This document shows, piece by piece, positions 1 to 43,557 of a stretch of DNA of 43,557 nt. The notes below the pieces were generated by a model that was not told the DNA's origin, searched no databases, and saw nothing but the letters and a program-made list of their open reading frames with translations. Each line of letters starts with the position of its first letter. Positions within the stretch are counted from its first letter, which is position 1. Source of the stretch: Ignavibacteriales bacterium (GTDB taxonomy: Bacteria > Bacteroidota > Ignavibacteria > Ignavibacteriales > Melioribacteraceae); contig JAFGID010000185.1 of assembly GCA_016929735.1 (NCBI GenBank), positions 1 through 43,557 on the forward strand, written 5' to 3'. Position numbers and translations under genes: made by a program.

Positions 1-62
1 ATTGTTATTTTTCATTAATATTCATAAATTTGTAACCTTTATTAAAATAAATAGAGTAAAAA

Positions 63-209
63 ATGAAAAGAACATTTCAACCGAGCAATCGTAAGCGAAA
101 AAATAAGCACGGGTTCAGAGAAAGAATGTCAACCAAAAACGGACGAAAAGTACTAGCAAGTCGAAGAGCAAAAGGTAGAAAGAAATTAACAGTTAGCGAT
201 GAAAAATAA
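63..209 (+). CDS. rpmH: 50S ribosomal protein L34
   Basis: Below the ORF-track size cutoff. Hand translation gives [48 protein letters not shown], a near-consensus L34. It sits directly upstream of rnpA, as in most bacteria. Confidence 0.95.
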
Positions 210-211
210 TT

Positions 212-607
212 TTGAAAAAGTTTGGCCTTTCAAAAAAGGAAAAAATTAAAAGTAAAAACGAATTTGCTTTAGTTTATTCTGAAGGAAATGTCATTTATTC
301 AAAAGGAAATGTATTAAAAGCAAATTATTATAAAATTGAAAACCCTGAAAAACTTGAAATCAAAGTTGCTTTTGCTGTTCATAAAAAATCTGGTATTGCC
401 GTCTGGCGTAATAGAATAAAAAGATTACTAAGAGAAGCATATCGTTTGAATAAAGAAATTTTATCTTCAAATCTTAATAATTTATTTCTGCTGATTGTTT
501 TTTCGCCTAATGCTCTTAAAGAAAAAAATAATAAAAAAATTAAATATCAGGATATTTGTCCCGAGGTGATAAGTATCTTAAATCAAATTAAGGAAAAGGT
601 GGTATGA
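212..607 (+). CDS. rnpA: Ribonuclease P protein component
   Basis: A 131-aa basic protein with a TTG start 3 nt after the rpmH stop. It has the [10 protein letters not shown] and [13 protein letters not shown] motifs typical of RnpA and lies in the conserved rpmH-rnpA-yidD-yidC order. Confidence 0.85.
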
Positions 608-813
608 AACATTTTTTCATATTGCTAATAAAATTTTATCAAAAAACAATTTCACCTCTGTTTCCTCCGAGTTGTAGATTTTACCCAACCTGCTCAGATT
701 ACTCAATTGAAGCATTTAAAAAATATGGTGTTTTCAAAGGTGGGGCAAAATCAATATGGAGAATCTTGCGTTGTAATCCGTTTAATAAAGGGGGAATTGA
801 TCATCTTAAATAA
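604..813 (+). CDS. yidD: Membrane protein insertion efficiency factor YidD
   Basis: A 69-aa protein with [22 protein letters not shown]...[14 protein letters not shown], the YidD signature. Its start overlaps the rnpA stop in an ATGA. Confidence 0.92.
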
Positions 814-828
814 TTTACTGGAGTTTTA

Positions 829-2667
829 ATGGATAAAAAAACTATTCTTGCATTTGTAGCAATGGGGGCAATTTTCATTATTTGGATGTATTTGAATACT
901 CCCGAGCCTCAACAACAAAAACAACAAACAGATTCGACACAGGTAAAAACCGACTCTATTATTAGTCCTCAAATTGATACGATAAAAACTCAAGAAATAG
1001 ATAAAATTGCAATAACAGATGCACGTTTTATTTCTGTAGATACCACAGAAAGAATAATAACAATCGAGACTGATTTGGCAATAGTTGAATTGACAAATAA
1101 GGGGGGAGGTTTCAAGAAATTATATCTGAAAGAATATAAAGCTTGGTATCATGGACTGGTTAAAGATGAAAATGATTTTTATGGAAAGCACGTTCAGTTA
1201 ATAAATGAGAAGGGGCAAAGCGTATTTAATATATCATTTGCTACCCTTAGTGAAGTTATAAATACAGGAAATATATTTTTTGGAAGCGATAAGAATGGAA
1301 CCTATTATAAAATTTCAGGTGAACAAAGTTTTGATATTAGTTACACGTATAAGTTAGACGAAGAAAAATCAATTATTAAAACTTATAAATTTTACGCGAA
1401 TGATTATGCTGTTGATTTTGTGGTAGAGCTAAATAATATGCAGGATATAATAAGTGGATACAGGTATGATGTAGTTTGGGAAAATGGAGTAAAATTCAAC
1501 GAGAAAAATTCTCAGGAGGAAGCTACATACTCGAATTCGAGTGTTTATGCTGGAGATGAGTTGACAATTGTTGACGTTAGCTCTGCTGGAGAAAAAGTTA
1601 AGCAGGATATTAATGGAAAAATTGATTGGGTGTCAGCACGAAGTAAATATTTTACCGTAATTATTGCTCCCGAAGAAAAAAATTCAGAGAGTGGTGCGCA
1701 TTTTATAGGTGAATTTCTTGTCAAAAATAATAAAATTGCCGGCGAACTATATGATATCAGTATGAAAATTCCGATGAAAAATCCACAAAGGCAGGTGGAT
1801 AAGTTTAAGCTATATATCGGACCCATAGACTATGATATTTTAGAATCTTATGGGCAGAAATTCGAAGAAATGTTTGATTGGGGTAGCTTTCTTGGATTAG
1901 GTTTTATTATGCGTCCGATTTCTGAATATATATTTTTACCATTACTTAAATTCTTACATTCCTTTGTACCTAACTATGGTTTGGTAATTATTTTATTTTC
2001 AATAATTATAAAGCTTTTACTTTTCCCTCTTACAAGGAAAAGTTATAAAGCAATGCGAAAGACGCAAGCATTGCAACCAAAAATTGCTGAGATAAAAGAA
2101 AAGTATGGTGATGATAAACGTAAGGTTCAAGAAGAAACGATGAAATTATACCGCACGTATGGGATAAATCCAATGGGGGGATGCCTTCCATTACTACTCC
2201 AAATGCCCATATTAGTCGCTCTATGGAGTTTGTTCAGAGTTGCAATTGAAATAAGACAGCAACCATTTATGCTGTGGATTAATGATTTATCCGTTCCTGA
2301 TGTTATATTTACATTACCAAAATGGTTTCCATTATTCAGTCAAGTTAGTGGACTTGCACTATTACTTGGTATTTCAATGTTCATACAACAAAAAATGACA
2401 ATGAGGGATCCGAGTCAAAAAATGTTACTCTATATGATGCCCATTTTAATGTTGATGATATTTATGCATTTGCCTTCGGGACTTAATTTATATTATCTTG
2501 TGTTTAACCTTTTATCAATCTATCAACAAAAATATATGGGTAAGAAAAAGGGCGAGGAAGACCTTGTGCCTGTTGCACCAAAAGACAGGAAAAAAGGATT
2601 TATGGCACGATTGTCTGACGCAGCAGAGCAACAAAGGAAGATGCAGCAAAAGGGTAAAAGACGATAA
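829..2667 (+). CDS. yidC: Membrane protein insertase YidC
   Basis: A 612-aa protein with an N-terminal TM segment, a large periplasmic domain and a C-terminal 60-kDa insertase core (LLFPLTRKSYKAMRKTQALQPKI..., GINPMGGCLPLLLQMPIL, basic tail). An SD-like tggag lies upstream. Confidence 0.95.
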   Translation: MDKKTILAFVAMGAIFIIWMYLNTPEPQQQKQQTDSTQVKTDSIISPQIDTIKTQEIDKIAITDARFISVDTTERIITIETDLAIVELTNKGGGFKKLYLKEYKAWYHGLVKDENDFYGKHVQLINEKGQSVFNISFATLSEVINTGNIFFGSDKNGTYYKISGEQSFDISYTYKLDEEKSIIKTYKFYANDYAVDFVVELNNMQDIISGYRYDVVWENGVKFNEKNSQEEATYSNSSVYAGDELTIVDVSSAGEKVKQDINGKIDWVSARSKYFTVIIAPEEKNSESGAHFIGEFLVKNNKIAGELYDISMKIPMKNPQRQVDKFKLYIGPIDYDILESYGQKFEEMFDWGSFLGLGFIMRPISEYIFLPLLKFLHSFVPNYGLVIILFSIIIKLLLFPLTRKSYKAMRKTQALQPKIAEIKEKYGDDKRKVQEETMKLYRTYGINPMGGCLPLLLQMPILVALWSLFRVAIEIRQQPFMLWINDLSVPDVIFTLPKWFPLFSQVSGLALLLGISMFIQQKMTMRDPSQKMLLYMMPILMLMIFMHLPSGLNLYYLVFNLLSIYQQKYMGKKKGEEDLVPVAPKDRKKGFMARLSDAAEQQRKMQQKGKRR

Positions 2668-2684
2668 ACATTAATTTTTATCTT

Positions 2685-2722
2685 AAACCCAATTCTTGAT
2701 TATTAGAGTTGGGTTTTATTTT
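2685..2722 (+). terminator. Rho-independent terminator after yidC
   Basis: aaacccaattct / agagttgggttt forms a 12-bp stem with one G-U pair and an 8-nt loop, followed by a T-rich tail. It overlaps the 5' extension of the next ORF in the track, which argues for the later ATG at 2727. Confidence 0.7.
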
Positions 2723-2726
2723 GTGT

Positions 2727-5432
2727 ATGAGAAAAACATTTAAAATATTATTTATTTTTTTATCATTAAATTTTGTATCTTTATCTCAAGATACAATTAC
2801 TCTTTCTCTCAAGTATTCAAACCACCAACTTCCTTTTGGCTTAATAGAAAAAGTACCAAGCAACTCGCCCAATATCGGCTTGGTTTTAAGTGGTGGTGGT
2901 TCGCGTGGAATTGCACACTTAGGCGTAATTAAAGCTTTGGTTGAAAATAATATTCCGATTACTCATATTATCGGAACAAGTATGGGAAGTATTGTCGGTG
3001 GTTTTTTTTCAGCAGGGTATAGTATTGAGGATTTAGATAATTTAATTTCTGAAGCTGATTGGAATCAATTCTTGGCTATAAATGAAACCGAAAGGAAAGA
3101 ATTATTTGTTGACCAAAAAATTACTGAAGACAAAGCAATTTTTGCATTACGTCTTGATGGATTAACACCTGTTTTGCCTACCTCAATAAATTCAGGACAG
3201 AGAGTCGCAAATTTTTTAAATCTTTTATCGTTAAATGCACCGTTGCATAATGAGATAGATTTTTCAAAACTGCTATACAAATTTTCAGCTGTATCAACTG
3301 ATTTGGTAACTGGTAATACAGTCGTAATTAATGACGGTTCATTACCAAAAGCAATACGTGCAAGTTCAAGTGTTTCTTTTTTGTTGGCTCCGGTAAAAAT
3401 GGATTCTTTGCTTCTTATTGATGGAGGATTAGTAGCAAATATTCCAGTTAAAATTGCAAGGGACCAAAAATGCGATATTGTAATAACCTCAAATACGGTT
3501 AGCCCATTACTTGAGCGAGAAGAACTCGATTCACCAATTAATATGGCAGACCAGATACTAAGTATTCCAATGAAAATTATTAATGAGCAAAATTTGGATT
3601 TGTCCGATATTGTGATTAAACCAGATTTAATTGGCAGGAAGAATACCGATTTTACGAATACTACGGAGATGGTAGAGGCTGGTTATTTGGCAACCCTCGA
3701 ACAGTTAGCAGATATTAAAATTATTGTTGAGCACCACTTCAAAGATAATTTGGATGTTGAAGAATTTTTAATTTCCAATCTAACAACCGACTCAAATCCG
3801 ACACAAGAAGAAATTAAGATGTTTGAAAAATATAAAAATAAAGATTCTTTGTCTAACAAAGATTTACTCTTCGAGATTAGCTCAATGATGGAAAGTGGTG
3901 ATTATGAAAATATTAAAATTATACTTTTACCAATTGAAGGACAGACAATATTAAAACTCAACATTTCTGAAAATCCAAAAATTAAATCAATTGAATTAAT
4001 CGGGGCAAATATCATCGAGGAGGATTCAATTTATTCACGACTCAATATTTTAGAAAACAAAGCATTCAACGCAAAGAAAATTCTCTTAGCGCTGCTTGAT
4101 GTATTAAGGTATTATAAATCTGAAGGTTTTTCTCTTGCAGAAATTAACAAAGTGAATTTTATTGAAGAAAGTGGGGAACTTGAGATTTTTTTATCAGAAG
4201 GAATAATATCAGAGATAAAAATTATTGGCAATGAAAAAACTAATCGTGATTTAATTACTCGCGAATTGGATTTTTCAGTTAATTCATATTTTAAATATGA
4301 TGATGCAATAAAAAGTTTGGATAATTTACGAAATACAAGATTGTTCAATGATGTGGAATTATCAATTGAAAAATCAAGTGATAAAAATATAGTTGTCCTA
4401 AAAGTCGAGGAAAAAATAAGTAGTCTTCTTCGCTTTGGACTTAGAGCAGATAATGAATATCTTACACAGATATCAATGGATATAAGGAATGAAAATTTAT
4501 GGGGGAGTGGCACTGAAATAGGAGCAATTATTTCTGCTGGATCAAGAAGTCGAAGTATCATTCTTGAACATAAATCAAACAGATTGTTTGATACGTATAT
4601 CAATTATAGAATTGCTGCTTATCTAAAAGGCGTTGATATTTATACATATAGTGAAGATGTAACAGATAAGCCAACAGTTAATTCAAGAACAAGGTACGGA
4701 GAATATCGACAAACATATCTTGGTGCATCATTGGGTATAGGTTTTAATGTAGGTAAGTTTGGAAATATATTATCTGAATTAAAGTACCAATCAGAGAAAA
4801 TAAGTAACATCAGTAATTTTTTTATTGATTATATGAAGGTTAATATCGCATCATTAAAATTAAGTCTCTTAATTGATACACAAGATAAATATCCCTATCC
4901 TGATAATGGATTCTTAATAAGTGGATATTATGAGATGGCTCAAAAATTTTTCGGCAGTCAATTGGGTTATGTAAAAGCATATTTCGAATATAATGGATAC
5001 TTTAGTTTAAGTAAGTTGTTTACGGTAAAAACAATGTCAAGAATTGGTTATGGAGATAATACTTTACCATACACTCAATATTTTTCTCTTGGGGGGCAGT
5101 ATTCTTTTTTGGGATTAAGAGAATATGAATATGTAGGAAGGCAAATATTCATTTCATCGCTTGGGCTTAAATACAAATTGCCATTTAAAATATTTTTTGA
5201 TAGTTATGCGCAGGTAAGGTATGACCTCGGTTCAGTTTGGGCATATCAGGAACAAATAAGGTTTAAGGATTTGAAGCACGGAATCGGCCTAATTTTATCA
5301 TTTGATACACCTCTCGGGCCTGCTGATTTTTCTGTTGGTAAAAGTTTCTATATAATAAGGTCATTAGCTGATAGTCAAATAAGTTGGGGCCCAACATTTT
5401 TTTATTTTAATATTGGTTATTATCTAAGATGA
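2727..5432 (+). CDS. Patatin-like phospholipase fused to a POTRA + Omp85/surface-antigen (D15) beta-barrel (PlpD-like architecture)
   Basis: Patatin motifs GLVLSGGGSRGIAHLGV and GTSMGSIVG, plus a DGG catalytic-Asp region. The middle holds a POTRA-like segment and the C-terminus is an aromatic-rich beta-barrel. I chose the start at the ATG (MRKTFKILF..., a signal peptide) downstream of the terminator. Confidence 0.8.
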   Translation: MRKTFKILFIFLSLNFVSLSQDTITLSLKYSNHQLPFGLIEKVPSNSPNIGLVLSGGGSRGIAHLGVIKALVENNIPITHIIGTSMGSIVGGFFSAGYSIEDLDNLISEADWNQFLAINETERKELFVDQKITEDKAIFALRLDGLTPVLPTSINSGQRVANFLNLLSLNAPLHNEIDFSKLLYKFSAVSTDLVTGNTVVINDGSLPKAIRASSSVSFLLAPVKMDSLLLIDGGLVANIPVKIARDQKCDIVITSNTVSPLLEREELDSPINMADQILSIPMKIINEQNLDLSDIVIKPDLIGRKNTDFTNTTEMVEAGYLATLEQLADIKIIVEHHFKDNLDVEEFLISNLTTDSNPTQEEIKMFEKYKNKDSLSNKDLLFEISSMMESGDYENIKIILLPIEGQTILKLNISENPKIKSIELIGANIIEEDSIYSRLNILENKAFNAKKILLALLDVLRYYKSEGFSLAEINKVNFIEESGELEIFLSEGIISEIKIIGNEKTNRDLITRELDFSVNSYFKYDDAIKSLDNLRNTRLFNDVELSIEKSSDKNIVVLKVEEKISSLLRFGLRADNEYLTQISMDIRNENLWGSGTEIGAIISAGSRSRSIILEHKSNRLFDTYINYRIAAYLKGVDIYTYSEDVTDKPTVNSRTRYGEYRQTYLGASLGIGFNVGKFGNILSELKYQSEKISNISNFFIDYMKVNIASLKLSLLIDTQDKYPYPDNGFLISGYYEMAQKFFGSQLGYVKAYFEYNGYFSLSKLFTVKTMSRIGYGDNTLPYTQYFSLGGQYSFLGLREYEYVGRQIFISSLGLKYKLPFKIFFDSYAQVRYDLGSVWAYQEQIRFKDLKHGIGLILSFDTPLGPADFSVGKSFYIIRSLADSQISWGPTFFYFNIGYYLR

Positions 5433-5488
5433 TTTTAAAAGACTCGTATTAAATTGCCGTAAAATAAAAATCTGAGTCATTCTAAAAT

Positions 5489-6310
5489 TTAATTGGATTT
5501 TTCTTTATTATTTATTCTGATTGATTCGTTTGTATTCCACCAGTCAGTCGGTAGCTCAATGATATAATCAACAAATTTATCATCATCCTGAAACTGAAGA
5601 TTGTCTTTATATGATTCCGAATTTTGCCAGATTGAATTTAACAATGAAGTAAGAAATAAGTTTTGTAATCTTCTACTTATTTTATTATTGACGAGGATAG
5701 CATCAGAGTTGCGTGCAAATAGAACAATCGGAATAGTAGAAAAAAATATTTTGAAATCGAGAAAGAATGATTTGAATTTAAAATAAATCAAGTCTAAAGC
5801 AATCAAATCCCTAATTCCCCTTGTCCTATCCCCAAATATTTGCCACAGTCCAGTCAAACCCGGTTTTGCTTCGATCTGTTTTCGCTTTTCATAATACTTA
5901 GGATATTCGTTTTTCATTATCTCTAGATCGTTTATCATAAGTGGACGTGGTCCGATAAAACTCATTTGTCCCAAAATAATATTTAATAATTGAGGTAGTT
6001 CATCAAGTCCGGATTTCCTTAACCAACCAGCAAATGGTGTAATTGATGTCGCTAAATTTTTCTTAAAAAAAATATCATTCGTTCCAGTATGATTTAATAA
6101 CGCTTTATCTTTTTCTTTAATTGTTTTGAACTTAAAAATATTGAATTTAAAATTTTCTAATGTAAGTCCCCGCTCCTGAATAAAAATAGGGAATTGTCTT
6201 AATTCAATTAAAAGAATAATGGTGAACAGCAACATAATAGGAAGTGTAATGATGAAAAGTATTATTCCACCTAAAAAATCTAAAAGTCGTTTTATTATTT
6301 TGTAATTCAT
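5489..6310 (-). CDS. Bacterial sugar transferase (polyprenyl-phosphate hexose-1-phosphate transferase family)
   Basis: N-terminal TM segment, then DELPQLLNIILGQMSFIGPRPL and GLTGLWQI motifs typical of the WbaP/EpsL-type sugar transferase domain. Confidence 0.85.
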   Translation of the reverse strand: MNYKIIKRLLDFLGGIILFIITLPIMLLFTIILLIELRQFPIFIQERGLTLENFKFNIFKFKTIKEKDKALLNHTGTNDIFFKKNLATSITPFAGWLRKSGLDELPQLLNIILGQMSFIGPRPLMINDLEIMKNEYPKYYEKRKQIEAKPGLTGLWQIFGDRTRGIRDLIALDLIYFKFKSFFLDFKIFFSTIPIVLFARNSDAILVNNKISRRLQNLFLTSLLNSIWQNSESYKDNLQFQDDDKFVDYIIELPTDWWNTNESIRINNKEKSN

Positions 6311-6322
6311 TGAAGAGATTGC

Positions 6323-7099
6323 TTAACTGAATAATAAGGTCCACAAAATATAATCTAAAATTAAAATCATCGCAGCGCAAAGAACGAAAGAACGTATTGT
6401 GGAATTTCCAACTCCTTCTGCTCCTCCTTCGGTTCTAAAACCGATATAACAACCAATAAGAGCAGTTACACCTCCAAAAAACAATCCTTTCATTACGCCA
6501 AATACAAAATCCCATATTTCAAAATATCTTTTTGCTGATTCAAAAAAAACTGCGAATGAAACATCGAGAAAATAATTTGATATTAGAAATGCGCCAAGTA
6601 CTGCTATTATATTTGCAAAAATAACAAGAATAGGTAGCATAATTATTGATGCCACGAAACGTGGCATAGCTAAAAATCTTACAGGGCTTATACCCATTGT
6701 TTCAAGTGCATCAATTTGTTCGGTTACTTTCATTGAACCTAACTCAGCAGCTATTGACGAACCAACTCTTCCTGCTAAGACTAAAGCTGTAAGTACCGGG
6801 CCAAGTTCTGTAATAATCGCTCTGCTTGTAGCAGTTCCAAGGAATGAAAGCGGAGCAATGCCTGATAATTGGTATGCTGCTTGCCATGCTGCAACTGCAC
6901 CGGTGAAGCTGGCAATAACGAAAACCAATGGCAATGAATTTACACCTATATGTTCCATCTGGTAAAGAACTAATTTTCTACTTTTAATTATGTTAGGAAA
7001 ATATCGGATAATTTGAACTAATAAACGAGCAACCTGACCAAACTCATCAAAAAAGTTTATTGTTTTTCTACCGATTTTTTCAAAAAAATTTACAAACAT
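6323..7099 (-). CDS. mlaE: MlaE/YrbE-family ABC transporter permease
   Basis: A 258-aa polytopic protein with the pattern ITELGPVLTALVLAGRVGSSIAAELGSMKVTEQIDALETMGISP, characteristic of MlaE permeases. Confidence 0.85.
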   Translation of the reverse strand: MFVNFFEKIGRKTINFFDEFGQVARLLVQIIRYFPNIIKSRKLVLYQMEHIGVNSLPLVFVIASFTGAVAAWQAAYQLSGIAPLSFLGTATSRAIITELGPVLTALVLAGRVGSSIAAELGSMKVTEQIDALETMGISPVRFLAMPRFVASIIMLPILVIFANIIAVLGAFLISNYFLDVSFAVFFESAKRYFEIWDFVFGVMKGLFFGGVTALIGCYIGFRTEGGAEGVGNSTIRSFVLCAAMILILDYILWTLLFS

Positions 7100-7203
7100 T
7101 TAACTTACCAAATATTTTTGATAATATTTGTTTTACGATTGCAATATACATAAAGTAACTCTTTTTTGAAAAGGAAAATAAAGTGATGCTGTAAAATTTG
7201 GAG

Positions 7204-8472
7204 TTATTTTAATCTATTTTTTTCCAAAAATAAAATTCTTTCTGAGAGTTTTGGATGAGTTCCTGCTAACTTCACTTTTCTATAAGTTTCGTACGAAAGT
7301 AATACACTATCTGGATTTTTAATAAGAACTTTTAGCAACGATTGATATTCTTCTTGATTTATTTTATTATCCCTTTTAATATTATCAAACAAATTCCAGT
7401 TAACGACTTTACTTGGCTTTTCAGTGTAAAATTGTAGCAGTTTTCTGTTTATTCTTTTATTTTCTTTTAATATAGTTTCTTCGGGTATTTTTAGTTTTAA
7501 TTCTTTTAGTTCTTTTGATTGAAAAGTAATTTTTACCGCATTTTTAATTTGTTCAGGCGAAGTAACAATTTCCGGTAAGTTTTTTTCCACCAATTCAATA
7601 ATATTACTCAAGTAATTAATTGACAACTTTTTATCCTTCCTAATCATTCTTAACACTAATTGAAGATAGTAATGATATACGTCAATGTTTTTCGCTACCG
7701 TCAGAAGTCCATTTATGAAATTTAATTTTCCATAATTTTCTGCAGCATAATAATCCGACAAATATTCCAATACCTTTGATTTTGAAACACCAATTAAAGC
7801 ATAAAAAATTCCAATAATAAAAAATGTCGAAAAAAAGAAAAACAATAATATTACAAGTTCACTATTTGTTATTATGCTTAAGTATGCTGGAAGTAAACCG
7901 ATTAGAAGAAAAACAAATATTCGCGAGCGGAATAGCGGAAACATATATTTGTAGAAATGAGCAGCTTCGTGTGCAATAATAGCTTTCAATTCAAATTCAT
8001 TTAACCTATAAAATTGTGATTCAGAAATATAAATTGCGTTGACAGATTTAATAAAGTTAAAAAACAGTGAGTTGATCGTAAAAACCCCCAAATGTTTTTC
8101 TCTCATTAAATAAATTTTTGGTTTTTCTCTACGATTAAATTTTTCAATCACCTCGTAAAATATTTCTTTGATTTTTTTAATCGTAAAATTTCCAATCGTA
8201 ATCGAATCATCTATATTAAGCAGAAGTTTTTTTCGCATAAAGATCATTGCGATATATGGTTTGGTAAAGAAAAATAAAATCAAACCTAAACTTAAAAAAA
8301 TAATAAAAAAGTGAGTTTCAGTTTTTGCTACATCAATGAGTTTGATGGAAAGGTATATATTGGCAGTAATAACTAAAAAGAGCGTAATATAGTTTAGAAT
8401 AACAAAGACTTTAAATGAAGTTTCTAGTTTATTTTTATCTGGTATTTTAGTGGGTATTATAAATTCTTCCAT
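7204..8472 (-). CDS. M48-family membrane zinc metalloprotease (HtpX/Ste24-like) with a long C-terminal helical extension
   Basis: HEAAH zinc motif between TM segments, and a downstream EYLSDYYAAE that could supply the third-ligand Glu. 422 aa. Confidence 0.65.
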   Translation of the reverse strand: MEEFIIPTKIPDKNKLETSFKVFVILNYITLFLVITANIYLSIKLIDVAKTETHFFIIFLSLGLILFFFTKPYIAMIFMRKKLLLNIDDSITIGNFTIKKIKEIFYEVIEKFNRREKPKIYLMREKHLGVFTINSLFFNFIKSVNAIYISESQFYRLNEFELKAIIAHEAAHFYKYMFPLFRSRIFVFLLIGLLPAYLSIITNSELVILLFFFFSTFFIIGIFYALIGVSKSKVLEYLSDYYAAENYGKLNFINGLLTVAKNIDVYHYYLQLVLRMIRKDKKLSINYLSNIIELVEKNLPEIVTSPEQIKNAVKITFQSKELKELKLKIPEETILKENKRINRKLLQFYTEKPSKVVNWNLFDNIKRDNKINQEEYQSLLKVLIKNPDSVLLSYETYRKVKLAGTHPKLSERILFLEKNRLK

Positions 8473-8582
8473 TTTACAAAATTAAATTTAATTTCTGTAT
8501 GAAAATAACAATATTTTTTTAAATGAAAAATCATACATTATATTATCTTACAAAAATAAAAGTAAAAAAATGGGATAATTTT

Positions 8583-9140
8583 ATGGAAAAGCATATTTGT
8601 CCATTCTGGGTGGGTTATTTTTTAGCATCGCCAATAAGAAAACTGTACCATAATCCGAATAAGATATTATCATCCTATGTCAGACAGAATATGAATGTAA
8701 TTGACATTGGAAGTGCTATGGGTTTTTTCAGTTTACCATTAGCAGAAATGGTCAAACCGAATGGAAAAGTTTTTTGTGTAGATGTCCAAAAAAGGATGCT
8801 TGATGTACTTAAAAAGAAAGCAAAGAAGAAGAAATTGACTGAACAAATAGAGTTTATTTATTGTACTGAGAAAACTTTGGACATCGACCATCTTAAAGAG
8901 CAAATAGATTTTGTGCTTGCCTTTGCTGTATTGCACGAACTACCAGAAACGAAAAAATTTTTCGAGGAAATTTATTCAGTTATGAAAAAAGGAAGTAAAA
9001 TTTTAATTGCCGAACCAAAGGGTCATGTTTCAAATGATGATTTTGAAAGAACTTTATTATTAGCTAAAGAACAAGGTTTTAATATTATTTCTTCACCAAA
9101 AATTGCTAAGAGTCATAGTGTGGTGTTGGATAAGAATTGA
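8583..9140 (+). CDS. Class I SAM-dependent methyltransferase
   Basis: N-terminal CPFWVGYFLASPIRK and SAM motif I VIDIGSAMGFF, followed by an acidic loop. The ORF track starts at 8523. I prefer the ATG at 8583, but the start is uncertain. Confidence 0.75.
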   Translation: MEKHICPFWVGYFLASPIRKLYHNPNKILSSYVRQNMNVIDIGSAMGFFSLPLAEMVKPNGKVFCVDVQKRMLDVLKKKAKKKKLTEQIEFIYCTEKTLDIDHLKEQIDFVLAFAVLHELPETKKFFEEIYSVMKKGSKILIAEPKGHVSNDDFERTLLLAKEQGFNIISSPKIAKSHSVVLDKN

Positions 9141-9255
9141 TTGTGCAAGCAATTTATGATAAATAAAAAATTTTTAGTATTTTTGAAAAAGTTTATACAG
9201 AAATAATGAACATAATAGAATAAACACAATTTATCACAGTCGGTACAATGTAATT

Positions 9256-9768
9256 ATGAAACTTCGAAAAGCCATTTTTGATATTGCAATTTTAATAGCA
9301 TTATTAAGTTGTTCCGAAGATAATAATATTGTTGAATCACAACAAAGTTGGTTATGTGGAACAGTTCCTGATACAAGATGGACACAATATGTGACGAACG
9401 ATAGTCTAATTGGCAGTTGGACTATTACTACAATTCAATATAGCAAAGGTCAAGGACAGGTACATCTCTTTGACACATCTTATAATTTAAACGCACCACT
9501 TATCTTAAATCCATATAATTCAGGAACAATTTACTCCTTACCATTAAATTGGATTCTTACAGCTTCAACATCTAATTCTCCTAGATTAATAATTACAAAT
9601 ATTGATACTTTATTTCCATTTAAAATAAAGTTTATTCATAATAATATCGCAGAAATATATCCGCAATCACCACCTAGCACAAAAATCAATTCGGGCTTCT
9701 TTGCAACTGCAGGAAAAGGTGAAAAAGGTCAATGGGAACAGGTATATATTAGTTTTAGAAGAAATTAA
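9256..9768 (+). CDS. Hypothetical lipoprotein
   Basis: Signal peptide with lipobox LLSC. I recognised no other motif. Confidence 0.5.
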   Translation: MKLRKAIFDIAILIALLSCSEDNNIVESQQSWLCGTVPDTRWTQYVTNDSLIGSWTITTIQYSKGQGQVHLFDTSYNLNAPLILNPYNSGTIYSLPLNWILTASTSNSPRLIITNIDTLFPFKIKFIHNNIAEIYPQSPPSTKINSGFFATAGKGEKGQWEQVYISFRRN

Positions 9769-9947
9769 ACACATAGCATGATGTATCATTATTCCCATTC
9801 ATTAAGAATTATTAAAATCTTATATTAAACTTTTTCTCTTTTTCCTTTGAAAAATCCCTGTTTATTTTTTCTCTTTAAGAAATTTCTATTTTTTCTTTAT
9901 CTTTCCAATGCAAAATTTTATTATTTCAATAAATTTCAAAAACGGTT

Positions 9948-11522
9948 ATGTTAAAAGGAATTTTAATCACACTATTTGCAACAGTTGTTATTTTGATTTT
10001 TGCTAAATCACTTTATGATGAAGGTGAGCAAAATATCAAACTTGAGGAACTAAAACAAAAATATTCGTTAAGAAAGACACCTTCTGTTGACCATTCTAGA
10101 CTGTCTGAATTAAAAAAGAATTTTCGCACACCGCAAGATGTAACTGAAGCATGTAATTCGTGTCATACAGAAAGGCACAAGGAAATTATGTCATCATCTC
10201 ATTGGAATTGGGAACGGGTCTCTTATGTAGAAGGAAGAGGAATAAGATATTCAGGTAAGAGGAATGTCATCAATAATTATTGCATTGGTGCTAGCTCGAA
10301 TGAACTTGCTTGTGCAAGTTGTCATATAGGATTCGGGATGACTAACGATGAATTTGATTTTAAAAATGCCAGGAATGTTGATTGTATGGTTTGCCACGAT
10401 AATAGCGAGGAATATATTAAAGCATCCGCATTGGCAGGCTACCCGGATAGAACGGTGAATCTTACCAAAGTTGCACAAAGTGTTGGATTGCCAAATAAGA
10501 GCAATTGTGGTGCCTGTCATTTTTATAGTGGCGGAGGCAACAACGTAAAGCATGGTGACCTTGAAGAAGCGTTATTTGATTGCAACCGGGATGTTGATGT
10601 TCATATGGCTTCAAATGGAATGGATATGGTTTGCACTGATTGCCATACTGCAGATAAGCATCAGATGCTTGGGAAATTATATTCCGTTTCTTCAGAAAAC
10701 ATTAATCGTTCAAGCTGCGAACAATGTCATACGAACACACCTCATCAGGATAGAATTATAAATTTGCATAATGCAAAAGTAACTTGTCAGGCATGTCATA
10801 TTCCAATTTACGCAAAAGTAAATGCGACAAAAATGGAGTGGTATTGGTCAGAAGCGGGTGACTTAAAAAACAGTGAACCTTATTTTATCGAAGATAGCAT
10901 GGGCAATCATTCATATCTTTCGATAAAAGGAAGATTTGTTTGGAAGAAAAATGTTAAACCGGATTATATATGGTTTAATGGAACTGCCGATCATTATATA
11001 ATAGGTGATACAATTAAAACAGAACCTTTGATTCTAAATCCACTCTACGGTTCTTATGAAGACAAGGATTCAAAATTATATCCGGTTAAAATTCACATTG
11101 GCGACCAGATTTATGATACCAAATATAAAATGCTAATTCAACCAAAACTTTTTTCAGTTGAAAAAGGTGACAGTGGTTTCTGGGGAGACTTTAACTGGAA
11201 ATTGGCTTGCGAAGCAGGAATGAGAATAGTTGGTCTGCCTTTTAGCGGTGAATATGGTTTTGTAAAGACGGAAATGTATTGGCCGGTCAATCATATGGTC
11301 AGTCCAAAGGAACAAGCCGTTACTTGTAATGAATGTCATACCAGAAATAACGGAAGATTGGTAAATGTTACTGGATTTTATTTGCCGAGTAGGGATAAAA
11401 ACAATTTTGTTGATATATTGGGGATTTTAGCAATTGTGTTTTCTATCCTTGGTGTTATTGCTCATGGTGGAATAAGAACTTATCTTGCAATTAAAAACAA
11501 AAGAATAAATATTAACTTTTAA
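9948..11522 (+). CDS. Octaheme c-type cytochrome, tetrathionate reductase (OTR) family, with a C-terminal TM anchor
   Basis: Eight CxxCH motifs: CNSCH, CASCH, CMVCH, CGACH, CTDCH, CEQCH, CQACH, CNECH. Has an N-terminal hydrophobic signal or anchor and a C-terminal hydrophobic helix ILGILAIVFSILGVIAHGG followed by basic residues. Confidence 0.8.
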   Translation: MLKGILITLFATVVILIFAKSLYDEGEQNIKLEELKQKYSLRKTPSVDHSRLSELKKNFRTPQDVTEACNSCHTERHKEIMSSSHWNWERVSYVEGRGIRYSGKRNVINNYCIGASSNELACASCHIGFGMTNDEFDFKNARNVDCMVCHDNSEEYIKASALAGYPDRTVNLTKVAQSVGLPNKSNCGACHFYSGGGNNVKHGDLEEALFDCNRDVDVHMASNGMDMVCTDCHTADKHQMLGKLYSVSSENINRSSCEQCHTNTPHQDRIINLHNAKVTCQACHIPIYAKVNATKMEWYWSEAGDLKNSEPYFIEDSMGNHSYLSIKGRFVWKKNVKPDYIWFNGTADHYIIGDTIKTEPLILNPLYGSYEDKDSKLYPVKIHIGDQIYDTKYKMLIQPKLFSVEKGDSGFWGDFNWKLACEAGMRIVGLPFSGEYGFVKTEMYWPVNHMVSPKEQAVTCNECHTRNNGRLVNVTGFYLPSRDKNNFVDILGILAIVFSILGVIAHGGIRTYLAIKNKRININF

Positions 11523-11531
11523 TAGAATAAA

Positions 11532-12155
11532 ATGAAAAAAGTTTTGATTTACAAACGTTTCGAACGTTTCTGGCATTGGAGTCAGGCGACTCTAATAATT
11601 TTTCTCGGCATTACTGGCTTCGAAGTACACGGCTCACTTGAAATTTTCGGTTTTGAAAAAGCTGTTTTGTATCACAGAATAGCAGCATATTTATTGATTG
11701 CATTAATTATGTTTGCAATTTTCTGGCATATTACTACTGGTGAATGGCGGCAATATATTCCTTCATTTAAAAATTTAAGGGCTCAGATTCAATATTATAC
11801 AAAAGGAATATTTAAGAATGAACCACATCCAACAAAAAAAACAACTTTGTCAAAACTTAATCCGCTTCAAGCATTGACATATCTAATGTTCAAAGTAGTT
11901 CTTATACCTTTGGTTGTTATTACAGGATTGCTTTATATGTACCATCGAACTATTGATGATAATAATGTCGTTGTAGTGAGTGATATCGATTTAGAGTTAA
12001 TAGCAGTTCTACATACATTGGGAGCATTTTTATTAATTGCATTTTTGATTGTTCATGTTTATATGACCACTACTGGAACAACACCTACATCGAATATTAA
12101 GGCAATGTTAACTGGTTATGAAGAATTAGAAGAAGAGGAGAAAAACGATGAATGA
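11532..12155 (+). CDS. Membrane di-heme cytochrome b (FdnI/PhsC/HydC-like quinone-interacting subunit)
   Basis: Opens with RFERFWHWSQA. Four TM helices carry conserved His residues (HW, YHR, HTLG...VHVY). It starts 9 nt after the cytochrome c stop. Confidence 0.75.
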   Translation: MKKVLIYKRFERFWHWSQATLIIFLGITGFEVHGSLEIFGFEKAVLYHRIAAYLLIALIMFAIFWHITTGEWRQYIPSFKNLRAQIQYYTKGIFKNEPHPTKKTTLSKLNPLQALTYLMFKVVLIPLVVITGLLYMYHRTIDDNNVVVVSDIDLELIAVLHTLGAFLLIAFLIVHVYMTTTGTTPTSNIKAMLTGYEELEEEEKNDE

Positions 12156-12666
12156 AAGAAAATATATGAATCCATATCTTGCTGGGGTTCTGTTGGGAAT
12201 ATTATTATTGTTAACTATTTACATTACAGGCAGAGGACTTGGGGCAAGTGGTGGAGTTAAAAGTTTTGTTGCAGGAGCTGTGAAAGTTATTGTTCCATCG
12301 CACTATGACAACACAAAATTTTATCAACAATTGGAAGCAGAAAGTCCGGGAGGACCTTTCAAAGCATGGTTGGGCCTTGAAATATTAGGTGTTCTTATTG
12401 GTGCATTCATCTCTGGGGCAATATCAAACAGATTGGCTTTGAAATTAGAAAAAGGGCCAAGGGTAACAAATAAAATGAGATTGATTGCTGCTGCTATAGG
12501 TGGTTTTCTGTTTGGTCTCGGTGCTTTGATTGGTAGAGGATGCACAAGTGGTGCTGCCTTGAGTGGTATGGCAGTTATGTCGCTTGGTGGCATTTTAACA
12601 ATGTTTGCAATTTTCGGCTCGGCTTATGCAGTCGCTTTTTTTGTAAGAAAATTATGGATTAAATAA
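12148..12666 (+). CDS. YeeE/YedE family sulfur-compound transporter, N-terminal half-size protein
   Basis: Four TM segments and the sulfur-transport motif GRGCTSGAALSGM. It overlaps the cytochrome b gene by 8 nt. Confidence 0.8.
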   Translation: MNERKYMNPYLAGVLLGILLLLTIYITGRGLGASGGVKSFVAGAVKVIVPSHYDNTKFYQQLEAESPGGPFKAWLGLEILGVLIGAFISGAISNRLALKLEKGPRVTNKMRLIAAAIGGFLFGLGALIGRGCTSGAALSGMAVMSLGGILTMFAIFGSAYAVAFFVRKLWIK

Positions 12667-12667
12667 T

Positions 12668-13867
12668 ATGGGACCATTAGTACCTGAAGTATTTAGCAAT
12701 GAATTTAATTTAATCATTGCTTTCGTAGTGGGGATTTGTTTTGGTTTTATTCTTGAACAAGCCGGTTTTTCTTCAACAAGAAAATTAGTTGGATTATTTT
12801 ACGGATATGATTTTACGGTTCTAAAAGTGTTCTTTACTGCAGGTGTTACTGCAATGCTCGGAGTAATTTTATTTTCTCATCTCGGATGGTTAGATTTAAG
12901 TTTGATTTATATTAACCCAACTTTTCTATATTCTGCAATAATCGGTGGTTTAATAATGGGACTTGGATTTATTATTGGTGGGTTCTGTCCTGGAACAAGT
13001 TTTTGTGCTTTGGCAATTGGAAAAATTGATGCTCTTGCATTTGTAATTGGTAGTGCTGTTGGAGTTCTCGCGTTTATGGAAGGATATCCATTATTGGAAG
13101 GTTTGTACAAAGCGGAAAATTGGGGCTCAATTACCTTCCCGCAAATCTTGAATATTTCACCTGTTTTATTTGCTTTGACCATGACGTTGATGGCAATTGG
13201 TGCGTTTTATTTTACTACAAAAATTAAAAAGAAAGTCAATAAGGATAAAACTGAATTAAGTAAAAAACAAATCAGGGGAATTATTGGTTTTGCTATTGTT
13301 CCATTTATAATTTTATTTTATGTTGGAATTACACCAAGTTGGAAAGAGTCCATTTATACCCAGATTTGTAATGAAGAAATACTACAAAAATGTAATTTTC
13401 AAAAGATTTCAACTGATAAGTTAGCCTATGAATTGGTCAACAATTATTACAAAATAAATTTAATTGATGTTAGAACACCTGAAGAATACAAAGAATTTCA
13501 TTTGCCATTAGCGATAAATATTCCGTTAGACAGTATGTTGAATCGTGAATGGAGTGGACTATTCAATCAGGATTTGAAGAAGAATATTTTTTATGCTGAT
13601 ACAATATGCAATGCTAATCGTGCTTGCATTATAGCTAAAAATATTGGAGACTCAGATAATTATATTTTAGTAGATGGTCCATATACATTTCATAATTTAA
13701 TTTTTATTCCTACAAATCCCGGTGGCAATTCATCAAAAGAAGAATTGATGACATATAAGTTTCGGTTACAGGCTGGAAATGATATATTGGAATTGCAGAA
13801 AAAATTGAAGAATATTGGTTCTACCGAAAAAAAACAAGTCAGGAAAGTCAAAGGAGGCTGTGGCTAA
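12668..13867 (+). CDS. YeeE/YedE second half fused to an extra TM helix, a rhodanese-like domain and a C-terminal GGCG tail
   Basis: GGFCPGTSFCALA motif in the transporter half, then a K-rich loop KIKKKVNKDKTELSKKQIR and one more TM segment. The rhodanese-like segment follows (LIDVRTPEEYKEFHLPLAINIPL ... IFYADTICNANRAC). The protein ends in RKVKGGCG. It starts 1 nt after the previous stop. Confidence 0.75.
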   Translation: MGPLVPEVFSNEFNLIIAFVVGICFGFILEQAGFSSTRKLVGLFYGYDFTVLKVFFTAGVTAMLGVILFSHLGWLDLSLIYINPTFLYSAIIGGLIMGLGFIIGGFCPGTSFCALAIGKIDALAFVIGSAVGVLAFMEGYPLLEGLYKAENWGSITFPQILNISPVLFALTMTLMAIGAFYFTTKIKKKVNKDKTELSKKQIRGIIGFAIVPFIILFYVGITPSWKESIYTQICNEEILQKCNFQKISTDKLAYELVNNYYKINLIDVRTPEEYKEFHLPLAINIPLDSMLNREWSGLFNQDLKKNIFYADTICNANRACIIAKNIGDSDNYILVDGPYTFHNLIFIPTNPGGNSSKEELMTYKFRLQAGNDILELQKKLKNIGSTEKKQVRKVKGGCG

Positions 13868-13933
13868 TTTGTATTTGGAACAGAGGGTTAATTAGCAAGT
13901 ATAAGAGCGATAAAATTAAAATATTTAGTAGTT

Positions 13934-15187
13934 ATGAAACAAATCAAATATCTAATATTTATAATTCCCATATTATTATATGGACAAAATAAAATTTTGA
14001 TATATATGGATTTTGAACAGACAGACCATTTGAAAGCATATGGAATTACATATAGTGCATTGAAAGATGGCGCAATTGCGGATTGGTTGTTGAATTATAG
14101 AGGGGGTTCATTTTTAATTGATTATTCCGAAGAACTTGCCTTGAAATGCAGATTAAAAAATGTTTCCTTTGAAGTTGTAACAAGTCAGCAGGTAGTTGAT
14201 TTATATGCTCTGGTCCAGAGTGAGGAACAAAATATGGAAGTAGTCCGATTGGAAAAAGCTCCAAACATTGGAGTATATGTTCCGTCTACTTTCGATCCAT
14301 GGGATGATGCAGTTACTTTAGTGCTTGAATACGCAGAGGTTCCTTATGACAAATTGTGGATTGAAGAAATCTTAAGAGGGGATTTGGAAAAATATGATTG
14401 GCTTCATCTTCATCATGAAGATTTTACGGGGCAGTATGGAAAATTTTACGCAAGTTTTTACAATGCCCAGTGGTATATTGACCAGCAATTACAATACGAA
14501 AATCAAGCAAAAAAATTAGGATTCAAAAAAGTATCAGAGATGTTATTAGCTGTCGTTTTAACAATTAAGCAATATGTAGGGCAGGGAGGGTTTTTATTTG
14601 CGATGTGTTCTGCAACTGATGCTTTTGATATTTCACTTTCCGCACATAATGTTGACTTCATTGAAAAAATGTATGATGGTGATGCTGCAGACCCCGATGC
14701 ACAAAAAAAATTAGATTTCAATAATACTTTTGCTTTTGAAAATTTCAAGTTGGAAATGAATCCAATGATATATGAGTATTCTAATATTGATATTCTACCA
14801 CATGAAATTGGTAACCAAAATAATGATTATTTTACATTATTTGAATTTTCTGCAAAGTATGATCCAGTACCAACTATGCTTATACAAAATCACGTAGGAA
14901 TAATAAAAGGTTTCATGGGACAAACAACTATGTTTCGAAAAAGTGTTATTAAAAAATCTGTTTATATTTTAGCGGAAAGAGCAGGAACTGATCAGGTTAA
15001 ATATATTCATGGAAATTATGGCAGGGGAACATTTACATTCTATGGAGGACATGATCCCGAGGATTATCAGCATTTAGTAGGTGACCCACCAACCGAGTTA
15101 GATATTCATAAAAATTCACCCGGATATCGTTTAATTCTAAATAACATTCTCTATCCAGCGGCGAAAAAGAAAAAGCAAAAAACTTGA
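13934..15187 (+). CDS. Secreted conserved hypothetical protein, possibly with a class-I amidotransferase/ThuA-like fold
   Basis: Has a signal peptide. GGFLFAMCSATD resembles a nucleophile-elbow Cys and the C-terminus is lysine-rich. The functional assignment is weak. Confidence 0.4.
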   Translation: MKQIKYLIFIIPILLYGQNKILIYMDFEQTDHLKAYGITYSALKDGAIADWLLNYRGGSFLIDYSEELALKCRLKNVSFEVVTSQQVVDLYALVQSEEQNMEVVRLEKAPNIGVYVPSTFDPWDDAVTLVLEYAEVPYDKLWIEEILRGDLEKYDWLHLHHEDFTGQYGKFYASFYNAQWYIDQQLQYENQAKKLGFKKVSEMLLAVVLTIKQYVGQGGFLFAMCSATDAFDISLSAHNVDFIEKMYDGDAADPDAQKKLDFNNTFAFENFKLEMNPMIYEYSNIDILPHEIGNQNNDYFTLFEFSAKYDPVPTMLIQNHVGIIKGFMGQTTMFRKSVIKKSVYILAERAGTDQVKYIHGNYGRGTFTFYGGHDPEDYQHLVGDPPTELDIHKNSPGYRLILNNILYPAAKKKKQKT

Positions 15188-15273
15188 ATAGTAATAATTG
15201 ATGAGTGATTAATCCTTAGTGAATAATCTTATTTTTTTTGAAACCATTCTTATAACATAATATCAAAACAACT

Positions 15274-15924
15274 ATGAAATTTATTAAAATTGAAGAAAAA
15301 GAATTACCTGTAAATAAAATTGTGTGTCTGGGAAGAAATTATTTTGGACATATTAAAGAAATGGGACACGAAAAAAATCCCGACCCTGTAATATTTTTAA
15401 AACCATCCTCATCACTAATTTTTTCTGGTGACAGTGTAATTAAACCCGACTTTACAAACAATCTACATTATGAGGTCGAATTGGTTTTAGTAATAGGAGA
15501 AAAAATAAAAAATGCTAATGATGAAATTGCAAATTCGGCGGTGGTGGGTTATGCTGTCGGTTTGGATATGACTTGCAGAGATTTGCAATCTGATGCGATA
15601 AAGAGAGGAGAACCATGGACGTTATCTAAATGCTTTGATACTTCTGCTGTTATTTCAGATATAACGCCAATTAACAAATATAAAGTTAATGGAAGCGAAA
15701 GCATCTCTTTGTATTTAAATAATGAATTAAGACAATCATCAACCTTAAGTAAGATGATTCTAAATCCGGTTGAAGTAATTAAATTTATCTCATCAAAGAT
15801 TACAATAGAACCGGGTGATTTGATTTTTACTGGAACGCCAGAAGGGGTTGGACAAGCTAACATCGAAGATGAAATATTTGCATCAATTGAAAATATCGGT
15901 GAATTGAAAACAAAAATTATTTAA
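15274..15924 (+). CDS. Fumarylacetoacetate hydrolase (FAH) family protein
   Basis: Motifs LGRNYFGHIKEMG, FLKPSSSLI, HYEVELVLVIG, GYAVGLDMTCRDLQ, PWTLSKCFDTS and PGDLIFTGTPEGVG. Confidence 0.88.
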   Translation: MKFIKIEEKELPVNKIVCLGRNYFGHIKEMGHEKNPDPVIFLKPSSSLIFSGDSVIKPDFTNNLHYEVELVLVIGEKIKNANDEIANSAVVGYAVGLDMTCRDLQSDAIKRGEPWTLSKCFDTSAVISDITPINKYKVNGSESISLYLNNELRQSSTLSKMILNPVEVIKFISSKITIEPGDLIFTGTPEGVGQANIEDEIFASIENIGELKTKII

Positions 15925-15944
15925 TATAAATTAAGGATATTATT

Positions 15945-16181
15945 ATGCCCGTATTTGAATACCAGTGTAAAGAATGTAGCACAAAATTTGAAATACTTCA
16001 CAAATCAAGTGTAAATCAAGAGGAAATTATTTGTCCCAAATGCAATTCACGAAATGCAAAAAAACTCTTTTCAACCTTTAGTGCTTCAATGGAAACATCC
16101 GGCAGTAGTTGTGAAAGTGGAAATTGTGGATTAGCTAATAACTATCCAAGTTGCGCCAATGGAATGTGTGGATTGAATTGA
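15945..16181 (+). CDS. FmdB-family zinc-ribbon protein (CxxC_CxxC_SSSS type)
   Basis: MPVFEYQCKEC...CPKC N-terminal zinc ribbon and a Cys/Gly/Ser-rich tail. 78 aa. Confidence 0.8.
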   Translation: MPVFEYQCKECSTKFEILHKSSVNQEEIICPKCNSRNAKKLFSTFSASMETSGSSCESGNCGLANNYPSCANGMCGLN

Positions 16182-16196
16182 TAAAGAATTTTTACC

Positions 16197-16263
16197 TCGA
16201 CTTCGCTCGGTAAACATTAGGAAATCTAGATTGTTGAGCGAAGTCGAAACAATCTATGTTTTT
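16197..16263. terminator. Intergenic element with two mutually exclusive hairpins between convergent genes
   Basis: Perfect 12-bp arms tcgacttcgctc (16197-16208) and gagcgaagtcga (16236-16247). A second 9-bp hairpin, tagattgtt (16227-16235) / aacaatcta (16248-16256), uses the first hairpin's right arm as its loop and is followed by tgttttt. Confidence 0.5.
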
Positions 16264-17074
16264 AAATAAACAATACTAAACTCACGGCCATAACAACCAT
16301 CCCGATTATCATACCGAAAATTGATAAATGATGTTCTCCAAATTCTCTTGCAGAGGGGAGGAGCTCATCTAATGAAATGTAAATCATTATTCCTGCGACT
16401 GAAGAAAAGACAAGTCCAAAAACAAGGTCACTCATAAATTGATAAATAATAAAATATCCTACTAATGCTCCAATTGGTTCTGCTAAGCCGGATAAAAAGG
16501 AATAACCGAATGCTTTCTTTTTGTTTCCAGTGGCGTAAAAAATTGGAATTGATACTGCTATTCCTTCAGGTATGTTGTGAATTGCAATTGCAACTGCAAT
16601 TGGAATACCGATAGACAAATCTTTTAATGCTGCAATAAATGTAGCGAGTCCTTCGGGAAAGTTATGTATCCCTATTGCAAGTGCAGTAAATAAACCTGTG
16701 CGAAGTAATTTTCTATTTTTATCAGCACTTGCAATTTTTTGGACCTCTTCAACCTTATGAATTTCGTGTGGGTTTTCACCGGTTGGAATGACTTTATCAA
16801 TTATGCCGATAAGAAATATTCCTCCAAAAAATCCTGCTATTGTTAACCAGTTGCCAGCGGATTCACCGTAGGAACATATTAAGGTATCTTTTGCTTTCGA
16901 AAATATTTCAACTAATGAAACGTAAATCATCACACCGGCAGAAAAGCCGAGAGCAAATGATAAAAATTTTATGTTTGTTTGTTTAGTGAAAAATGCAAGA
17001 ATACTTCCAATTCCAGTTGATAATCCGGCAAATAGGGTTAATAGAAAAGCAAGTAAAAGATTTTCTTCGTTCAT
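16262..17074 (-). CDS. zupT: ZIP-family zinc transporter ZupT
   Basis: A 270-aa polytopic protein with [10 protein letters not shown] and [12 protein letters not shown] motifs and a layout typical of ZupT. Confidence 0.88.
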
Positions 17075-17086
17075 ATTTATTTAAAT

Positions 17087-17121
17087 GTTAGAGGTCAGAC
17101 GTCAAATGTCAGGCGCCAGAC
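17087..17121. repeat. Array of five degenerate heptamers (GTTAGAG GTCAGAC GTCAAAT GTCAGGC GCCAGAC)
   Basis: Read directly from the sequence. It is a GC-rich, 7-nt-periodic tract filling the spacer between the M28-PDZ peptidase stop (17143) and the zupT start (17074). Confidence 0.7.
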
Positions 17122-17142
17122 AAAAAGTATTTTATTAAATTT

Positions 17143-18924
17143 TTATAATATCACAATTAAAACGATTTTCTCATCATTTCGTATAACTTCAACTATTATT
17201 TGCTGTCCAACTTCAAAATCAGAAAGACGATTCATATATTCGTAAATATCATTCACAGGTTTACCATTCATTGCAACAATAATATCACCCTTCTGTATTC
17301 CAGCTACGTCTGCTGGTTTTCCTTTTTTGACACCATCTACTTTTAATCCTTTAATATTGGCTCCCGCGATGTCGGGCATAATTCCTAATGTTACCTTGTA
17401 ACTTTTTTGGCTATCCTCGGCTTTTTCCTTCCCAGATTCTGTAAATAAGATTTCACTGTCTATATTACAAAATTTTTCTAAAAGATTGTAAACAAAATCA
17501 CTTACCTCTTTATGTCCAAGTTGATTTATTTTATTAGGGGTATCTTCCGGGGTATGATAGTCGAGTGTAATCCCAGTAAAGAAAAATAAAACGGGTATAT
17601 TATTAGTATAAAAAGAAGCGTGGTCGGACGGCCCAAAACCTTCGGGTGAAAATTTCAAATTTAAATCAGTTCCAGCCGCGACTTCTTTTATCATTCCCTC
17701 TAATCCTATTGCTGTACCTGTTCCGCCAATAGTCAAACCCTTTGTTTCAGGATCAAGACATCCAACCATATCCAGGTTGAACATAAATTTAATTTTATCT
17801 AAATCAAACAATGGATTGTTGACAAAATATTTCGAACCTAGAAGTCCCATCTCTTCGCCGTCAAAAGATATAAAAATAATGCTTCTTTTATTTTGTCTTG
17901 TGTTGGCAAACTTTTCAATTATCTCGATTATTGATGAAACACCACTTGCATTATCATCTGCACCAAAATGAATCGCATTTGTATCTGGTCTTCTTGAACC
18001 AGAACCTTCACCTCCCCAACCGAGATGGTCGTAATGAGCACCTATAACTATGTATTCATTTTTTAAAACAGGGTCATTCCCTTCTAGTAAAGCGACGATA
18101 TTTTTCGCCTGCGCTTCTACTCGAATTAAGTCTATCTCCGCTTTAACTTTTTGTTCATATATAAAGCTGCTTGGTGTCATTGTTCTGTTTATTTCATCTT
18201 CCAAAATAGATATGTTAGTTCGTATATCTGTAAAAATATAATCTGCTACTTCTCGTTTAATATGAATGACAGGCAGTCCTGTTGAACTTTCTCTTTTACC
18301 GAAAGACAAACTTGTTAATTCATCATTTGGATTGTAATTTTTACCTGACACAAAGAGCACCCCTGCAGCACCATGGTCCTTTGCTACCATGATTTTTTTC
18401 CTGATTGATGTATAATTTTTGAATGGATCATTTCTCTGATTTGCTGGTGATCCGAGAAAAATCATTGCCCAATGACCTGATATATCTATATCACTATAAT
18501 CATTCCAAAACATTGTATCGTTCTGAAAGTCAAAACCATAGCCAAGAAACGCAACCGGATAATCATAAAAGCCAGATTCAGATATTGATAGCGGATTATA
18601 ATCTAAGCCAATAGAAAAACTTTTATTGTTTATTGATAATAAATTCTGTTCACTTGCTTCAACTGATGTAAATATCTCAAAATTCTGAAATCCGTTATCG
18701 TACGGAAAAATCAAGTTGCTGATTTCAAGTTGAGATTTGATATAATCACTTGCAAGCTTTCCTCCTTCTGTTCCAGGTTTTCGTCCTTCGCATTCTTCGG
18801 ATGCAAGATATTTAATATGAGCATACAGTTCTTCAACAGTTATTTCAGGATTAGTCTGATCTTGTGCAATGATTGAGTAAAACGTAACAAACAAAAGAAT
18901 AATAAAAAATTTAATTATTTTCAT
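17143..18924 (-). CDS. M28-family aminopeptidase with PA domain and C-terminal PDZ domain
   Basis: Signal peptide, then M28 metal-binding motifs GAHYDHLG, GADDNASGVSSIIE and FDGEEMGLLGS. The C-terminal segment GIQKGDIIVAMNGKPVNDIYEY is PDZ-like. Confidence 0.85.
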   Translation of the reverse strand: MKIIKFFIILLFVTFYSIIAQDQTNPEITVEELYAHIKYLASEECEGRKPGTEGGKLASDYIKSQLEISNLIFPYDNGFQNFEIFTSVEASEQNLLSINNKSFSIGLDYNPLSISESGFYDYPVAFLGYGFDFQNDTMFWNDYSDIDISGHWAMIFLGSPANQRNDPFKNYTSIRKKIMVAKDHGAAGVLFVSGKNYNPNDELTSLSFGKRESSTGLPVIHIKREVADYIFTDIRTNISILEDEINRTMTPSSFIYEQKVKAEIDLIRVEAQAKNIVALLEGNDPVLKNEYIVIGAHYDHLGWGGEGSGSRRPDTNAIHFGADDNASGVSSIIEIIEKFANTRQNKRSIIFISFDGEEMGLLGSKYFVNNPLFDLDKIKFMFNLDMVGCLDPETKGLTIGGTGTAIGLEGMIKEVAAGTDLNLKFSPEGFGPSDHASFYTNNIPVLFFFTGITLDYHTPEDTPNKINQLGHKEVSDFVYNLLEKFCNIDSEILFTESGKEKAEDSQKSYKVTLGIMPDIAGANIKGLKVDGVKKGKPADVAGIQKGDIIVAMNGKPVNDIYEYMNRLSDFEVGQQIIVEVIRNDEKIVLIVIL

Positions 18925-18966
18925 ATTACCATACTTTTTAGTTTTTACTTTTCAAAGATATGAAAT

Positions 18967-19848
18967 TTACAAATTTTGACTAATCAAAAAAACTCCGATG
19001 AGCATAATTGCAGTTGCAATTGCTTTTCGAATAAGATTTAATTCCTTGAAGATTTTTCCTCCTACGATTGATGCAAAAAAAACTGATATTCGTTTTATTG
19101 ATAGGACAAGTGCAATCGGGGCTAATTTAAATGCTTCAATTTGTGTCCATCGGTATCCAATCGTAATAACGGCAATAACAATAATCCAAAAATAAATATC
19201 TTTATTAGTTTCTTTTAGAAGTTTAATAGGTTTTCCTTTTGCAAGTATATATATCAATATGAAGTTAAAAAGAAAAAATATCTGCTGAAAACCGAGCATA
19301 GTAAAGGGGGGGAGTTGATATGTTGATAAAAGAAGTTTATCTATAATTGATGTCGTTGTAAAAAACAATAATGCAAAAATTATGTAATGATATTTTTTAG
19401 AACGAACAAAAACTAAAAACGGCTCTAATAATTCTTTGTTATTTCTTGTTTCGAGAATGTATGTTCCGACTAGAATTAATCCTATGCCTCCTATTTGATA
19501 AGCATTTAATGATTCTGATAAAAACACAAAAGCAAAAATTGCAACAAATGCCGGAGTTATTACCAGCAAAGGCAAGGCACGACTTATCTCAAGATTTTTT
19601 AATGAAAGCATAACACACCAAAACGCTAACGCCCCTAGAATTGTTTTACCGTATAGTATAAATAAACTCGGTAGAGTTATAGTTGAATAATCTGCAAGGA
19701 ACAAAAAGGGGAGTGCGAAGATTAAATTGAAAATTGAAAGCAGGAAAGAAAATTCAAGAGCACTTTCTTTGAATAAGACTTTCTTTTGAAATATCGCAGC
19801 AAGTGCAGATAAGAAAGCAGATATAAAAGCGATTAAAAACCAAGTCAT
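18967..19848 (-). CDS. EamA/DMT-family transporter
   Basis: A 293-aa protein of about ten TM helices, organised as two EamA-like repeats. Confidence 0.7.
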   Translation of the reverse strand: MTWFLIAFISAFLSALAAIFQKKVLFKESALEFSFLLSIFNLIFALPFLFLADYSTITLPSLFILYGKTILGALAFWCVMLSLKNLEISRALPLLVITPAFVAIFAFVFLSESLNAYQIGGIGLILVGTYILETRNNKELLEPFLVFVRSKKYHYIIFALLFFTTTSIIDKLLLSTYQLPPFTMLGFQQIFFLFNFILIYILAKGKPIKLLKETNKDIYFWIIVIAVITIGYRWTQIEAFKLAPIALVLSIKRISVFFASIVGGKIFKELNLIRKAIATAIMLIGVFLISQNL

Positions 19849-19860
19849 AAATAATCTAAT

Positions 19861-19930
19861 GCAAGACGTTAGACGAAAGACACGAGACGGAAAAAGTCAA
19901 AAGTCAAACGTCAAAGGTTAAACGAAATAA
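19861..19930. repeat. Array of about ten degenerate heptamers (GCAAGAC GTTAGAC GAAAGAC ACGAGAC GGAAAAA GTCAAAA GTCAAAC GTCAAAG GTTAAAC GAAATAA)
   Basis: Read directly from the sequence. It belongs to the same word family as 17087-17121 and fills the spacer between the TonB-receptor stop (19942) and the EamA start (19848). Confidence 0.7.
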
Positions 19931-19941
19931 CAATTTAACAA

Positions 19942-22233
19942 TTAAAACCCTATTTTCATTTTTACAAAAACATTTCTACCAGGTTCGGATTTGATTATTC
20001 CTCTGAATGTTGATAGATGATTTCTGTATGATCTATCAAAAATGTTTTCCACTCCCGCAAAGAGCTGTAAGTCTGCGAAATTAAAATCAAAAACCTTCGA
20101 ACTCAGATAGAAATTTAAGACTGCATAGCCGGGGGTAGTCAATTCTCCATCAGATACTTTATTTTGTGCTGCAAATATAGTTGATGATATATCAAAATTG
20201 ACATATTCAAGAGAATTTATTTTCACCCCAAGACGAGTATTGAACGGAGCAATCTCTGGTAGATATTTATTGTTGTAAGTATCCTCGCCAATTACTAAAG
20301 CGGCATTGCTATATAAAACTAATTTCCTGACAGGTGAATATTCAAGAGATAAATCGAAACCATATAATCTTGCCTTGCCGATGTTTGTTTTGTAGTAATT
20401 GTTTTCAACTGCATTGAATTGGTCCACAACTAAATTTGTAAAATAATTTGTGAAAACATTTCCTGCGAAATAAAAATCATCAGCATTAAATTTCAATCCA
20501 AAATCGAATGAGTTGCCGATTTCCGGTTCAAGATTTGGATTGCCCCAATATGTATATCCGCCAAGTTGAATGTATTGAAATCTTTCTTCCAAACCGGGTG
20601 AGCGGAAGGAATGTGAAGCATTAAAAGATGCACTTAAATTTTTTGTGATTGAATAAATCAATCCGATGTTACCGCTAAACGAATGGTCGCTAACATTGTT
20701 TGCTTCGTATAAAACTGCTTGTCCCGGAGGGTTATCATTTTTTACACCACCGGTAATTGTGTAAAGTGGATTAAGTGCTTCCTCATTTTTTACATTGATT
20801 AAATCAAATCTGCCACCGACGAGAAAACGCAATCCGGCATCTTCAAATGTCAATTCATCCTGTGCATATAAACCTATGCTTCTGAAAGTTGCATTTGGAA
20901 TAGGAAGTTCTGCTGTTACATTTCCGTTTGCTTTGATTGTTCTTAAGCGAATTCCGTCATACTCCCTCTGCCAGGCATCCAATCCAAAAATCAGGAAATT
21001 GTTTTTACTTAAAATCCAGTTTGATTGTATTTGAGAACCGTAAATGTAATGGTCCGCCTTCGGATTCATTATCACATTTGCATTTGGTAAAATCTCAACA
21101 TTCCTTCCAATATATTGGTGGAATAATTTTACCGATATATTTGATAACAGATTTGACAAGTTACCAATTTTATATTCAAAACTGTAAAGTTGTCTATCCT
21201 CAGTTGGATATCTTGCAGAAGCTGACGGAGCAAAAACCGATGCACCAGGTATTCCCACATCGTTTGCATGAAAATTTTGATAACTTAAAATTACTTCGTG
21301 ATTATCGAATGGTTTATAACCAAACTTTCCCGAAATATTATTATCGCTGAATTGGCTGTTTTCCAAAATTCCATCAGGTGTTCGTGTGTTTTTTGCCTCA
21401 CGCATTGAGCCACTTAGCCCAAAATACCATTTGCTTGAACTTGCATTTAAGGATATGTTTCCTGATTTCAAATCATTCACGGAACTATAACCGCTTGTCA
21501 GCGAGCCATTAAACTTAAAAGAATCTTGATAATTATATGAACTTGTAAAAATAATAACTACACCACCTGTAGCACCTGTTCCGTATAATGATGAGTTACC
21601 TCCCTTGACAATTTCAATTCTCTTTATATCATTTAAATCAACCAATGAAAGACCAGCCGCGATGTTTGTTGCTGTTTCAACTCGGTTTCCGTCAACTAAA
21701 ATTACAATGTTATCTCTTTTCATTCCACGGATATTTACGTGTGAACCCCATGTACCATCCTTTGCAACGCTTACACCTGCCTCATCTGTTAGTATATCAC
21801 TTGTTGAAATTGCAAATTTTTGTAAAATTTTGTCTTGACTTACAACTTCAATAGGAATTGGAACATCCTTAATCAGTTTTTCTGTTTTGGAACTGCTGAC
21901 AGTAACTTCACCTAACGAAATTGATGTGGGGGACATTTCGATAATTATTTCCTGTTTGGAATTCTCATTAAAATTTACTTTTATTTTTTCCGTATGATAA
22001 CCAACGTAACTGATAATGAGAGTAAAATTTCCATCGGTTAAATTCTTAAATTCAAATTTTCCTTTTTTATCTGAGGTTGTGAACAATTGCGGCTCAGATA
22101 ATGTAACATTAGCTGAAAATAGTGGCTGTTGGGTTTCCTTATCAATAATAACTCCTTTTAATTCATTCGATTGCGAAAAGGAATTAACGCCACTGAGAAA
22201 GACAACAAGTAAGACAAAAAGCAATTTTTTCAT
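19942..22233 (-). CDS. TonB-dependent receptor with an N-terminal carboxypeptidase-regulatory-like domain
   Basis: Signal peptide, a CarbopepD_reg-like segment (GVIIDKETQQPLFSANV...), a plug domain (VVSQDKI...DGNRV) and a 22-strand-type barrel ending in a terminal F. Confidence 0.88.
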   Translation of the reverse strand: MKKLLFVLLVVFLSGVNSFSQSNELKGVIIDKETQQPLFSANVTLSEPQLFTTSDKKGKFEFKNLTDGNFTLIISYVGYHTEKIKVNFNENSKQEIIIEMSPTSISLGEVTVSSSKTEKLIKDVPIPIEVVSQDKILQKFAISTSDILTDEAGVSVAKDGTWGSHVNIRGMKRDNIVILVDGNRVETATNIAAGLSLVDLNDIKRIEIVKGGNSSLYGTGATGGVVIIFTSSYNYQDSFKFNGSLTSGYSSVNDLKSGNISLNASSSKWYFGLSGSMREAKNTRTPDGILENSQFSDNNISGKFGYKPFDNHEVILSYQNFHANDVGIPGASVFAPSASARYPTEDRQLYSFEYKIGNLSNLLSNISVKLFHQYIGRNVEILPNANVIMNPKADHYIYGSQIQSNWILSKNNFLIFGLDAWQREYDGIRLRTIKANGNVTAELPIPNATFRSIGLYAQDELTFEDAGLRFLVGGRFDLINVKNEEALNPLYTITGGVKNDNPPGQAVLYEANNVSDHSFSGNIGLIYSITKNLSASFNASHSFRSPGLEERFQYIQLGGYTYWGNPNLEPEIGNSFDFGLKFNADDFYFAGNVFTNYFTNLVVDQFNAVENNYYKTNIGKARLYGFDLSLEYSPVRKLVLYSNAALVIGEDTYNNKYLPEIAPFNTRLGVKINSLEYVNFDISSTIFAAQNKVSDGELTTPGYAVLNFYLSSKVFDFNFADLQLFAGVENIFDRSYRNHLSTFRGIIKSEPGRNVFVKMKIGF

Positions 22234-22257
22234 TTAATTCACCTAAATTTTTAATTT

Positions 22258-22286
22258 TTCTTATTTAAATTTAGTCTAAATAAGAA
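22258..22286. promoter_or_regulatory. Perfect 10-bp inverted repeat ttcttattta-N9-taaataagaa upstream of the TonB-dependent receptor
   Basis: Seen directly, 25-53 nt upstream of the receptor start codon. It is AT-only, so a chance occurrence cannot be excluded. Confidence 0.3.
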
Positions 22287-22302
22287 TAAAAAGCAAGGGG
22301 GT

Positions 22303-22328
22303 TAATGGTTAATTTTTTAATGGTGAAT
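22303..22328 (+). promoter_or_regulatory. Composite motif TAATGGTTAAT-tttt-TAATGGTGAAT
   Basis: Two 11-nt copies with a 15-nt register. The same composite recurs in inverted orientation at 24878-24903. Confidence 0.6.
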
Positions 22329-22400
22329 GGAAAATTATTAGAATTAGAATAAAATACTTTTATTACTAAAAAATGTTTTATAAAAAAGCTAAAGATGACT

Positions 22401-23123
22401 TTAAAATTGGAGAAAATCATCATTTAAATTATTAAAAGGATTTTTATAAATATTTAGTATGTAATCATAATCTCTAACAATAAATCTATCCTTAATCCTT
22501 TTATATGGTTCAGCATTTAATTCTTTATCAACTTTTTTCATATGCTCATTATTACATAATATATAAAAAGACAAATTAAATTCTACTAATTGAAAAATTC
22601 TCTTTAAAGATGGTTCTAACGTTGAAATACTATCAACAACTTCAATGGCTTTTTTAGGAAACCTATATCCTTTATCATTAAACCACAAAACATCAATTCT
22701 TTTAGCTTTATCAACAATCTCTTTATAAGTAAAATCGGGTATACTAGATAATGTTGATATCTCTGAAAGAGCAATATTATTATATCTAGCTGTTGGATCT
22801 GAAGTATATGTCTTTAATTTTAAAAAATTACCAATTTCAATACATACACCTTCAATATGTGAATGCATACGGATTTTGTCTTGTTTTAAATCTTCAATTT
22901 TTTCTTCTTTATAATCTAAAAGAGCATATAATGAAAGCCCAACTTTTTTAAAAATTTTATTTCTCTTTATTTCCCTGTATAAAACACCCCTAATTCCCAC
23001 CTCCCATTCATTTGAGGATTTTATACCGGGGTAATATTTTTCAATTTGGTTATAAATAATATTCCAAGTTGCGATACCGCCGTTATCCTCTAAAACTTTT
23101 TTTATTGCCTCTACTTTTGTCAT
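22401..23123 (-). CDS. Hypothetical protein with an N-terminal winged-helix (Mrr_N/HARE-HTH-like) domain and a possible PD-(D/E)xK-like nuclease core
   Basis: The N-terminus AIKKVLEDNGGIATWNIIYNQIEKYYP resembles the wHTH of restriction-associated proteins. Further on, HIEGVCIEIGNFL, RIDVLWF and AIEVVDS are spaced like nuclease-core strands. The gene lies in a markedly AT-rich islet and has no SD before its ATG. Confidence 0.45.
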   Translation of the reverse strand: MTKVEAIKKVLEDNGGIATWNIIYNQIEKYYPGIKSSNEWEVGIRGVLYREIKRNKIFKKVGLSLYALLDYKEEKIEDLKQDKIRMHSHIEGVCIEIGNFLKLKTYTSDPTARYNNIALSEISTLSSIPDFTYKEIVDKAKRIDVLWFNDKGYRFPKKAIEVVDSISTLEPSLKRIFQLVEFNLSFYILCNNEHMKKVDKELNAEPYKRIKDRFIVRDYDYILNIYKNPFNNLNDDFLQF

Positions 23124-23304
23124 TATATTTTTTTTTAATTAAGTTAATTGAAGTTTTATAATTAGTTTCATCTATTTCTTCTATTGAATTTCTTTCAAGA
23201 TTTAATACATCAGCAATATTAGTAAACAGCAATCCTCTGTTTCGGAGTTGCTCTGTTTCAATATCTGTCTTTTTTATGTTTATTTTGAGAAATATTGTAT
23301 CCAT
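23083..23304 (-). CDS. Small upstream ORF (73 aa), possibly the displaced 5' part of the 22401-23123 gene
   Basis: A GGAG lies 8 nt upstream of its ATG. It overlaps the downstream ORF by 41 nt and contains an A9 tract. Removing one A fuses the two ORFs in frame. Confidence 0.4.
   Translation of the reverse strand: MDTIFLKINIKKTDIETEQLRNRGLLFTNIADVLNLERNSIEEIDETNYKTSINLIKKKYNDKSRGNKKSFRG
23128..23136 (-). repeat. A9 homopolymer (T9 on + strand) at the junction of the two islet ORFs
   Basis: Counted directly. The tract encodes KKK in the upstream ORF and ends 4 nt before the ATG of the downstream ORF. Confidence 0.9.
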
Positions 23305-23446
23305 GATTCATACTCCAAATAAGATGTTTATTCAACATCAATAGAATTTATTTACCTACTACAAATTTACAAAAATATTTTAATTCCTGCCCTCACTTAT
23401 TAAGGGAAATTTTATTAATGGAACAAGTAAGCGTTATATATTCGAT

Positions 23447-24460
23447 TTAAAATTGTACTTGTATAAGAAGTGATAATCCATAGTGTTTATCGCCATATTC
23501 GGGCAGAAAAGTATCAAAGTTAAACTGAAAACTCGTTATATTTGAAAATTCATGATTAACACCAAATGTAAACTGATTATCACGAAAATCAAACTGCTTA
23601 AAACTCCATGACTGCCATCTGGCAAGAAACATAGTGTTTTCAAAAAACTTGTAGCCAGCTGTAAAATAATATCCATTGATTTTTTCTTTTCTGTCACTAA
23701 AATCTTCTGTTTCGAGAGTCCCTTCAAGGTATTCGGCGGCTAGTAAAAACTTGTTTGTTTCCATTTTAATGTCACCGCCATAAATCGTGCGTTCGCCTCT
23801 AAGCGTCGGGCCAGAACTACCACTGCGGACGCCATCTGAACGACCATGCGAACCTTGTACTGCGACCTGAAGTTGACCAGCCATAATGTCTGCGAATGTA
23901 TACTGCAATCTTCCAATGCCATAAAATTTGTTATTATTATTTAATGAAAGTTTGTTGCCATTAAAAATTCCAGTGAAATAATAAAGTCCGCCAATATTTC
24001 CTTCTGCAGATAATCCGATCTCGCGTGACTGTACAAGTAGTCCAGTAATTTTTGTTCTGTCAATAAAATCTGTTGAACCCGGGTCGGGAATATAATCAAG
24101 TGTCTGTTTCGGCTTCATTGCTCCAGCAGTAATAAGCAAGCAATCACCGAAACGGTAACCAACAAATGCATCTAACAAATTAGGTTCACGGGCTAAGTTA
24201 AAAAAAACACGATAATAAAATTTATCTTCAATAATACCTTTAAAACTAAGTCGGGCATTAGCAACCTCAAATGTGCGTCCATTTTGAAAATCATTGTTTT
24301 CAAAAGAATACCTGAACCCTGTCTGTACCAAAACATTTACAGTAAAAAACTCATGCTGGATTATTGATTTGATTTTTTCTTCAAAAGTTTCATCCTGTGC
24401 CAGCAATTCTGTCGCTAAAATAATACCGAATAGCAAAAACATTTTTATAAAATACTTCAT
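23447..24460 (-). CDS. Outer-membrane porin (porin O/P-like beta-barrel)
   Basis: Signal peptide, alternating amphipathic beta-strand pattern with many G/Y/F residues, and a C-terminal ...IQVQF. Confidence 0.55.
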   Translation of the reverse strand: MKYFIKMFLLFGIILATELLAQDETFEEKIKSIIQHEFFTVNVLVQTGFRYSFENNDFQNGRTFEVANARLSFKGIIEDKFYYRVFFNLAREPNLLDAFVGYRFGDCLLITAGAMKPKQTLDYIPDPGSTDFIDRTKITGLLVQSREIGLSAEGNIGGLYYFTGIFNGNKLSLNNNNKFYGIGRLQYTFADIMAGQLQVAVQGSHGRSDGVRSGSSGPTLRGERTIYGGDIKMETNKFLLAAEYLEGTLETEDFSDRKEKINGYYFTAGYKFFENTMFLARWQSWSFKQFDFRDNQFTFGVNHEFSNITSFQFNFDTFLPEYGDKHYGLSLLIQVQF

Positions 24461-24816
24461 AATTTCTCCTTTGTATGTGTTTCTTTGTTAGATATTTGTT
24501 CCCCCATGTCTAATGGCTTATACATTCTTTTAAGGTGTTTTTTTAATTGATTAAATCTTATAATTCCGATAAACAAAATTATAACACTTAACCCAATCGA
24601 AACATAACCGAGATTCCTAATTTCTGTTAGTTCCGTCATGCCCAAGAATGCAATGCCACCTAAAACGAGGTATAGAGATGTCCTTATATAAGAGAGCAGC
24701 GTTCTTTCATTTGCTAATTTAGTCCTTTCCATTGATAGATGATCTCTTAGGATGATCTCTTCTTTTTTTTCATAATCATCCGTAAATTTGAGTAAATGTT
24801 TAAATTTCTTTCTCAT
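24457..24816 (-). CDS. DUF202 (YidH-like) inner-membrane protein
   Basis: LSMERTKLANERTLLSYIRTSL motif followed by TM helices. A 4-nt overlap joins it to the porin gene downstream. Confidence 0.75.
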   Translation of the reverse strand: MRKKFKHLLKFTDDYEKKEEIILRDHLSMERTKLANERTLLSYIRTSLYLVLGGIAFLGMTELTEIRNLGYVSIGLSVIILFIGIIRFNQLKKHLKRMYKPLDMGEQISNKETHTKEKL

Positions 24817-24877
24817 AATGAAATACTAATTTTTTATACACAAATATTAATTAATTTTGTCACACTTAATTAAAAAT

Positions 24878-24903
24878 ATTAACCATTACCACATTAACCA
24901 TTA
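24878..24903 (-). promoter_or_regulatory. Composite motif TAATGGTTAAT-gtgg-TAATGGTTAAT (read on - strand)
   Basis: The + strand reads attaaccatta-ccac-attaaccatta. It has the same 11+4+11 architecture as 22303-22328, lies 62-87 nt upstream of the DUF202 start, and overlaps the stop codon of the S58 peptidase gene. Confidence 0.6.
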
Positions 24904-26031
24904 TTTAATTCTATTATATTTTCTCATTATTTCCATCACCTCATCAATAGGCAAAGCTTTGACTTCGCGGTTATTTATTCCCGTCATCGTTTCGGCTGCG
25001 AACAGGGAATTTATAATTGCTTCTTCTGTTGATTCTATAGTTGCAAGGAAAAGTGGTGTCATATCATCGTTTCGTAAAACTTCAGATTTGTAAAATGGCG
25101 ATTCGTCAGAGTGAGGAATAAAATTATCTTTTGCAACTGATATTGCTATTATATAATCACCGCTTCCATTCGACGCCATACCTCCAGTTTTTGCTAATCC
25201 GAGGAATGCACGCTTTGCCAATCTTTCCAAATTTCTCGGGCATAGAGGAGCATCGGTAATTACAACAATCATACACGAACCATCACTATCAGTTAATATA
25301 TCGTCTTTGTAAGGATACTTATTTAATTCTTTTGCTATTGGAACGCCGTTAATTTCAAGCACACCACCGAAATTGGTTTGCACCAGAACACCAACTGTAT
25401 AACCACCCAAAGATGGTGGTAACACTCGCGATGATGTTCCAATACCCCCTTTATATCCGAAACAAATTGTTCCTGTGCCAGCGCCAACATTTCCTTCTTC
25501 AACAATTCCGTCTTTTGCATTTTTAATTGCTTTTAAAACATCTTCTTCGGTAATATGTCTTCCTTGAATATCATTCAGCCCACCATCGTTTGTCTCGCCA
25601 ACAACGGGATTAACAGAACGCACATTTTTATTTTCAGGAAAACTTAAAGTCCAACTAATCAAGGCATCCGATGCAGTGGGAACGCTTAATGTATTCGTCA
25701 AAATTATCGGTGTTTCAATATTTCCTAATTCTTTAACTTGCGTGTATCCTGCTAATTTACCAAAACCATTTCCGACATAAATTGCAGCCGGTACTTTTAG
25801 CTGGAATATATTTCCCGAATACGGTAATATTGCTGTCACGCCTGTCCGTATGCTATCTCCGATTGTTAAAGTTGTATGCCCGACTTTTACTCCTTCAACA
25901 TCAGTTATTGCATTATTTTCACCAGTTTTGAATATTCCTATTTCAATTCCATAATCGCGTGGTCTTTTAGTTTGTGCCAACATATTAATTCCTATTAATA
26001 AAATTGTTACGGTTATAATCCTTCCTTTCAT
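24901..26031 (-). CDS. P1/S58-family peptidase (DmpA/BapA-like aminopeptidase)
   Basis: Signal peptide, GVKVGHTT, and the self-processing-type segment GYKGGIGTSSRV. Length and layout match DmpA-type Ntn hydrolases. Confidence 0.8.
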   Translation of the reverse strand: MKGRIITVTILLIGINMLAQTKRPRDYGIEIGIFKTGENNAITDVEGVKVGHTTLTIGDSIRTGVTAILPYSGNIFQLKVPAAIYVGNGFGKLAGYTQVKELGNIETPIILTNTLSVPTASDALISWTLSFPENKNVRSVNPVVGETNDGGLNDIQGRHITEEDVLKAIKNAKDGIVEEGNVGAGTGTICFGYKGGIGTSSRVLPPSLGGYTVGVLVQTNFGGVLEINGVPIAKELNKYPYKDDILTDSDGSCMIVVITDAPLCPRNLERLAKRAFLGLAKTGGMASNGSGDYIIAISVAKDNFIPHSDESPFYKSEVLRNDDMTPLFLATIESTEEAIINSLFAAETMTGINNREVKALPIDEVMEIMRKYNRIK

Positions 26032-26077
26032 TTCTTTGCCTACTTATGATAAATAAATTATTCTAAACTACTTTTTG

Positions 26078-27511
26078 TTATTCAGGAAATACTATTACCT
26101 GTGAACGCAACGATTTTGGAAATTGGCTTTTCAATCCTTCTTTAGTCATCACAGCGGTTCCGATAAAATAGTCATTATATTTAACCAATTTTTGTCCTAG
26201 AGGTTCAATGATATTTTTAATAGTACCACCCGTGAAAAATATTTCCGAATCTTTTTTATTGTTAATATGAACAATATTTTTTGTTGCATATTCTCCAAAT
26301 ATTTTTACTCCGTTATAATATAAATTTGACCTACCGTGATTGTCCAAATATCCCAATTGTAAACCGAATTTATAAAAATTCTGGATTTCATCTTCGTACC
26401 AGTCATCATTTGCAAAATGAATATCATTTTTTCTGACAATAAATTTATAATTTTGAAATACATTATTTTGTATTCCATAATATTCTGAAAGTCCATTGAG
26501 AAATTCCGAAATAATTTTTTTATTACAACTAAGCAGATGTTCCGTTATTTTTGGCTTATCTGAATGTAAAATGTTTTTTTGTATCTGTTCTGTCTTCACA
26601 AGCTTAGCAACGAAAAATCCTTCCGAATTTATTTCCCAAGGAATTATTCTTTTTGTTCTTGCAAGTTCATCTGAAAATTTATTCTCTTGATAACTCGTAA
26701 AACCATTGTGAGATTTTACAGGCAATTTAATATCAACTAATTCTAAAGGATATTTATTTATGATTTTGTTAATCAACCATTCATTTTCTTCTACCGTCAT
26801 TGTGCAAGTTGAATAAACAATCTCACCACCAACTTTTAACATCTTAGCTGCACTCACCAGAAGATGATATTGAAGTTGCTGCAATCTTTCGATATGTTCT
26901 AAACTCCACCACTTGTTGATTTCATCATACTTGTTCAAAATCCCCAAACCGCTGCATGGAGCATCAACTAAAACTTTATCAAAATAATTATTGTAAAGAT
27001 TGCATAGGTTCTCACCTTTTTGAAAAAGGACGGCGGTATTGAGAAGATTAAATCTTTCTACGTTATTTATGAGACCCCTTATTCTTTTAGGGTTTACTTC
27101 ATTTGAAAATAATTTTCCACGATAGTTCATTAAATTTGCAATTTGTGTAGTCTTTGAACCAGGTGCAGCACATAGATCCAACACCTTTTCATTTTTATTT
27201 GGATTTAAAATAATTGGTGGTAGCATTGAAGATAAACTTTGAATGTAATAATAACCAAGAATGTATTCAATTGTTTTTCCAATAATGTTATCACCATTTT
27301 TGACTCGAAATGCTGATGGAATATTTTTTATCTCTTCTAATTCAATGCCGTATTTTTGTAAGTTTTGGACAATTTTATTTTCATCTGTTGTGCTGATAAG
27401 TCTAATGTAATATTTTCCTTCTTGCGAAGCATAATGTTCGTAGTTTTCTAAAAAGTTTTCGTCGTATAGTTGTAAAAAGTAATCCGATATGTTCTGGCTA
27501 AAATTGTTCAA
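26078..27511 (-). CDS. rRNA cytosine-C5 methyltransferase, RsmB/RsmF (NOL1/NOP2/Sun) family
   Basis: DLCAAPGSKTTQIA (SAM motif), VLVDAPCSGLGIL and VYSTCTMTVEENE (the two catalytic Cys motifs). At 477 aa with an extra C-terminal domain, it resembles RsmF. Confidence 0.82.
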   Translation of the reverse strand: MNNFSQNISDYFLQLYDENFLENYEHYASQEGKYYIRLISTTDENKIVQNLQKYGIELEEIKNIPSAFRVKNGDNIIGKTIEYILGYYYIQSLSSMLPPIILNPNKNEKVLDLCAAPGSKTTQIANLMNYRGKLFSNEVNPKRIRGLINNVERFNLLNTAVLFQKGENLCNLYNNYFDKVLVDAPCSGLGILNKYDEINKWWSLEHIERLQQLQYHLLVSAAKMLKVGGEIVYSTCTMTVEENEWLINKIINKYPLELVDIKLPVKSHNGFTSYQENKFSDELARTKRIIPWEINSEGFFVAKLVKTEQIQKNILHSDKPKITEHLLSCNKKIISEFLNGLSEYYGIQNNVFQNYKFIVRKNDIHFANDDWYEDEIQNFYKFGLQLGYLDNHGRSNLYYNGVKIFGEYATKNIVHINNKKDSEIFFTGGTIKNIIEPLGQKLVKYNDYFIGTAVMTKEGLKSQFPKSLRSQVIVFPE

Positions 27512-27518
27512 TTAAAAA

Positions 27519-27956
27519 TTATCCTTCTTTTCTGTATCTATGTAAATTCAATTTATTCATAATTTCTGTAAATATATGTTGTAGTATTTGTGACTCAGGA
27601 AAAGTATTCTTAAAATCATCACGTAATTTCTTGAATATTTCATCAAGATGATTTTCATAATTTTGAACTGTATTTATTAAATCAACTTTCTCTATTGGAA
27701 TTTTAATTTCCTTTGGTAAGTTTCTATTTGCATACAGAATATATTTTGCCGAGTTAAAATCATCTGTCAGGTAAAATACTTCTTTATCAACTGTCAATAT
27801 CTCATAACCACCGAATATCTCGTTTCCAAGAATCAATAATTTACCAGGCATTGAAAAACTTGTTATTTTAATTTTTTCAAGAAAATCGTCTGGAAAAATT
27901 TTCAATTCATCCTGAATGTTTTCTATCCAATTATTGACAAAATCCTTTTCATTCAT
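27519..27956 (-). CDS. Hypothetical protein
   Basis: A 145-aa ORF ending 7 nt upstream of the methyltransferase gene on the same strand. I recognised no motif. Confidence 0.5.
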   Translation of the reverse strand: MNEKDFVNNWIENIQDELKIFPDDFLEKIKITSFSMPGKLLILGNEIFGGYEILTVDKEVFYLTDDFNSAKYILYANRNLPKEIKIPIEKVDLINTVQNYENHLDEIFKKLRDDFKNTFPESQILQHIFTEIMNKLNLHRYRKEG

Positions 27957-28140
27957 CTTAGTCTATTTTTTTTTATTGCACTTTTAAATATAAAATTGTT
28001 ATAAGTATTTGTAAAACTTACTTTAAGAAAATTTACTAATAAGAAGAAATTTGACCTAATAAAGAATAAGATTTTTTTCATTATCATTCACTTGCTTATC
28101 TTTGCTGGTCAAATTTTCAAGACTTAATTGAAATTTAAAA

Positions 28141-29100
28141 ATGTTGAACATTATAATTCTAATCGGTGGATTTTTCCCTCTAATTTTCGGAGCAAATTAT
28201 TTAGTTGATTATGCTTCTTCTTTAGCAAAAAAATTGAACATACCAAATATTGTAATTGGTCTTACTATAGTTGCATTTGGAACTTCCGCTCCTGAGCTGA
28301 TTGTCAATTTATTTGCCTCATTAAATCACAATTCTGCTTTGGTATTAGGCAACGTTGTTGGCAGCAATCTTTTCAACGTGATGATGATCTTGGGCTTGTC
28401 TGCTGTTATTTATCCATTAGCAATTAAGTCGAACACTACGTGGATTGAAGTGCCGCTATGTTTTTTATCTGCCGCTTTGCTTTTTGTTGTTGCTAACGAT
28501 TCCATTATTGACGGTTTGGGGCAATCAATTGTTTCGAGAACGGATGGAATAATCTTATTATTCTTTTTTATAATATTCATCGTTTATAATATACGTGCAA
28601 TGCTGAGGGGTGAAATTTCGGATGAAATAGAAGTTAAGGATGCGAGCATATCAAAATCTCTTGTATTTATTTTGCTTGGAATATTGTTACTTGTTATAGG
28701 TGGGAAAGCAATTGAATATTCAGCAGTAGAAGTTGCAAGACTTTTAAATATTTCCGACAGAATAATTGCTTTAACAATCGTATCGGTTGGCACTTCGCTA
28801 CCTGAATTAGCTACATCAATTGTAGCAGCGAAAAAACGGAATACAGATATTGCGATTGGAAATATTGTTGGCTCAAATATCTTTAATGTATTTCTAATTC
28901 TTGGTGTAAGTTCGACTGTTTACCCTGTGATGGTTAGTCAAGAATCCAATCTTGATATGCTGTTGAATATATTTATATCACTACTACTTTTTATTTTCAT
29001 CTTTACTGGAAAGGGAAGAAGGATTGATAGATGGGAAGGTGGCTTGTTTGTTGCATTATATGTGATATATGTATTTCTAATATTAGTAATAAAAGGTTAA
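28141..29100 (+). CDS. Ca2+/Na+ antiporter, CaCA family (YrbG-like)
   Basis: Two alpha-repeat motifs, GTSAPELIVNLFAS and GTSLPELATSIVAA, each followed by GNVVGSN/GNIVGSN. About 10 TM segments. Confidence 0.88.
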   Translation: MLNIIILIGGFFPLIFGANYLVDYASSLAKKLNIPNIVIGLTIVAFGTSAPELIVNLFASLNHNSALVLGNVVGSNLFNVMMILGLSAVIYPLAIKSNTTWIEVPLCFLSAALLFVVANDSIIDGLGQSIVSRTDGIILLFFFIIFIVYNIRAMLRGEISDEIEVKDASISKSLVFILLGILLLVIGGKAIEYSAVEVARLLNISDRIIALTIVSVGTSLPELATSIVAAKKRNTDIAIGNIVGSNIFNVFLILGVSSTVYPVMVSQESNLDMLLNIFISLLLFIFIFTGKGRRIDRWEGGLFVALYVIYVFLILVIKG

Positions 29101-29228
29101 GCATAAACTTTTAAGAATACACATTTAATTTTATCAATAATATTTGCCTCAATTTAGTAATTTTATTTTACCTCATTTATTGGTAATTTTGCCTTATAAA
29201 ATAATATTATTAATTATTCACAATTTAT

Positions 29229-29762
29229 ATGAATACATTTAGATATTCAACGTTTGCTAATTTTGTCTATTGGCAAGCGAATTTTCCGCTGTCAATAATA
29301 ACTTTATTACATGCGGTGGTAAGTGCAATGGTAATACCAGAAAAACCAATCTATATTATTTGGTTAATACTTGACCTTGCGATCGTTACTATTCTCAATT
29401 GGTTTTATTTTAGAAATTATAAAATATTTCCACGAAAAATTGATTTAACCGAGAAAGGAATTATTTGTTATGATTATATTTTCTCGAAGAAACAAATAAT
29501 AATCGATTTTGACGATATAAATGATATGAGAGGGGGACCACTTGCTGGAACGCAACATAAACCAATTTATATTTATTCGGATAAGAAAAATGCAGTTGTT
29601 GGGATTAAACCTCATCTGAAAAATTACAATCAATTTTTAACGCTAATACTAAGTAAAGTTAAGAAAGAGTTATATGATGATATAATTAACAGAGTGGATG
29701 AATTAGGAAAAATTCTTAAAAGCAAAAGAGAGAAAAGAAAATCAAAGAAAAAGAAAAAATAA
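29229..29762 (+). CDS. Hypothetical membrane protein with a lysine-rich C-terminal tail
   Basis: Two N-terminal TM helices, then a soluble domain and a KREKRKSKKKKK tail. It ends 4 nt before the next gene. Confidence 0.5.
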   Translation: MNTFRYSTFANFVYWQANFPLSIITLLHAVVSAMVIPEKPIYIIWLILDLAIVTILNWFYFRNYKIFPRKIDLTEKGIICYDYIFSKKQIIIDFDDINDMRGGPLAGTQHKPIYIYSDKKNAVVGIKPHLKNYNQFLTLILSKVKKELYDDIINRVDELGKILKSKREKRKSKKKKK

Positions 29763-29766
29763 TTTT

Positions 29767-31833
29767 ATGAAAAAATCTATCTACATTTTTTATATTTCTT
29801 TATTACTTGTAACAAATTGTTTCGGATTTTTTGATTTTAGTTTGCACTTGAATTTTGAATTACAAATTGTTGACACAAATAAAATTCAGGACACGACTTC
29901 TTTGCAGGATACAACAATAAAAATTGATACAACACAACAAGTAAGAGCCGATACACTTTTCCCAATTCAATTTTCAACAATTCAGTCTAAAGCACAATAC
30001 AGCACAATATTACATCGCGAGGAAATAAAATGGTATGATTATCGTTATCTTGGGGATATTTTTTCTTATCTACCTACTGGTTTTTTACAGGATTTAGGTT
30101 CGTTTGGACAACCAAGCGAAATTATTCTTTATGGGCTTGGTCATAATAACATTTCATACATCGCAGATGGAACTCCGATAAATAATAGAATTCAAAATTC
30201 GTTTGATGCAAATAATTTCTCATTAGAAATTATTGATTCACTTGAGGTGGTGCCCTTGCCTCGAGGTTTTCTATATGGTTCCCAAAATAATCCGATTTCA
30301 GTTAATTTTATTACTAAAGATGAAATTTCGCTGAGACCATTTTCGCGAATAAGATTTCATCAAGCACCTTACGAAGAAGGTATGATTGATGCAATGCTCA
30401 ATATGTATCCCTTTAAGAAAGTTAATTTTACTTTTCAACTTAGTAATTCGAGCATAGAACCTGTTGCAAGGTATGCAAGAAATAATTTATATGGTTATTC
30501 AAGTGCAGACGCAGGAATATGGATGCTCAATACAAAAATAAAATATTTTCTTTCTAATAAAATAAATTTTCTCGCTGGTTATCATTGGGTGAGCAGTAAG
30601 GTATTTTTGAATGGTGGGGCAATGAGTACAGATGGTTTAGATGAATTGCCTTACCAAGTGTTTTATGATTCAAGATATCAATTGCAAAACCAACATAATT
30701 TTAATCTTAAAGTTCTCACAAAATTTATAAAGTCCTTCCCCTCAACATTAAATTTGTATTATCACTACAATGAAATTAAATTCAGGCAAAATGAATATGA
30801 AGAAGCGATTGCAACACCAATTATTTTTGATGATAACAAATACCATCTGTTGGGTACCAATTTATACCAAAATCTGAATTTGAAATATTTTAATGGTGAA
30901 ATTATTTTAGGTTATGAATATGCAAAATATAAAACTGACTTATTAAACAATAATGAAAGTATATCAACCTCTTTTCTATCGGGTAAAATTAATTTCCCTT
31001 TAATGAAAGATTTGTTAATACCCAGTGTGTATGGAAAGATTTTATACCAACAAGAAAAAACATATCAGGGGTTGGGTGCTGATGTAAATTTAAATATTTC
31101 CAAGAAAGTAAATTTATATGTAGGCTTTTCATTTTTTGACAGGCCATTAAATATAATCGAAAAATATTTTTCAAATGCAACGATAGAGAAACAAAAATAC
31201 AAGGTATTTGAAATGGGTACCAAAGTAAATTTAGGTAAATTAAAAGCGAGCGCTTCATTTTTCACATCGAAAATAGAAAACAATTCTTTGCCTGTTATAA
31301 ATATTTATTCGGATACACTTCTTGTTACAAATGTTGGTTTTTATACTTTTGTTGAATCGGTACGAAGTGGTGTAAGTATAAATATCAGCTACAGTATATG
31401 GAAATTACTTTTTTCGTTTAACTCAACATACAATTATGCAAATGATGCTGAAAAGCTATATCGTGTTCCAGATATTACAGCAGTTGGTGGTGTTTATTAT
31501 GTTGACACTTTATTTGAGAAAAACTTAAAACTCAAAGCGGGATTAAATTTTAAATATTTCGGTAACAGGGATTATCAAATTTATGATTTTGAAAAAAATA
31601 TTTCTGCTTTGCATTATTTCCATCAATCTTTAGGAAATTTAAATTTTCTAAGTGCCACTTTATTCAAGCCAAAATTTCAAATAGATATTTTTATTGCAGG
31701 ACAAATAAAATCAAATGCAGTTCTATATTTTGTATTTGAAAATTTACTTAATCAAACAAATTATATAATACCATATTATCCCAAGCAGGAGCGAGGTATA
31801 AGATTTGGCTTCTCTTGGCAATTTTTAGATTAG
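29767..31833 (+). CDS. Outer-membrane beta-barrel protein, TonB-dependent-receptor-like (plug + barrel)
   Basis: Signal peptide and a plug-like segment (LGDIFSYLPTGFLQDLGSFGQPSEIILYG...ADGTPINN), then a long Y/F/N/G-rich barrel. It is divergent and I identified no clear TonB box. Confidence 0.6.
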   Translation: MKKSIYIFYISLLLVTNCFGFFDFSLHLNFELQIVDTNKIQDTTSLQDTTIKIDTTQQVRADTLFPIQFSTIQSKAQYSTILHREEIKWYDYRYLGDIFSYLPTGFLQDLGSFGQPSEIILYGLGHNNISYIADGTPINNRIQNSFDANNFSLEIIDSLEVVPLPRGFLYGSQNNPISVNFITKDEISLRPFSRIRFHQAPYEEGMIDAMLNMYPFKKVNFTFQLSNSSIEPVARYARNNLYGYSSADAGIWMLNTKIKYFLSNKINFLAGYHWVSSKVFLNGGAMSTDGLDELPYQVFYDSRYQLQNQHNFNLKVLTKFIKSFPSTLNLYYHYNEIKFRQNEYEEAIATPIIFDDNKYHLLGTNLYQNLNLKYFNGEIILGYEYAKYKTDLLNNNESISTSFLSGKINFPLMKDLLIPSVYGKILYQQEKTYQGLGADVNLNISKKVNLYVGFSFFDRPLNIIEKYFSNATIEKQKYKVFEMGTKVNLGKLKASASFFTSKIENNSLPVINIYSDTLLVTNVGFYTFVESVRSGVSINISYSIWKLLFSFNSTYNYANDAEKLYRVPDITAVGGVYYVDTLFEKNLKLKAGLNFKYFGNRDYQIYDFEKNISALHYFHQSLGNLNFLSATLFKPKFQIDIFIAGQIKSNAVLYFVFENLLNQTNYIIPYYPKQERGIRFGFSWQFLD

Positions 31834-31850
31834 AGATACAGGAGGATAAA

Positions 31851-34682
31851 ATGAAATTGAAAATTTTATTGTTTTTCACCATATTAGTATTGGGAGTTTT
31901 AAAAGGGCAGCTAATCACTTGGACACCTGTTAGTGTTACGGAAGATGATTCTGTCATAGTTTATTTTGATGCCACACAGGGTAGTGGCGGACTTGCCGGC
32001 TATACTGGTGATGTCTATGCTCACACCGGTGTATTAACAGATATTAGTGTAAACACAGGAGATTGGAAAGCAGTCAAAACTAATTGGGGACAAAATACCC
32101 CTGAAACAAAGTGCGAAAGAATAGCACCTGATTTGTATAAATTTGTAATTCGCCCTTCTGTTAAAGAATTTTATCCCCTTGACCCCGATGGTTCTGACGG
32201 AGAAGAATATTTATATATTGCTTTTGTATTTAGAAGTGCAACAAGTCCGTATCTTGAAGGTAAGACAGCTGACGGAGGTGATATATTCTTACCAATGGGA
32301 AGTATTGTTAAAATATTTTCACCAGAGGAAAAAATATTTTTTGTAGAAAGATATGACAATGTAACTATCAAGGCAATTGCTCACGAAAACAGTGATACAC
32401 TTAAATTATTTATAGACGATATCCTCGAAACTTATGTTTTAAGTGATACACTTGATTATATAATTTCCGCAGATGACTATGGAATTAAAAATGTAAAAGT
32501 GTCTGCATTCAATGACTCCGGATTTTTGGGCTCTGATTCATTCGCTTATGTGGTAAGTCCCCCGGTAACAAAAGAAAATTTACCTGCTAGCGTTTGTCAG
32601 GGAATAAACTATACAAGTGATACTTCTGTTGTGCTTGTTTTGTTTGCACCAAACAAGAAGAATGCTTTTGTGCTTGGTGATTTTAATGATTGGAAGGTTA
32701 ATTTAAATTATTATATGAAAAGGACACTTGACGATTCAACTTACTGGTTGCAAATTAATGGTCTAAATGTCGGAGAAGAATATGCATATCAGTATTTGGT
32801 TGACGAAGAATTATTCATTGCAGACCCTTACACAGATAAAATTCTCGATCCTTGGAATGATAAATATATCACAAGTGCAACTTACCCCGACTTAAAAGCA
32901 TATCCAACAGGAAAAGCAACGGGAATCGTTTCTGTATTGCAAACTGCACAAACTCCTCATGTATGGAATGATTCAAGTTTTATTCGTCCAGCTAAAACTG
33001 ATTTGGTGATTTACGAATTGTTGATTCGTGATTTCAGAAGTCAACATACTTTCCAATCTGTGATTGATAGTATTCCATATCTCAAACGGCTTGGTGTTAA
33101 TGCAATTGAATTGATGCCTGTAAATGAATTTGAAGGGAACAATAGTTGGGGTTATAATCCATCATTCTATTTTGCTCCAGATAAATATTATGGACCGAAA
33201 AATAAGCTTAAAGAACTGATTGATGTTTGTCATCAAAATGGAATTGCAGTTATTATGGATATTGTTTTAAATCATTCTTATGGTCAATCTCCACTTGTTA
33301 AACTTTATTGGGATGAAGTTAATAACCGACCGGCACCTGATAATCTTTGGTATAATTTTGTATCGCCTAATCCTGTTTATTCATGGGGATATGATTTCAA
33401 TCATCAGAGTCCTCATACAAAAGCGTTTGTTGATAGCGTGAATAAATATTGGTTAATTGAATATCATTTTGATGGTTTTAGATTTGATTTTACAAAGGGA
33501 TTTACAAATACCCCGGGTGACGGAAGTGGTTATGATTTACAAAGAATTAATATACTAAAAAGAATGGCTGATAAAATCTACGAAATTGATTCTACATATT
33601 ATGTTATACTAGAACATTTTGCTCCTAATACTGAAGAGATTGTATTATCTGATTATGGAATGATGTTGTGGGGAAATATGAATTATAATTACGGTGAAGC
33701 TTCAATGGGTTGGAATCAGAGCGGAAAATCAAATTTTCAAGGAGTTTCTTATAAATATAGAAACTGGAATTTCCCCCATCTTGTTGGCTATATGGAAAGT
33801 CACGATGAAGAAAGAATTATGTATAAAAATTTGAATTATGGAAATCTAAGTGGAACATACAATATAAAAAATTCTACAACGGCACTGAACCGCATAAAAT
33901 TGATATCAGCGTTTTTCTTTACTATTCCAGGACCTAAAATGATCTGGCAGTTTGAAGAACTCGGCTACGATTACTCAATTGATTACAACGGCAGAACAGG
34001 TGAAAAACCAATTCGTTGGGATTACTATCAGAATACAGAAAGAAAAAAGTTGTACAAGACGATGAAAGAATTAATTAATTTGAAGAAGAATTACGAAGTA
34101 TTTCGAACAGCCGATTTTTGGATTGATGTGGCAGATGAAACAAAAGAGATACATCTTAATCATCCGACTATGAATGTAACAATTCTCGGAAATTTCGATG
34201 TAATAAATCAATCAATGATACCAAATTTTCAGCATACAGGAACGTGGTATGAATTTTTTCGAGGCGATAGTATAATAGTTGCTGATACAGCTGCTTTAGT
34301 ATTTTTGAAACCCGGTGAATTCAGAATTTATACAACTGTTAAATTACCAACACCCGAAGAAGGAATTGCGACTGATATTAAAATATTAAAAGCAGAAATT
34401 ATAGAAGAATATCGGCTTGAACAGAACTATCCTAATCCATTTAATCCGAAAACTTTAATCCGCTATGCAATACCGTTAGATGTCAAAGGAAAAACGTCAA
34501 ATGTTTTATTGAAGGTTTATGATATTCTTGGACAAGAAGTTACAACTTTGGTTAATGAAGAAAAAGCTCCGGGAATTTACCAAGTTGAATTTAATGCAGG
34601 CAATTTAACAAGTGGAATCTATATGTACAGAATACAGGTGAATGATATTTTAATAACTAAGAAAATGATTTTGTTGAAGTGA
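31851..34682 (+). CDS. GH13 alpha-amylase-family glycosidase with N-terminal binding modules and a T9SS C-terminal sorting domain
   Basis: GH13 regions GVNAIELMPVNEF, DIVLNHS, GFRFDFTKG, LEHF and YMESHDEER, plus a CBM48/E-set-like segment (FAPNKKNAFVLGDFNDW). The C-terminal NYPNPFNPKT...VYDILGQEV...SGIYMYRI is T9SS CTD-type. The start is set at the ATG preceded by ggagga. Confidence 0.85.
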   Translation: MKLKILLFFTILVLGVLKGQLITWTPVSVTEDDSVIVYFDATQGSGGLAGYTGDVYAHTGVLTDISVNTGDWKAVKTNWGQNTPETKCERIAPDLYKFVIRPSVKEFYPLDPDGSDGEEYLYIAFVFRSATSPYLEGKTADGGDIFLPMGSIVKIFSPEEKIFFVERYDNVTIKAIAHENSDTLKLFIDDILETYVLSDTLDYIISADDYGIKNVKVSAFNDSGFLGSDSFAYVVSPPVTKENLPASVCQGINYTSDTSVVLVLFAPNKKNAFVLGDFNDWKVNLNYYMKRTLDDSTYWLQINGLNVGEEYAYQYLVDEELFIADPYTDKILDPWNDKYITSATYPDLKAYPTGKATGIVSVLQTAQTPHVWNDSSFIRPAKTDLVIYELLIRDFRSQHTFQSVIDSIPYLKRLGVNAIELMPVNEFEGNNSWGYNPSFYFAPDKYYGPKNKLKELIDVCHQNGIAVIMDIVLNHSYGQSPLVKLYWDEVNNRPAPDNLWYNFVSPNPVYSWGYDFNHQSPHTKAFVDSVNKYWLIEYHFDGFRFDFTKGFTNTPGDGSGYDLQRINILKRMADKIYEIDSTYYVILEHFAPNTEEIVLSDYGMMLWGNMNYNYGEASMGWNQSGKSNFQGVSYKYRNWNFPHLVGYMESHDEERIMYKNLNYGNLSGTYNIKNSTTALNRIKLISAFFFTIPGPKMIWQFEELGYDYSIDYNGRTGEKPIRWDYYQNTERKKLYKTMKELINLKKNYEVFRTADFWIDVADETKEIHLNHPTMNVTILGNFDVINQSMIPNFQHTGTWYEFFRGDSIIVADTAALVFLKPGEFRIYTTVKLPTPEEGIATDIKILKAEIIEEYRLEQNYPNPFNPKTLIRYAIPLDVKGKTSNVLLKVYDILGQEVTTLVNEEKAPGIYQVEFNAGNLTSGIYMYRIQVNDILITKKMILLK

Positions 34683-34709
34683 TTAATAACAAATTAATAT
34701 ATTTAAATT

Positions 34710-36788
34710 ATGAAAAAGTTAAAAATATTATTGTTGTGTTTTCTCTCTTCTCTTTCACTTTATTCGCAAACGCCAACAATTCGAAGTGTAATTGACCAAG
34801 TTAATCTTGATTCTCTAACTTATTTTGTCGAGCAATTATCCGGGGAGGTACCAGTAGTAATCAATGGAACACTTGACACAATAGTTTCACGGCATAAATT
34901 TCAAACAGGCAATGATAAAGCCGCTGATCTTATCAAACAAAAATTACAAAGTTATGGCTTAAATGTTTATGACCAGATATTCAGTGCTACAGGTAGAAAT
35001 GTTTATGCTGTTCAAACAGGAACGAAATATCCCAATCAAAAATATATCATTTGTGCTCATTACGATGATATGCCTTCCGGACCAATTGCCCCCGGAGCAG
35101 ATGATAATGCTAGCGGAACTGCGGCAGTATTAGAAGCAGCAAGATTATTATCTAATTATACTTTTCCTTATACAATAGTTTATGCCTTATGGGATGAGGA
35201 AGAACAAGGATTAGTCGGGAGTAAATATTACGCGAATGATGCACGAAATCAAAATGATTCAATACTTGGTGTGATAAATTTAGATATGATTGCTTATGAT
35301 AGTGATAGCAATTACGTAGCAGATATTCATACAAACGAATTTGAGAGTTCCCAAGATTTAATGAATAAGATGATTGATATTAAAAATATATATGAATTAG
35401 ATATAAACTTTAATATAATTGATCCAGGTAAGCCATGGAGCGACCATAAATCGTTTTGGGATAAAAACTATGGTGCAATTTTGTTAATTGAAGACTATAA
35501 TGATTTTAATGAATTTTATCATAAGGTAACTGACAAAATTTCGGAATTTAATATGAATTATTTTCACAAAATGAGCAAACTAGCGATTTCAACATTAGCT
35601 CTATTTGTAGCTGATTATAATATTAAAATTAAACATACACAATTAGCCTCAAGGAGTGATACAAATGATATTCAGATTTCAGCGGTCTTTCTTACAAGTC
35701 TTGACATTGGAACAGGAATTAATTCACCTCGATTATACTACAAAGCTTTTACTAATACGAGCTTAGTAGATTTTAAAGAAATTATTGGACAGATGGTTTC
35801 AGGTGATACTTTGTATAATTTTACTATTCCAGGTCAACCACTTGGAACAACCGTTCAATATTATCTTGCTGCCCAAGATGAGGATTCTGTTTTTGTTACA
35901 ACATTACCAAATGGCGGATATGGTTTTTCGCCTCCTGGTAAAAATCCTCCAAGTAGACTTTATGAATTTTATATAGGACAAAGTCAAATTGTTTTTGAAG
36001 ATAGTCTTAGTAATCTTAATAATTGGATTACAACAGGTGATTGGGGATTAACAACAAGTAAATTTGTTTCAAGTCCATATTCATTGAGTGATTCACCATA
36101 TTCAAATTATCAAAATAACACTAACTCATATTGTGTACTGAAAGATACTATTGATTTGAATATAGAAAATTGTTTTAAGGTGTTGCTCGAATTTAATACA
36201 CAATGGGTTATTGAAGATAATTACGATTACGGACAGATACTTGTTTCGTCGAATGGTGGAAGTTTTTGGATTCCGTTAGAAGGAGAGTACACAAACGAAG
36301 GGACGGTTAATCAAGCATACGAAGAACCGTTATATGATGGTGGTAGATACAATTGGGTTAACGAGAGAATTGATTTGAGTCGTTTTATTGGCCAGAAAAT
36401 AAAATTAAAATTTTTAATTGTTAGTGATGAGACTATAAATTTCGACGGTTGGTATATTGATGATATTAAAGTTACCGCCTATACATCAACTGCTACTGAT
36501 ATTCAAACACAAAATAATATTCCACTATGCTATACTTTAAACCAAAATTATCCCAATCCATTTAATCCATCTACGGTGATCAGTTATCAGTTACCAGTAA
36601 ACAGTATGGTTCAGATAAAAATTTACAATGTACTTGGACAAGAGATTGCAACATTGGTTAATGAAGAAAAACCCGCAGGAAAGCATAAGGTGGAATTTAA
36701 TGCAAGTAATTTATCAAGTGGTGTTTATATTTATCAGATTAGTGTTAATGATTTTATTGATGTAAAAAAAATGATTTTGATGAAGTGA
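34710..36788 (+). CDS. M28-family peptidase with additional beta-rich domains and a T9SS C-terminal sorting domain
   Basis: CAHYDD, GADDNASGTAAVLE and WDEEEQGLVGS motifs. The C-terminal NYPNPFNPSTVISYQLP...IYNVLGQEI...SGVYIYQI is close to the CTD of the preceding gene. Confidence 0.82.
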   Translation: MKKLKILLLCFLSSLSLYSQTPTIRSVIDQVNLDSLTYFVEQLSGEVPVVINGTLDTIVSRHKFQTGNDKAADLIKQKLQSYGLNVYDQIFSATGRNVYAVQTGTKYPNQKYIICAHYDDMPSGPIAPGADDNASGTAAVLEAARLLSNYTFPYTIVYALWDEEEQGLVGSKYYANDARNQNDSILGVINLDMIAYDSDSNYVADIHTNEFESSQDLMNKMIDIKNIYELDINFNIIDPGKPWSDHKSFWDKNYGAILLIEDYNDFNEFYHKVTDKISEFNMNYFHKMSKLAISTLALFVADYNIKIKHTQLASRSDTNDIQISAVFLTSLDIGTGINSPRLYYKAFTNTSLVDFKEIIGQMVSGDTLYNFTIPGQPLGTTVQYYLAAQDEDSVFVTTLPNGGYGFSPPGKNPPSRLYEFYIGQSQIVFEDSLSNLNNWITTGDWGLTTSKFVSSPYSLSDSPYSNYQNNTNSYCVLKDTIDLNIENCFKVLLEFNTQWVIEDNYDYGQILVSSNGGSFWIPLEGEYTNEGTVNQAYEEPLYDGGRYNWVNERIDLSRFIGQKIKLKFLIVSDETINFDGWYIDDIKVTAYTSTATDIQTQNNIPLCYTLNQNYPNPFNPSTVISYQLPVNSMVQIKIYNVLGQEIATLVNEEKPAGKHKVEFNASNLSSGVYIYQISVNDFIDVKKMILMK

Positions 36789-36854
36789 TGATTAATTGTT
36801 TAATTGTCAAATTGTTGTGAGTGCTTATTTTTAAAAATAATAATCGGAGGATTT

Positions 36855-37139
36855 ATGAAGAATAAAAATTTATTGTTCTTATTTTCGCTTTTAGTAATTA
36901 TTCTATCAAGTTGTGCAGATGCTGTTGATTTATCAAATTGCGTAACCGATGATGTGTATGGATTTTGGGGTGGGTTATGGCATGGAATTATCGCACCATT
37001 CAGTTTTATCATTTCATTATTTGATTCGGATGTCGTTATGTATGCTTGTAACAATAATGGCGGCTGGTATGATTTAGGATTTGTCCTCGGAGCGGGAATT
37101 CTTTTTGGAGGCAGCTGTAAGGCAAGTTGTAAAAAGTAA
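36855..37139 (+). CDS. Small Cys-containing lipoprotein or membrane protein
   Basis: ggagg SD 5 nt upstream and lipobox ILSSC, followed by a Gly/aromatic-rich hydrophobic body. The ORF-track start at 36804 is probably too early. Confidence 0.5.
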   Translation: MKNKNLLFLFSLLVIILSSCADAVDLSNCVTDDVYGFWGGLWHGIIAPFSFIISLFDSDVVMYACNNNGGWYDLGFVLGAGILFGGSCKASCKK

Positions 37140-37230
37140 AATAATTTAAATTGTTTTTTTGATGGCTTATAAATTTTTCATAATTTTGAACACAAAAAAT
37201 TATTTATTAACCAAAAAAAGGAGAACTAAA

Positions 37231-37623
37231 ATGAATTCTTATCTTAAAATGTTGCTCATTGCAATTTTAGCAATGTTATTAGTTGTTGCCTGTGGAGACA
37301 AGAAAGACGCACCCGATATGGATGATGACAAACCAAATGTTGAAAGAGAGGATAAAGATTTGCCAACTAAATTTTCTGGTAGTGGTGAGCTTAAAGAATT
37401 ATTGGAGGAGTATGAGGAAATTATGGACGAATATGTGGAAGTAATGAAATCTAAGGATTATGAAAAAGCATCCGAGTTTGCAGTCAAAGCAAGTGAATGG
37501 GCTCAAAAATGGGAAGTAGCGACTAAAGATATGAATATGACTGAAATCCAAGAATTTTGGGAAGAATTTCAACGATTGAGTGAAAAATATACAGATATTT
37601 TTGCGGAATTTGAGAATCAATAA
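37231..37623 (+). CDS. Acidic helical lipoprotein, paralog 1
   Basis: aaggag SD and lipobox LVVAC, then an acidic linker DKKDAPDMDDDKPNVEREDK and a helical E/K/W-rich domain. 130 aa. The ORF-track start at 37159 is probably too early. Confidence 0.65.
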   Translation: MNSYLKMLLIAILAMLLVVACGDKKDAPDMDDDKPNVEREDKDLPTKFSGSGELKELLEEYEEIMDEYVEVMKSKDYEKASEFAVKASEWAQKWEVATKDMNMTEIQEFWEEFQRLSEKYTDIFAEFENQ

Positions 37624-37657
37624 CTAAATTGATCTATTTTATTTTTAAGGAGCTAAA

Positions 37658-38050
37658 ATGAAAAATTATTTGAAAATGTTGTTTGTTCTTATTCTTGCTA
37701 TTTTTTTAGTAGTTGCTTGCGGCGATAAGAAAGACGCACCCGATATGGATGATGACAAACCAAATGTTGAAAGAGAGGATAAAGGTTTACCAACTAAATT
37801 TTCTGGTAGTGGTGATTTTAAAGAAATGTTAGAAGAATATGAAGAAATTATGGATAAATATGTTGAAGTACTTAAGTCAAAGGATTATATGAAGGCAGCT
37901 GACCTTGCTGAAAAAACAATGAAATGGGCTGAGAAATGGGAAGAGGCAACAAAAGATCTTGATTGGGAAGAAAACCAAGAACTTTGGAAAGAATTTGAAA
38001 GATTAAGTGAAAAGTATAATAAAGCACTTAGTGAATTTGATTACCAATAA
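37658..38050 (+). CDS. Acidic helical lipoprotein, paralog 2
   Basis: aaggag SD. Same length (130 aa) and architecture as paralog 1. An 89-nt block is nearly identical between the two genes. Confidence 0.65.
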   Translation: MKNYLKMLFVLILAIFLVVACGDKKDAPDMDDDKPNVEREDKGLPTKFSGSGDFKEMLEEYEEIMDKYVEVLKSKDYMKAADLAEKTMKWAEKWEEATKDLDWEENQELWKEFERLSEKYNKALSEFDYQ

Positions 38051-38062
38051 TTAAATTTCAGT

Positions 38063-38090
38063 AAACCACCGTTAAAAGCGGTGGTTTTTT
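38063..38090 (+). terminator. Rho-independent terminator
   Basis: aaaccaccg / cggtggttt stem, 6-nt loop ttaaaa plus one unpaired g, then T6. Confidence 0.85.
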
Positions 38091-38135
38091 ATATCAAAAA
38101 ATAAAGCGGTGGTTTTTTTATATCAAAAAATAAAG
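38075..38135. repeat. Tandem duplication of a 28/29-nt unit AAAGCGGTGGTTTTTT(T)ATATCAAAAAAT
   Basis: Copy 1 is 38075-38102 and copy 2 is 38103-38131, followed by a partial AAAG. Copy 2 contains the last six codons and the stop of the minus-strand gene ending at 38118. Confidence 0.85.
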
Positions 38136-38495
38136 AATTGAGAAGAATATCGAAAAGAGAAATATCCAAACACCGCATAATTTGATTGTTTCTAAGAATT
38201 TTGTTTTAAATAAATATTTTGCAGCAGGCAAGGTTAATAAAAAACTTAAGATAAGATTTATAAATATAGCTCCTAAAATACCTGATTCGGGAAAATACCT
38301 TGATTCGTTATATTCCCAAAGAATTATTATTACAACAAACACAATCGCGCAAACTAAAACTGCATAGAAATAATTTATTTTCTTTTCTTTTAAAAAGAAT
38401 TTACCGGATAGAATAATTATTAATCCTCCAAGTAATGAACTTAAGAAAATAATTATTCCAAGCAATACGAGACTAACTAAAAGAAATTCACTCAT
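38118..38495 (-). CDS. Small hypothetical membrane protein
   Basis: 125 aa with four hydrophobic helices. I recognised no motif. Confidence 0.5.
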   Translation of the reverse strand: MSEFLLVSLVLLGIIIFLSSLLGGLIIILSGKFFLKEKKINYFYAVLVCAIVFVVIIILWEYNESRYFPESGILGAIFINLILSFLLTLPAAKYLFKTKFLETIKLCGVWIFLFSIFFSILYFLI

Positions 38496-38610
38496 AAAAA
38501 TTTTGAAAAATTATAACGTGTGCAAGATATTTAATTATTATCTTTTTTCAAAATTATAAATATTTGTAAATTTAAATTGTAATTAATAATTTTTAATAAT
38601 CGGAGTGAGA

Positions 38611-39930
38611 ATGAAATTAAGAAATTCATTGCTCTGTTCATTGTTCCTATTTATTTCCCTTTTATATGGACAAATGCGAGAGATAGAATTTGAAGAGTTT
38701 ACTCTCGACAATGGTTTGCACGTAATTCTTCATCAGGACAATTCTGTCCCTCTTGTGGCAGTTAATGTTTTATATCATGTTGGTTCAAAAAATGAAAAGC
38801 CCGATAGAACCGGTTTTGCACATTTTTTTGAACATCTTATGTTCGAAGGTTCGGAAAATATTGCTCGTGGCGATTATGCGAAAATCTGTGAAGCTGCAGG
38901 TGGAGCTAATAATGCCGGAACATCCTTTGACCAAACGGTATATTACGAATTGCTGCCTTCAAATCAACTTGAGTTGGGTCTATGGCTTGAATCAGAAAGA
39001 ATGTTACATTTGAAAATTGATGATGTTGGTGTTGAAACACAAAGAAGTGTTGTTAAGGAAGAAAGAAAGCAAAGATATGATAATCAACCGTATGGTTCTT
39101 TGCTAGAGGAAGTTTTTAGTCATGCTTTTAAAGTCCATCCTTATCGTTGGGTACCTATTGGTTCAATTCAATATATAGATGAAGCCAAGCTTGAAGAGTT
39201 TATGGAGTTTTATAAAACCTTTTATGTTCCTAATAACGCTACTTTATCTATAGCTGGTGATATTGATATTGATAAAACAAAAGAATTAGTCGAACTATAT
39301 TTTGGTGATATTCCAAAAGGAAAGAAGAACATTTATAGACCGACAGAAGTTGAACCAGAACAAACAGTAGAAGTACGCGATACCGTTTATGATAATATTC
39401 AACTACCAGCAGTAATACTTGCTTATCACATGCCCAAACAAGGTAGTGAGGATTATTATGCACTAGATATGCTAACAAAGATTTTATCTGGTGGAGAGAG
39501 TGCGAGGTTATATAAAGAATTAGTTGATAAACAACAGCTTGCTCTGCAAGTGGTTTCAATTCCACTAGCATTAGAAGACCCCGGTCTATTTATAGTACTA
39601 GGTCTACCAAATATTGGGATTGACCTATTAAAATTTGAAGATGAAATTAATACCGAATTAGAAAAAGTAAAAACAAATCTAGTCGAAGAAAAAGAATTTC
39701 AAAAAATTAGGAATCAGATTGAGAGCCAATTTATAAGCGGTTATTCGTCAATGGCAGGTATTGCAAGCAGTCTTGCAAATTATCATGTTTTTTATGGCGA
39801 TGCAAATTTAATTAATACAGAGATAGAACGATATATGAAAGTTACTCGAGAGGATTTAAAACGCGTGGCTAATAAATATCTAGTTAAAAATAATCGTGTA
39901 GTTTTACACTATTTACCTAAATTACAATAA
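38611..39930 (+). CDS. M16 (pitrilysin/insulinase) family zinc peptidase, catalytic subunit
   Basis: Signal peptide, HFFEHLMFEGS (inverted HxxEH zinc motif) and a downstream VVKEERKQRYDNQPYG region. The start is set at the ATG 5 nt after GGAG. Confidence 0.88.
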   Translation: MKLRNSLLCSLFLFISLLYGQMREIEFEEFTLDNGLHVILHQDNSVPLVAVNVLYHVGSKNEKPDRTGFAHFFEHLMFEGSENIARGDYAKICEAAGGANNAGTSFDQTVYYELLPSNQLELGLWLESERMLHLKIDDVGVETQRSVVKEERKQRYDNQPYGSLLEEVFSHAFKVHPYRWVPIGSIQYIDEAKLEEFMEFYKTFYVPNNATLSIAGDIDIDKTKELVELYFGDIPKGKKNIYRPTEVEPEQTVEVRDTVYDNIQLPAVILAYHMPKQGSEDYYALDMLTKILSGGESARLYKELVDKQQLALQVVSIPLALEDPGLFIVLGLPNIGIDLLKFEDEINTELEKVKTNLVEEKEFQKIRNQIESQFISGYSSMAGIASSLANYHVFYGDANLINTEIERYMKVTREDLKRVANKYLVKNNRVVLHYLPKLQ

Positions 39931-39968
39931 TTTAATTGGTAACTTTATATATCAAGGAGAATAATAAA

Positions 39969-42026
39969 ATGAAGAATAAATGTTTTTTGATTTTCGTTTT
40001 TCTGTTCTTATCAATTTCGATTTTTGGACAAATTGATAGGACAAAACAACCTGCACCCGGTCCTGCACCAGAAATAAAAATTGGGGATTATGAATCATTT
40101 CAACTCGACAACGGGATGAAAGTGTTTATCATTGAAGATAATAAGCAACCTACCTTAGGGATTTATCTAATTCAGGATAGAGAACCAATTTTAGAGGGAG
40201 AGTATGCGGGTTATGTTAATATTGCCGGTCAATTGCTTAATAAAGGAACAACCACAAGAACTAAGCAACAACTCGATGAGGAAATTGATTTTATTGGCGG
40301 TTATCTTTACACTCATTCATCAGGTGCTTCAGTTTATGGTTTGGAAAAGCATAGTGAGAAGTTATTTGAATTACTTGCAGACGTTATCCTTAATCCAACT
40401 TTTCCGAAGGAAGAATTAGATAAGTTGAAAAAACAAAGTTTATCACAATTAGCAGTTCAGAAAAATCAACCCGGATATATTGTTCAAAATGTTAGAAAGG
40501 TGGTGATGTATGGGAAAGAACATCCTTATGGTGAGATTATCACTGAAGAAACATGTAATAATATAACAGTTGAAAAATGTAAGGAGTTTTACGAGAAATA
40601 TTTTGCTCCGAATATTTCATTAGTAGCAATTGTAGGTGATATCACTAAAGATAAAGCGAAAGAATTAATGCAAAAATATTTCAGTAGTTGGAAGCAAAAA
40701 GATGTTCCTGAACATGAATATAAAAAAGTAAAAGCACCACTAGTTCGAAAAGTGTGTCTTGTTGATAGACCAAATTCCGTTCAATCAACAATTCGTGTTT
40801 GCCAACCAGTCGAATTAATGGTTGGAAGCGAAGATGCAATTAAATCGAATGTAATGAATGAAATACTCGGTGGTGGATTATTTTCTGCTCGATTTATGCA
40901 AAACATTCGTGAGGATAAGGGATATACCTATGGTGCTTATTCAAGTTTAGCTCCGGATAAATTAATCGGGCATTTTACTGCTTCTTGCGAGACGAGCAAC
41001 GAAACAACCGACAGCGTCATTACTGAAATTTTGAATGAAATGAAAAGGATAAGAGAAGAGAAAGTAACTGAGCAAGAATTGACAATAATAAAAAATTATA
41101 TGAGCGGAAGTTTTGCTCGCTCTCTTGAACAATCTGAGACAATAGCAAATTTTGCTTTGAATATCGAAAGATATAACCTACCAAAAGATTATTATAAAAA
41201 CTATTTAAAGAACCTTGAATCAGTTTCCATTGACGATGTTCAGCAGATGGCAAATAAACATATCAATCCAAATAAAGTTTATGTGGTTGTGGTTGGCAAA
41301 GCAGAGGAAATCGCAGATAAGTTAAAGCAGTTTAGTGTTAGCGGAAAAATTGACTATTATGATATTTACGGCGAGAAAGTCGATTTTTCAGTTAAACCTG
41401 CACCGGAAGGAGTAACAATTGAAACGGTATTAAATAATTACATAAATGCTATGGGTGGAAAGGAAAAATTATTATCAGTTGAAGATGTTACGATTAAAAT
41501 GAGCGCTGAAGTTCAGGGGATGAAAATTACTGTTACCAACTATTCCAAAGTTGAGAATAAAGTTTTAATACTTGTTGACATTGGTGGTATGGGTACAATG
41601 AAAACTGTATTTGATGGGGTGTCAGGAAAGACAAGTGGAATGGGACAAGAAAAGGTTTTTTCAGGTGCTGAATTGGAATATTTAAATATTAAAAATAGAT
41701 TTGATATTCTATTTGAATATGAAAAATATGATGTAAAAAATGAATTGCTTGGTATAGAGAAGATTGATGGTATCGATGCTTATAAAGTTTTAACCACGTA
41801 TCCAGGAAACTTCAAGGAAACGGGATATTATAATTGTGAAACAGGTCTGAAAATTAAAGAAATTACTCTTGAAAGTGAAATTAAATATAATGATTACAAA
41901 GAAGTAAATGGGATACAATATCCCCATAAAATTTCTCAACAAATGGGTCCGACAGTTCTTGATTTACTTGTTGAGTCGATCGAAGTCAACAAAGGTTTGG
42001 ATGATTCATTATTCAAAGTTGAATAA
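39969..42026 (+). CDS. M16-family peptidase-like protein lacking the HxxEH motif, with a C-terminal extension of about 200 aa
   Basis: It has the M16 fold pattern, but the zinc-motif position reads YVNIAGQLLNKG. The extra C-terminal beta-rich domain could be LolA-like. The start is at the ATG after aaggag. Confidence 0.78.
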   Translation: MKNKCFLIFVFLFLSISIFGQIDRTKQPAPGPAPEIKIGDYESFQLDNGMKVFIIEDNKQPTLGIYLIQDREPILEGEYAGYVNIAGQLLNKGTTTRTKQQLDEEIDFIGGYLYTHSSGASVYGLEKHSEKLFELLADVILNPTFPKEELDKLKKQSLSQLAVQKNQPGYIVQNVRKVVMYGKEHPYGEIITEETCNNITVEKCKEFYEKYFAPNISLVAIVGDITKDKAKELMQKYFSSWKQKDVPEHEYKKVKAPLVRKVCLVDRPNSVQSTIRVCQPVELMVGSEDAIKSNVMNEILGGGLFSARFMQNIREDKGYTYGAYSSLAPDKLIGHFTASCETSNETTDSVITEILNEMKRIREEKVTEQELTIIKNYMSGSFARSLEQSETIANFALNIERYNLPKDYYKNYLKNLESVSIDDVQQMANKHINPNKVYVVVVGKAEEIADKLKQFSVSGKIDYYDIYGEKVDFSVKPAPEGVTIETVLNNYINAMGGKEKLLSVEDVTIKMSAEVQGMKITVTNYSKVENKVLILVDIGGMGTMKTVFDGVSGKTSGMGQEKVFSGAELEYLNIKNRFDILFEYEKYDVKNELLGIEKIDGIDAYKVLTTYPGNFKETGYYNCETGLKIKEITLESEIKYNDYKEVNGIQYPHKISQQMGPTVLDLLVESIEVNKGLDDSLFKVE

Positions 42027-42045
42027 ATTATTTTTTATTTAAATT

Positions 42046-42070
42046 GGCGTCCATATCGGACGCCTTTTTT
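42046..42070 (+). terminator. Rho-independent terminator
   Basis: ggcgtcc / ggacgcc stem, 5-nt loop, then T6. It lies inside the 5' extension of the next ORF in the track. Confidence 0.88.
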
Positions 42071-42085
42071 ATCAAATGTTTTTTA

Positions 42086-42601
42086 ATGAATATTGACAAT
42101 ATAAATAAAAATTGGTTAGCTTTTTACACAAAGTCAAATCACGAAAAGAAAGTTGCAGAGAAAATTTCTAATAAAAATATTGAAGTATATGTCCCGACAA
42201 TAATCTTACTTCGTCGTTGGAGCGATAGGATAAAAAAAATTAATGTTCCGTTATTCAGAAATTATGTTTTACTTAAGTGCTCAGAGAAAGAAAGATTATA
42301 TGCTATACAAACAGAGGGAGTAGTTAGATGTGTTACATTTCAAGGAAAACCAGCAATTATTCCAAATAAGCAAATTGAGAGTATTAAGAAGATTTTAGAA
42401 GTTGAAAGAGAAAAAATTGAAGTTCAAAACGGTTTCTTAAAGGGTGAAAAGGTAATTATTTCTTCAGGTCCATTTGTAGGTGTCGAGGGTGTAATTTATT
42501 TTAACGAGAAGAATGAAAATAAAATAGCAATTCTCGTGGAAGTATTAAATCGTTCAGTAGTTGTTACCTTACCACCCGAATCAGCTATAAAAGTATTATA
42601 A
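42086..42601 (+). CDS. UpxY/NusG-like transcription antiterminator
   Basis: The NGN-like N-terminus (WLAFYTKSNHEKKVAEKI..IEVYVPT...RRWSDRIKKINVPLFRNYVL) and KOW motif (GEKVIISSGPFVGVEGVIY) match this family. The start is set at the ATG downstream of the terminator. Confidence 0.78.
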   Translation: MNIDNINKNWLAFYTKSNHEKKVAEKISNKNIEVYVPTIILLRRWSDRIKKINVPLFRNYVLLKCSEKERLYAIQTEGVVRCVTFQGKPAIIPNKQIESIKKILEVEREKIEVQNGFLKGEKVIISSGPFVGVEGVIYFNEKNENKIAILVEVLNRSVVVTLPPESAIKVL

Positions 42602-42618
42602 AATATTTGAGTTATATT

Positions 42619-43557
42619 ATGCTATCAAATCAAAAATCAGTAAATCAACTTGATGCAGGAGAGAAAATTCAGCATTTTTTCCTTCTGAGTAAAATTGAAA
42701 TTAAAATTACAAAAACAAATAAAGAATATCTCGATTTGGAATTTCGAGATAAATCAGCCTCGATTGTTGGAAGAATGTGGGATAATATTGATGATATAAA
42801 ATTTGAAGTCGCACAAGGTAATATTGTTAAGGTTACGGGACAGGTTGAAAAATATCAAGATGTACTTCAAGTTAAAGTCGAAAAAATGAAAGTAGCTGAT
42901 GAAAATGATAATATCTCAATCGAAGATTTTTTACCTCGGAGCGAGCGTAACTTAGACGAAATGCTCGATGAATTTGATGGTTTGATAAATTCGATAAAAA
43001 ATCAATATTTAAAAAGACTGCTTAAATTGGTTTTTGCTGGGAAAAATTTGGATGAATTTATTAAAATGCCTGCTGGTAAAATGTGGCATCATTCATATAT
43101 ACACGGTGTTCTTGAACATAGTCTTGAAGTTGCAAAAATTTGTGAATTAGTTCATTCGTTTCATCCTGACATAAATCGTGATTTAATGCTGGCGGGTGCA
43201 TTGTTGCATGATTTCGGAAAAGTATTTGAACTGCAGTATAAACCAACTTTCGATTATACTGACCAAGGAAAATTGCTCGGACATATTGTACTTGCAACAA
43301 TAGAAATTGAAAAACGAATTTCACAAATTCCTAATTTCCCCGATGATCTAAAAAATCAAATTATACATCTTGTATTAAGTCATCAAGGAAAATTGGAACA
43401 CGCATCACCGATTGAACCAAAAATGGCGGAAGCGATTGCTCTCTATTATGCTGATGAATTAAGTGCGAAAACAAATGCATACAAAGGAGCAATTAAGGAA
43501 CAACAAAATTCTGGCAAAGGATGGACAAATTTTATAAAATTAGCAGACACGGATTTA
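42619..43557 (+). CDS. OB-fold + HD-domain 3'-5' exoribonuclease, YhaM-like (3' end outside window)
   Basis: Not in the ORF track because no stop is reached. Hand translation gives MLSNQKSVNQL...EFRDKSASIVGRMWDN (OB fold), then HHSYIHGVLEHSLEV...GALLHDFGK (HD domain). The frame stays open to the window edge. Confidence 0.8.
   Translation, partial: MLSNQKSVNQLDAGEKIQHFFLLSKIEIKITKTNKEYLDLEFRDKSASIVGRMWDNIDDIKFEVAQGNIVKVTGQVEKYQDVLQVKVEKMKVADENDNISIEDFLPRSERNLDEMLDEFDGLINSIKNQYLKRLLKLVFAGKNLDEFIKMPAGKMWHHSYIHGVLEHSLEVAKICELVHSFHPDINRDLMLAGALLHDFGKVFELQYKPTFDYTDQGKLLGHIVLATIEIEKRISQIPNFPDDLKNQIIHLVLSHQGKLEHASPIEPKMAEAIALYYADELSAKTNAYKGAIKEQQNSGKGWTNFIKLADTDL

Follow-up and report, generated by a model that had tools for sequence, protein, structure and literature searches.

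The locus considered here lies in a window of 43,557 nucleotides, the whole stretch of DNA that was analysed, and raises the question of why an octaheme cytochrome of the octaheme tetrathionate reductase (OTR) family should be encoded together with a cytochrome b and the two parts of a sulfur channel, and what these four proteins might do in common. The features on which the answer depends are as follows, in order along the DNA.

9769..9947, + strand: upstream AT-rich intergenic region, a gap of 179 nt from the previous ORF; presumed promoter region.
9948..11522, + strand: gene 1, OTR-family octaheme c-type cytochrome, 524 aa (TIGR04315 and 1SP3 match).
10257..10259, + strand: codon of gene 1 Lys104, aligned with K56 of 1SP3 in a 'GKKN/GKRN' string.
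11403..11474, + strand: predicted C-terminal transmembrane helix of gene 1 (aa 486-509), then a basic tail; beyond the end of the TIGR04315/1SP3 match.
11532..12155, + strand: gene 2, di-heme cytochrome b of the FdnI/HyaC/PhsC type, 207 aa (PF01292 match).
12148..12666, + strand: gene 3, PmpA/YedE1-like half channel, 172 aa, 4 TM; homologue of the YeeE C-terminal half.
12668-13867, + strand: gene 4, whole ORF, 399 aa (window ORF list).
12668..13222, + strand: membrane core of gene 4, PmpB/YedE2-like half channel; homologue of YeeE H1-H6.
13223..13336, + strand: Lys-rich loop (aa 186-204) and predicted extra sixth TM helix (aa 205-223) of gene 4 (charge counts, model).
13400..13717, + strand: rhodanese-fold domain of gene 4, about aa 245-350 (Pfam, AlphaFold/Foldseek).
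13736..13864, + strand: long helix and flexible basic tail of gene 4, ending ...KVKGGCG (GGC conservation, low pLDDT).

According to the window ORF list, the four genes share the + strand and are separated by junctions of 9, -8 and 1 nt, the -8 nt junction between genes 2 and 3 being a ATGAATGA overlap; the packing described in an earlier note on this DNA was confirmed in coordinates and strands. A sigma-70 consensus scan of the upstream region found sites no commoner than in shuffled sequence, FCB-group promoters lying outside the consensus of the scan. The matches of all four genes to their families are well above chance, and profile searches upheld the four assignments proposed earlier. The supposed operon-like coupling also stood. 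The gene order is complete in 77/77 genome loci with enough upstream DNA, and the loci that lack a gene are solely those ending at a contig end. These loci come from several phyla and have different, unrelated flanking genes, without any recurrent neighbour family (the commonest neighbour is found in 12 of about 80 loci), so that the adjacency is not limited to the source genome. Species-level genomes, chiefly from the FCB group, yielded about 583 matching stretches, and the four-gene linkage is still present at 36-45% identity of gene 4. The hosts belong to Bacteroidota, Zixibacteria, Fibrobacteria and Marinimicrobia and amount to hundreds of genomes of sediment and gut-type bacteria; the cultured ones include Mariniphaga anaerophila, Roseimarinus sediminis, Tangfeifania diversioriginum and Gaoshiqia hydrogeniformans, together with one Lutibacter and one Saccharicrinis isolate. 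A published description of the four-gene cassette was not found in the literature, in line with the earlier impression that the combination is undescribed.

CxxCH occurs exactly eight times in gene 1 and CxxCK not at all; the protein starts with a signal or anchor segment (aa 1-21) and scores 557 bits (cutoff 375) against TIGR04315, 'tetrathionate reductase family octaheme c-type cytochrome', in keeping with its assignment to the OTR family. Its residues 55-468 match the structure of the OTR from Shewanella oneidensis (SO_4144; 1SP3; E = 2e-127), a protein that likewise carries eight CxxCH motifs and shows 47% identity in a MAFFT alignment. In the Shewanella enzyme, Lys56 reportedly ligates the active-site heme, an unusual role for a lysine; its equivalent, Lys104, is invariant in 121/121 homologues of 515-552 aa, and Cys112, close to it, is conserved as in Shewanella OTR. 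Judged by its sequence, gene 1 encodes an octaheme enzyme of the OTR type that has kept the lysine-ligated active-site heme. Whereas Shewanella OTR is soluble, gene 1 extends past the 1SP3 match into a hydrophobic C-terminal helix followed by the basic residues RTYLAIKNKR, in agreement with the membrane anchoring that had been claimed for it. His506 of this helix (11463-11465) is invariant (121/121), and conservation of the Arg510 column reaches at least 98% across those aligned sequences. The helix motif recurs on the OTR of loci comprising just OTR and cytochrome b. Over about 7 kb downstream of the closest metagenomic relatives of Shewanella OTR, neither a cytochrome b nor a channel is encoded.

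Gene 2 is a di-heme cytochrome b of the PhsC/FdnI type (PF01292, 96.7 bits, cutoff 30.1), its top NCBIfam match being PhsC with 115 bits, under the cutoff of 204. As in PhsC, FdnI and HyaC, four helices and conserved His ligands are present: His15, His66, His161 and His175, together with His33, His48 and His99, are conserved in 72-77 of 77 orthologues, and the protein is presumed to hold a quinol/quinone site. The partner of those cytochromes is an Fe-S subunit, in contrast to the octaheme c-type cytochrome next to gene 2. FdnH and HyaA, the partners in question, are anchored through one C-terminal helix. Coupling of OTR to the quinone pool via the cytochrome b, the role that gene 2 had been given, is the natural reading, and a quinone coupling of Otr with 'cytochrome b561' was predicted once before, in an Ignavibacteriae MAG (PMC7509429). 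That gene 2 is nearest to the cytochrome b of thiosulfate reductase counts in favour of a role in sulfur redox chemistry.

A YeeE-fold channel is encoded in two pieces, its PmpA-like half by gene 3 and its PmpB-like half by gene 4. The two genes match positions 174-308 and 4-177 of the Sulf_transp profile, respectively, and hence are complementary, as had been noted; their order is the reverse of that implied, gene 3 being the homologue of the C-terminal half and gene 4 that of the N-terminal half. Gene 3 is predicted to be N-in/C-in, and its residues 73-158 align to residues 239-320 of StYeeE, with Cys132 on the essential Cys293. This residue (12541-12543), in the string GRGCTSG, is invariant in 78/78 sequences and is the counterpart of Cys293 at the outer mouth of the channel. 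In gene 4, the string GGFCPGTSxC includes Cys107 (12986-12988; 120/120) and Cys113 (119/120). The split itself is no novelty, PmpA/PmpB (YedE1E2) being a known adjacent pair with the C-half-like gene first and, as here, about four TM helices and one conserved essential-type cysteine per half (PMC11582611, PMC10812762). That pair is linked to persulfide dioxygenase or ArsR-type regulators, as opposed to a respiratory-type cytochrome, and PmpB lacks about 260 residues of gene 4, comprising an H7-like helix, a further helix, a rhodanese fold predicted to be periplasmic and the GGC tail. The description of the channel as a thiosulfate-uptake type needs correction, since YedE1E2 experimentally imported zero-valent sulfur, not thiosulfate, in a manner dependent on its own cysteines (PMC10812762).

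The side of the membrane on which the additional part of gene 4 lies bears directly on its function. In the structure of YeeE, the N-terminus is out, the C-terminus is in and H7 crosses inward (PMC7449682); the fifth helix of gene 4 (aa 165-185) is H7-like, and the following loop (aa 186-204), predicted to be cytoplasmic, has on average 5.2 K+R against 1.6 D+E. The sixth helix, seen as a hydrophobic helix at residues 199-221 of the AlphaFold model and followed by an invariant Pro223, is predicted to bring the chain back to the periplasm. Mean K+R per sequence amounts to 8.2 for the loops predicted to be cytoplasmic and 1.5 for the N-terminus and the loops predicted to be periplasmic. The segment just past helix 6 is likewise rich in Lys and Arg (5.5 K+R), so that the positive-inside rule alone cannot fix this helix. 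Positions 242 and 320 vary strictly together: 104 sequences have Cys at both, 16 at neither and none at only one of them, as for a putative Cys242-Cys320 disulfide. Taken with YeeE homology and positive-inside counts, this covariation predicts that the rhodanese-like domain faces the periplasm. Its fold is recognised at residues 261-330 (28.7 bits against Rhodanese, cutoff 22.2) and modelled with a pLDDT of about 90, Foldseek matching it to PDB single-domain rhodaneses (RDL2, YgaP and others); pLDDT is 36-65 over most of residues 1-160, the membrane part, in this model of gene 4 alone. The place of the canonical catalytic Cys is taken by Ala310 (13595-13597), a position that is Ala in 110/120 relatives and Cys only in the distant P0249 and P0271, which makes a classical sulfurtransferase unlikely.

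These data weigh on the model nearest to the earlier note, in which OTR and cytochrome b reduce tetrathionate to thiosulfate, the split YeeE imports it and an active rhodanese domain in the cytoplasm, substituting for TusA/YeeD, strips off the sulfane sulfur. All family assignments hold under this model; the thiosulfate importer YeeE/TsuA depends on a partner that bears a cysteine, YeeE-YeeD fusions occur in nature, and the window protein has Cys314 in a PspE-like 'CNANR' string. Cys314, however, is found in that protein alone (1/120 relatives), and the helix beyond the H7-like one would place the domain outside, so that it could not stand in for TusA. YeeE/TsuA-YeeD/TsuB (6LEO, 8J4C) shares its fold family and the principle of a channel with a cysteine-bearing partner with the cassette, but TsuA is a single 9-TM chain whose TusA-like partner is cytoplasmic, its models score far under their cutoffs on the split cassette channel (50 bits, cutoff 400, and 18 bits, cutoff 645), and zero-valent sulfur is taken up by split YedE1E2, not by full-length YedE3. 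The model is accordingly considered improbable.

At the end of gene 4, a conserved ...GGC(S/G) tail, overlooked by the earlier note, is found. Its GGC is present in 119/120 close relatives and in all gene 4-type ORFs of metagenome loci, and most of the roughly 90 representatives sharing 31-53% identity have a tail of this type (GGC, GGCG, GGCS, EGC, RGC); pLDDT of the tail is below 50. Cys398 (13859-13861) is proposed to be a carrier cysteine. SoxY and DsrC possess a similar flexible C-terminal GGCG(G) or GC peptide that delivers covalently bound sulfur to active sites, and SoxY resembles the proposed arm further in being periplasmic and having a c-type cytochrome as partner. The likeness is at the motif level only: the body of gene 4 is a rhodanese fold fused to a channel, while SoxY is Ig-like and DsrC has its own fold, and SoxZ is absent from the cassette. 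Sud of Wolinella succinogenes is a periplasmic polysulfide-sulfur transferase serving PsrABC, and its rhodanese fold offers bound sulfane sulfur to this quinol-linked reductase; it is soluble and has a canonical active-site-loop cysteine, whereas the domain of gene 4 is membrane-tethered with its conserved cysteine at the C-terminus.

Variants and relatives of the cassette bear on the chemistry that it may serve. A five-gene variant keeps the linkage and has the H-x-x-x-R anchor helix on a separate 7-heme cytochrome. Some OTR and cytochrome b pairs have no channel (L142), from which it follows that the redox module can work without one. Sister modules, made up of PmpA and a PmpB-Rhd-...GC protein, lie directly 3' of catalytic two-domain rhodaneses bearing signal peptides, and at a single locus one of them follows a PhsA/PsrB/NrfD-type reductase. 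The channel module thus recurs beside periplasmic enzymes that form or cleave S-S bonds, which strengthens the sulfur link claimed for the cassette; SoxY-type carriers (soxY variants) also adjoin otr in lucinid symbionts (PMC11237559). A nitrogen role, in which OTR and cytochrome b would use quinol to reduce nitrite or hydroxylamine and the channel genes would be unrelated passengers, would fit the channel-free pairs, the invocation of Otr for nitrite reduction in genome papers and the reduction of nitrite and hydroxylamine by purified Shewanella OTR (Atkinson 2007, as it is cited in PMC11237559). It has very little probability in view of the sulfur-channel linkage in 77/77 loci, across phyla and two architectures, and of the pairing of the channel module elsewhere with rhodaneses and a PhsA-like enzyme. 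Hardly more probable is a selenium or tellurium role, in which OTR would reduce selenite or tellurite, the arm would carry a selenopersulfide and a YedE-like channel would import Se. YedE relatives are implicated in selenium transport in work cited by PMC11582611, and Aminotran_5 genes, of a family including selenocysteine lyases, lie 3' of sister modules, but the matches of gene 3 to selen_YedE_FdhT (37.7 bits), of the gene 4 domain to the MnmH rhodanese region (28.7 bits) and of one sister-module rhodanese to ExtH (72.8 bits) are far under the cutoffs of 350, 266 and 200, respectively. Moreover, selD and selA are absent from the window and from the conserved flanks, and the methyltransferase at 8523-9140 does not recur beside the cassette in other genomes.

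The reading preferred here, given somewhat less than an even chance, is that the cassette encodes one complex of the cytoplasmic membrane connecting the quinone pool with sulfur chemistry that takes place in the periplasm on a tethered carrier cysteine. OTR would dock on the cytochrome b by its C-terminal helix, with His506 and Arg510, much as the anchors of FdnH and HyaA do on cytochromes b of the same family, and the rhodanese-like domain and tail of gene 4 would be placed in the periplasm. By analogy with SoxY, DsrC or the carrier Sud, the tail cysteine may act as a swinging arm, ferrying sulfur that it binds covalently, as a persulfide or thiosulfonate, between the active site of OTR and the channel mouth, contacts that we infer; the channel would pass the sulfur inward over its own cysteines, as in YedE1E2. 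Electrons would preferably run from quinol through cytochrome b to OTR, which would reductively cleave an S-S compound (tetrathionate, polysulfide or a thiosulfate-derived one) whose product is captured on the arm, so that sulfane sulfur or thiosulfate would be kept there and then imported.

Of the two directions of electron flow, the reductive one is modestly favoured. PF01292 cytochromes b more often pass electrons from a periplasmic donor to quinone, as Fdn and Hya do, which makes the oxidative direction a real, though less likely, option. OTR would then make the S-S bond of the arm, from sulfide to a persulfide or from thiosulfate to a thiosulfonate, as SoxXA does on SoxY, electrons would pass via cytochrome b to menaquinone and the loaded sulfur would be imported. 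Consistent with this, the cytochromes b of Fdn-N and [NiFe] hydrogenase feed quinone from periplasmic oxidations, the tail is like the GGCGG arm of SoxY, whose oxidative loader is a c-type cytochrome, the oxidation of sulfide to persulfide with menaquinone as acceptor is thermodynamically favourable, and database record titles and Zodletone MAGs give sulfidic sediments as host habitat. Against it, reductase is the only known activity of OTR, gene 2 is nearest to PhsC, a protein of the reductive direction, the sole Mo-enzyme partner found is PhsA-like, and a thiosulfate/tetrathionate-type couple, said to lie at about +200 mV, would be uphill to menaquinone.

With a membrane complex working on carrier-bound sulfur as the preferred reading, the cassette may reveal the cellular role of the OTR enzyme family, since it is conserved in hundreds of genomes and apparently undescribed.

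The four co-directional ORFs of the cassette are packed with junctions of 9, -8 and 1 nt, and both the coordinates and the gaps described in the earlier, sequence-only note are reproduced. The family assignments of that note were likewise recovered in profile searches (TIGR04315 at 557 bits, PF01292, the two Sulf_transp halves and Rhodanese). The genes are arranged as follows:

9948-11522, + strand: gene 1, ORF of 524 aa, predicted octaheme cytochrome c of the OTR family
11532-12155, + strand: gene 2, ORF of 207 aa, predicted di-heme cytochrome b
12148-12666, + strand: gene 3, ORF, predicted PmpA/YedE1-like half channel
12668-13867, + strand: gene 4, ORF of 399 aa, predicted PmpB/YedE2-like half channel with a rhodanese-fold domain and a C-terminal GGC tail

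The conservation of this arrangement was followed through gene 4, for which a search for relatives returned more than 2,500 matches; the best 120, which are used here for residue counts, are 52-59% identical and nearly all 397-400 aa long. A scan of one genome per GTDB species gave at least 583 matching stretches. Among the 80 loci kept, to which three further ones (L001-L003) were added, 77 have enough upstream DNA to be informative, and genes 1 to 4 occur in this order in all 77; the six exceptions end at a contig edge. Adjacency of the four genes in this genome only, which the note had named as grounds for abandoning its proposal, is thus contradicted. The same order is found between unrelated flanks in two chromosomes, one from Zixibacteria and one from Prolixibacteraceae, and in a Fibrobacteria MAG. 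The hosts are mainly Bacteroidota (Prolixibacteraceae, Lentimicrobiaceae, Salinivirgaceae, Lutibacter and others), together with Marinimicrobia, Fibrobacteria and Zixibacteria, and matches to OTR add Ignavibacteria and Melioribacteraceae. Cultured carriers include Mariniphaga anaerophila DSM 26910, Roseimarinus sediminis DSM 28824, Tangfeifania diversioriginum DSM 27063 and Gaoshiqia hydrogeniformans Z1-71. All-against-all clustering of the flanking ORFs around about 80 cassettes revealed no fifth conserved gene, be it a regulator, TusA/YeeD, SoxYZ or ccm, the most frequent neighbour being present in 12 of these loci.

Around the cassette, the window is an ordinary chromosome, encoding YidC, MlaE, TonB-dependent receptors and peptidases with T9SS sorting domains, and no tRNA genes were found in it. 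An alpha-amylase/CBM48 protein and an M28 peptidase (31815-36788) each carry a terminal T9SS C-terminal sorting domain; such domains suggest that the host belongs to the FCB group and has type IX secretion. A protein of 907 aa combines patatin-like phospholipase, POTRA and Omp85 domains (2709-5432). The ORFs that flank the cassette, at 9256-9768 (170 aa, lipoprotein-like N-terminus) and 13934-15187 (417 aa, signal-like N-terminus), have no Pfam or NCBIfam match and are not kept beside the cassette elsewhere. Two genes upstream lies a SAM-dependent methyltransferase (8523-9140, Methyltransf_31) with weak ArsM-like and UbiE-like matches, which is not a conserved neighbour in other genomes. A promoter and terminator scan of 9100-14300 returned 19 sigma-70 sites against 24.9 expected, with a consensus that does not extend to FCB-group promoters.

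Regarding the redox half of the cassette, gene 1 matches the model for tetrathionate reductase family octaheme c-type cytochromes (TIGR04315) over its whole length (positions 1-440 of 440; 557.3 bits, cutoff 375) and the Shewanella OTR structure 1SP3 with E = 2e-127. It contains exactly eight CxxCH motifs, at residues 69, 122, 146, 187, 229, 257, 280 and 460. Its Lys104 is kept in all 121 aligned sequences and takes the position of Lys56 in 1SP3, the residue reportedly identified by Mowat et al. in 2004 as the lysine ligand of the OTR catalytic heme. By these features gene 1 is assigned to the OTR family, with Lys104 as the predicted catalytic-heme ligand and a putative tetrathionate reductase activity. 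Gene 2 belongs to PF01292 (96.7 bits, cutoff 30.1), and its best NCBIfam match is the thiosulfate-reductase subunit PhsC, although the score for that equivalog (NF011582, 115.2 bits) lies below the cutoff of 204. His15, His66, His161 and His175, kept in 72-77 of 77 orthologues, are its probable heme ligands by analogy with FdnI, and three further histidines are conserved beyond these canonical four. A quinol-linked reductase made of Otr and cytochrome b561 has already been predicted in an Ignavibacteriae MAG (PMC7509429).

Past the end of the OTR model, gene 1 continues into a transmembrane helix (aa 486-509, 11403-11474), in agreement with the hydrophobic helix and basic residues previously noticed at its C-terminus. 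This helix carries an invariant His506 and is followed by a conserved Arg510, four residues after the histidine (H-x-x-x-R), and then by a basic tail. In a five-gene variant, found in L085 and about ten metagenomic loci and composed of a soluble OTR, a 7-heme cytochrome, cytochrome b, a PmpA-like protein and a gene 4-like protein, the H-x-x-x-R helix is located on the separate, MmcA-like 7-heme cytochrome (L085 4043-5776), while in the two-gene OTR and cytochrome b locus L142 (6800-8464) it is again on the OTR. Comparable anchoring on cytochromes b of the same family is known for FdnH and the hydrogenase small subunit. By analogy, we infer that the helix would act as a portable dock onto gene 2-type cytochromes b, to which it may supply a heme or quinone-site ligand. 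No cytochrome b was detectable in L134 and L148. Some five-gene variants also split gene 4 into a PmpB-like half of about 190 aa and a following protein of about 210 aa ending in GGCG (L148 3747-4990; L158 8868-10093).

The channel half of the cassette is indeed split, and its two pieces are complementary, gene 3 covering positions 174-308 and gene 4 positions 4-177 of the Sulf_transp profile. The order is the reverse of that expected from the description as successive halves of YeeE, since the C-terminal-like half is encoded first. The reading of gene 4 as the N-terminal half is based on these Pfam coordinates and on motifs; a phmmer search with its membrane part against the PDB gave nothing at E <= 1. 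In the PmpAB proteins, the C-terminal half of YeeE has its counterpart in PmpA and the N-terminal half in PmpB, with one conserved cysteine each (PMC11582611). Genes 3 and 4 share this organisation, being adjacent half genes with a conserved cysteine each, Cys132 in gene 3 (78/78) and Cys107 in gene 4 (120/120). Cys113 of gene 4 is, like Cys107, invariant or nearly so among the 120 relatives, and Cys132, within GRGCTSG, aligns with the essential Cys293 at the outer mouth of S. thermophila YeeE. Genuine PmpAB/YedE1E2 halves are about 130-140 aa long, with four TM helices and no H7, whereas gene 4, with 399 aa, also has an H7-like helix, a further sixth one and about 175 aa of soluble domain. 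TsuA/YeeE, in turn, consists of one chain (about 330-350 aa; nine TM helices; three conserved cysteines), unlike the two-gene channel of the cassette. The models for TsuA score far below their cutoffs (NF052577, 50.4 for gene 3 and 20.8 for gene 4 against 400; NF041049, 17.7 against 645), and the first TsuA cysteine (gene 4 position 24) is replaced by Gly or Ala in 115 of the 120 sequences. An adjacent TusA-like partner (YeeD/TsuB) was found neither in the flanks within the window nor among the recurrent neighbours of the roughly 80 loci. The YedE1E2 pair supports a cysteine-dependent import of zero-valent sulfur into E. coli, which full-length YedE3 (YeeE) did not (PMC10812762). Given the TsuA scores and the zero-valent sulfur imported by this homologous split pair, the previous assignment as a thiosulfate-uptake-type transporter is not supported.

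The soluble domain of gene 4 has a rhodanese fold, as judged from PF00581 (28.7 bits, cutoff 22.2) and from an AlphaFold model (pLDDT about 90) that Foldseek matches to RDL2, YgaP and other single-domain rhodaneses (probability 1.0; target-normalised TM-score of 0.66 for both RDL2 and YgaP). In this model the central strand spans residues 305-309 and the next helix begins at 313. The residue directly after the strand, which holds the catalytic cysteine in GlpE, PspE and the distant relatives P0249 and P0271 ('VLYC...'), is Ala310, and among the 120 relatives the position is occupied by Ala (110), Ser (9) or Gly (1); a cysteine is found there in P0249 and P0271 only, and almost never among about 90 diverse representatives. 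Judged by this position, the domain is unlikely to be a classical sulfurtransferase. Cys314, which HMMER pairs with the PspE cysteine, was rejected as the catalytic residue, because its register is shifted by four residues relative to the model strand and to P0249 and P0271. It lies in a PspE-like 'CNANR' (aa 314-318, 13607-13621) present in the window protein only (1/120), and may represent a reactive cysteine that was regained or relocated in this lineage.

The feature that is conserved instead of an active-site cysteine is the C-terminus, where a long helix leads into a disordered tail rich in lysine, with GGC, GGCS or GGCG at its end. The window protein ends in ...KVKGGCG (Cys398), 119 of the 120 close relatives have GGC, and most representatives of 31-53% identity have a GGC-type end, some having EGC or RGC. 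About 216 clusters at 50% identity match this family (PmpB-like half, rhodanese fold and GGC) at E <= 1e-30. Glycine-flanked cysteines on flexible C-terminal peptides, which bring covalently bound sulfur to the active sites of enzymes, are characteristic of SoxY (GGCGG) and DsrC. The likeness to the carrier peptide of SoxY is at the motif level only, for gene 4 has a rhodanese fold in place of the Ig-like fold and SoxZ partner of SoxY, and no Pfam or NCBIfam matches to SoxY or SoxZ were obtained. Variant soxY genes adjoin otr in lucinid symbionts (PMC11237559).

The side of the membrane on which this tail would reside can be predicted from the topology of the channel. In YeeE the N-terminus is outside and the C-terminus inside, and the single crossing of H7 inverts H8-H13 with respect to H1-H6 (PMC7449682). 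Since the Pfam match of gene 4 spans the H7 region, its fifth helix would end in the cytoplasm, and the sixth hydrophobic helix (aa 205-223) would lead the chain back out, so that the rhodanese-like domain would share the compartment of the cytochrome c. The loop after the fifth helix has a mean K+R of 5.2, and the loop sums are 8.2 for the predicted inside against 1.5 for the predicted outside, with the caveat that basic residues are also frequent directly behind helix 6. Additionally, Cys242 and Cys320 covary perfectly (both present in 104 and both replaced in 16 of 120 sequences, never one alone), a pattern expected of a structural disulfide that lends independent support to a periplasmic location. 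The domain is, in our estimation, very probably periplasmic. On the strength of topology, loop charges and cysteine covariation, the earlier idea of a rhodanese standing in for the TusA-like partner is unlikely to hold.

The association of the tail with OTR was also assessed at the 80 metagenomic OTR loci closest to 1SP3. Channel genes are present at 21 of these, the more distant ones, and Shewanella-like OTR loci (54-91% identity) have neither cytochrome b nor channel within about 7 kb downstream. Every gene 4-type ORF in the sample has a GGC-type tail, and no other ORFs ending in GGC(xx) were found at the 80 loci apart from split C-terminal pieces and three stray ORFs, two of them of about 70 aa. 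SoxY-like genes were absent near the Shewanella-type OTRs of this sample.

The representatives with [E/R]GC tails reveal sister modules, in which a PmpA-like protein and a PmpB-rhodanese-cysteine protein occur in two contexts. In the first, they directly follow a two-domain rhodanese that carries a signal peptide and whose catalytic loop reads 'YCGTG' or 'YCHVG':

L168, 666-3345: secreted rhodanese, PmpA-like protein and PmpB-Rhd-...[E/R]GC protein
L173, 6599-10549: same composition
L172, 282-3792: same composition

An Aminotran_5 (cysteine desulfurase-like) gene often comes next, and the ensemble looks like a candidate route for assimilating sulfane sulfur from periplasm to cytoplasm. In the second context, represented by the single case L167 (1-6334), the module (PmpA-like and PmpB-Rhd-...EGC) is preceded by genes for a molybdoenzyme resembling PhsA, for a PsrB/TtrB-like Fe-S protein and for an NrfD-like subunit, and a pyridine-nucleotide-disulfide oxidoreductase gene comes after it. 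Judged by its gene content, this one example joins the same predicted module of carrier and channel to a sulfur reductase that is not homologous. The recurrence of the module next to periplasmic enzymes that form or cleave S-S bonds fits a periplasmic arm and a role for OTR in sulfur, rather than nitrogen, metabolism here.

The best-supported picture of the mechanism as a whole, in which substrate, direction and contacts are putative, is the following. OTR, docked through its helix on cytochrome b, would exchange electrons with the quinone pool. At its active site, the tail cysteine of gene 4 and a sulfur substrate or product would form a covalent adduct (persulfide, polysulfide or thiosulfonate), Cys132, at the gene 3/gene 4 channel mouth, would receive the sulfur from the arm, and the sulfur would move inward on the channel cysteines, as in YedE1E2. 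An oxidative version, with SoxXA- or SQR-like loading of the arm and electrons flowing to menaquinone, is somewhat less favoured, because OTR is a reductase, gene 2 has its best match in PhsC and a PhsA-like enzyme precedes one of the sister modules. These points favour the reductive direction, in which quinol would drive the cleavage of S-S bonds of the tetrathionate, polysulfide or thiosulfate type. A more general reading, which we regard as possible though rather doubtful, is that PmpA and PmpB-rhodanese-fold-GGC form a modular tethered sulfur arm and cysteine-relay channel through which varied S-S enzymes of the periplasm would be connected to the cytoplasm, the enzyme being OTR/cytochrome b here and a PhsA-type molybdoenzyme or a secreted rhodanese in other cases. 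In that event sulfur would cross as a covalent, protein-bound chain with no free ion, and the physiological substrate of OTR in most bacteria would be a protein-bound adduct, not free tetrathionate.

From the perspective of novelty, all of the parts belong to known families; the assembly is undescribed and widespread and its tethered-carrier element is new, which does not make it categorically new. In our literature search, neither the four-gene cassette nor the PmpB-rhodanese-GGC family was found to be described, in line with the initial impression that the combination is not a described system; the mentions found concern Otr as a marker gene, the remark on Otr and cytochrome b561, and the adjacency of soxY and otr. 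To our knowledge, what OTR does in vivo has been uncertain ever since the 2004 structure, because tetrathionate, nitrite and hydroxylamine are all reduced by the purified enzyme. Nevertheless, 'otr' is routinely scored as a marker of tetrathionate reduction in metagenomes (e.g., PMC9040765). The presence of many sampled OTR genes (77 of 77 informative loci found via gene 4, and 21 of 80 metagenomic OTR loci) in a fixed cassette with a cytochrome b and a sulfur channel with a putative periplasmic carrier cysteine gives this enzyme a concrete, testable sulfur context. It also draws attention to a widespread, unstudied family that joins a PmpB-like half channel, a rhodanese fold and a C-terminal GGC, and, as the cassette occurs in cultured strains, its genetics and biochemistry are feasible.

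Follow-up and report, generated by a model that had tools for sequence, protein, structure and literature searches.

Two groups of described repeats are close to the element reported here. The first comprises intergenic direct repeats of a heptamer, such as the TAACTGA repeats, which are found in some Bacteroidetes as well as in Beggiatoaceae and Cyanobacteria (MacGregor 2015, PMC4679880); the long simple sequence repeats of Mrazek et al. 2007 (as summarised in PMC4679880) belong with them. The second is REP/REPIN: a REP is a repetitive extragenic palindrome and a REPIN an inverted doublet of it (Bertels & Rainey 2011, PMC3116915; Di Nocera et al. 2013, PMC3733652), and the REP unit is an imperfect palindrome of 20-40 nt with a GTAG or CGTC tag (PMC3733652).

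Two heptamer arrays and the closest described repeats

The window (the whole stretch of 43,557 nt that was analysed) contains two arrays of the heptamer GGT(T/G)AAT. Site A (22300-22330, plus strand) reads GGTTAAT GGTTAAT tTTTTAAT GGTGAAT GG and contains a 26-mer at 22303-22328, TAATGGTTAAT-tttt-TAATGGTGAAT; site B (24878-24903, minus strand) reads TAATGGTTAAT-gtgg-TAATGGTTAAT. The sequences agree with the sequence-only reading, which had reported two inverted sites of 11+4+11 nt: there are four 11-mers, three of them identical, and a 15-nt register is common to both sites. This register is composed of 7+8 nt, with the heptamer as its unit, and gives TAATGGTKAAT-N4; two heptamers stand head to tail at 22300-22313 (GGTTAATGGTTAAT), and further 7/8-nt units are found at both sites. 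The 26-mer and the 11-mer are direct repeats, and GTAG or CGTC is absent.

Sites A and B were the sole matches to the composite in the window when up to three mismatches were allowed, whereas 100 shuffles gave a mean of 0.01, which upholds the earlier statement that a chance origin is very unlikely. Among the inverted repeats of the region, this pair ranks first (I1). The lone 11-mer was not enriched in the window (8 found with at most one mismatch, 5.9 expected), and therefore the signal resides in the composite. An Rfam search of the window gave no match, and a sequence-string literature search returned, among the matches listed, primers and probes of unrelated work.

The arrays share several properties with the TAACTGA-type repeats (PMC4679880). 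Both have a 7-nt unit rich in stop codons, occur in sets of 2-6 or more tandem copies, are nearly always intergenic within a few nucleotides of a start or stop codon, change in 7-nt steps between relatives, and show a patchy distribution that includes Bacteroidetes. In both, the neighbouring genes have no common function; the present arrays have at least two head-to-tail units and lie between genes, near a start or stop codon. Unlike the TAACTGA type, they have another word, a 7+8 register and hairpin pairing with an inverted copy; moreover, they show no strand preference with respect to transcription and are biased to stop rather than start codons. The words GGTTAAT, TTAATGG, TAATGGT, GGTGAAT, ATTAACC and ATTCACC do not occur in the main text of PMC4679880.

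The similarities to REP/REPIN are of another kind. The arrays are extragenic and multi-copy, inverted doublets of the wider family form predicted hairpins, and the arrays are enriched at 3' ends and between convergent genes but depleted between divergent ones; they also persist at orthologous positions and have lineage 'dialects' (T or G at position 8). However, the repeated unit, a heptamer or 15-mer in tandem, is not palindromic and lacks the GTAG/CGTC tag, the copy number is low in the lineage of the window, and the arms lie 2.5 kb apart. No RAYT (Y1 transposase) gene was found among the window ORFs scanned against Pfam, a set that excludes the seven beyond 36.8 kb.

Neighbouring genes and conservation in the nearest relative

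Both sites lie upstream of minus-strand outer-membrane genes, in opposite orientations, as had been noticed from the sequence. Site A, whose strand is antisense to the flanking minus-strand genes, is 69 nt upstream of the ATG (22233) of a TonB-dependent receptor gene (19942-22233, minus strand; Pfam, NCBIfam), which is gene 1 of a receptor-EamA-M28/PDZ peptidase-ZIP transporter cluster (16262-22233, minus strand). Site B is 61 nt upstream of the ATG (24816) of a DUF202 gene (24457-24816), next to a porin gene (Porin_O_P, 23447-24460), both assigned by Pfam and on the minus strand. Minus-strand bases 1-3 of site B (24903-24901, TAA) are the stop codon of an S58 peptidase gene (24901-26031, minus strand; Peptidase_S58 by Pfam), a feature that the sequence-only reading does not mention. 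The 2549 nt between the arrays also hold an AT-rich islet (22401-23304, minus strand) with two minus-strand ORFs, of 73 aa (23083-23304) and of 240 aa (22401-23123, HARE-HTH/NmeDI_C-like). The neighbours of the interval are the S58 peptidase, RsmF and the receptor.

The nearest relative, L205, is an Ignavibacteriales MAG with about 77% nucleotide identity; sites A and B occur there at equivalent places, 1.1 kb apart, and the gene order of the receptor cluster is the same. At site A, 31/31 nt are identical, with an extra GGTTAAT at the inner edge in L205, and the site together with 46 adjoining nt is matched exactly over 77 nt, a length equalled but not exceeded elsewhere in about 30 kb. Site B in L205 reads TAATGGTTAAT-GCGT-TAATGGTTAAT, both differences being within the 4-nt spacer. 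All 53 array positions outside this spacer are thus identical, whereas other intergenic DNA is 50-69% identical. The S58 stop codon of L205 (9675-9677) is the array start, as in the window. Further arrays of this MAG, of which three contigs were covered, were found at the metY|metX junction and after lexA, and 4 composite arrays are known in all.

The sequence that separates site A from the receptor gene (22254-22299, minus strand) is invariant (100% identical to L205) and contains the promoter-like motifs cTTG-N20-TAAATTTA and a perfect inverted repeat, TTCTTATTTA-N9-TAAATAAGAA, at 22258-22286 (hairpin fold z-score -3.15). Judged by sequence, the motifs may be the promoter of the receptor operon, directly downstream of site A. 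A scan for consensus promoters and terminators gave no more hits than shuffles and did not report cTTG-N20-TAAATTTA, and three metatranscriptome runs of one study contained nothing from the A/B locus. Several candidate signals were discarded. A 7-bp pairing of ATTCACC (site A) with GGTGAAT just before the receptor ATG was dropped because it is not kept in L205; the palindrome TATTTAGnCTAAATA, considered as a shared operator, had a good match at 22268 only; and Fur/Zur/AdcR boxes, pho boxes, LytTR sites, DnaA boxes and DNA uptake sequences were without sequence support.

The DUF202-porin segment (23377-24874, minus strand) is present in the window and replaced by 43 nt in L205, which keeps the two-gene islet in the same orientation. 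One junction of this indel of about 1.5 kb is the inner edge of site B; the second is 23377 or, alternatively, about 23419. A metagenome contig carries the joint 23376->24875, and alternative unitigs diverge at 24874/24875; those after site A have L205's own sequence. A simple inversion was rejected, as the unitig sequence after site A is not the reverse complement of that before site B, and the contigs of two DNA runs held no inversion joint, although a rare form could be missed in contigs. With that of L205 the islet shares about 80% identity, like the flanking genes and the background; it was therefore inherited vertically, with unchanged orientation. The weaker copy reported earlier (TTAATGGAACA, 23415-23425, plus strand) does exist near the far end of the DUF202-porin segment, but it is a single heptamer without a counterpart in L205, and it stands at chance level because TAATGG is frequent (33 occurrences in the window).

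These data bear on the proposal that sites A and B are terminal inverted repeats with sub-repeats, bounding a mobile or invertible segment with the islet, the porin and DUF202 inside. Like the ends of transposons and MITEs, the inverted 26-nt arms have two sub-repeats each, begin with TA and bracket accessory genes; the interior is AT-rich and of a foreign type, the indel lies exactly at the inner edge of one arm, and genes are bracketed by convergent arrays at other loci as well. However, no transposase, integrase, recombinase or invertase is encoded between A and B or by the genes beside them, there is no target-site duplication (the outer flanks GGGGG... and ...TTTAAT are unrelated), and the indel covers only part of an interval that is not polymorphic as a unit and whose islet descended vertically. 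The interiors of compact copies in other genomes are not conserved either. Homologous NmeDI_C-type islets elsewhere stand beside a HinfI-like nuclease or a Dam-like methyltransferase, and the motif is absent from them; therefore the arrays do not represent the termini of a mobile islet. An origin as terminal repeats is very unlikely. The synteny comparison with L205 shows an indel at B, but both arms and the islet are present and nothing is inverted. To regard the sites as delimiting a segment is partly right, because the DUF202-porin indel abuts B and the orientation is canonical (54 vs 2 among the matches listed, see below). In annotation, accessory genes inside a conspicuous inverted repeat are not necessarily a transposon.

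Positional bias of the repeat family in public genomes

The exact composite was found at no fewer than 117 loci in public genomes (at least 117), mostly of Saprospiraceae, Bacteroidales and Ignavibacteriales; the scan demanded exact 11-mers, and because of this the copy numbers and the apparent conservation within the family are query-biased. The composite word is shared across families and phyla. More heptamers lie in the flanks of the loci, and related loci contain longer pure heptamer runs. Genes in these loci were called crudely, as the longest ORFs from the first ATG. Viral contigs gave 9 matches.

The matches listed contain 124 arrays, of which 17 lie at a locus edge; of the 107 assessable ones, 13 are coding and 94, about 90%, are intergenic. 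Their placement within the intergenic space is strongly biased. Among the matches listed, the median 5' gap is 5 nt and the median 3' gap 80 nt, 58/94 arrays lie within the initial 10% of their intergenic space (p = 3e-34), and 41/56 start at most 6 nt from the stop codon of an upstream co-directional gene; where a divergent start lies on the 5' side, 19 of the 38 arrays are more than 20 nt away from it. The gene context of the 94 listed intergenic arrays is co-directional for 60, convergent for 28 and divergent for 6. An inverted 11-mer follows within 300 nt downstream in 54 of the 124 listed arrays, and upstream in 2. In the compact form the array stands at or next to a stop codon and the inverted copy 0-60 nt further on, with a long hairpin predicted at the 3' end (predicted folding -30 to -60 kcal/mol); the loops of compact copies are variable. 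About half of the listed arrays are solo, 16 of them sense and 17 antisense. Convergent pairs that are kilobases apart and enclose genes were also seen at L026, L082, L107, L096 and L099. The repeat is real, it is one member of a larger family whose placement is strongly biased, and two species conserve it.

Heptamer replication slippage could also have produced functionless simple-sequence repeats that were retained by chance. In many prokaryotes, no long simple repeat is commoner than the heptanucleotide type (Mrazek et al. 2007, as far as summarised in PMC4679880). The array copy number, for its part, shifts in 7-nt or 15-nt steps from locus to locus, and L205 has one heptamer more than the window. 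However, the identity of 53/53 non-spacer positions amid diverging intergenic DNA, the bias to stop codons among the matches listed and the occurrence of one word across phyla all argue against slippage, and we regard it as extremely improbable.

The family data also concern the suggestion that the sites are tandem operators of one transcription factor, which would co-regulate the receptor operon and DUF202-porin. Each site stands 61-69 nt before the start of an outer-membrane unit's first gene, the 11-mers are conserved with a variable spacer as in protein-binding sites, and site A adjoins promoter-like sequence in the 77-nt block that is 100% identical in L205. Nevertheless, L205 retains site B without porin or DUF202, its other arrays follow metY and lexA, and A and B are oppositely oriented. 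The 65 start-adjacent genes of other genomes have a mixed Pfam content with no enrichment of receptors or porins, and the arrays are depleted between divergent genes (6/94 among the matches listed) and enriched between convergent ones. Homologues of the window's own genes point in the same direction. Besides L205, receptor homologues have at most 51% identity and a FeoAB-TM1266-receptor-EamA-CobA context, and the motif is absent at the orthologues of about 50% identity. The best porin homologues (about 70% identical; KSB1, Caldithrix, Bacteroidales) also have no motif at their loci, which are unrelated, mobile-looking contexts with IS elements, toxin-antitoxin genes or DUF2254. A regulator of outer-membrane transport genes is thus unsupported and quite improbable, and a motif upstream of two outer-membrane units is not necessarily a regulon. 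A metagenome scan anchored on the S58 peptidase gave 80 loci (best 71% identity) with neither synteny nor motif.

Probable history and possible function of the paired arrays

The account we lean towards is that A and B belong to a dispersed, extragenic, REP-like heptamer-array repeat and are arms of one palindrome split by inserted genes. Site B would be a typical array that begins on the S58 peptidase stop codon, and site A its inverted partner in the canonical convergent orientation. The pair is probably a single old palindromic element, as far as sequence can tell, whose arms may formerly have been adjacent; a predicted fold of -19.6 kcal/mol is obtained when B is joined directly to reverse-complemented A. 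This history is inferred from orientation and family habit only, since the search brought up no relative in which B and A are adjacent (an 'empty' site). The arms would now be 2.5 kb apart (1.1 kb in L205) because of the foreign genes between them: the restriction-modification-like islet may have entered before the split of the two species, and DUF202-porin may have been gained later at the inner edge of site B, in the lineage of the window only. The indel itself does lie at this edge, and the segment carries no transposase and shows no inversion.

Alternatively, A and B might be two independent arrays that were never one palindrome, each a functional double-stranded DNA binding site or UP-like element at a gene boundary. 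Site A would then serve the receptor operon promoter, and site B the 3' end of the S58 gene and the promoter of the next gene, their convergence being coincidental. Several observations fit this explanation and count against a split palindrome. About half of the family is solo among the matches listed, and antisense arrays upstream of starts are common among independent solo arrays, which is the geometry of site A at 69 nt before the start. Site A also lies within the 77-nt invariant promoter-like block, and the spacers TTTT (A) and GTGG (B) are not complementary, unlike those of most compact copies. In contrast, the family has a clear convergent preference (54 vs 2 among the matches listed), and a convergent pair within 1.1 kb is unlikely by chance because the L205 MAG appears to hold few composites (4 known). 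We consider independent arrays unlikely.

A further point against the split palindrome is that the separated arms are invariant though unable to form a hairpin, which means that the arrays have a function. Each 11-mer might be recognised as double-stranded DNA by a sequence-specific protein. Protein binding would explain why the separated arms are invariant while spacer and flanks drift, and why the orientation relative to transcription is irrelevant; this mechanism is proposed tentatively, and on balance with doubt. Site A may by now act on the receptor operon promoter as an upstream element, at about -38 to -68. If this account is true, the GGT(T/G)AAT word marks a family of extragenic repeats that has not been described before, in a large section of the bacterial tree that has received little study. 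The word would have unusually sharp habits, namely the start at stop codons, the pairing with its own inverse and the invariance amid diverging surroundings. These would give a concrete handle on the protein that reads the arrays and make it testable whether the palindromes are terminators, boundary elements or landing sites for foreign genes. If the arrays are a mere relic, a false mobile-element call and a false regulon call are still removed.

A further suggestion, unlikely on present evidence, is that the GGT(T/G)AAT arrays are recognition sites of a gene-capture system in Bacteroidota/Ignavibacteriota. Such a system would build palindromes abutting stop codons, and accessory genes would dock in the palindrome interiors: here the restriction-modification-like islet and then DUF202-porin, and elsewhere genes for four-helix-bundle '23S rRNA IVS proteins', a transporter and small toxin-antitoxin-like genes. 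The mode would be unlike integron attC sites or REP-targeting insertion sequences. The arrays and attC sites are similar as imperfect palindromes just after a stop codon, with associated accessory genes and two boxes per arm separated by a short unpaired spacer; however, the boxes in an arm are direct rather than inverted, and the palindrome encloses the gene rather than flanking it. Pfam scanning of the window ORFs (without the seven beyond 36.8 kb) revealed no integron integrase, and there is no cassette array. Compared by eye with the attC core consensus, RYYYAAC/GTTRRRY, the words CATTAAC and GTTAATG match at only 5/7 positions.

The two heptamer arrays and their gene context

Sites A and B are a real, conserved feature of the window, and they are best regarded as REP-like heptamer arrays, neither a transposon nor a transport-specific operator pair. 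Two inverted 26-nt composites (11-mer-N4-11-mer) had been claimed by the sequence-only reading, and both were confirmed. Site A (22303-22328, plus strand) is TAATGGTTAAT-tttt-TAATGGTGAAT, and site B (24878-24903, minus strand) is TAATGGTTAAT-gtgg-TAATGGTTAAT. With ≤3 mismatches allowed, they are the sole matches of the composite in the window (0.01 predicted by shuffles), and they are the top-ranked inverted repeat in the region. The lone 11-mer with ≤1 mismatch is not enriched in the window (8 observed vs 5.9 expected), and no further exact copy was found there besides those at the two sites; the window holds a single split copy of the repeat only. Site A at 22300-22330 is a string of 7- and 8-nt units (GGTTAAT GGTTAAT tTTTTAAT GGTGAAT GG), which makes the 15-nt register 7+8.

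Between 27956 and 16262, every gene is on the minus strand. The first in transcription order is an RsmF-like methyltransferase, followed by the S58 peptidase (24901-26031), whose stop codon is the first TAA within site B. Then come DUF202 (24457-24816), the O/P-type porin (23447-24460), and the AT-rich islet with a 73-aa ORF (23083-23304) and a 240-aa HARE-HTH protein of the NmeDI_C family (22401-23123, 25% G+C). Site A follows, and then the TonB-dependent receptor (19942-22233), an EamA transporter, an M28/PDZ peptidase and a ZIP metal transporter. The claimed placement 5' of outer-membrane units is correct, with the receptor ATG 69 nt downstream of site A and the DUF202 ATG 61 nt downstream of site B. 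No transposase, integrase or invertase gene was found within or beside the A-B interval.

The 73-aa ORF shares 41 nt with the beginning of the 240-aa gene. It has no Pfam match, and its nucleotide conservation is unusually strong for a small ORF: together with 72 nt upstream (23083-23376), it is 90-94% identical to the nearest relative vs 73-82% in other coding regions. The 240-aa protein has hundreds of homologues with 55-74% identity (Bacteroidales, Helicobacter pylori and others), which usually adjoin a HinfI-like nuclease or a Dam-like methyltransferase. This protein, without a methyltransferase here, is an orphan part of a restriction-modification system.

Conservation of the arrays and the DUF202-porin indel

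A homologue of the 240-aa protein (84% identity) was found on JAFGPR010000104.1 of the Ignavibacteriales MAG GCA_016936095.1, the nearest relative, which is also the source of two motif matches. Synteny between this contig and the window extends across ~30 kb, at ~77% nucleotide identity. The order in the relative is RsmF, S58, site B, 43 nt, the 73-aa ORF, a 244-aa ORF, site A, receptor, EamA, M28 and ZIP. Its site B (TAATGGTTAAT-GCGT-TAATGGTTAAT) likewise begins with the S58 stop codon and is identical at 24 of 26 positions, both changes being within the spacer. Its site A is identical, with one additional GGTTAAT on the inner edge. The longest exact match of the whole alignment, tied with one islet stretch, is 22254-22330 (77 nt, 100% identity), which comprises site A and 46 nt towards the receptor. 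Identity is 73-82% in coding regions and 50-69% in the remaining intergenic regions, apart from one with 88%. The conservation of both sites is above that of other intergenic DNA, and the arrays are therefore under constraint; they are older than the split of the two species.

DUF202-porin is absent from the relative. Independently, the same absence is seen in contigs from two metagenome runs of the study that yielded the window. A more abundant organism in these contigs shares 22288/22301-22330 and 24875-24920 with the window, and departs from it exactly at 22330/22331 and 24874/24875. One contig links 24875 to 23376 via 43 nt, and the alternative sequences equal those of the relative letter for letter. 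The DUF202-porin segment is therefore a ~1.5-kb indel (23377-24874), with one end at the inner edge of site B; the far junction could be at ~23419. Porin homologues elsewhere reach at most ~70% identity in unrelated surroundings (IS elements, toxin-antitoxin genes, DUF2254), and no repeat was found near them in other genomes. The islet is ~80% identical to that of the relative, on par with the flanking genes and in unchanged orientation; it is old and vertically inherited. Islet homologues in other genomes adjoin the HinfI-like nuclease or Dam-like methyltransferase; none has the repeat beside it.

These comparisons bear on the proposal that the sites are terminal repeats of a transposon or an invertible segment. 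They do border a variable stretch, and their convergent orientation is a hallmark of the repeat family. As stated, however, the proposal is unsupported: the interval shows no transposase or recombinase gene, target duplication or inversion, and it was not gained or lost as a unit between the relatives. Both sites and the islet are kept in the same orientation, and what is missing is DUF202-porin at the site B edge.

A second indel was also observed: ~4.8 kb of the window (~9117-13933) has no counterpart in the relative (~140 nt there). It contains a multi-haem cytochrome c, a cytochrome b561, two YeeE/YedE-like sulphur-transport proteins with a rhodanese domain, and a 170-aa ORF.

The repeat family in other genomes

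An exact scan for TAATGGTNAATNNNNTAATGGTNAAT over one genome per species (596 Gb) matched at least 117 stretches. For 20 fixed bases, ~1 match is expected by chance at uniform composition, and fewer than ~20 even if all the DNA were AT-rich. The matches listed are mostly from Saprospiraceae MAGs, which have a dozen or more each, Bacteroidales, other Bacteroidia and one Ignavibacteriales MAG; Cyanobacteria, Chloroflexota and Cloacimonadota contribute a few. Extra heptamers (ggttaatggttaat..., ggtgaatggtgaat...) and 15-mer runs flank the matches, and the reverse complement very frequently follows after a few bases.

Crude gene calls on the loci of the matches listed gave contexts for 124 arrays, including 94 intergenic, 13 within ORFs and 17 at a locus edge. 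Among the matches listed, the median gap to the adjacent gene is 5 nt on the TAATGG side, whereas it is 80 nt on the opposite side; 58 of the 94 intergenic arrays fall within the first tenth of the intergenic space open to them (binomial p = 3e-34), and 41 of 56 start ≤6 nt from, or supply, the stop codon of a co-directional upstream gene. The motif is a dispersed word with a marked positional preference. An inverted 11-mer occurs ≤300 nt downstream of 54 arrays and upstream of only 2 among the matches listed; compact elements (array plus inverted copy) fold at -30 to -60 kcal/mol. Such habits typify REP-like extragenic palindromes rather than operators.

The other proposal, operators of an outer-membrane transport regulator, is also unsupported. 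The relative keeps site B without its supposed DUF202-porin target, and more distant receptor orthologues lack the motif. Promoter-type contexts are avoided among the matches listed (60 co-directional, 28 convergent and 6 divergent of 94). The 65 genes starting beside an array in the same matches include four URO-D and others once or twice each, with no common function and no receptor or porin. The remaining arrays of the relative are at the metY|metX junction, where the array contains the metY stop and the metX ATG follows after 16 nt, and 5 nt after lexA. At this junction in the relative (L037, 1530-1575), the entire 32-nt metY-metX spacer is built of TTAATGG units; an array can therefore occur within what looks like an operon, where no space is left for a terminator. 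Transposon ends, an invertible segment, integron attC and a transport regulon each failed on the tested features.

About four composite arrays are known in the lineage of the window and its relative. Because two of these are 1.1 kb apart in the canonical orientation in the relative (2.5 kb in the window), B and A are probably two arms of one palindromic element, once located after the S58 stop codon. If juxtaposed, they would form a structure of -19.6 kcal/mol that includes a 4x4 internal loop. The islet would have entered the palindrome interior before the species split, and DUF202-porin later, at the inner edge of the B arm. The arms cannot pair when apart, yet they are invariant, which would mean that each 11-mer is recognised separately, the simplest reader being a sequence-specific protein that binds duplex DNA. 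Among the matches listed, 16 of the solo arrays between co-directional genes are sense and 17 antisense; this absence of strand bias argues for recognition of duplex DNA, or of a symmetric hairpin, over recognition of mRNA.

Convergent GGTTAAT arrays also surround a '23S rRNA intervening sequence protein' gene (four-helix-bundle, Avd-like family) in uncultured Bacteroidia: L026 (5727-6200), L082 (1955-2600) and L107 (minus strand, 4082-4700). In L026 and L082 the bracketed gene is directly 5' of hemE. The layout of a gene within a long stem recalls rRNA intervening sequences. Kb-spaced convergent arrays also enclose a small ORF at L096 and a transporter at L099.

The systems closest in kind are the intergenic TAACTGA heptamer repeats of Beggiatoaceae, Cyanobacteria and a few Bacteroidetes, which likewise adjoin start or stop codons, have neighbours sharing no gene function, and have no known mechanism (PMC4679880). 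The GGT(T/G)AAT word is not mentioned in the main text of that paper. The closest in behaviour are REP/REPIN elements (PMC3116915, PMC3733652). Sites A and B lack the palindromic unit, tagged with GTAG or CGTC, that defines those elements. Notable in the family are its sharp positional rules and the insertions between arms.

The receptor side of site A and other observations

A promoter-like cTTG-N20-TAAATTTA, invariant in the relative, adjoins site A on its receptor side. Between site A and the receptor ATG is a perfect 10-bp inverted repeat, TTCTTATTTA-N9-TAAATAAGAA (22258-22286), with an inner 6-1-6 palindrome (ATTTAGaCTAAAT). It lies within the 77-nt invariant block (fold z -3.15), has no second copy in the window, and is a candidate metal-responsive repressor operator or 5'-UTR hairpin. 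A contribution of site A to receptor-operon expression is plausible.

A lone GGTGAAT heptamer (22237-22243, minus strand) is located 3 nt ahead of the receptor ATG. Its pairing in the transcript with the ATTCACC of site A is possible in the window, but the heptamer is not conserved in the relative. The receptor, EamA, M28/PDZ peptidase and ZIP genes (16262-22233, minus strand) form one co-directional cluster conserved in the relative. Distant receptor orthologues neighbour FeoAB and CobA instead. This points to a unit for uptake of a metal (zinc or iron) or a cofactor. At the window start are rnpA and yidC (212-2667), a pair usually found near the replication origin. Two secreted enzymes (31815-36788) carry T9SS sorting domains, which put the organism in the Bacteroidota/Ignavibacteriota group.
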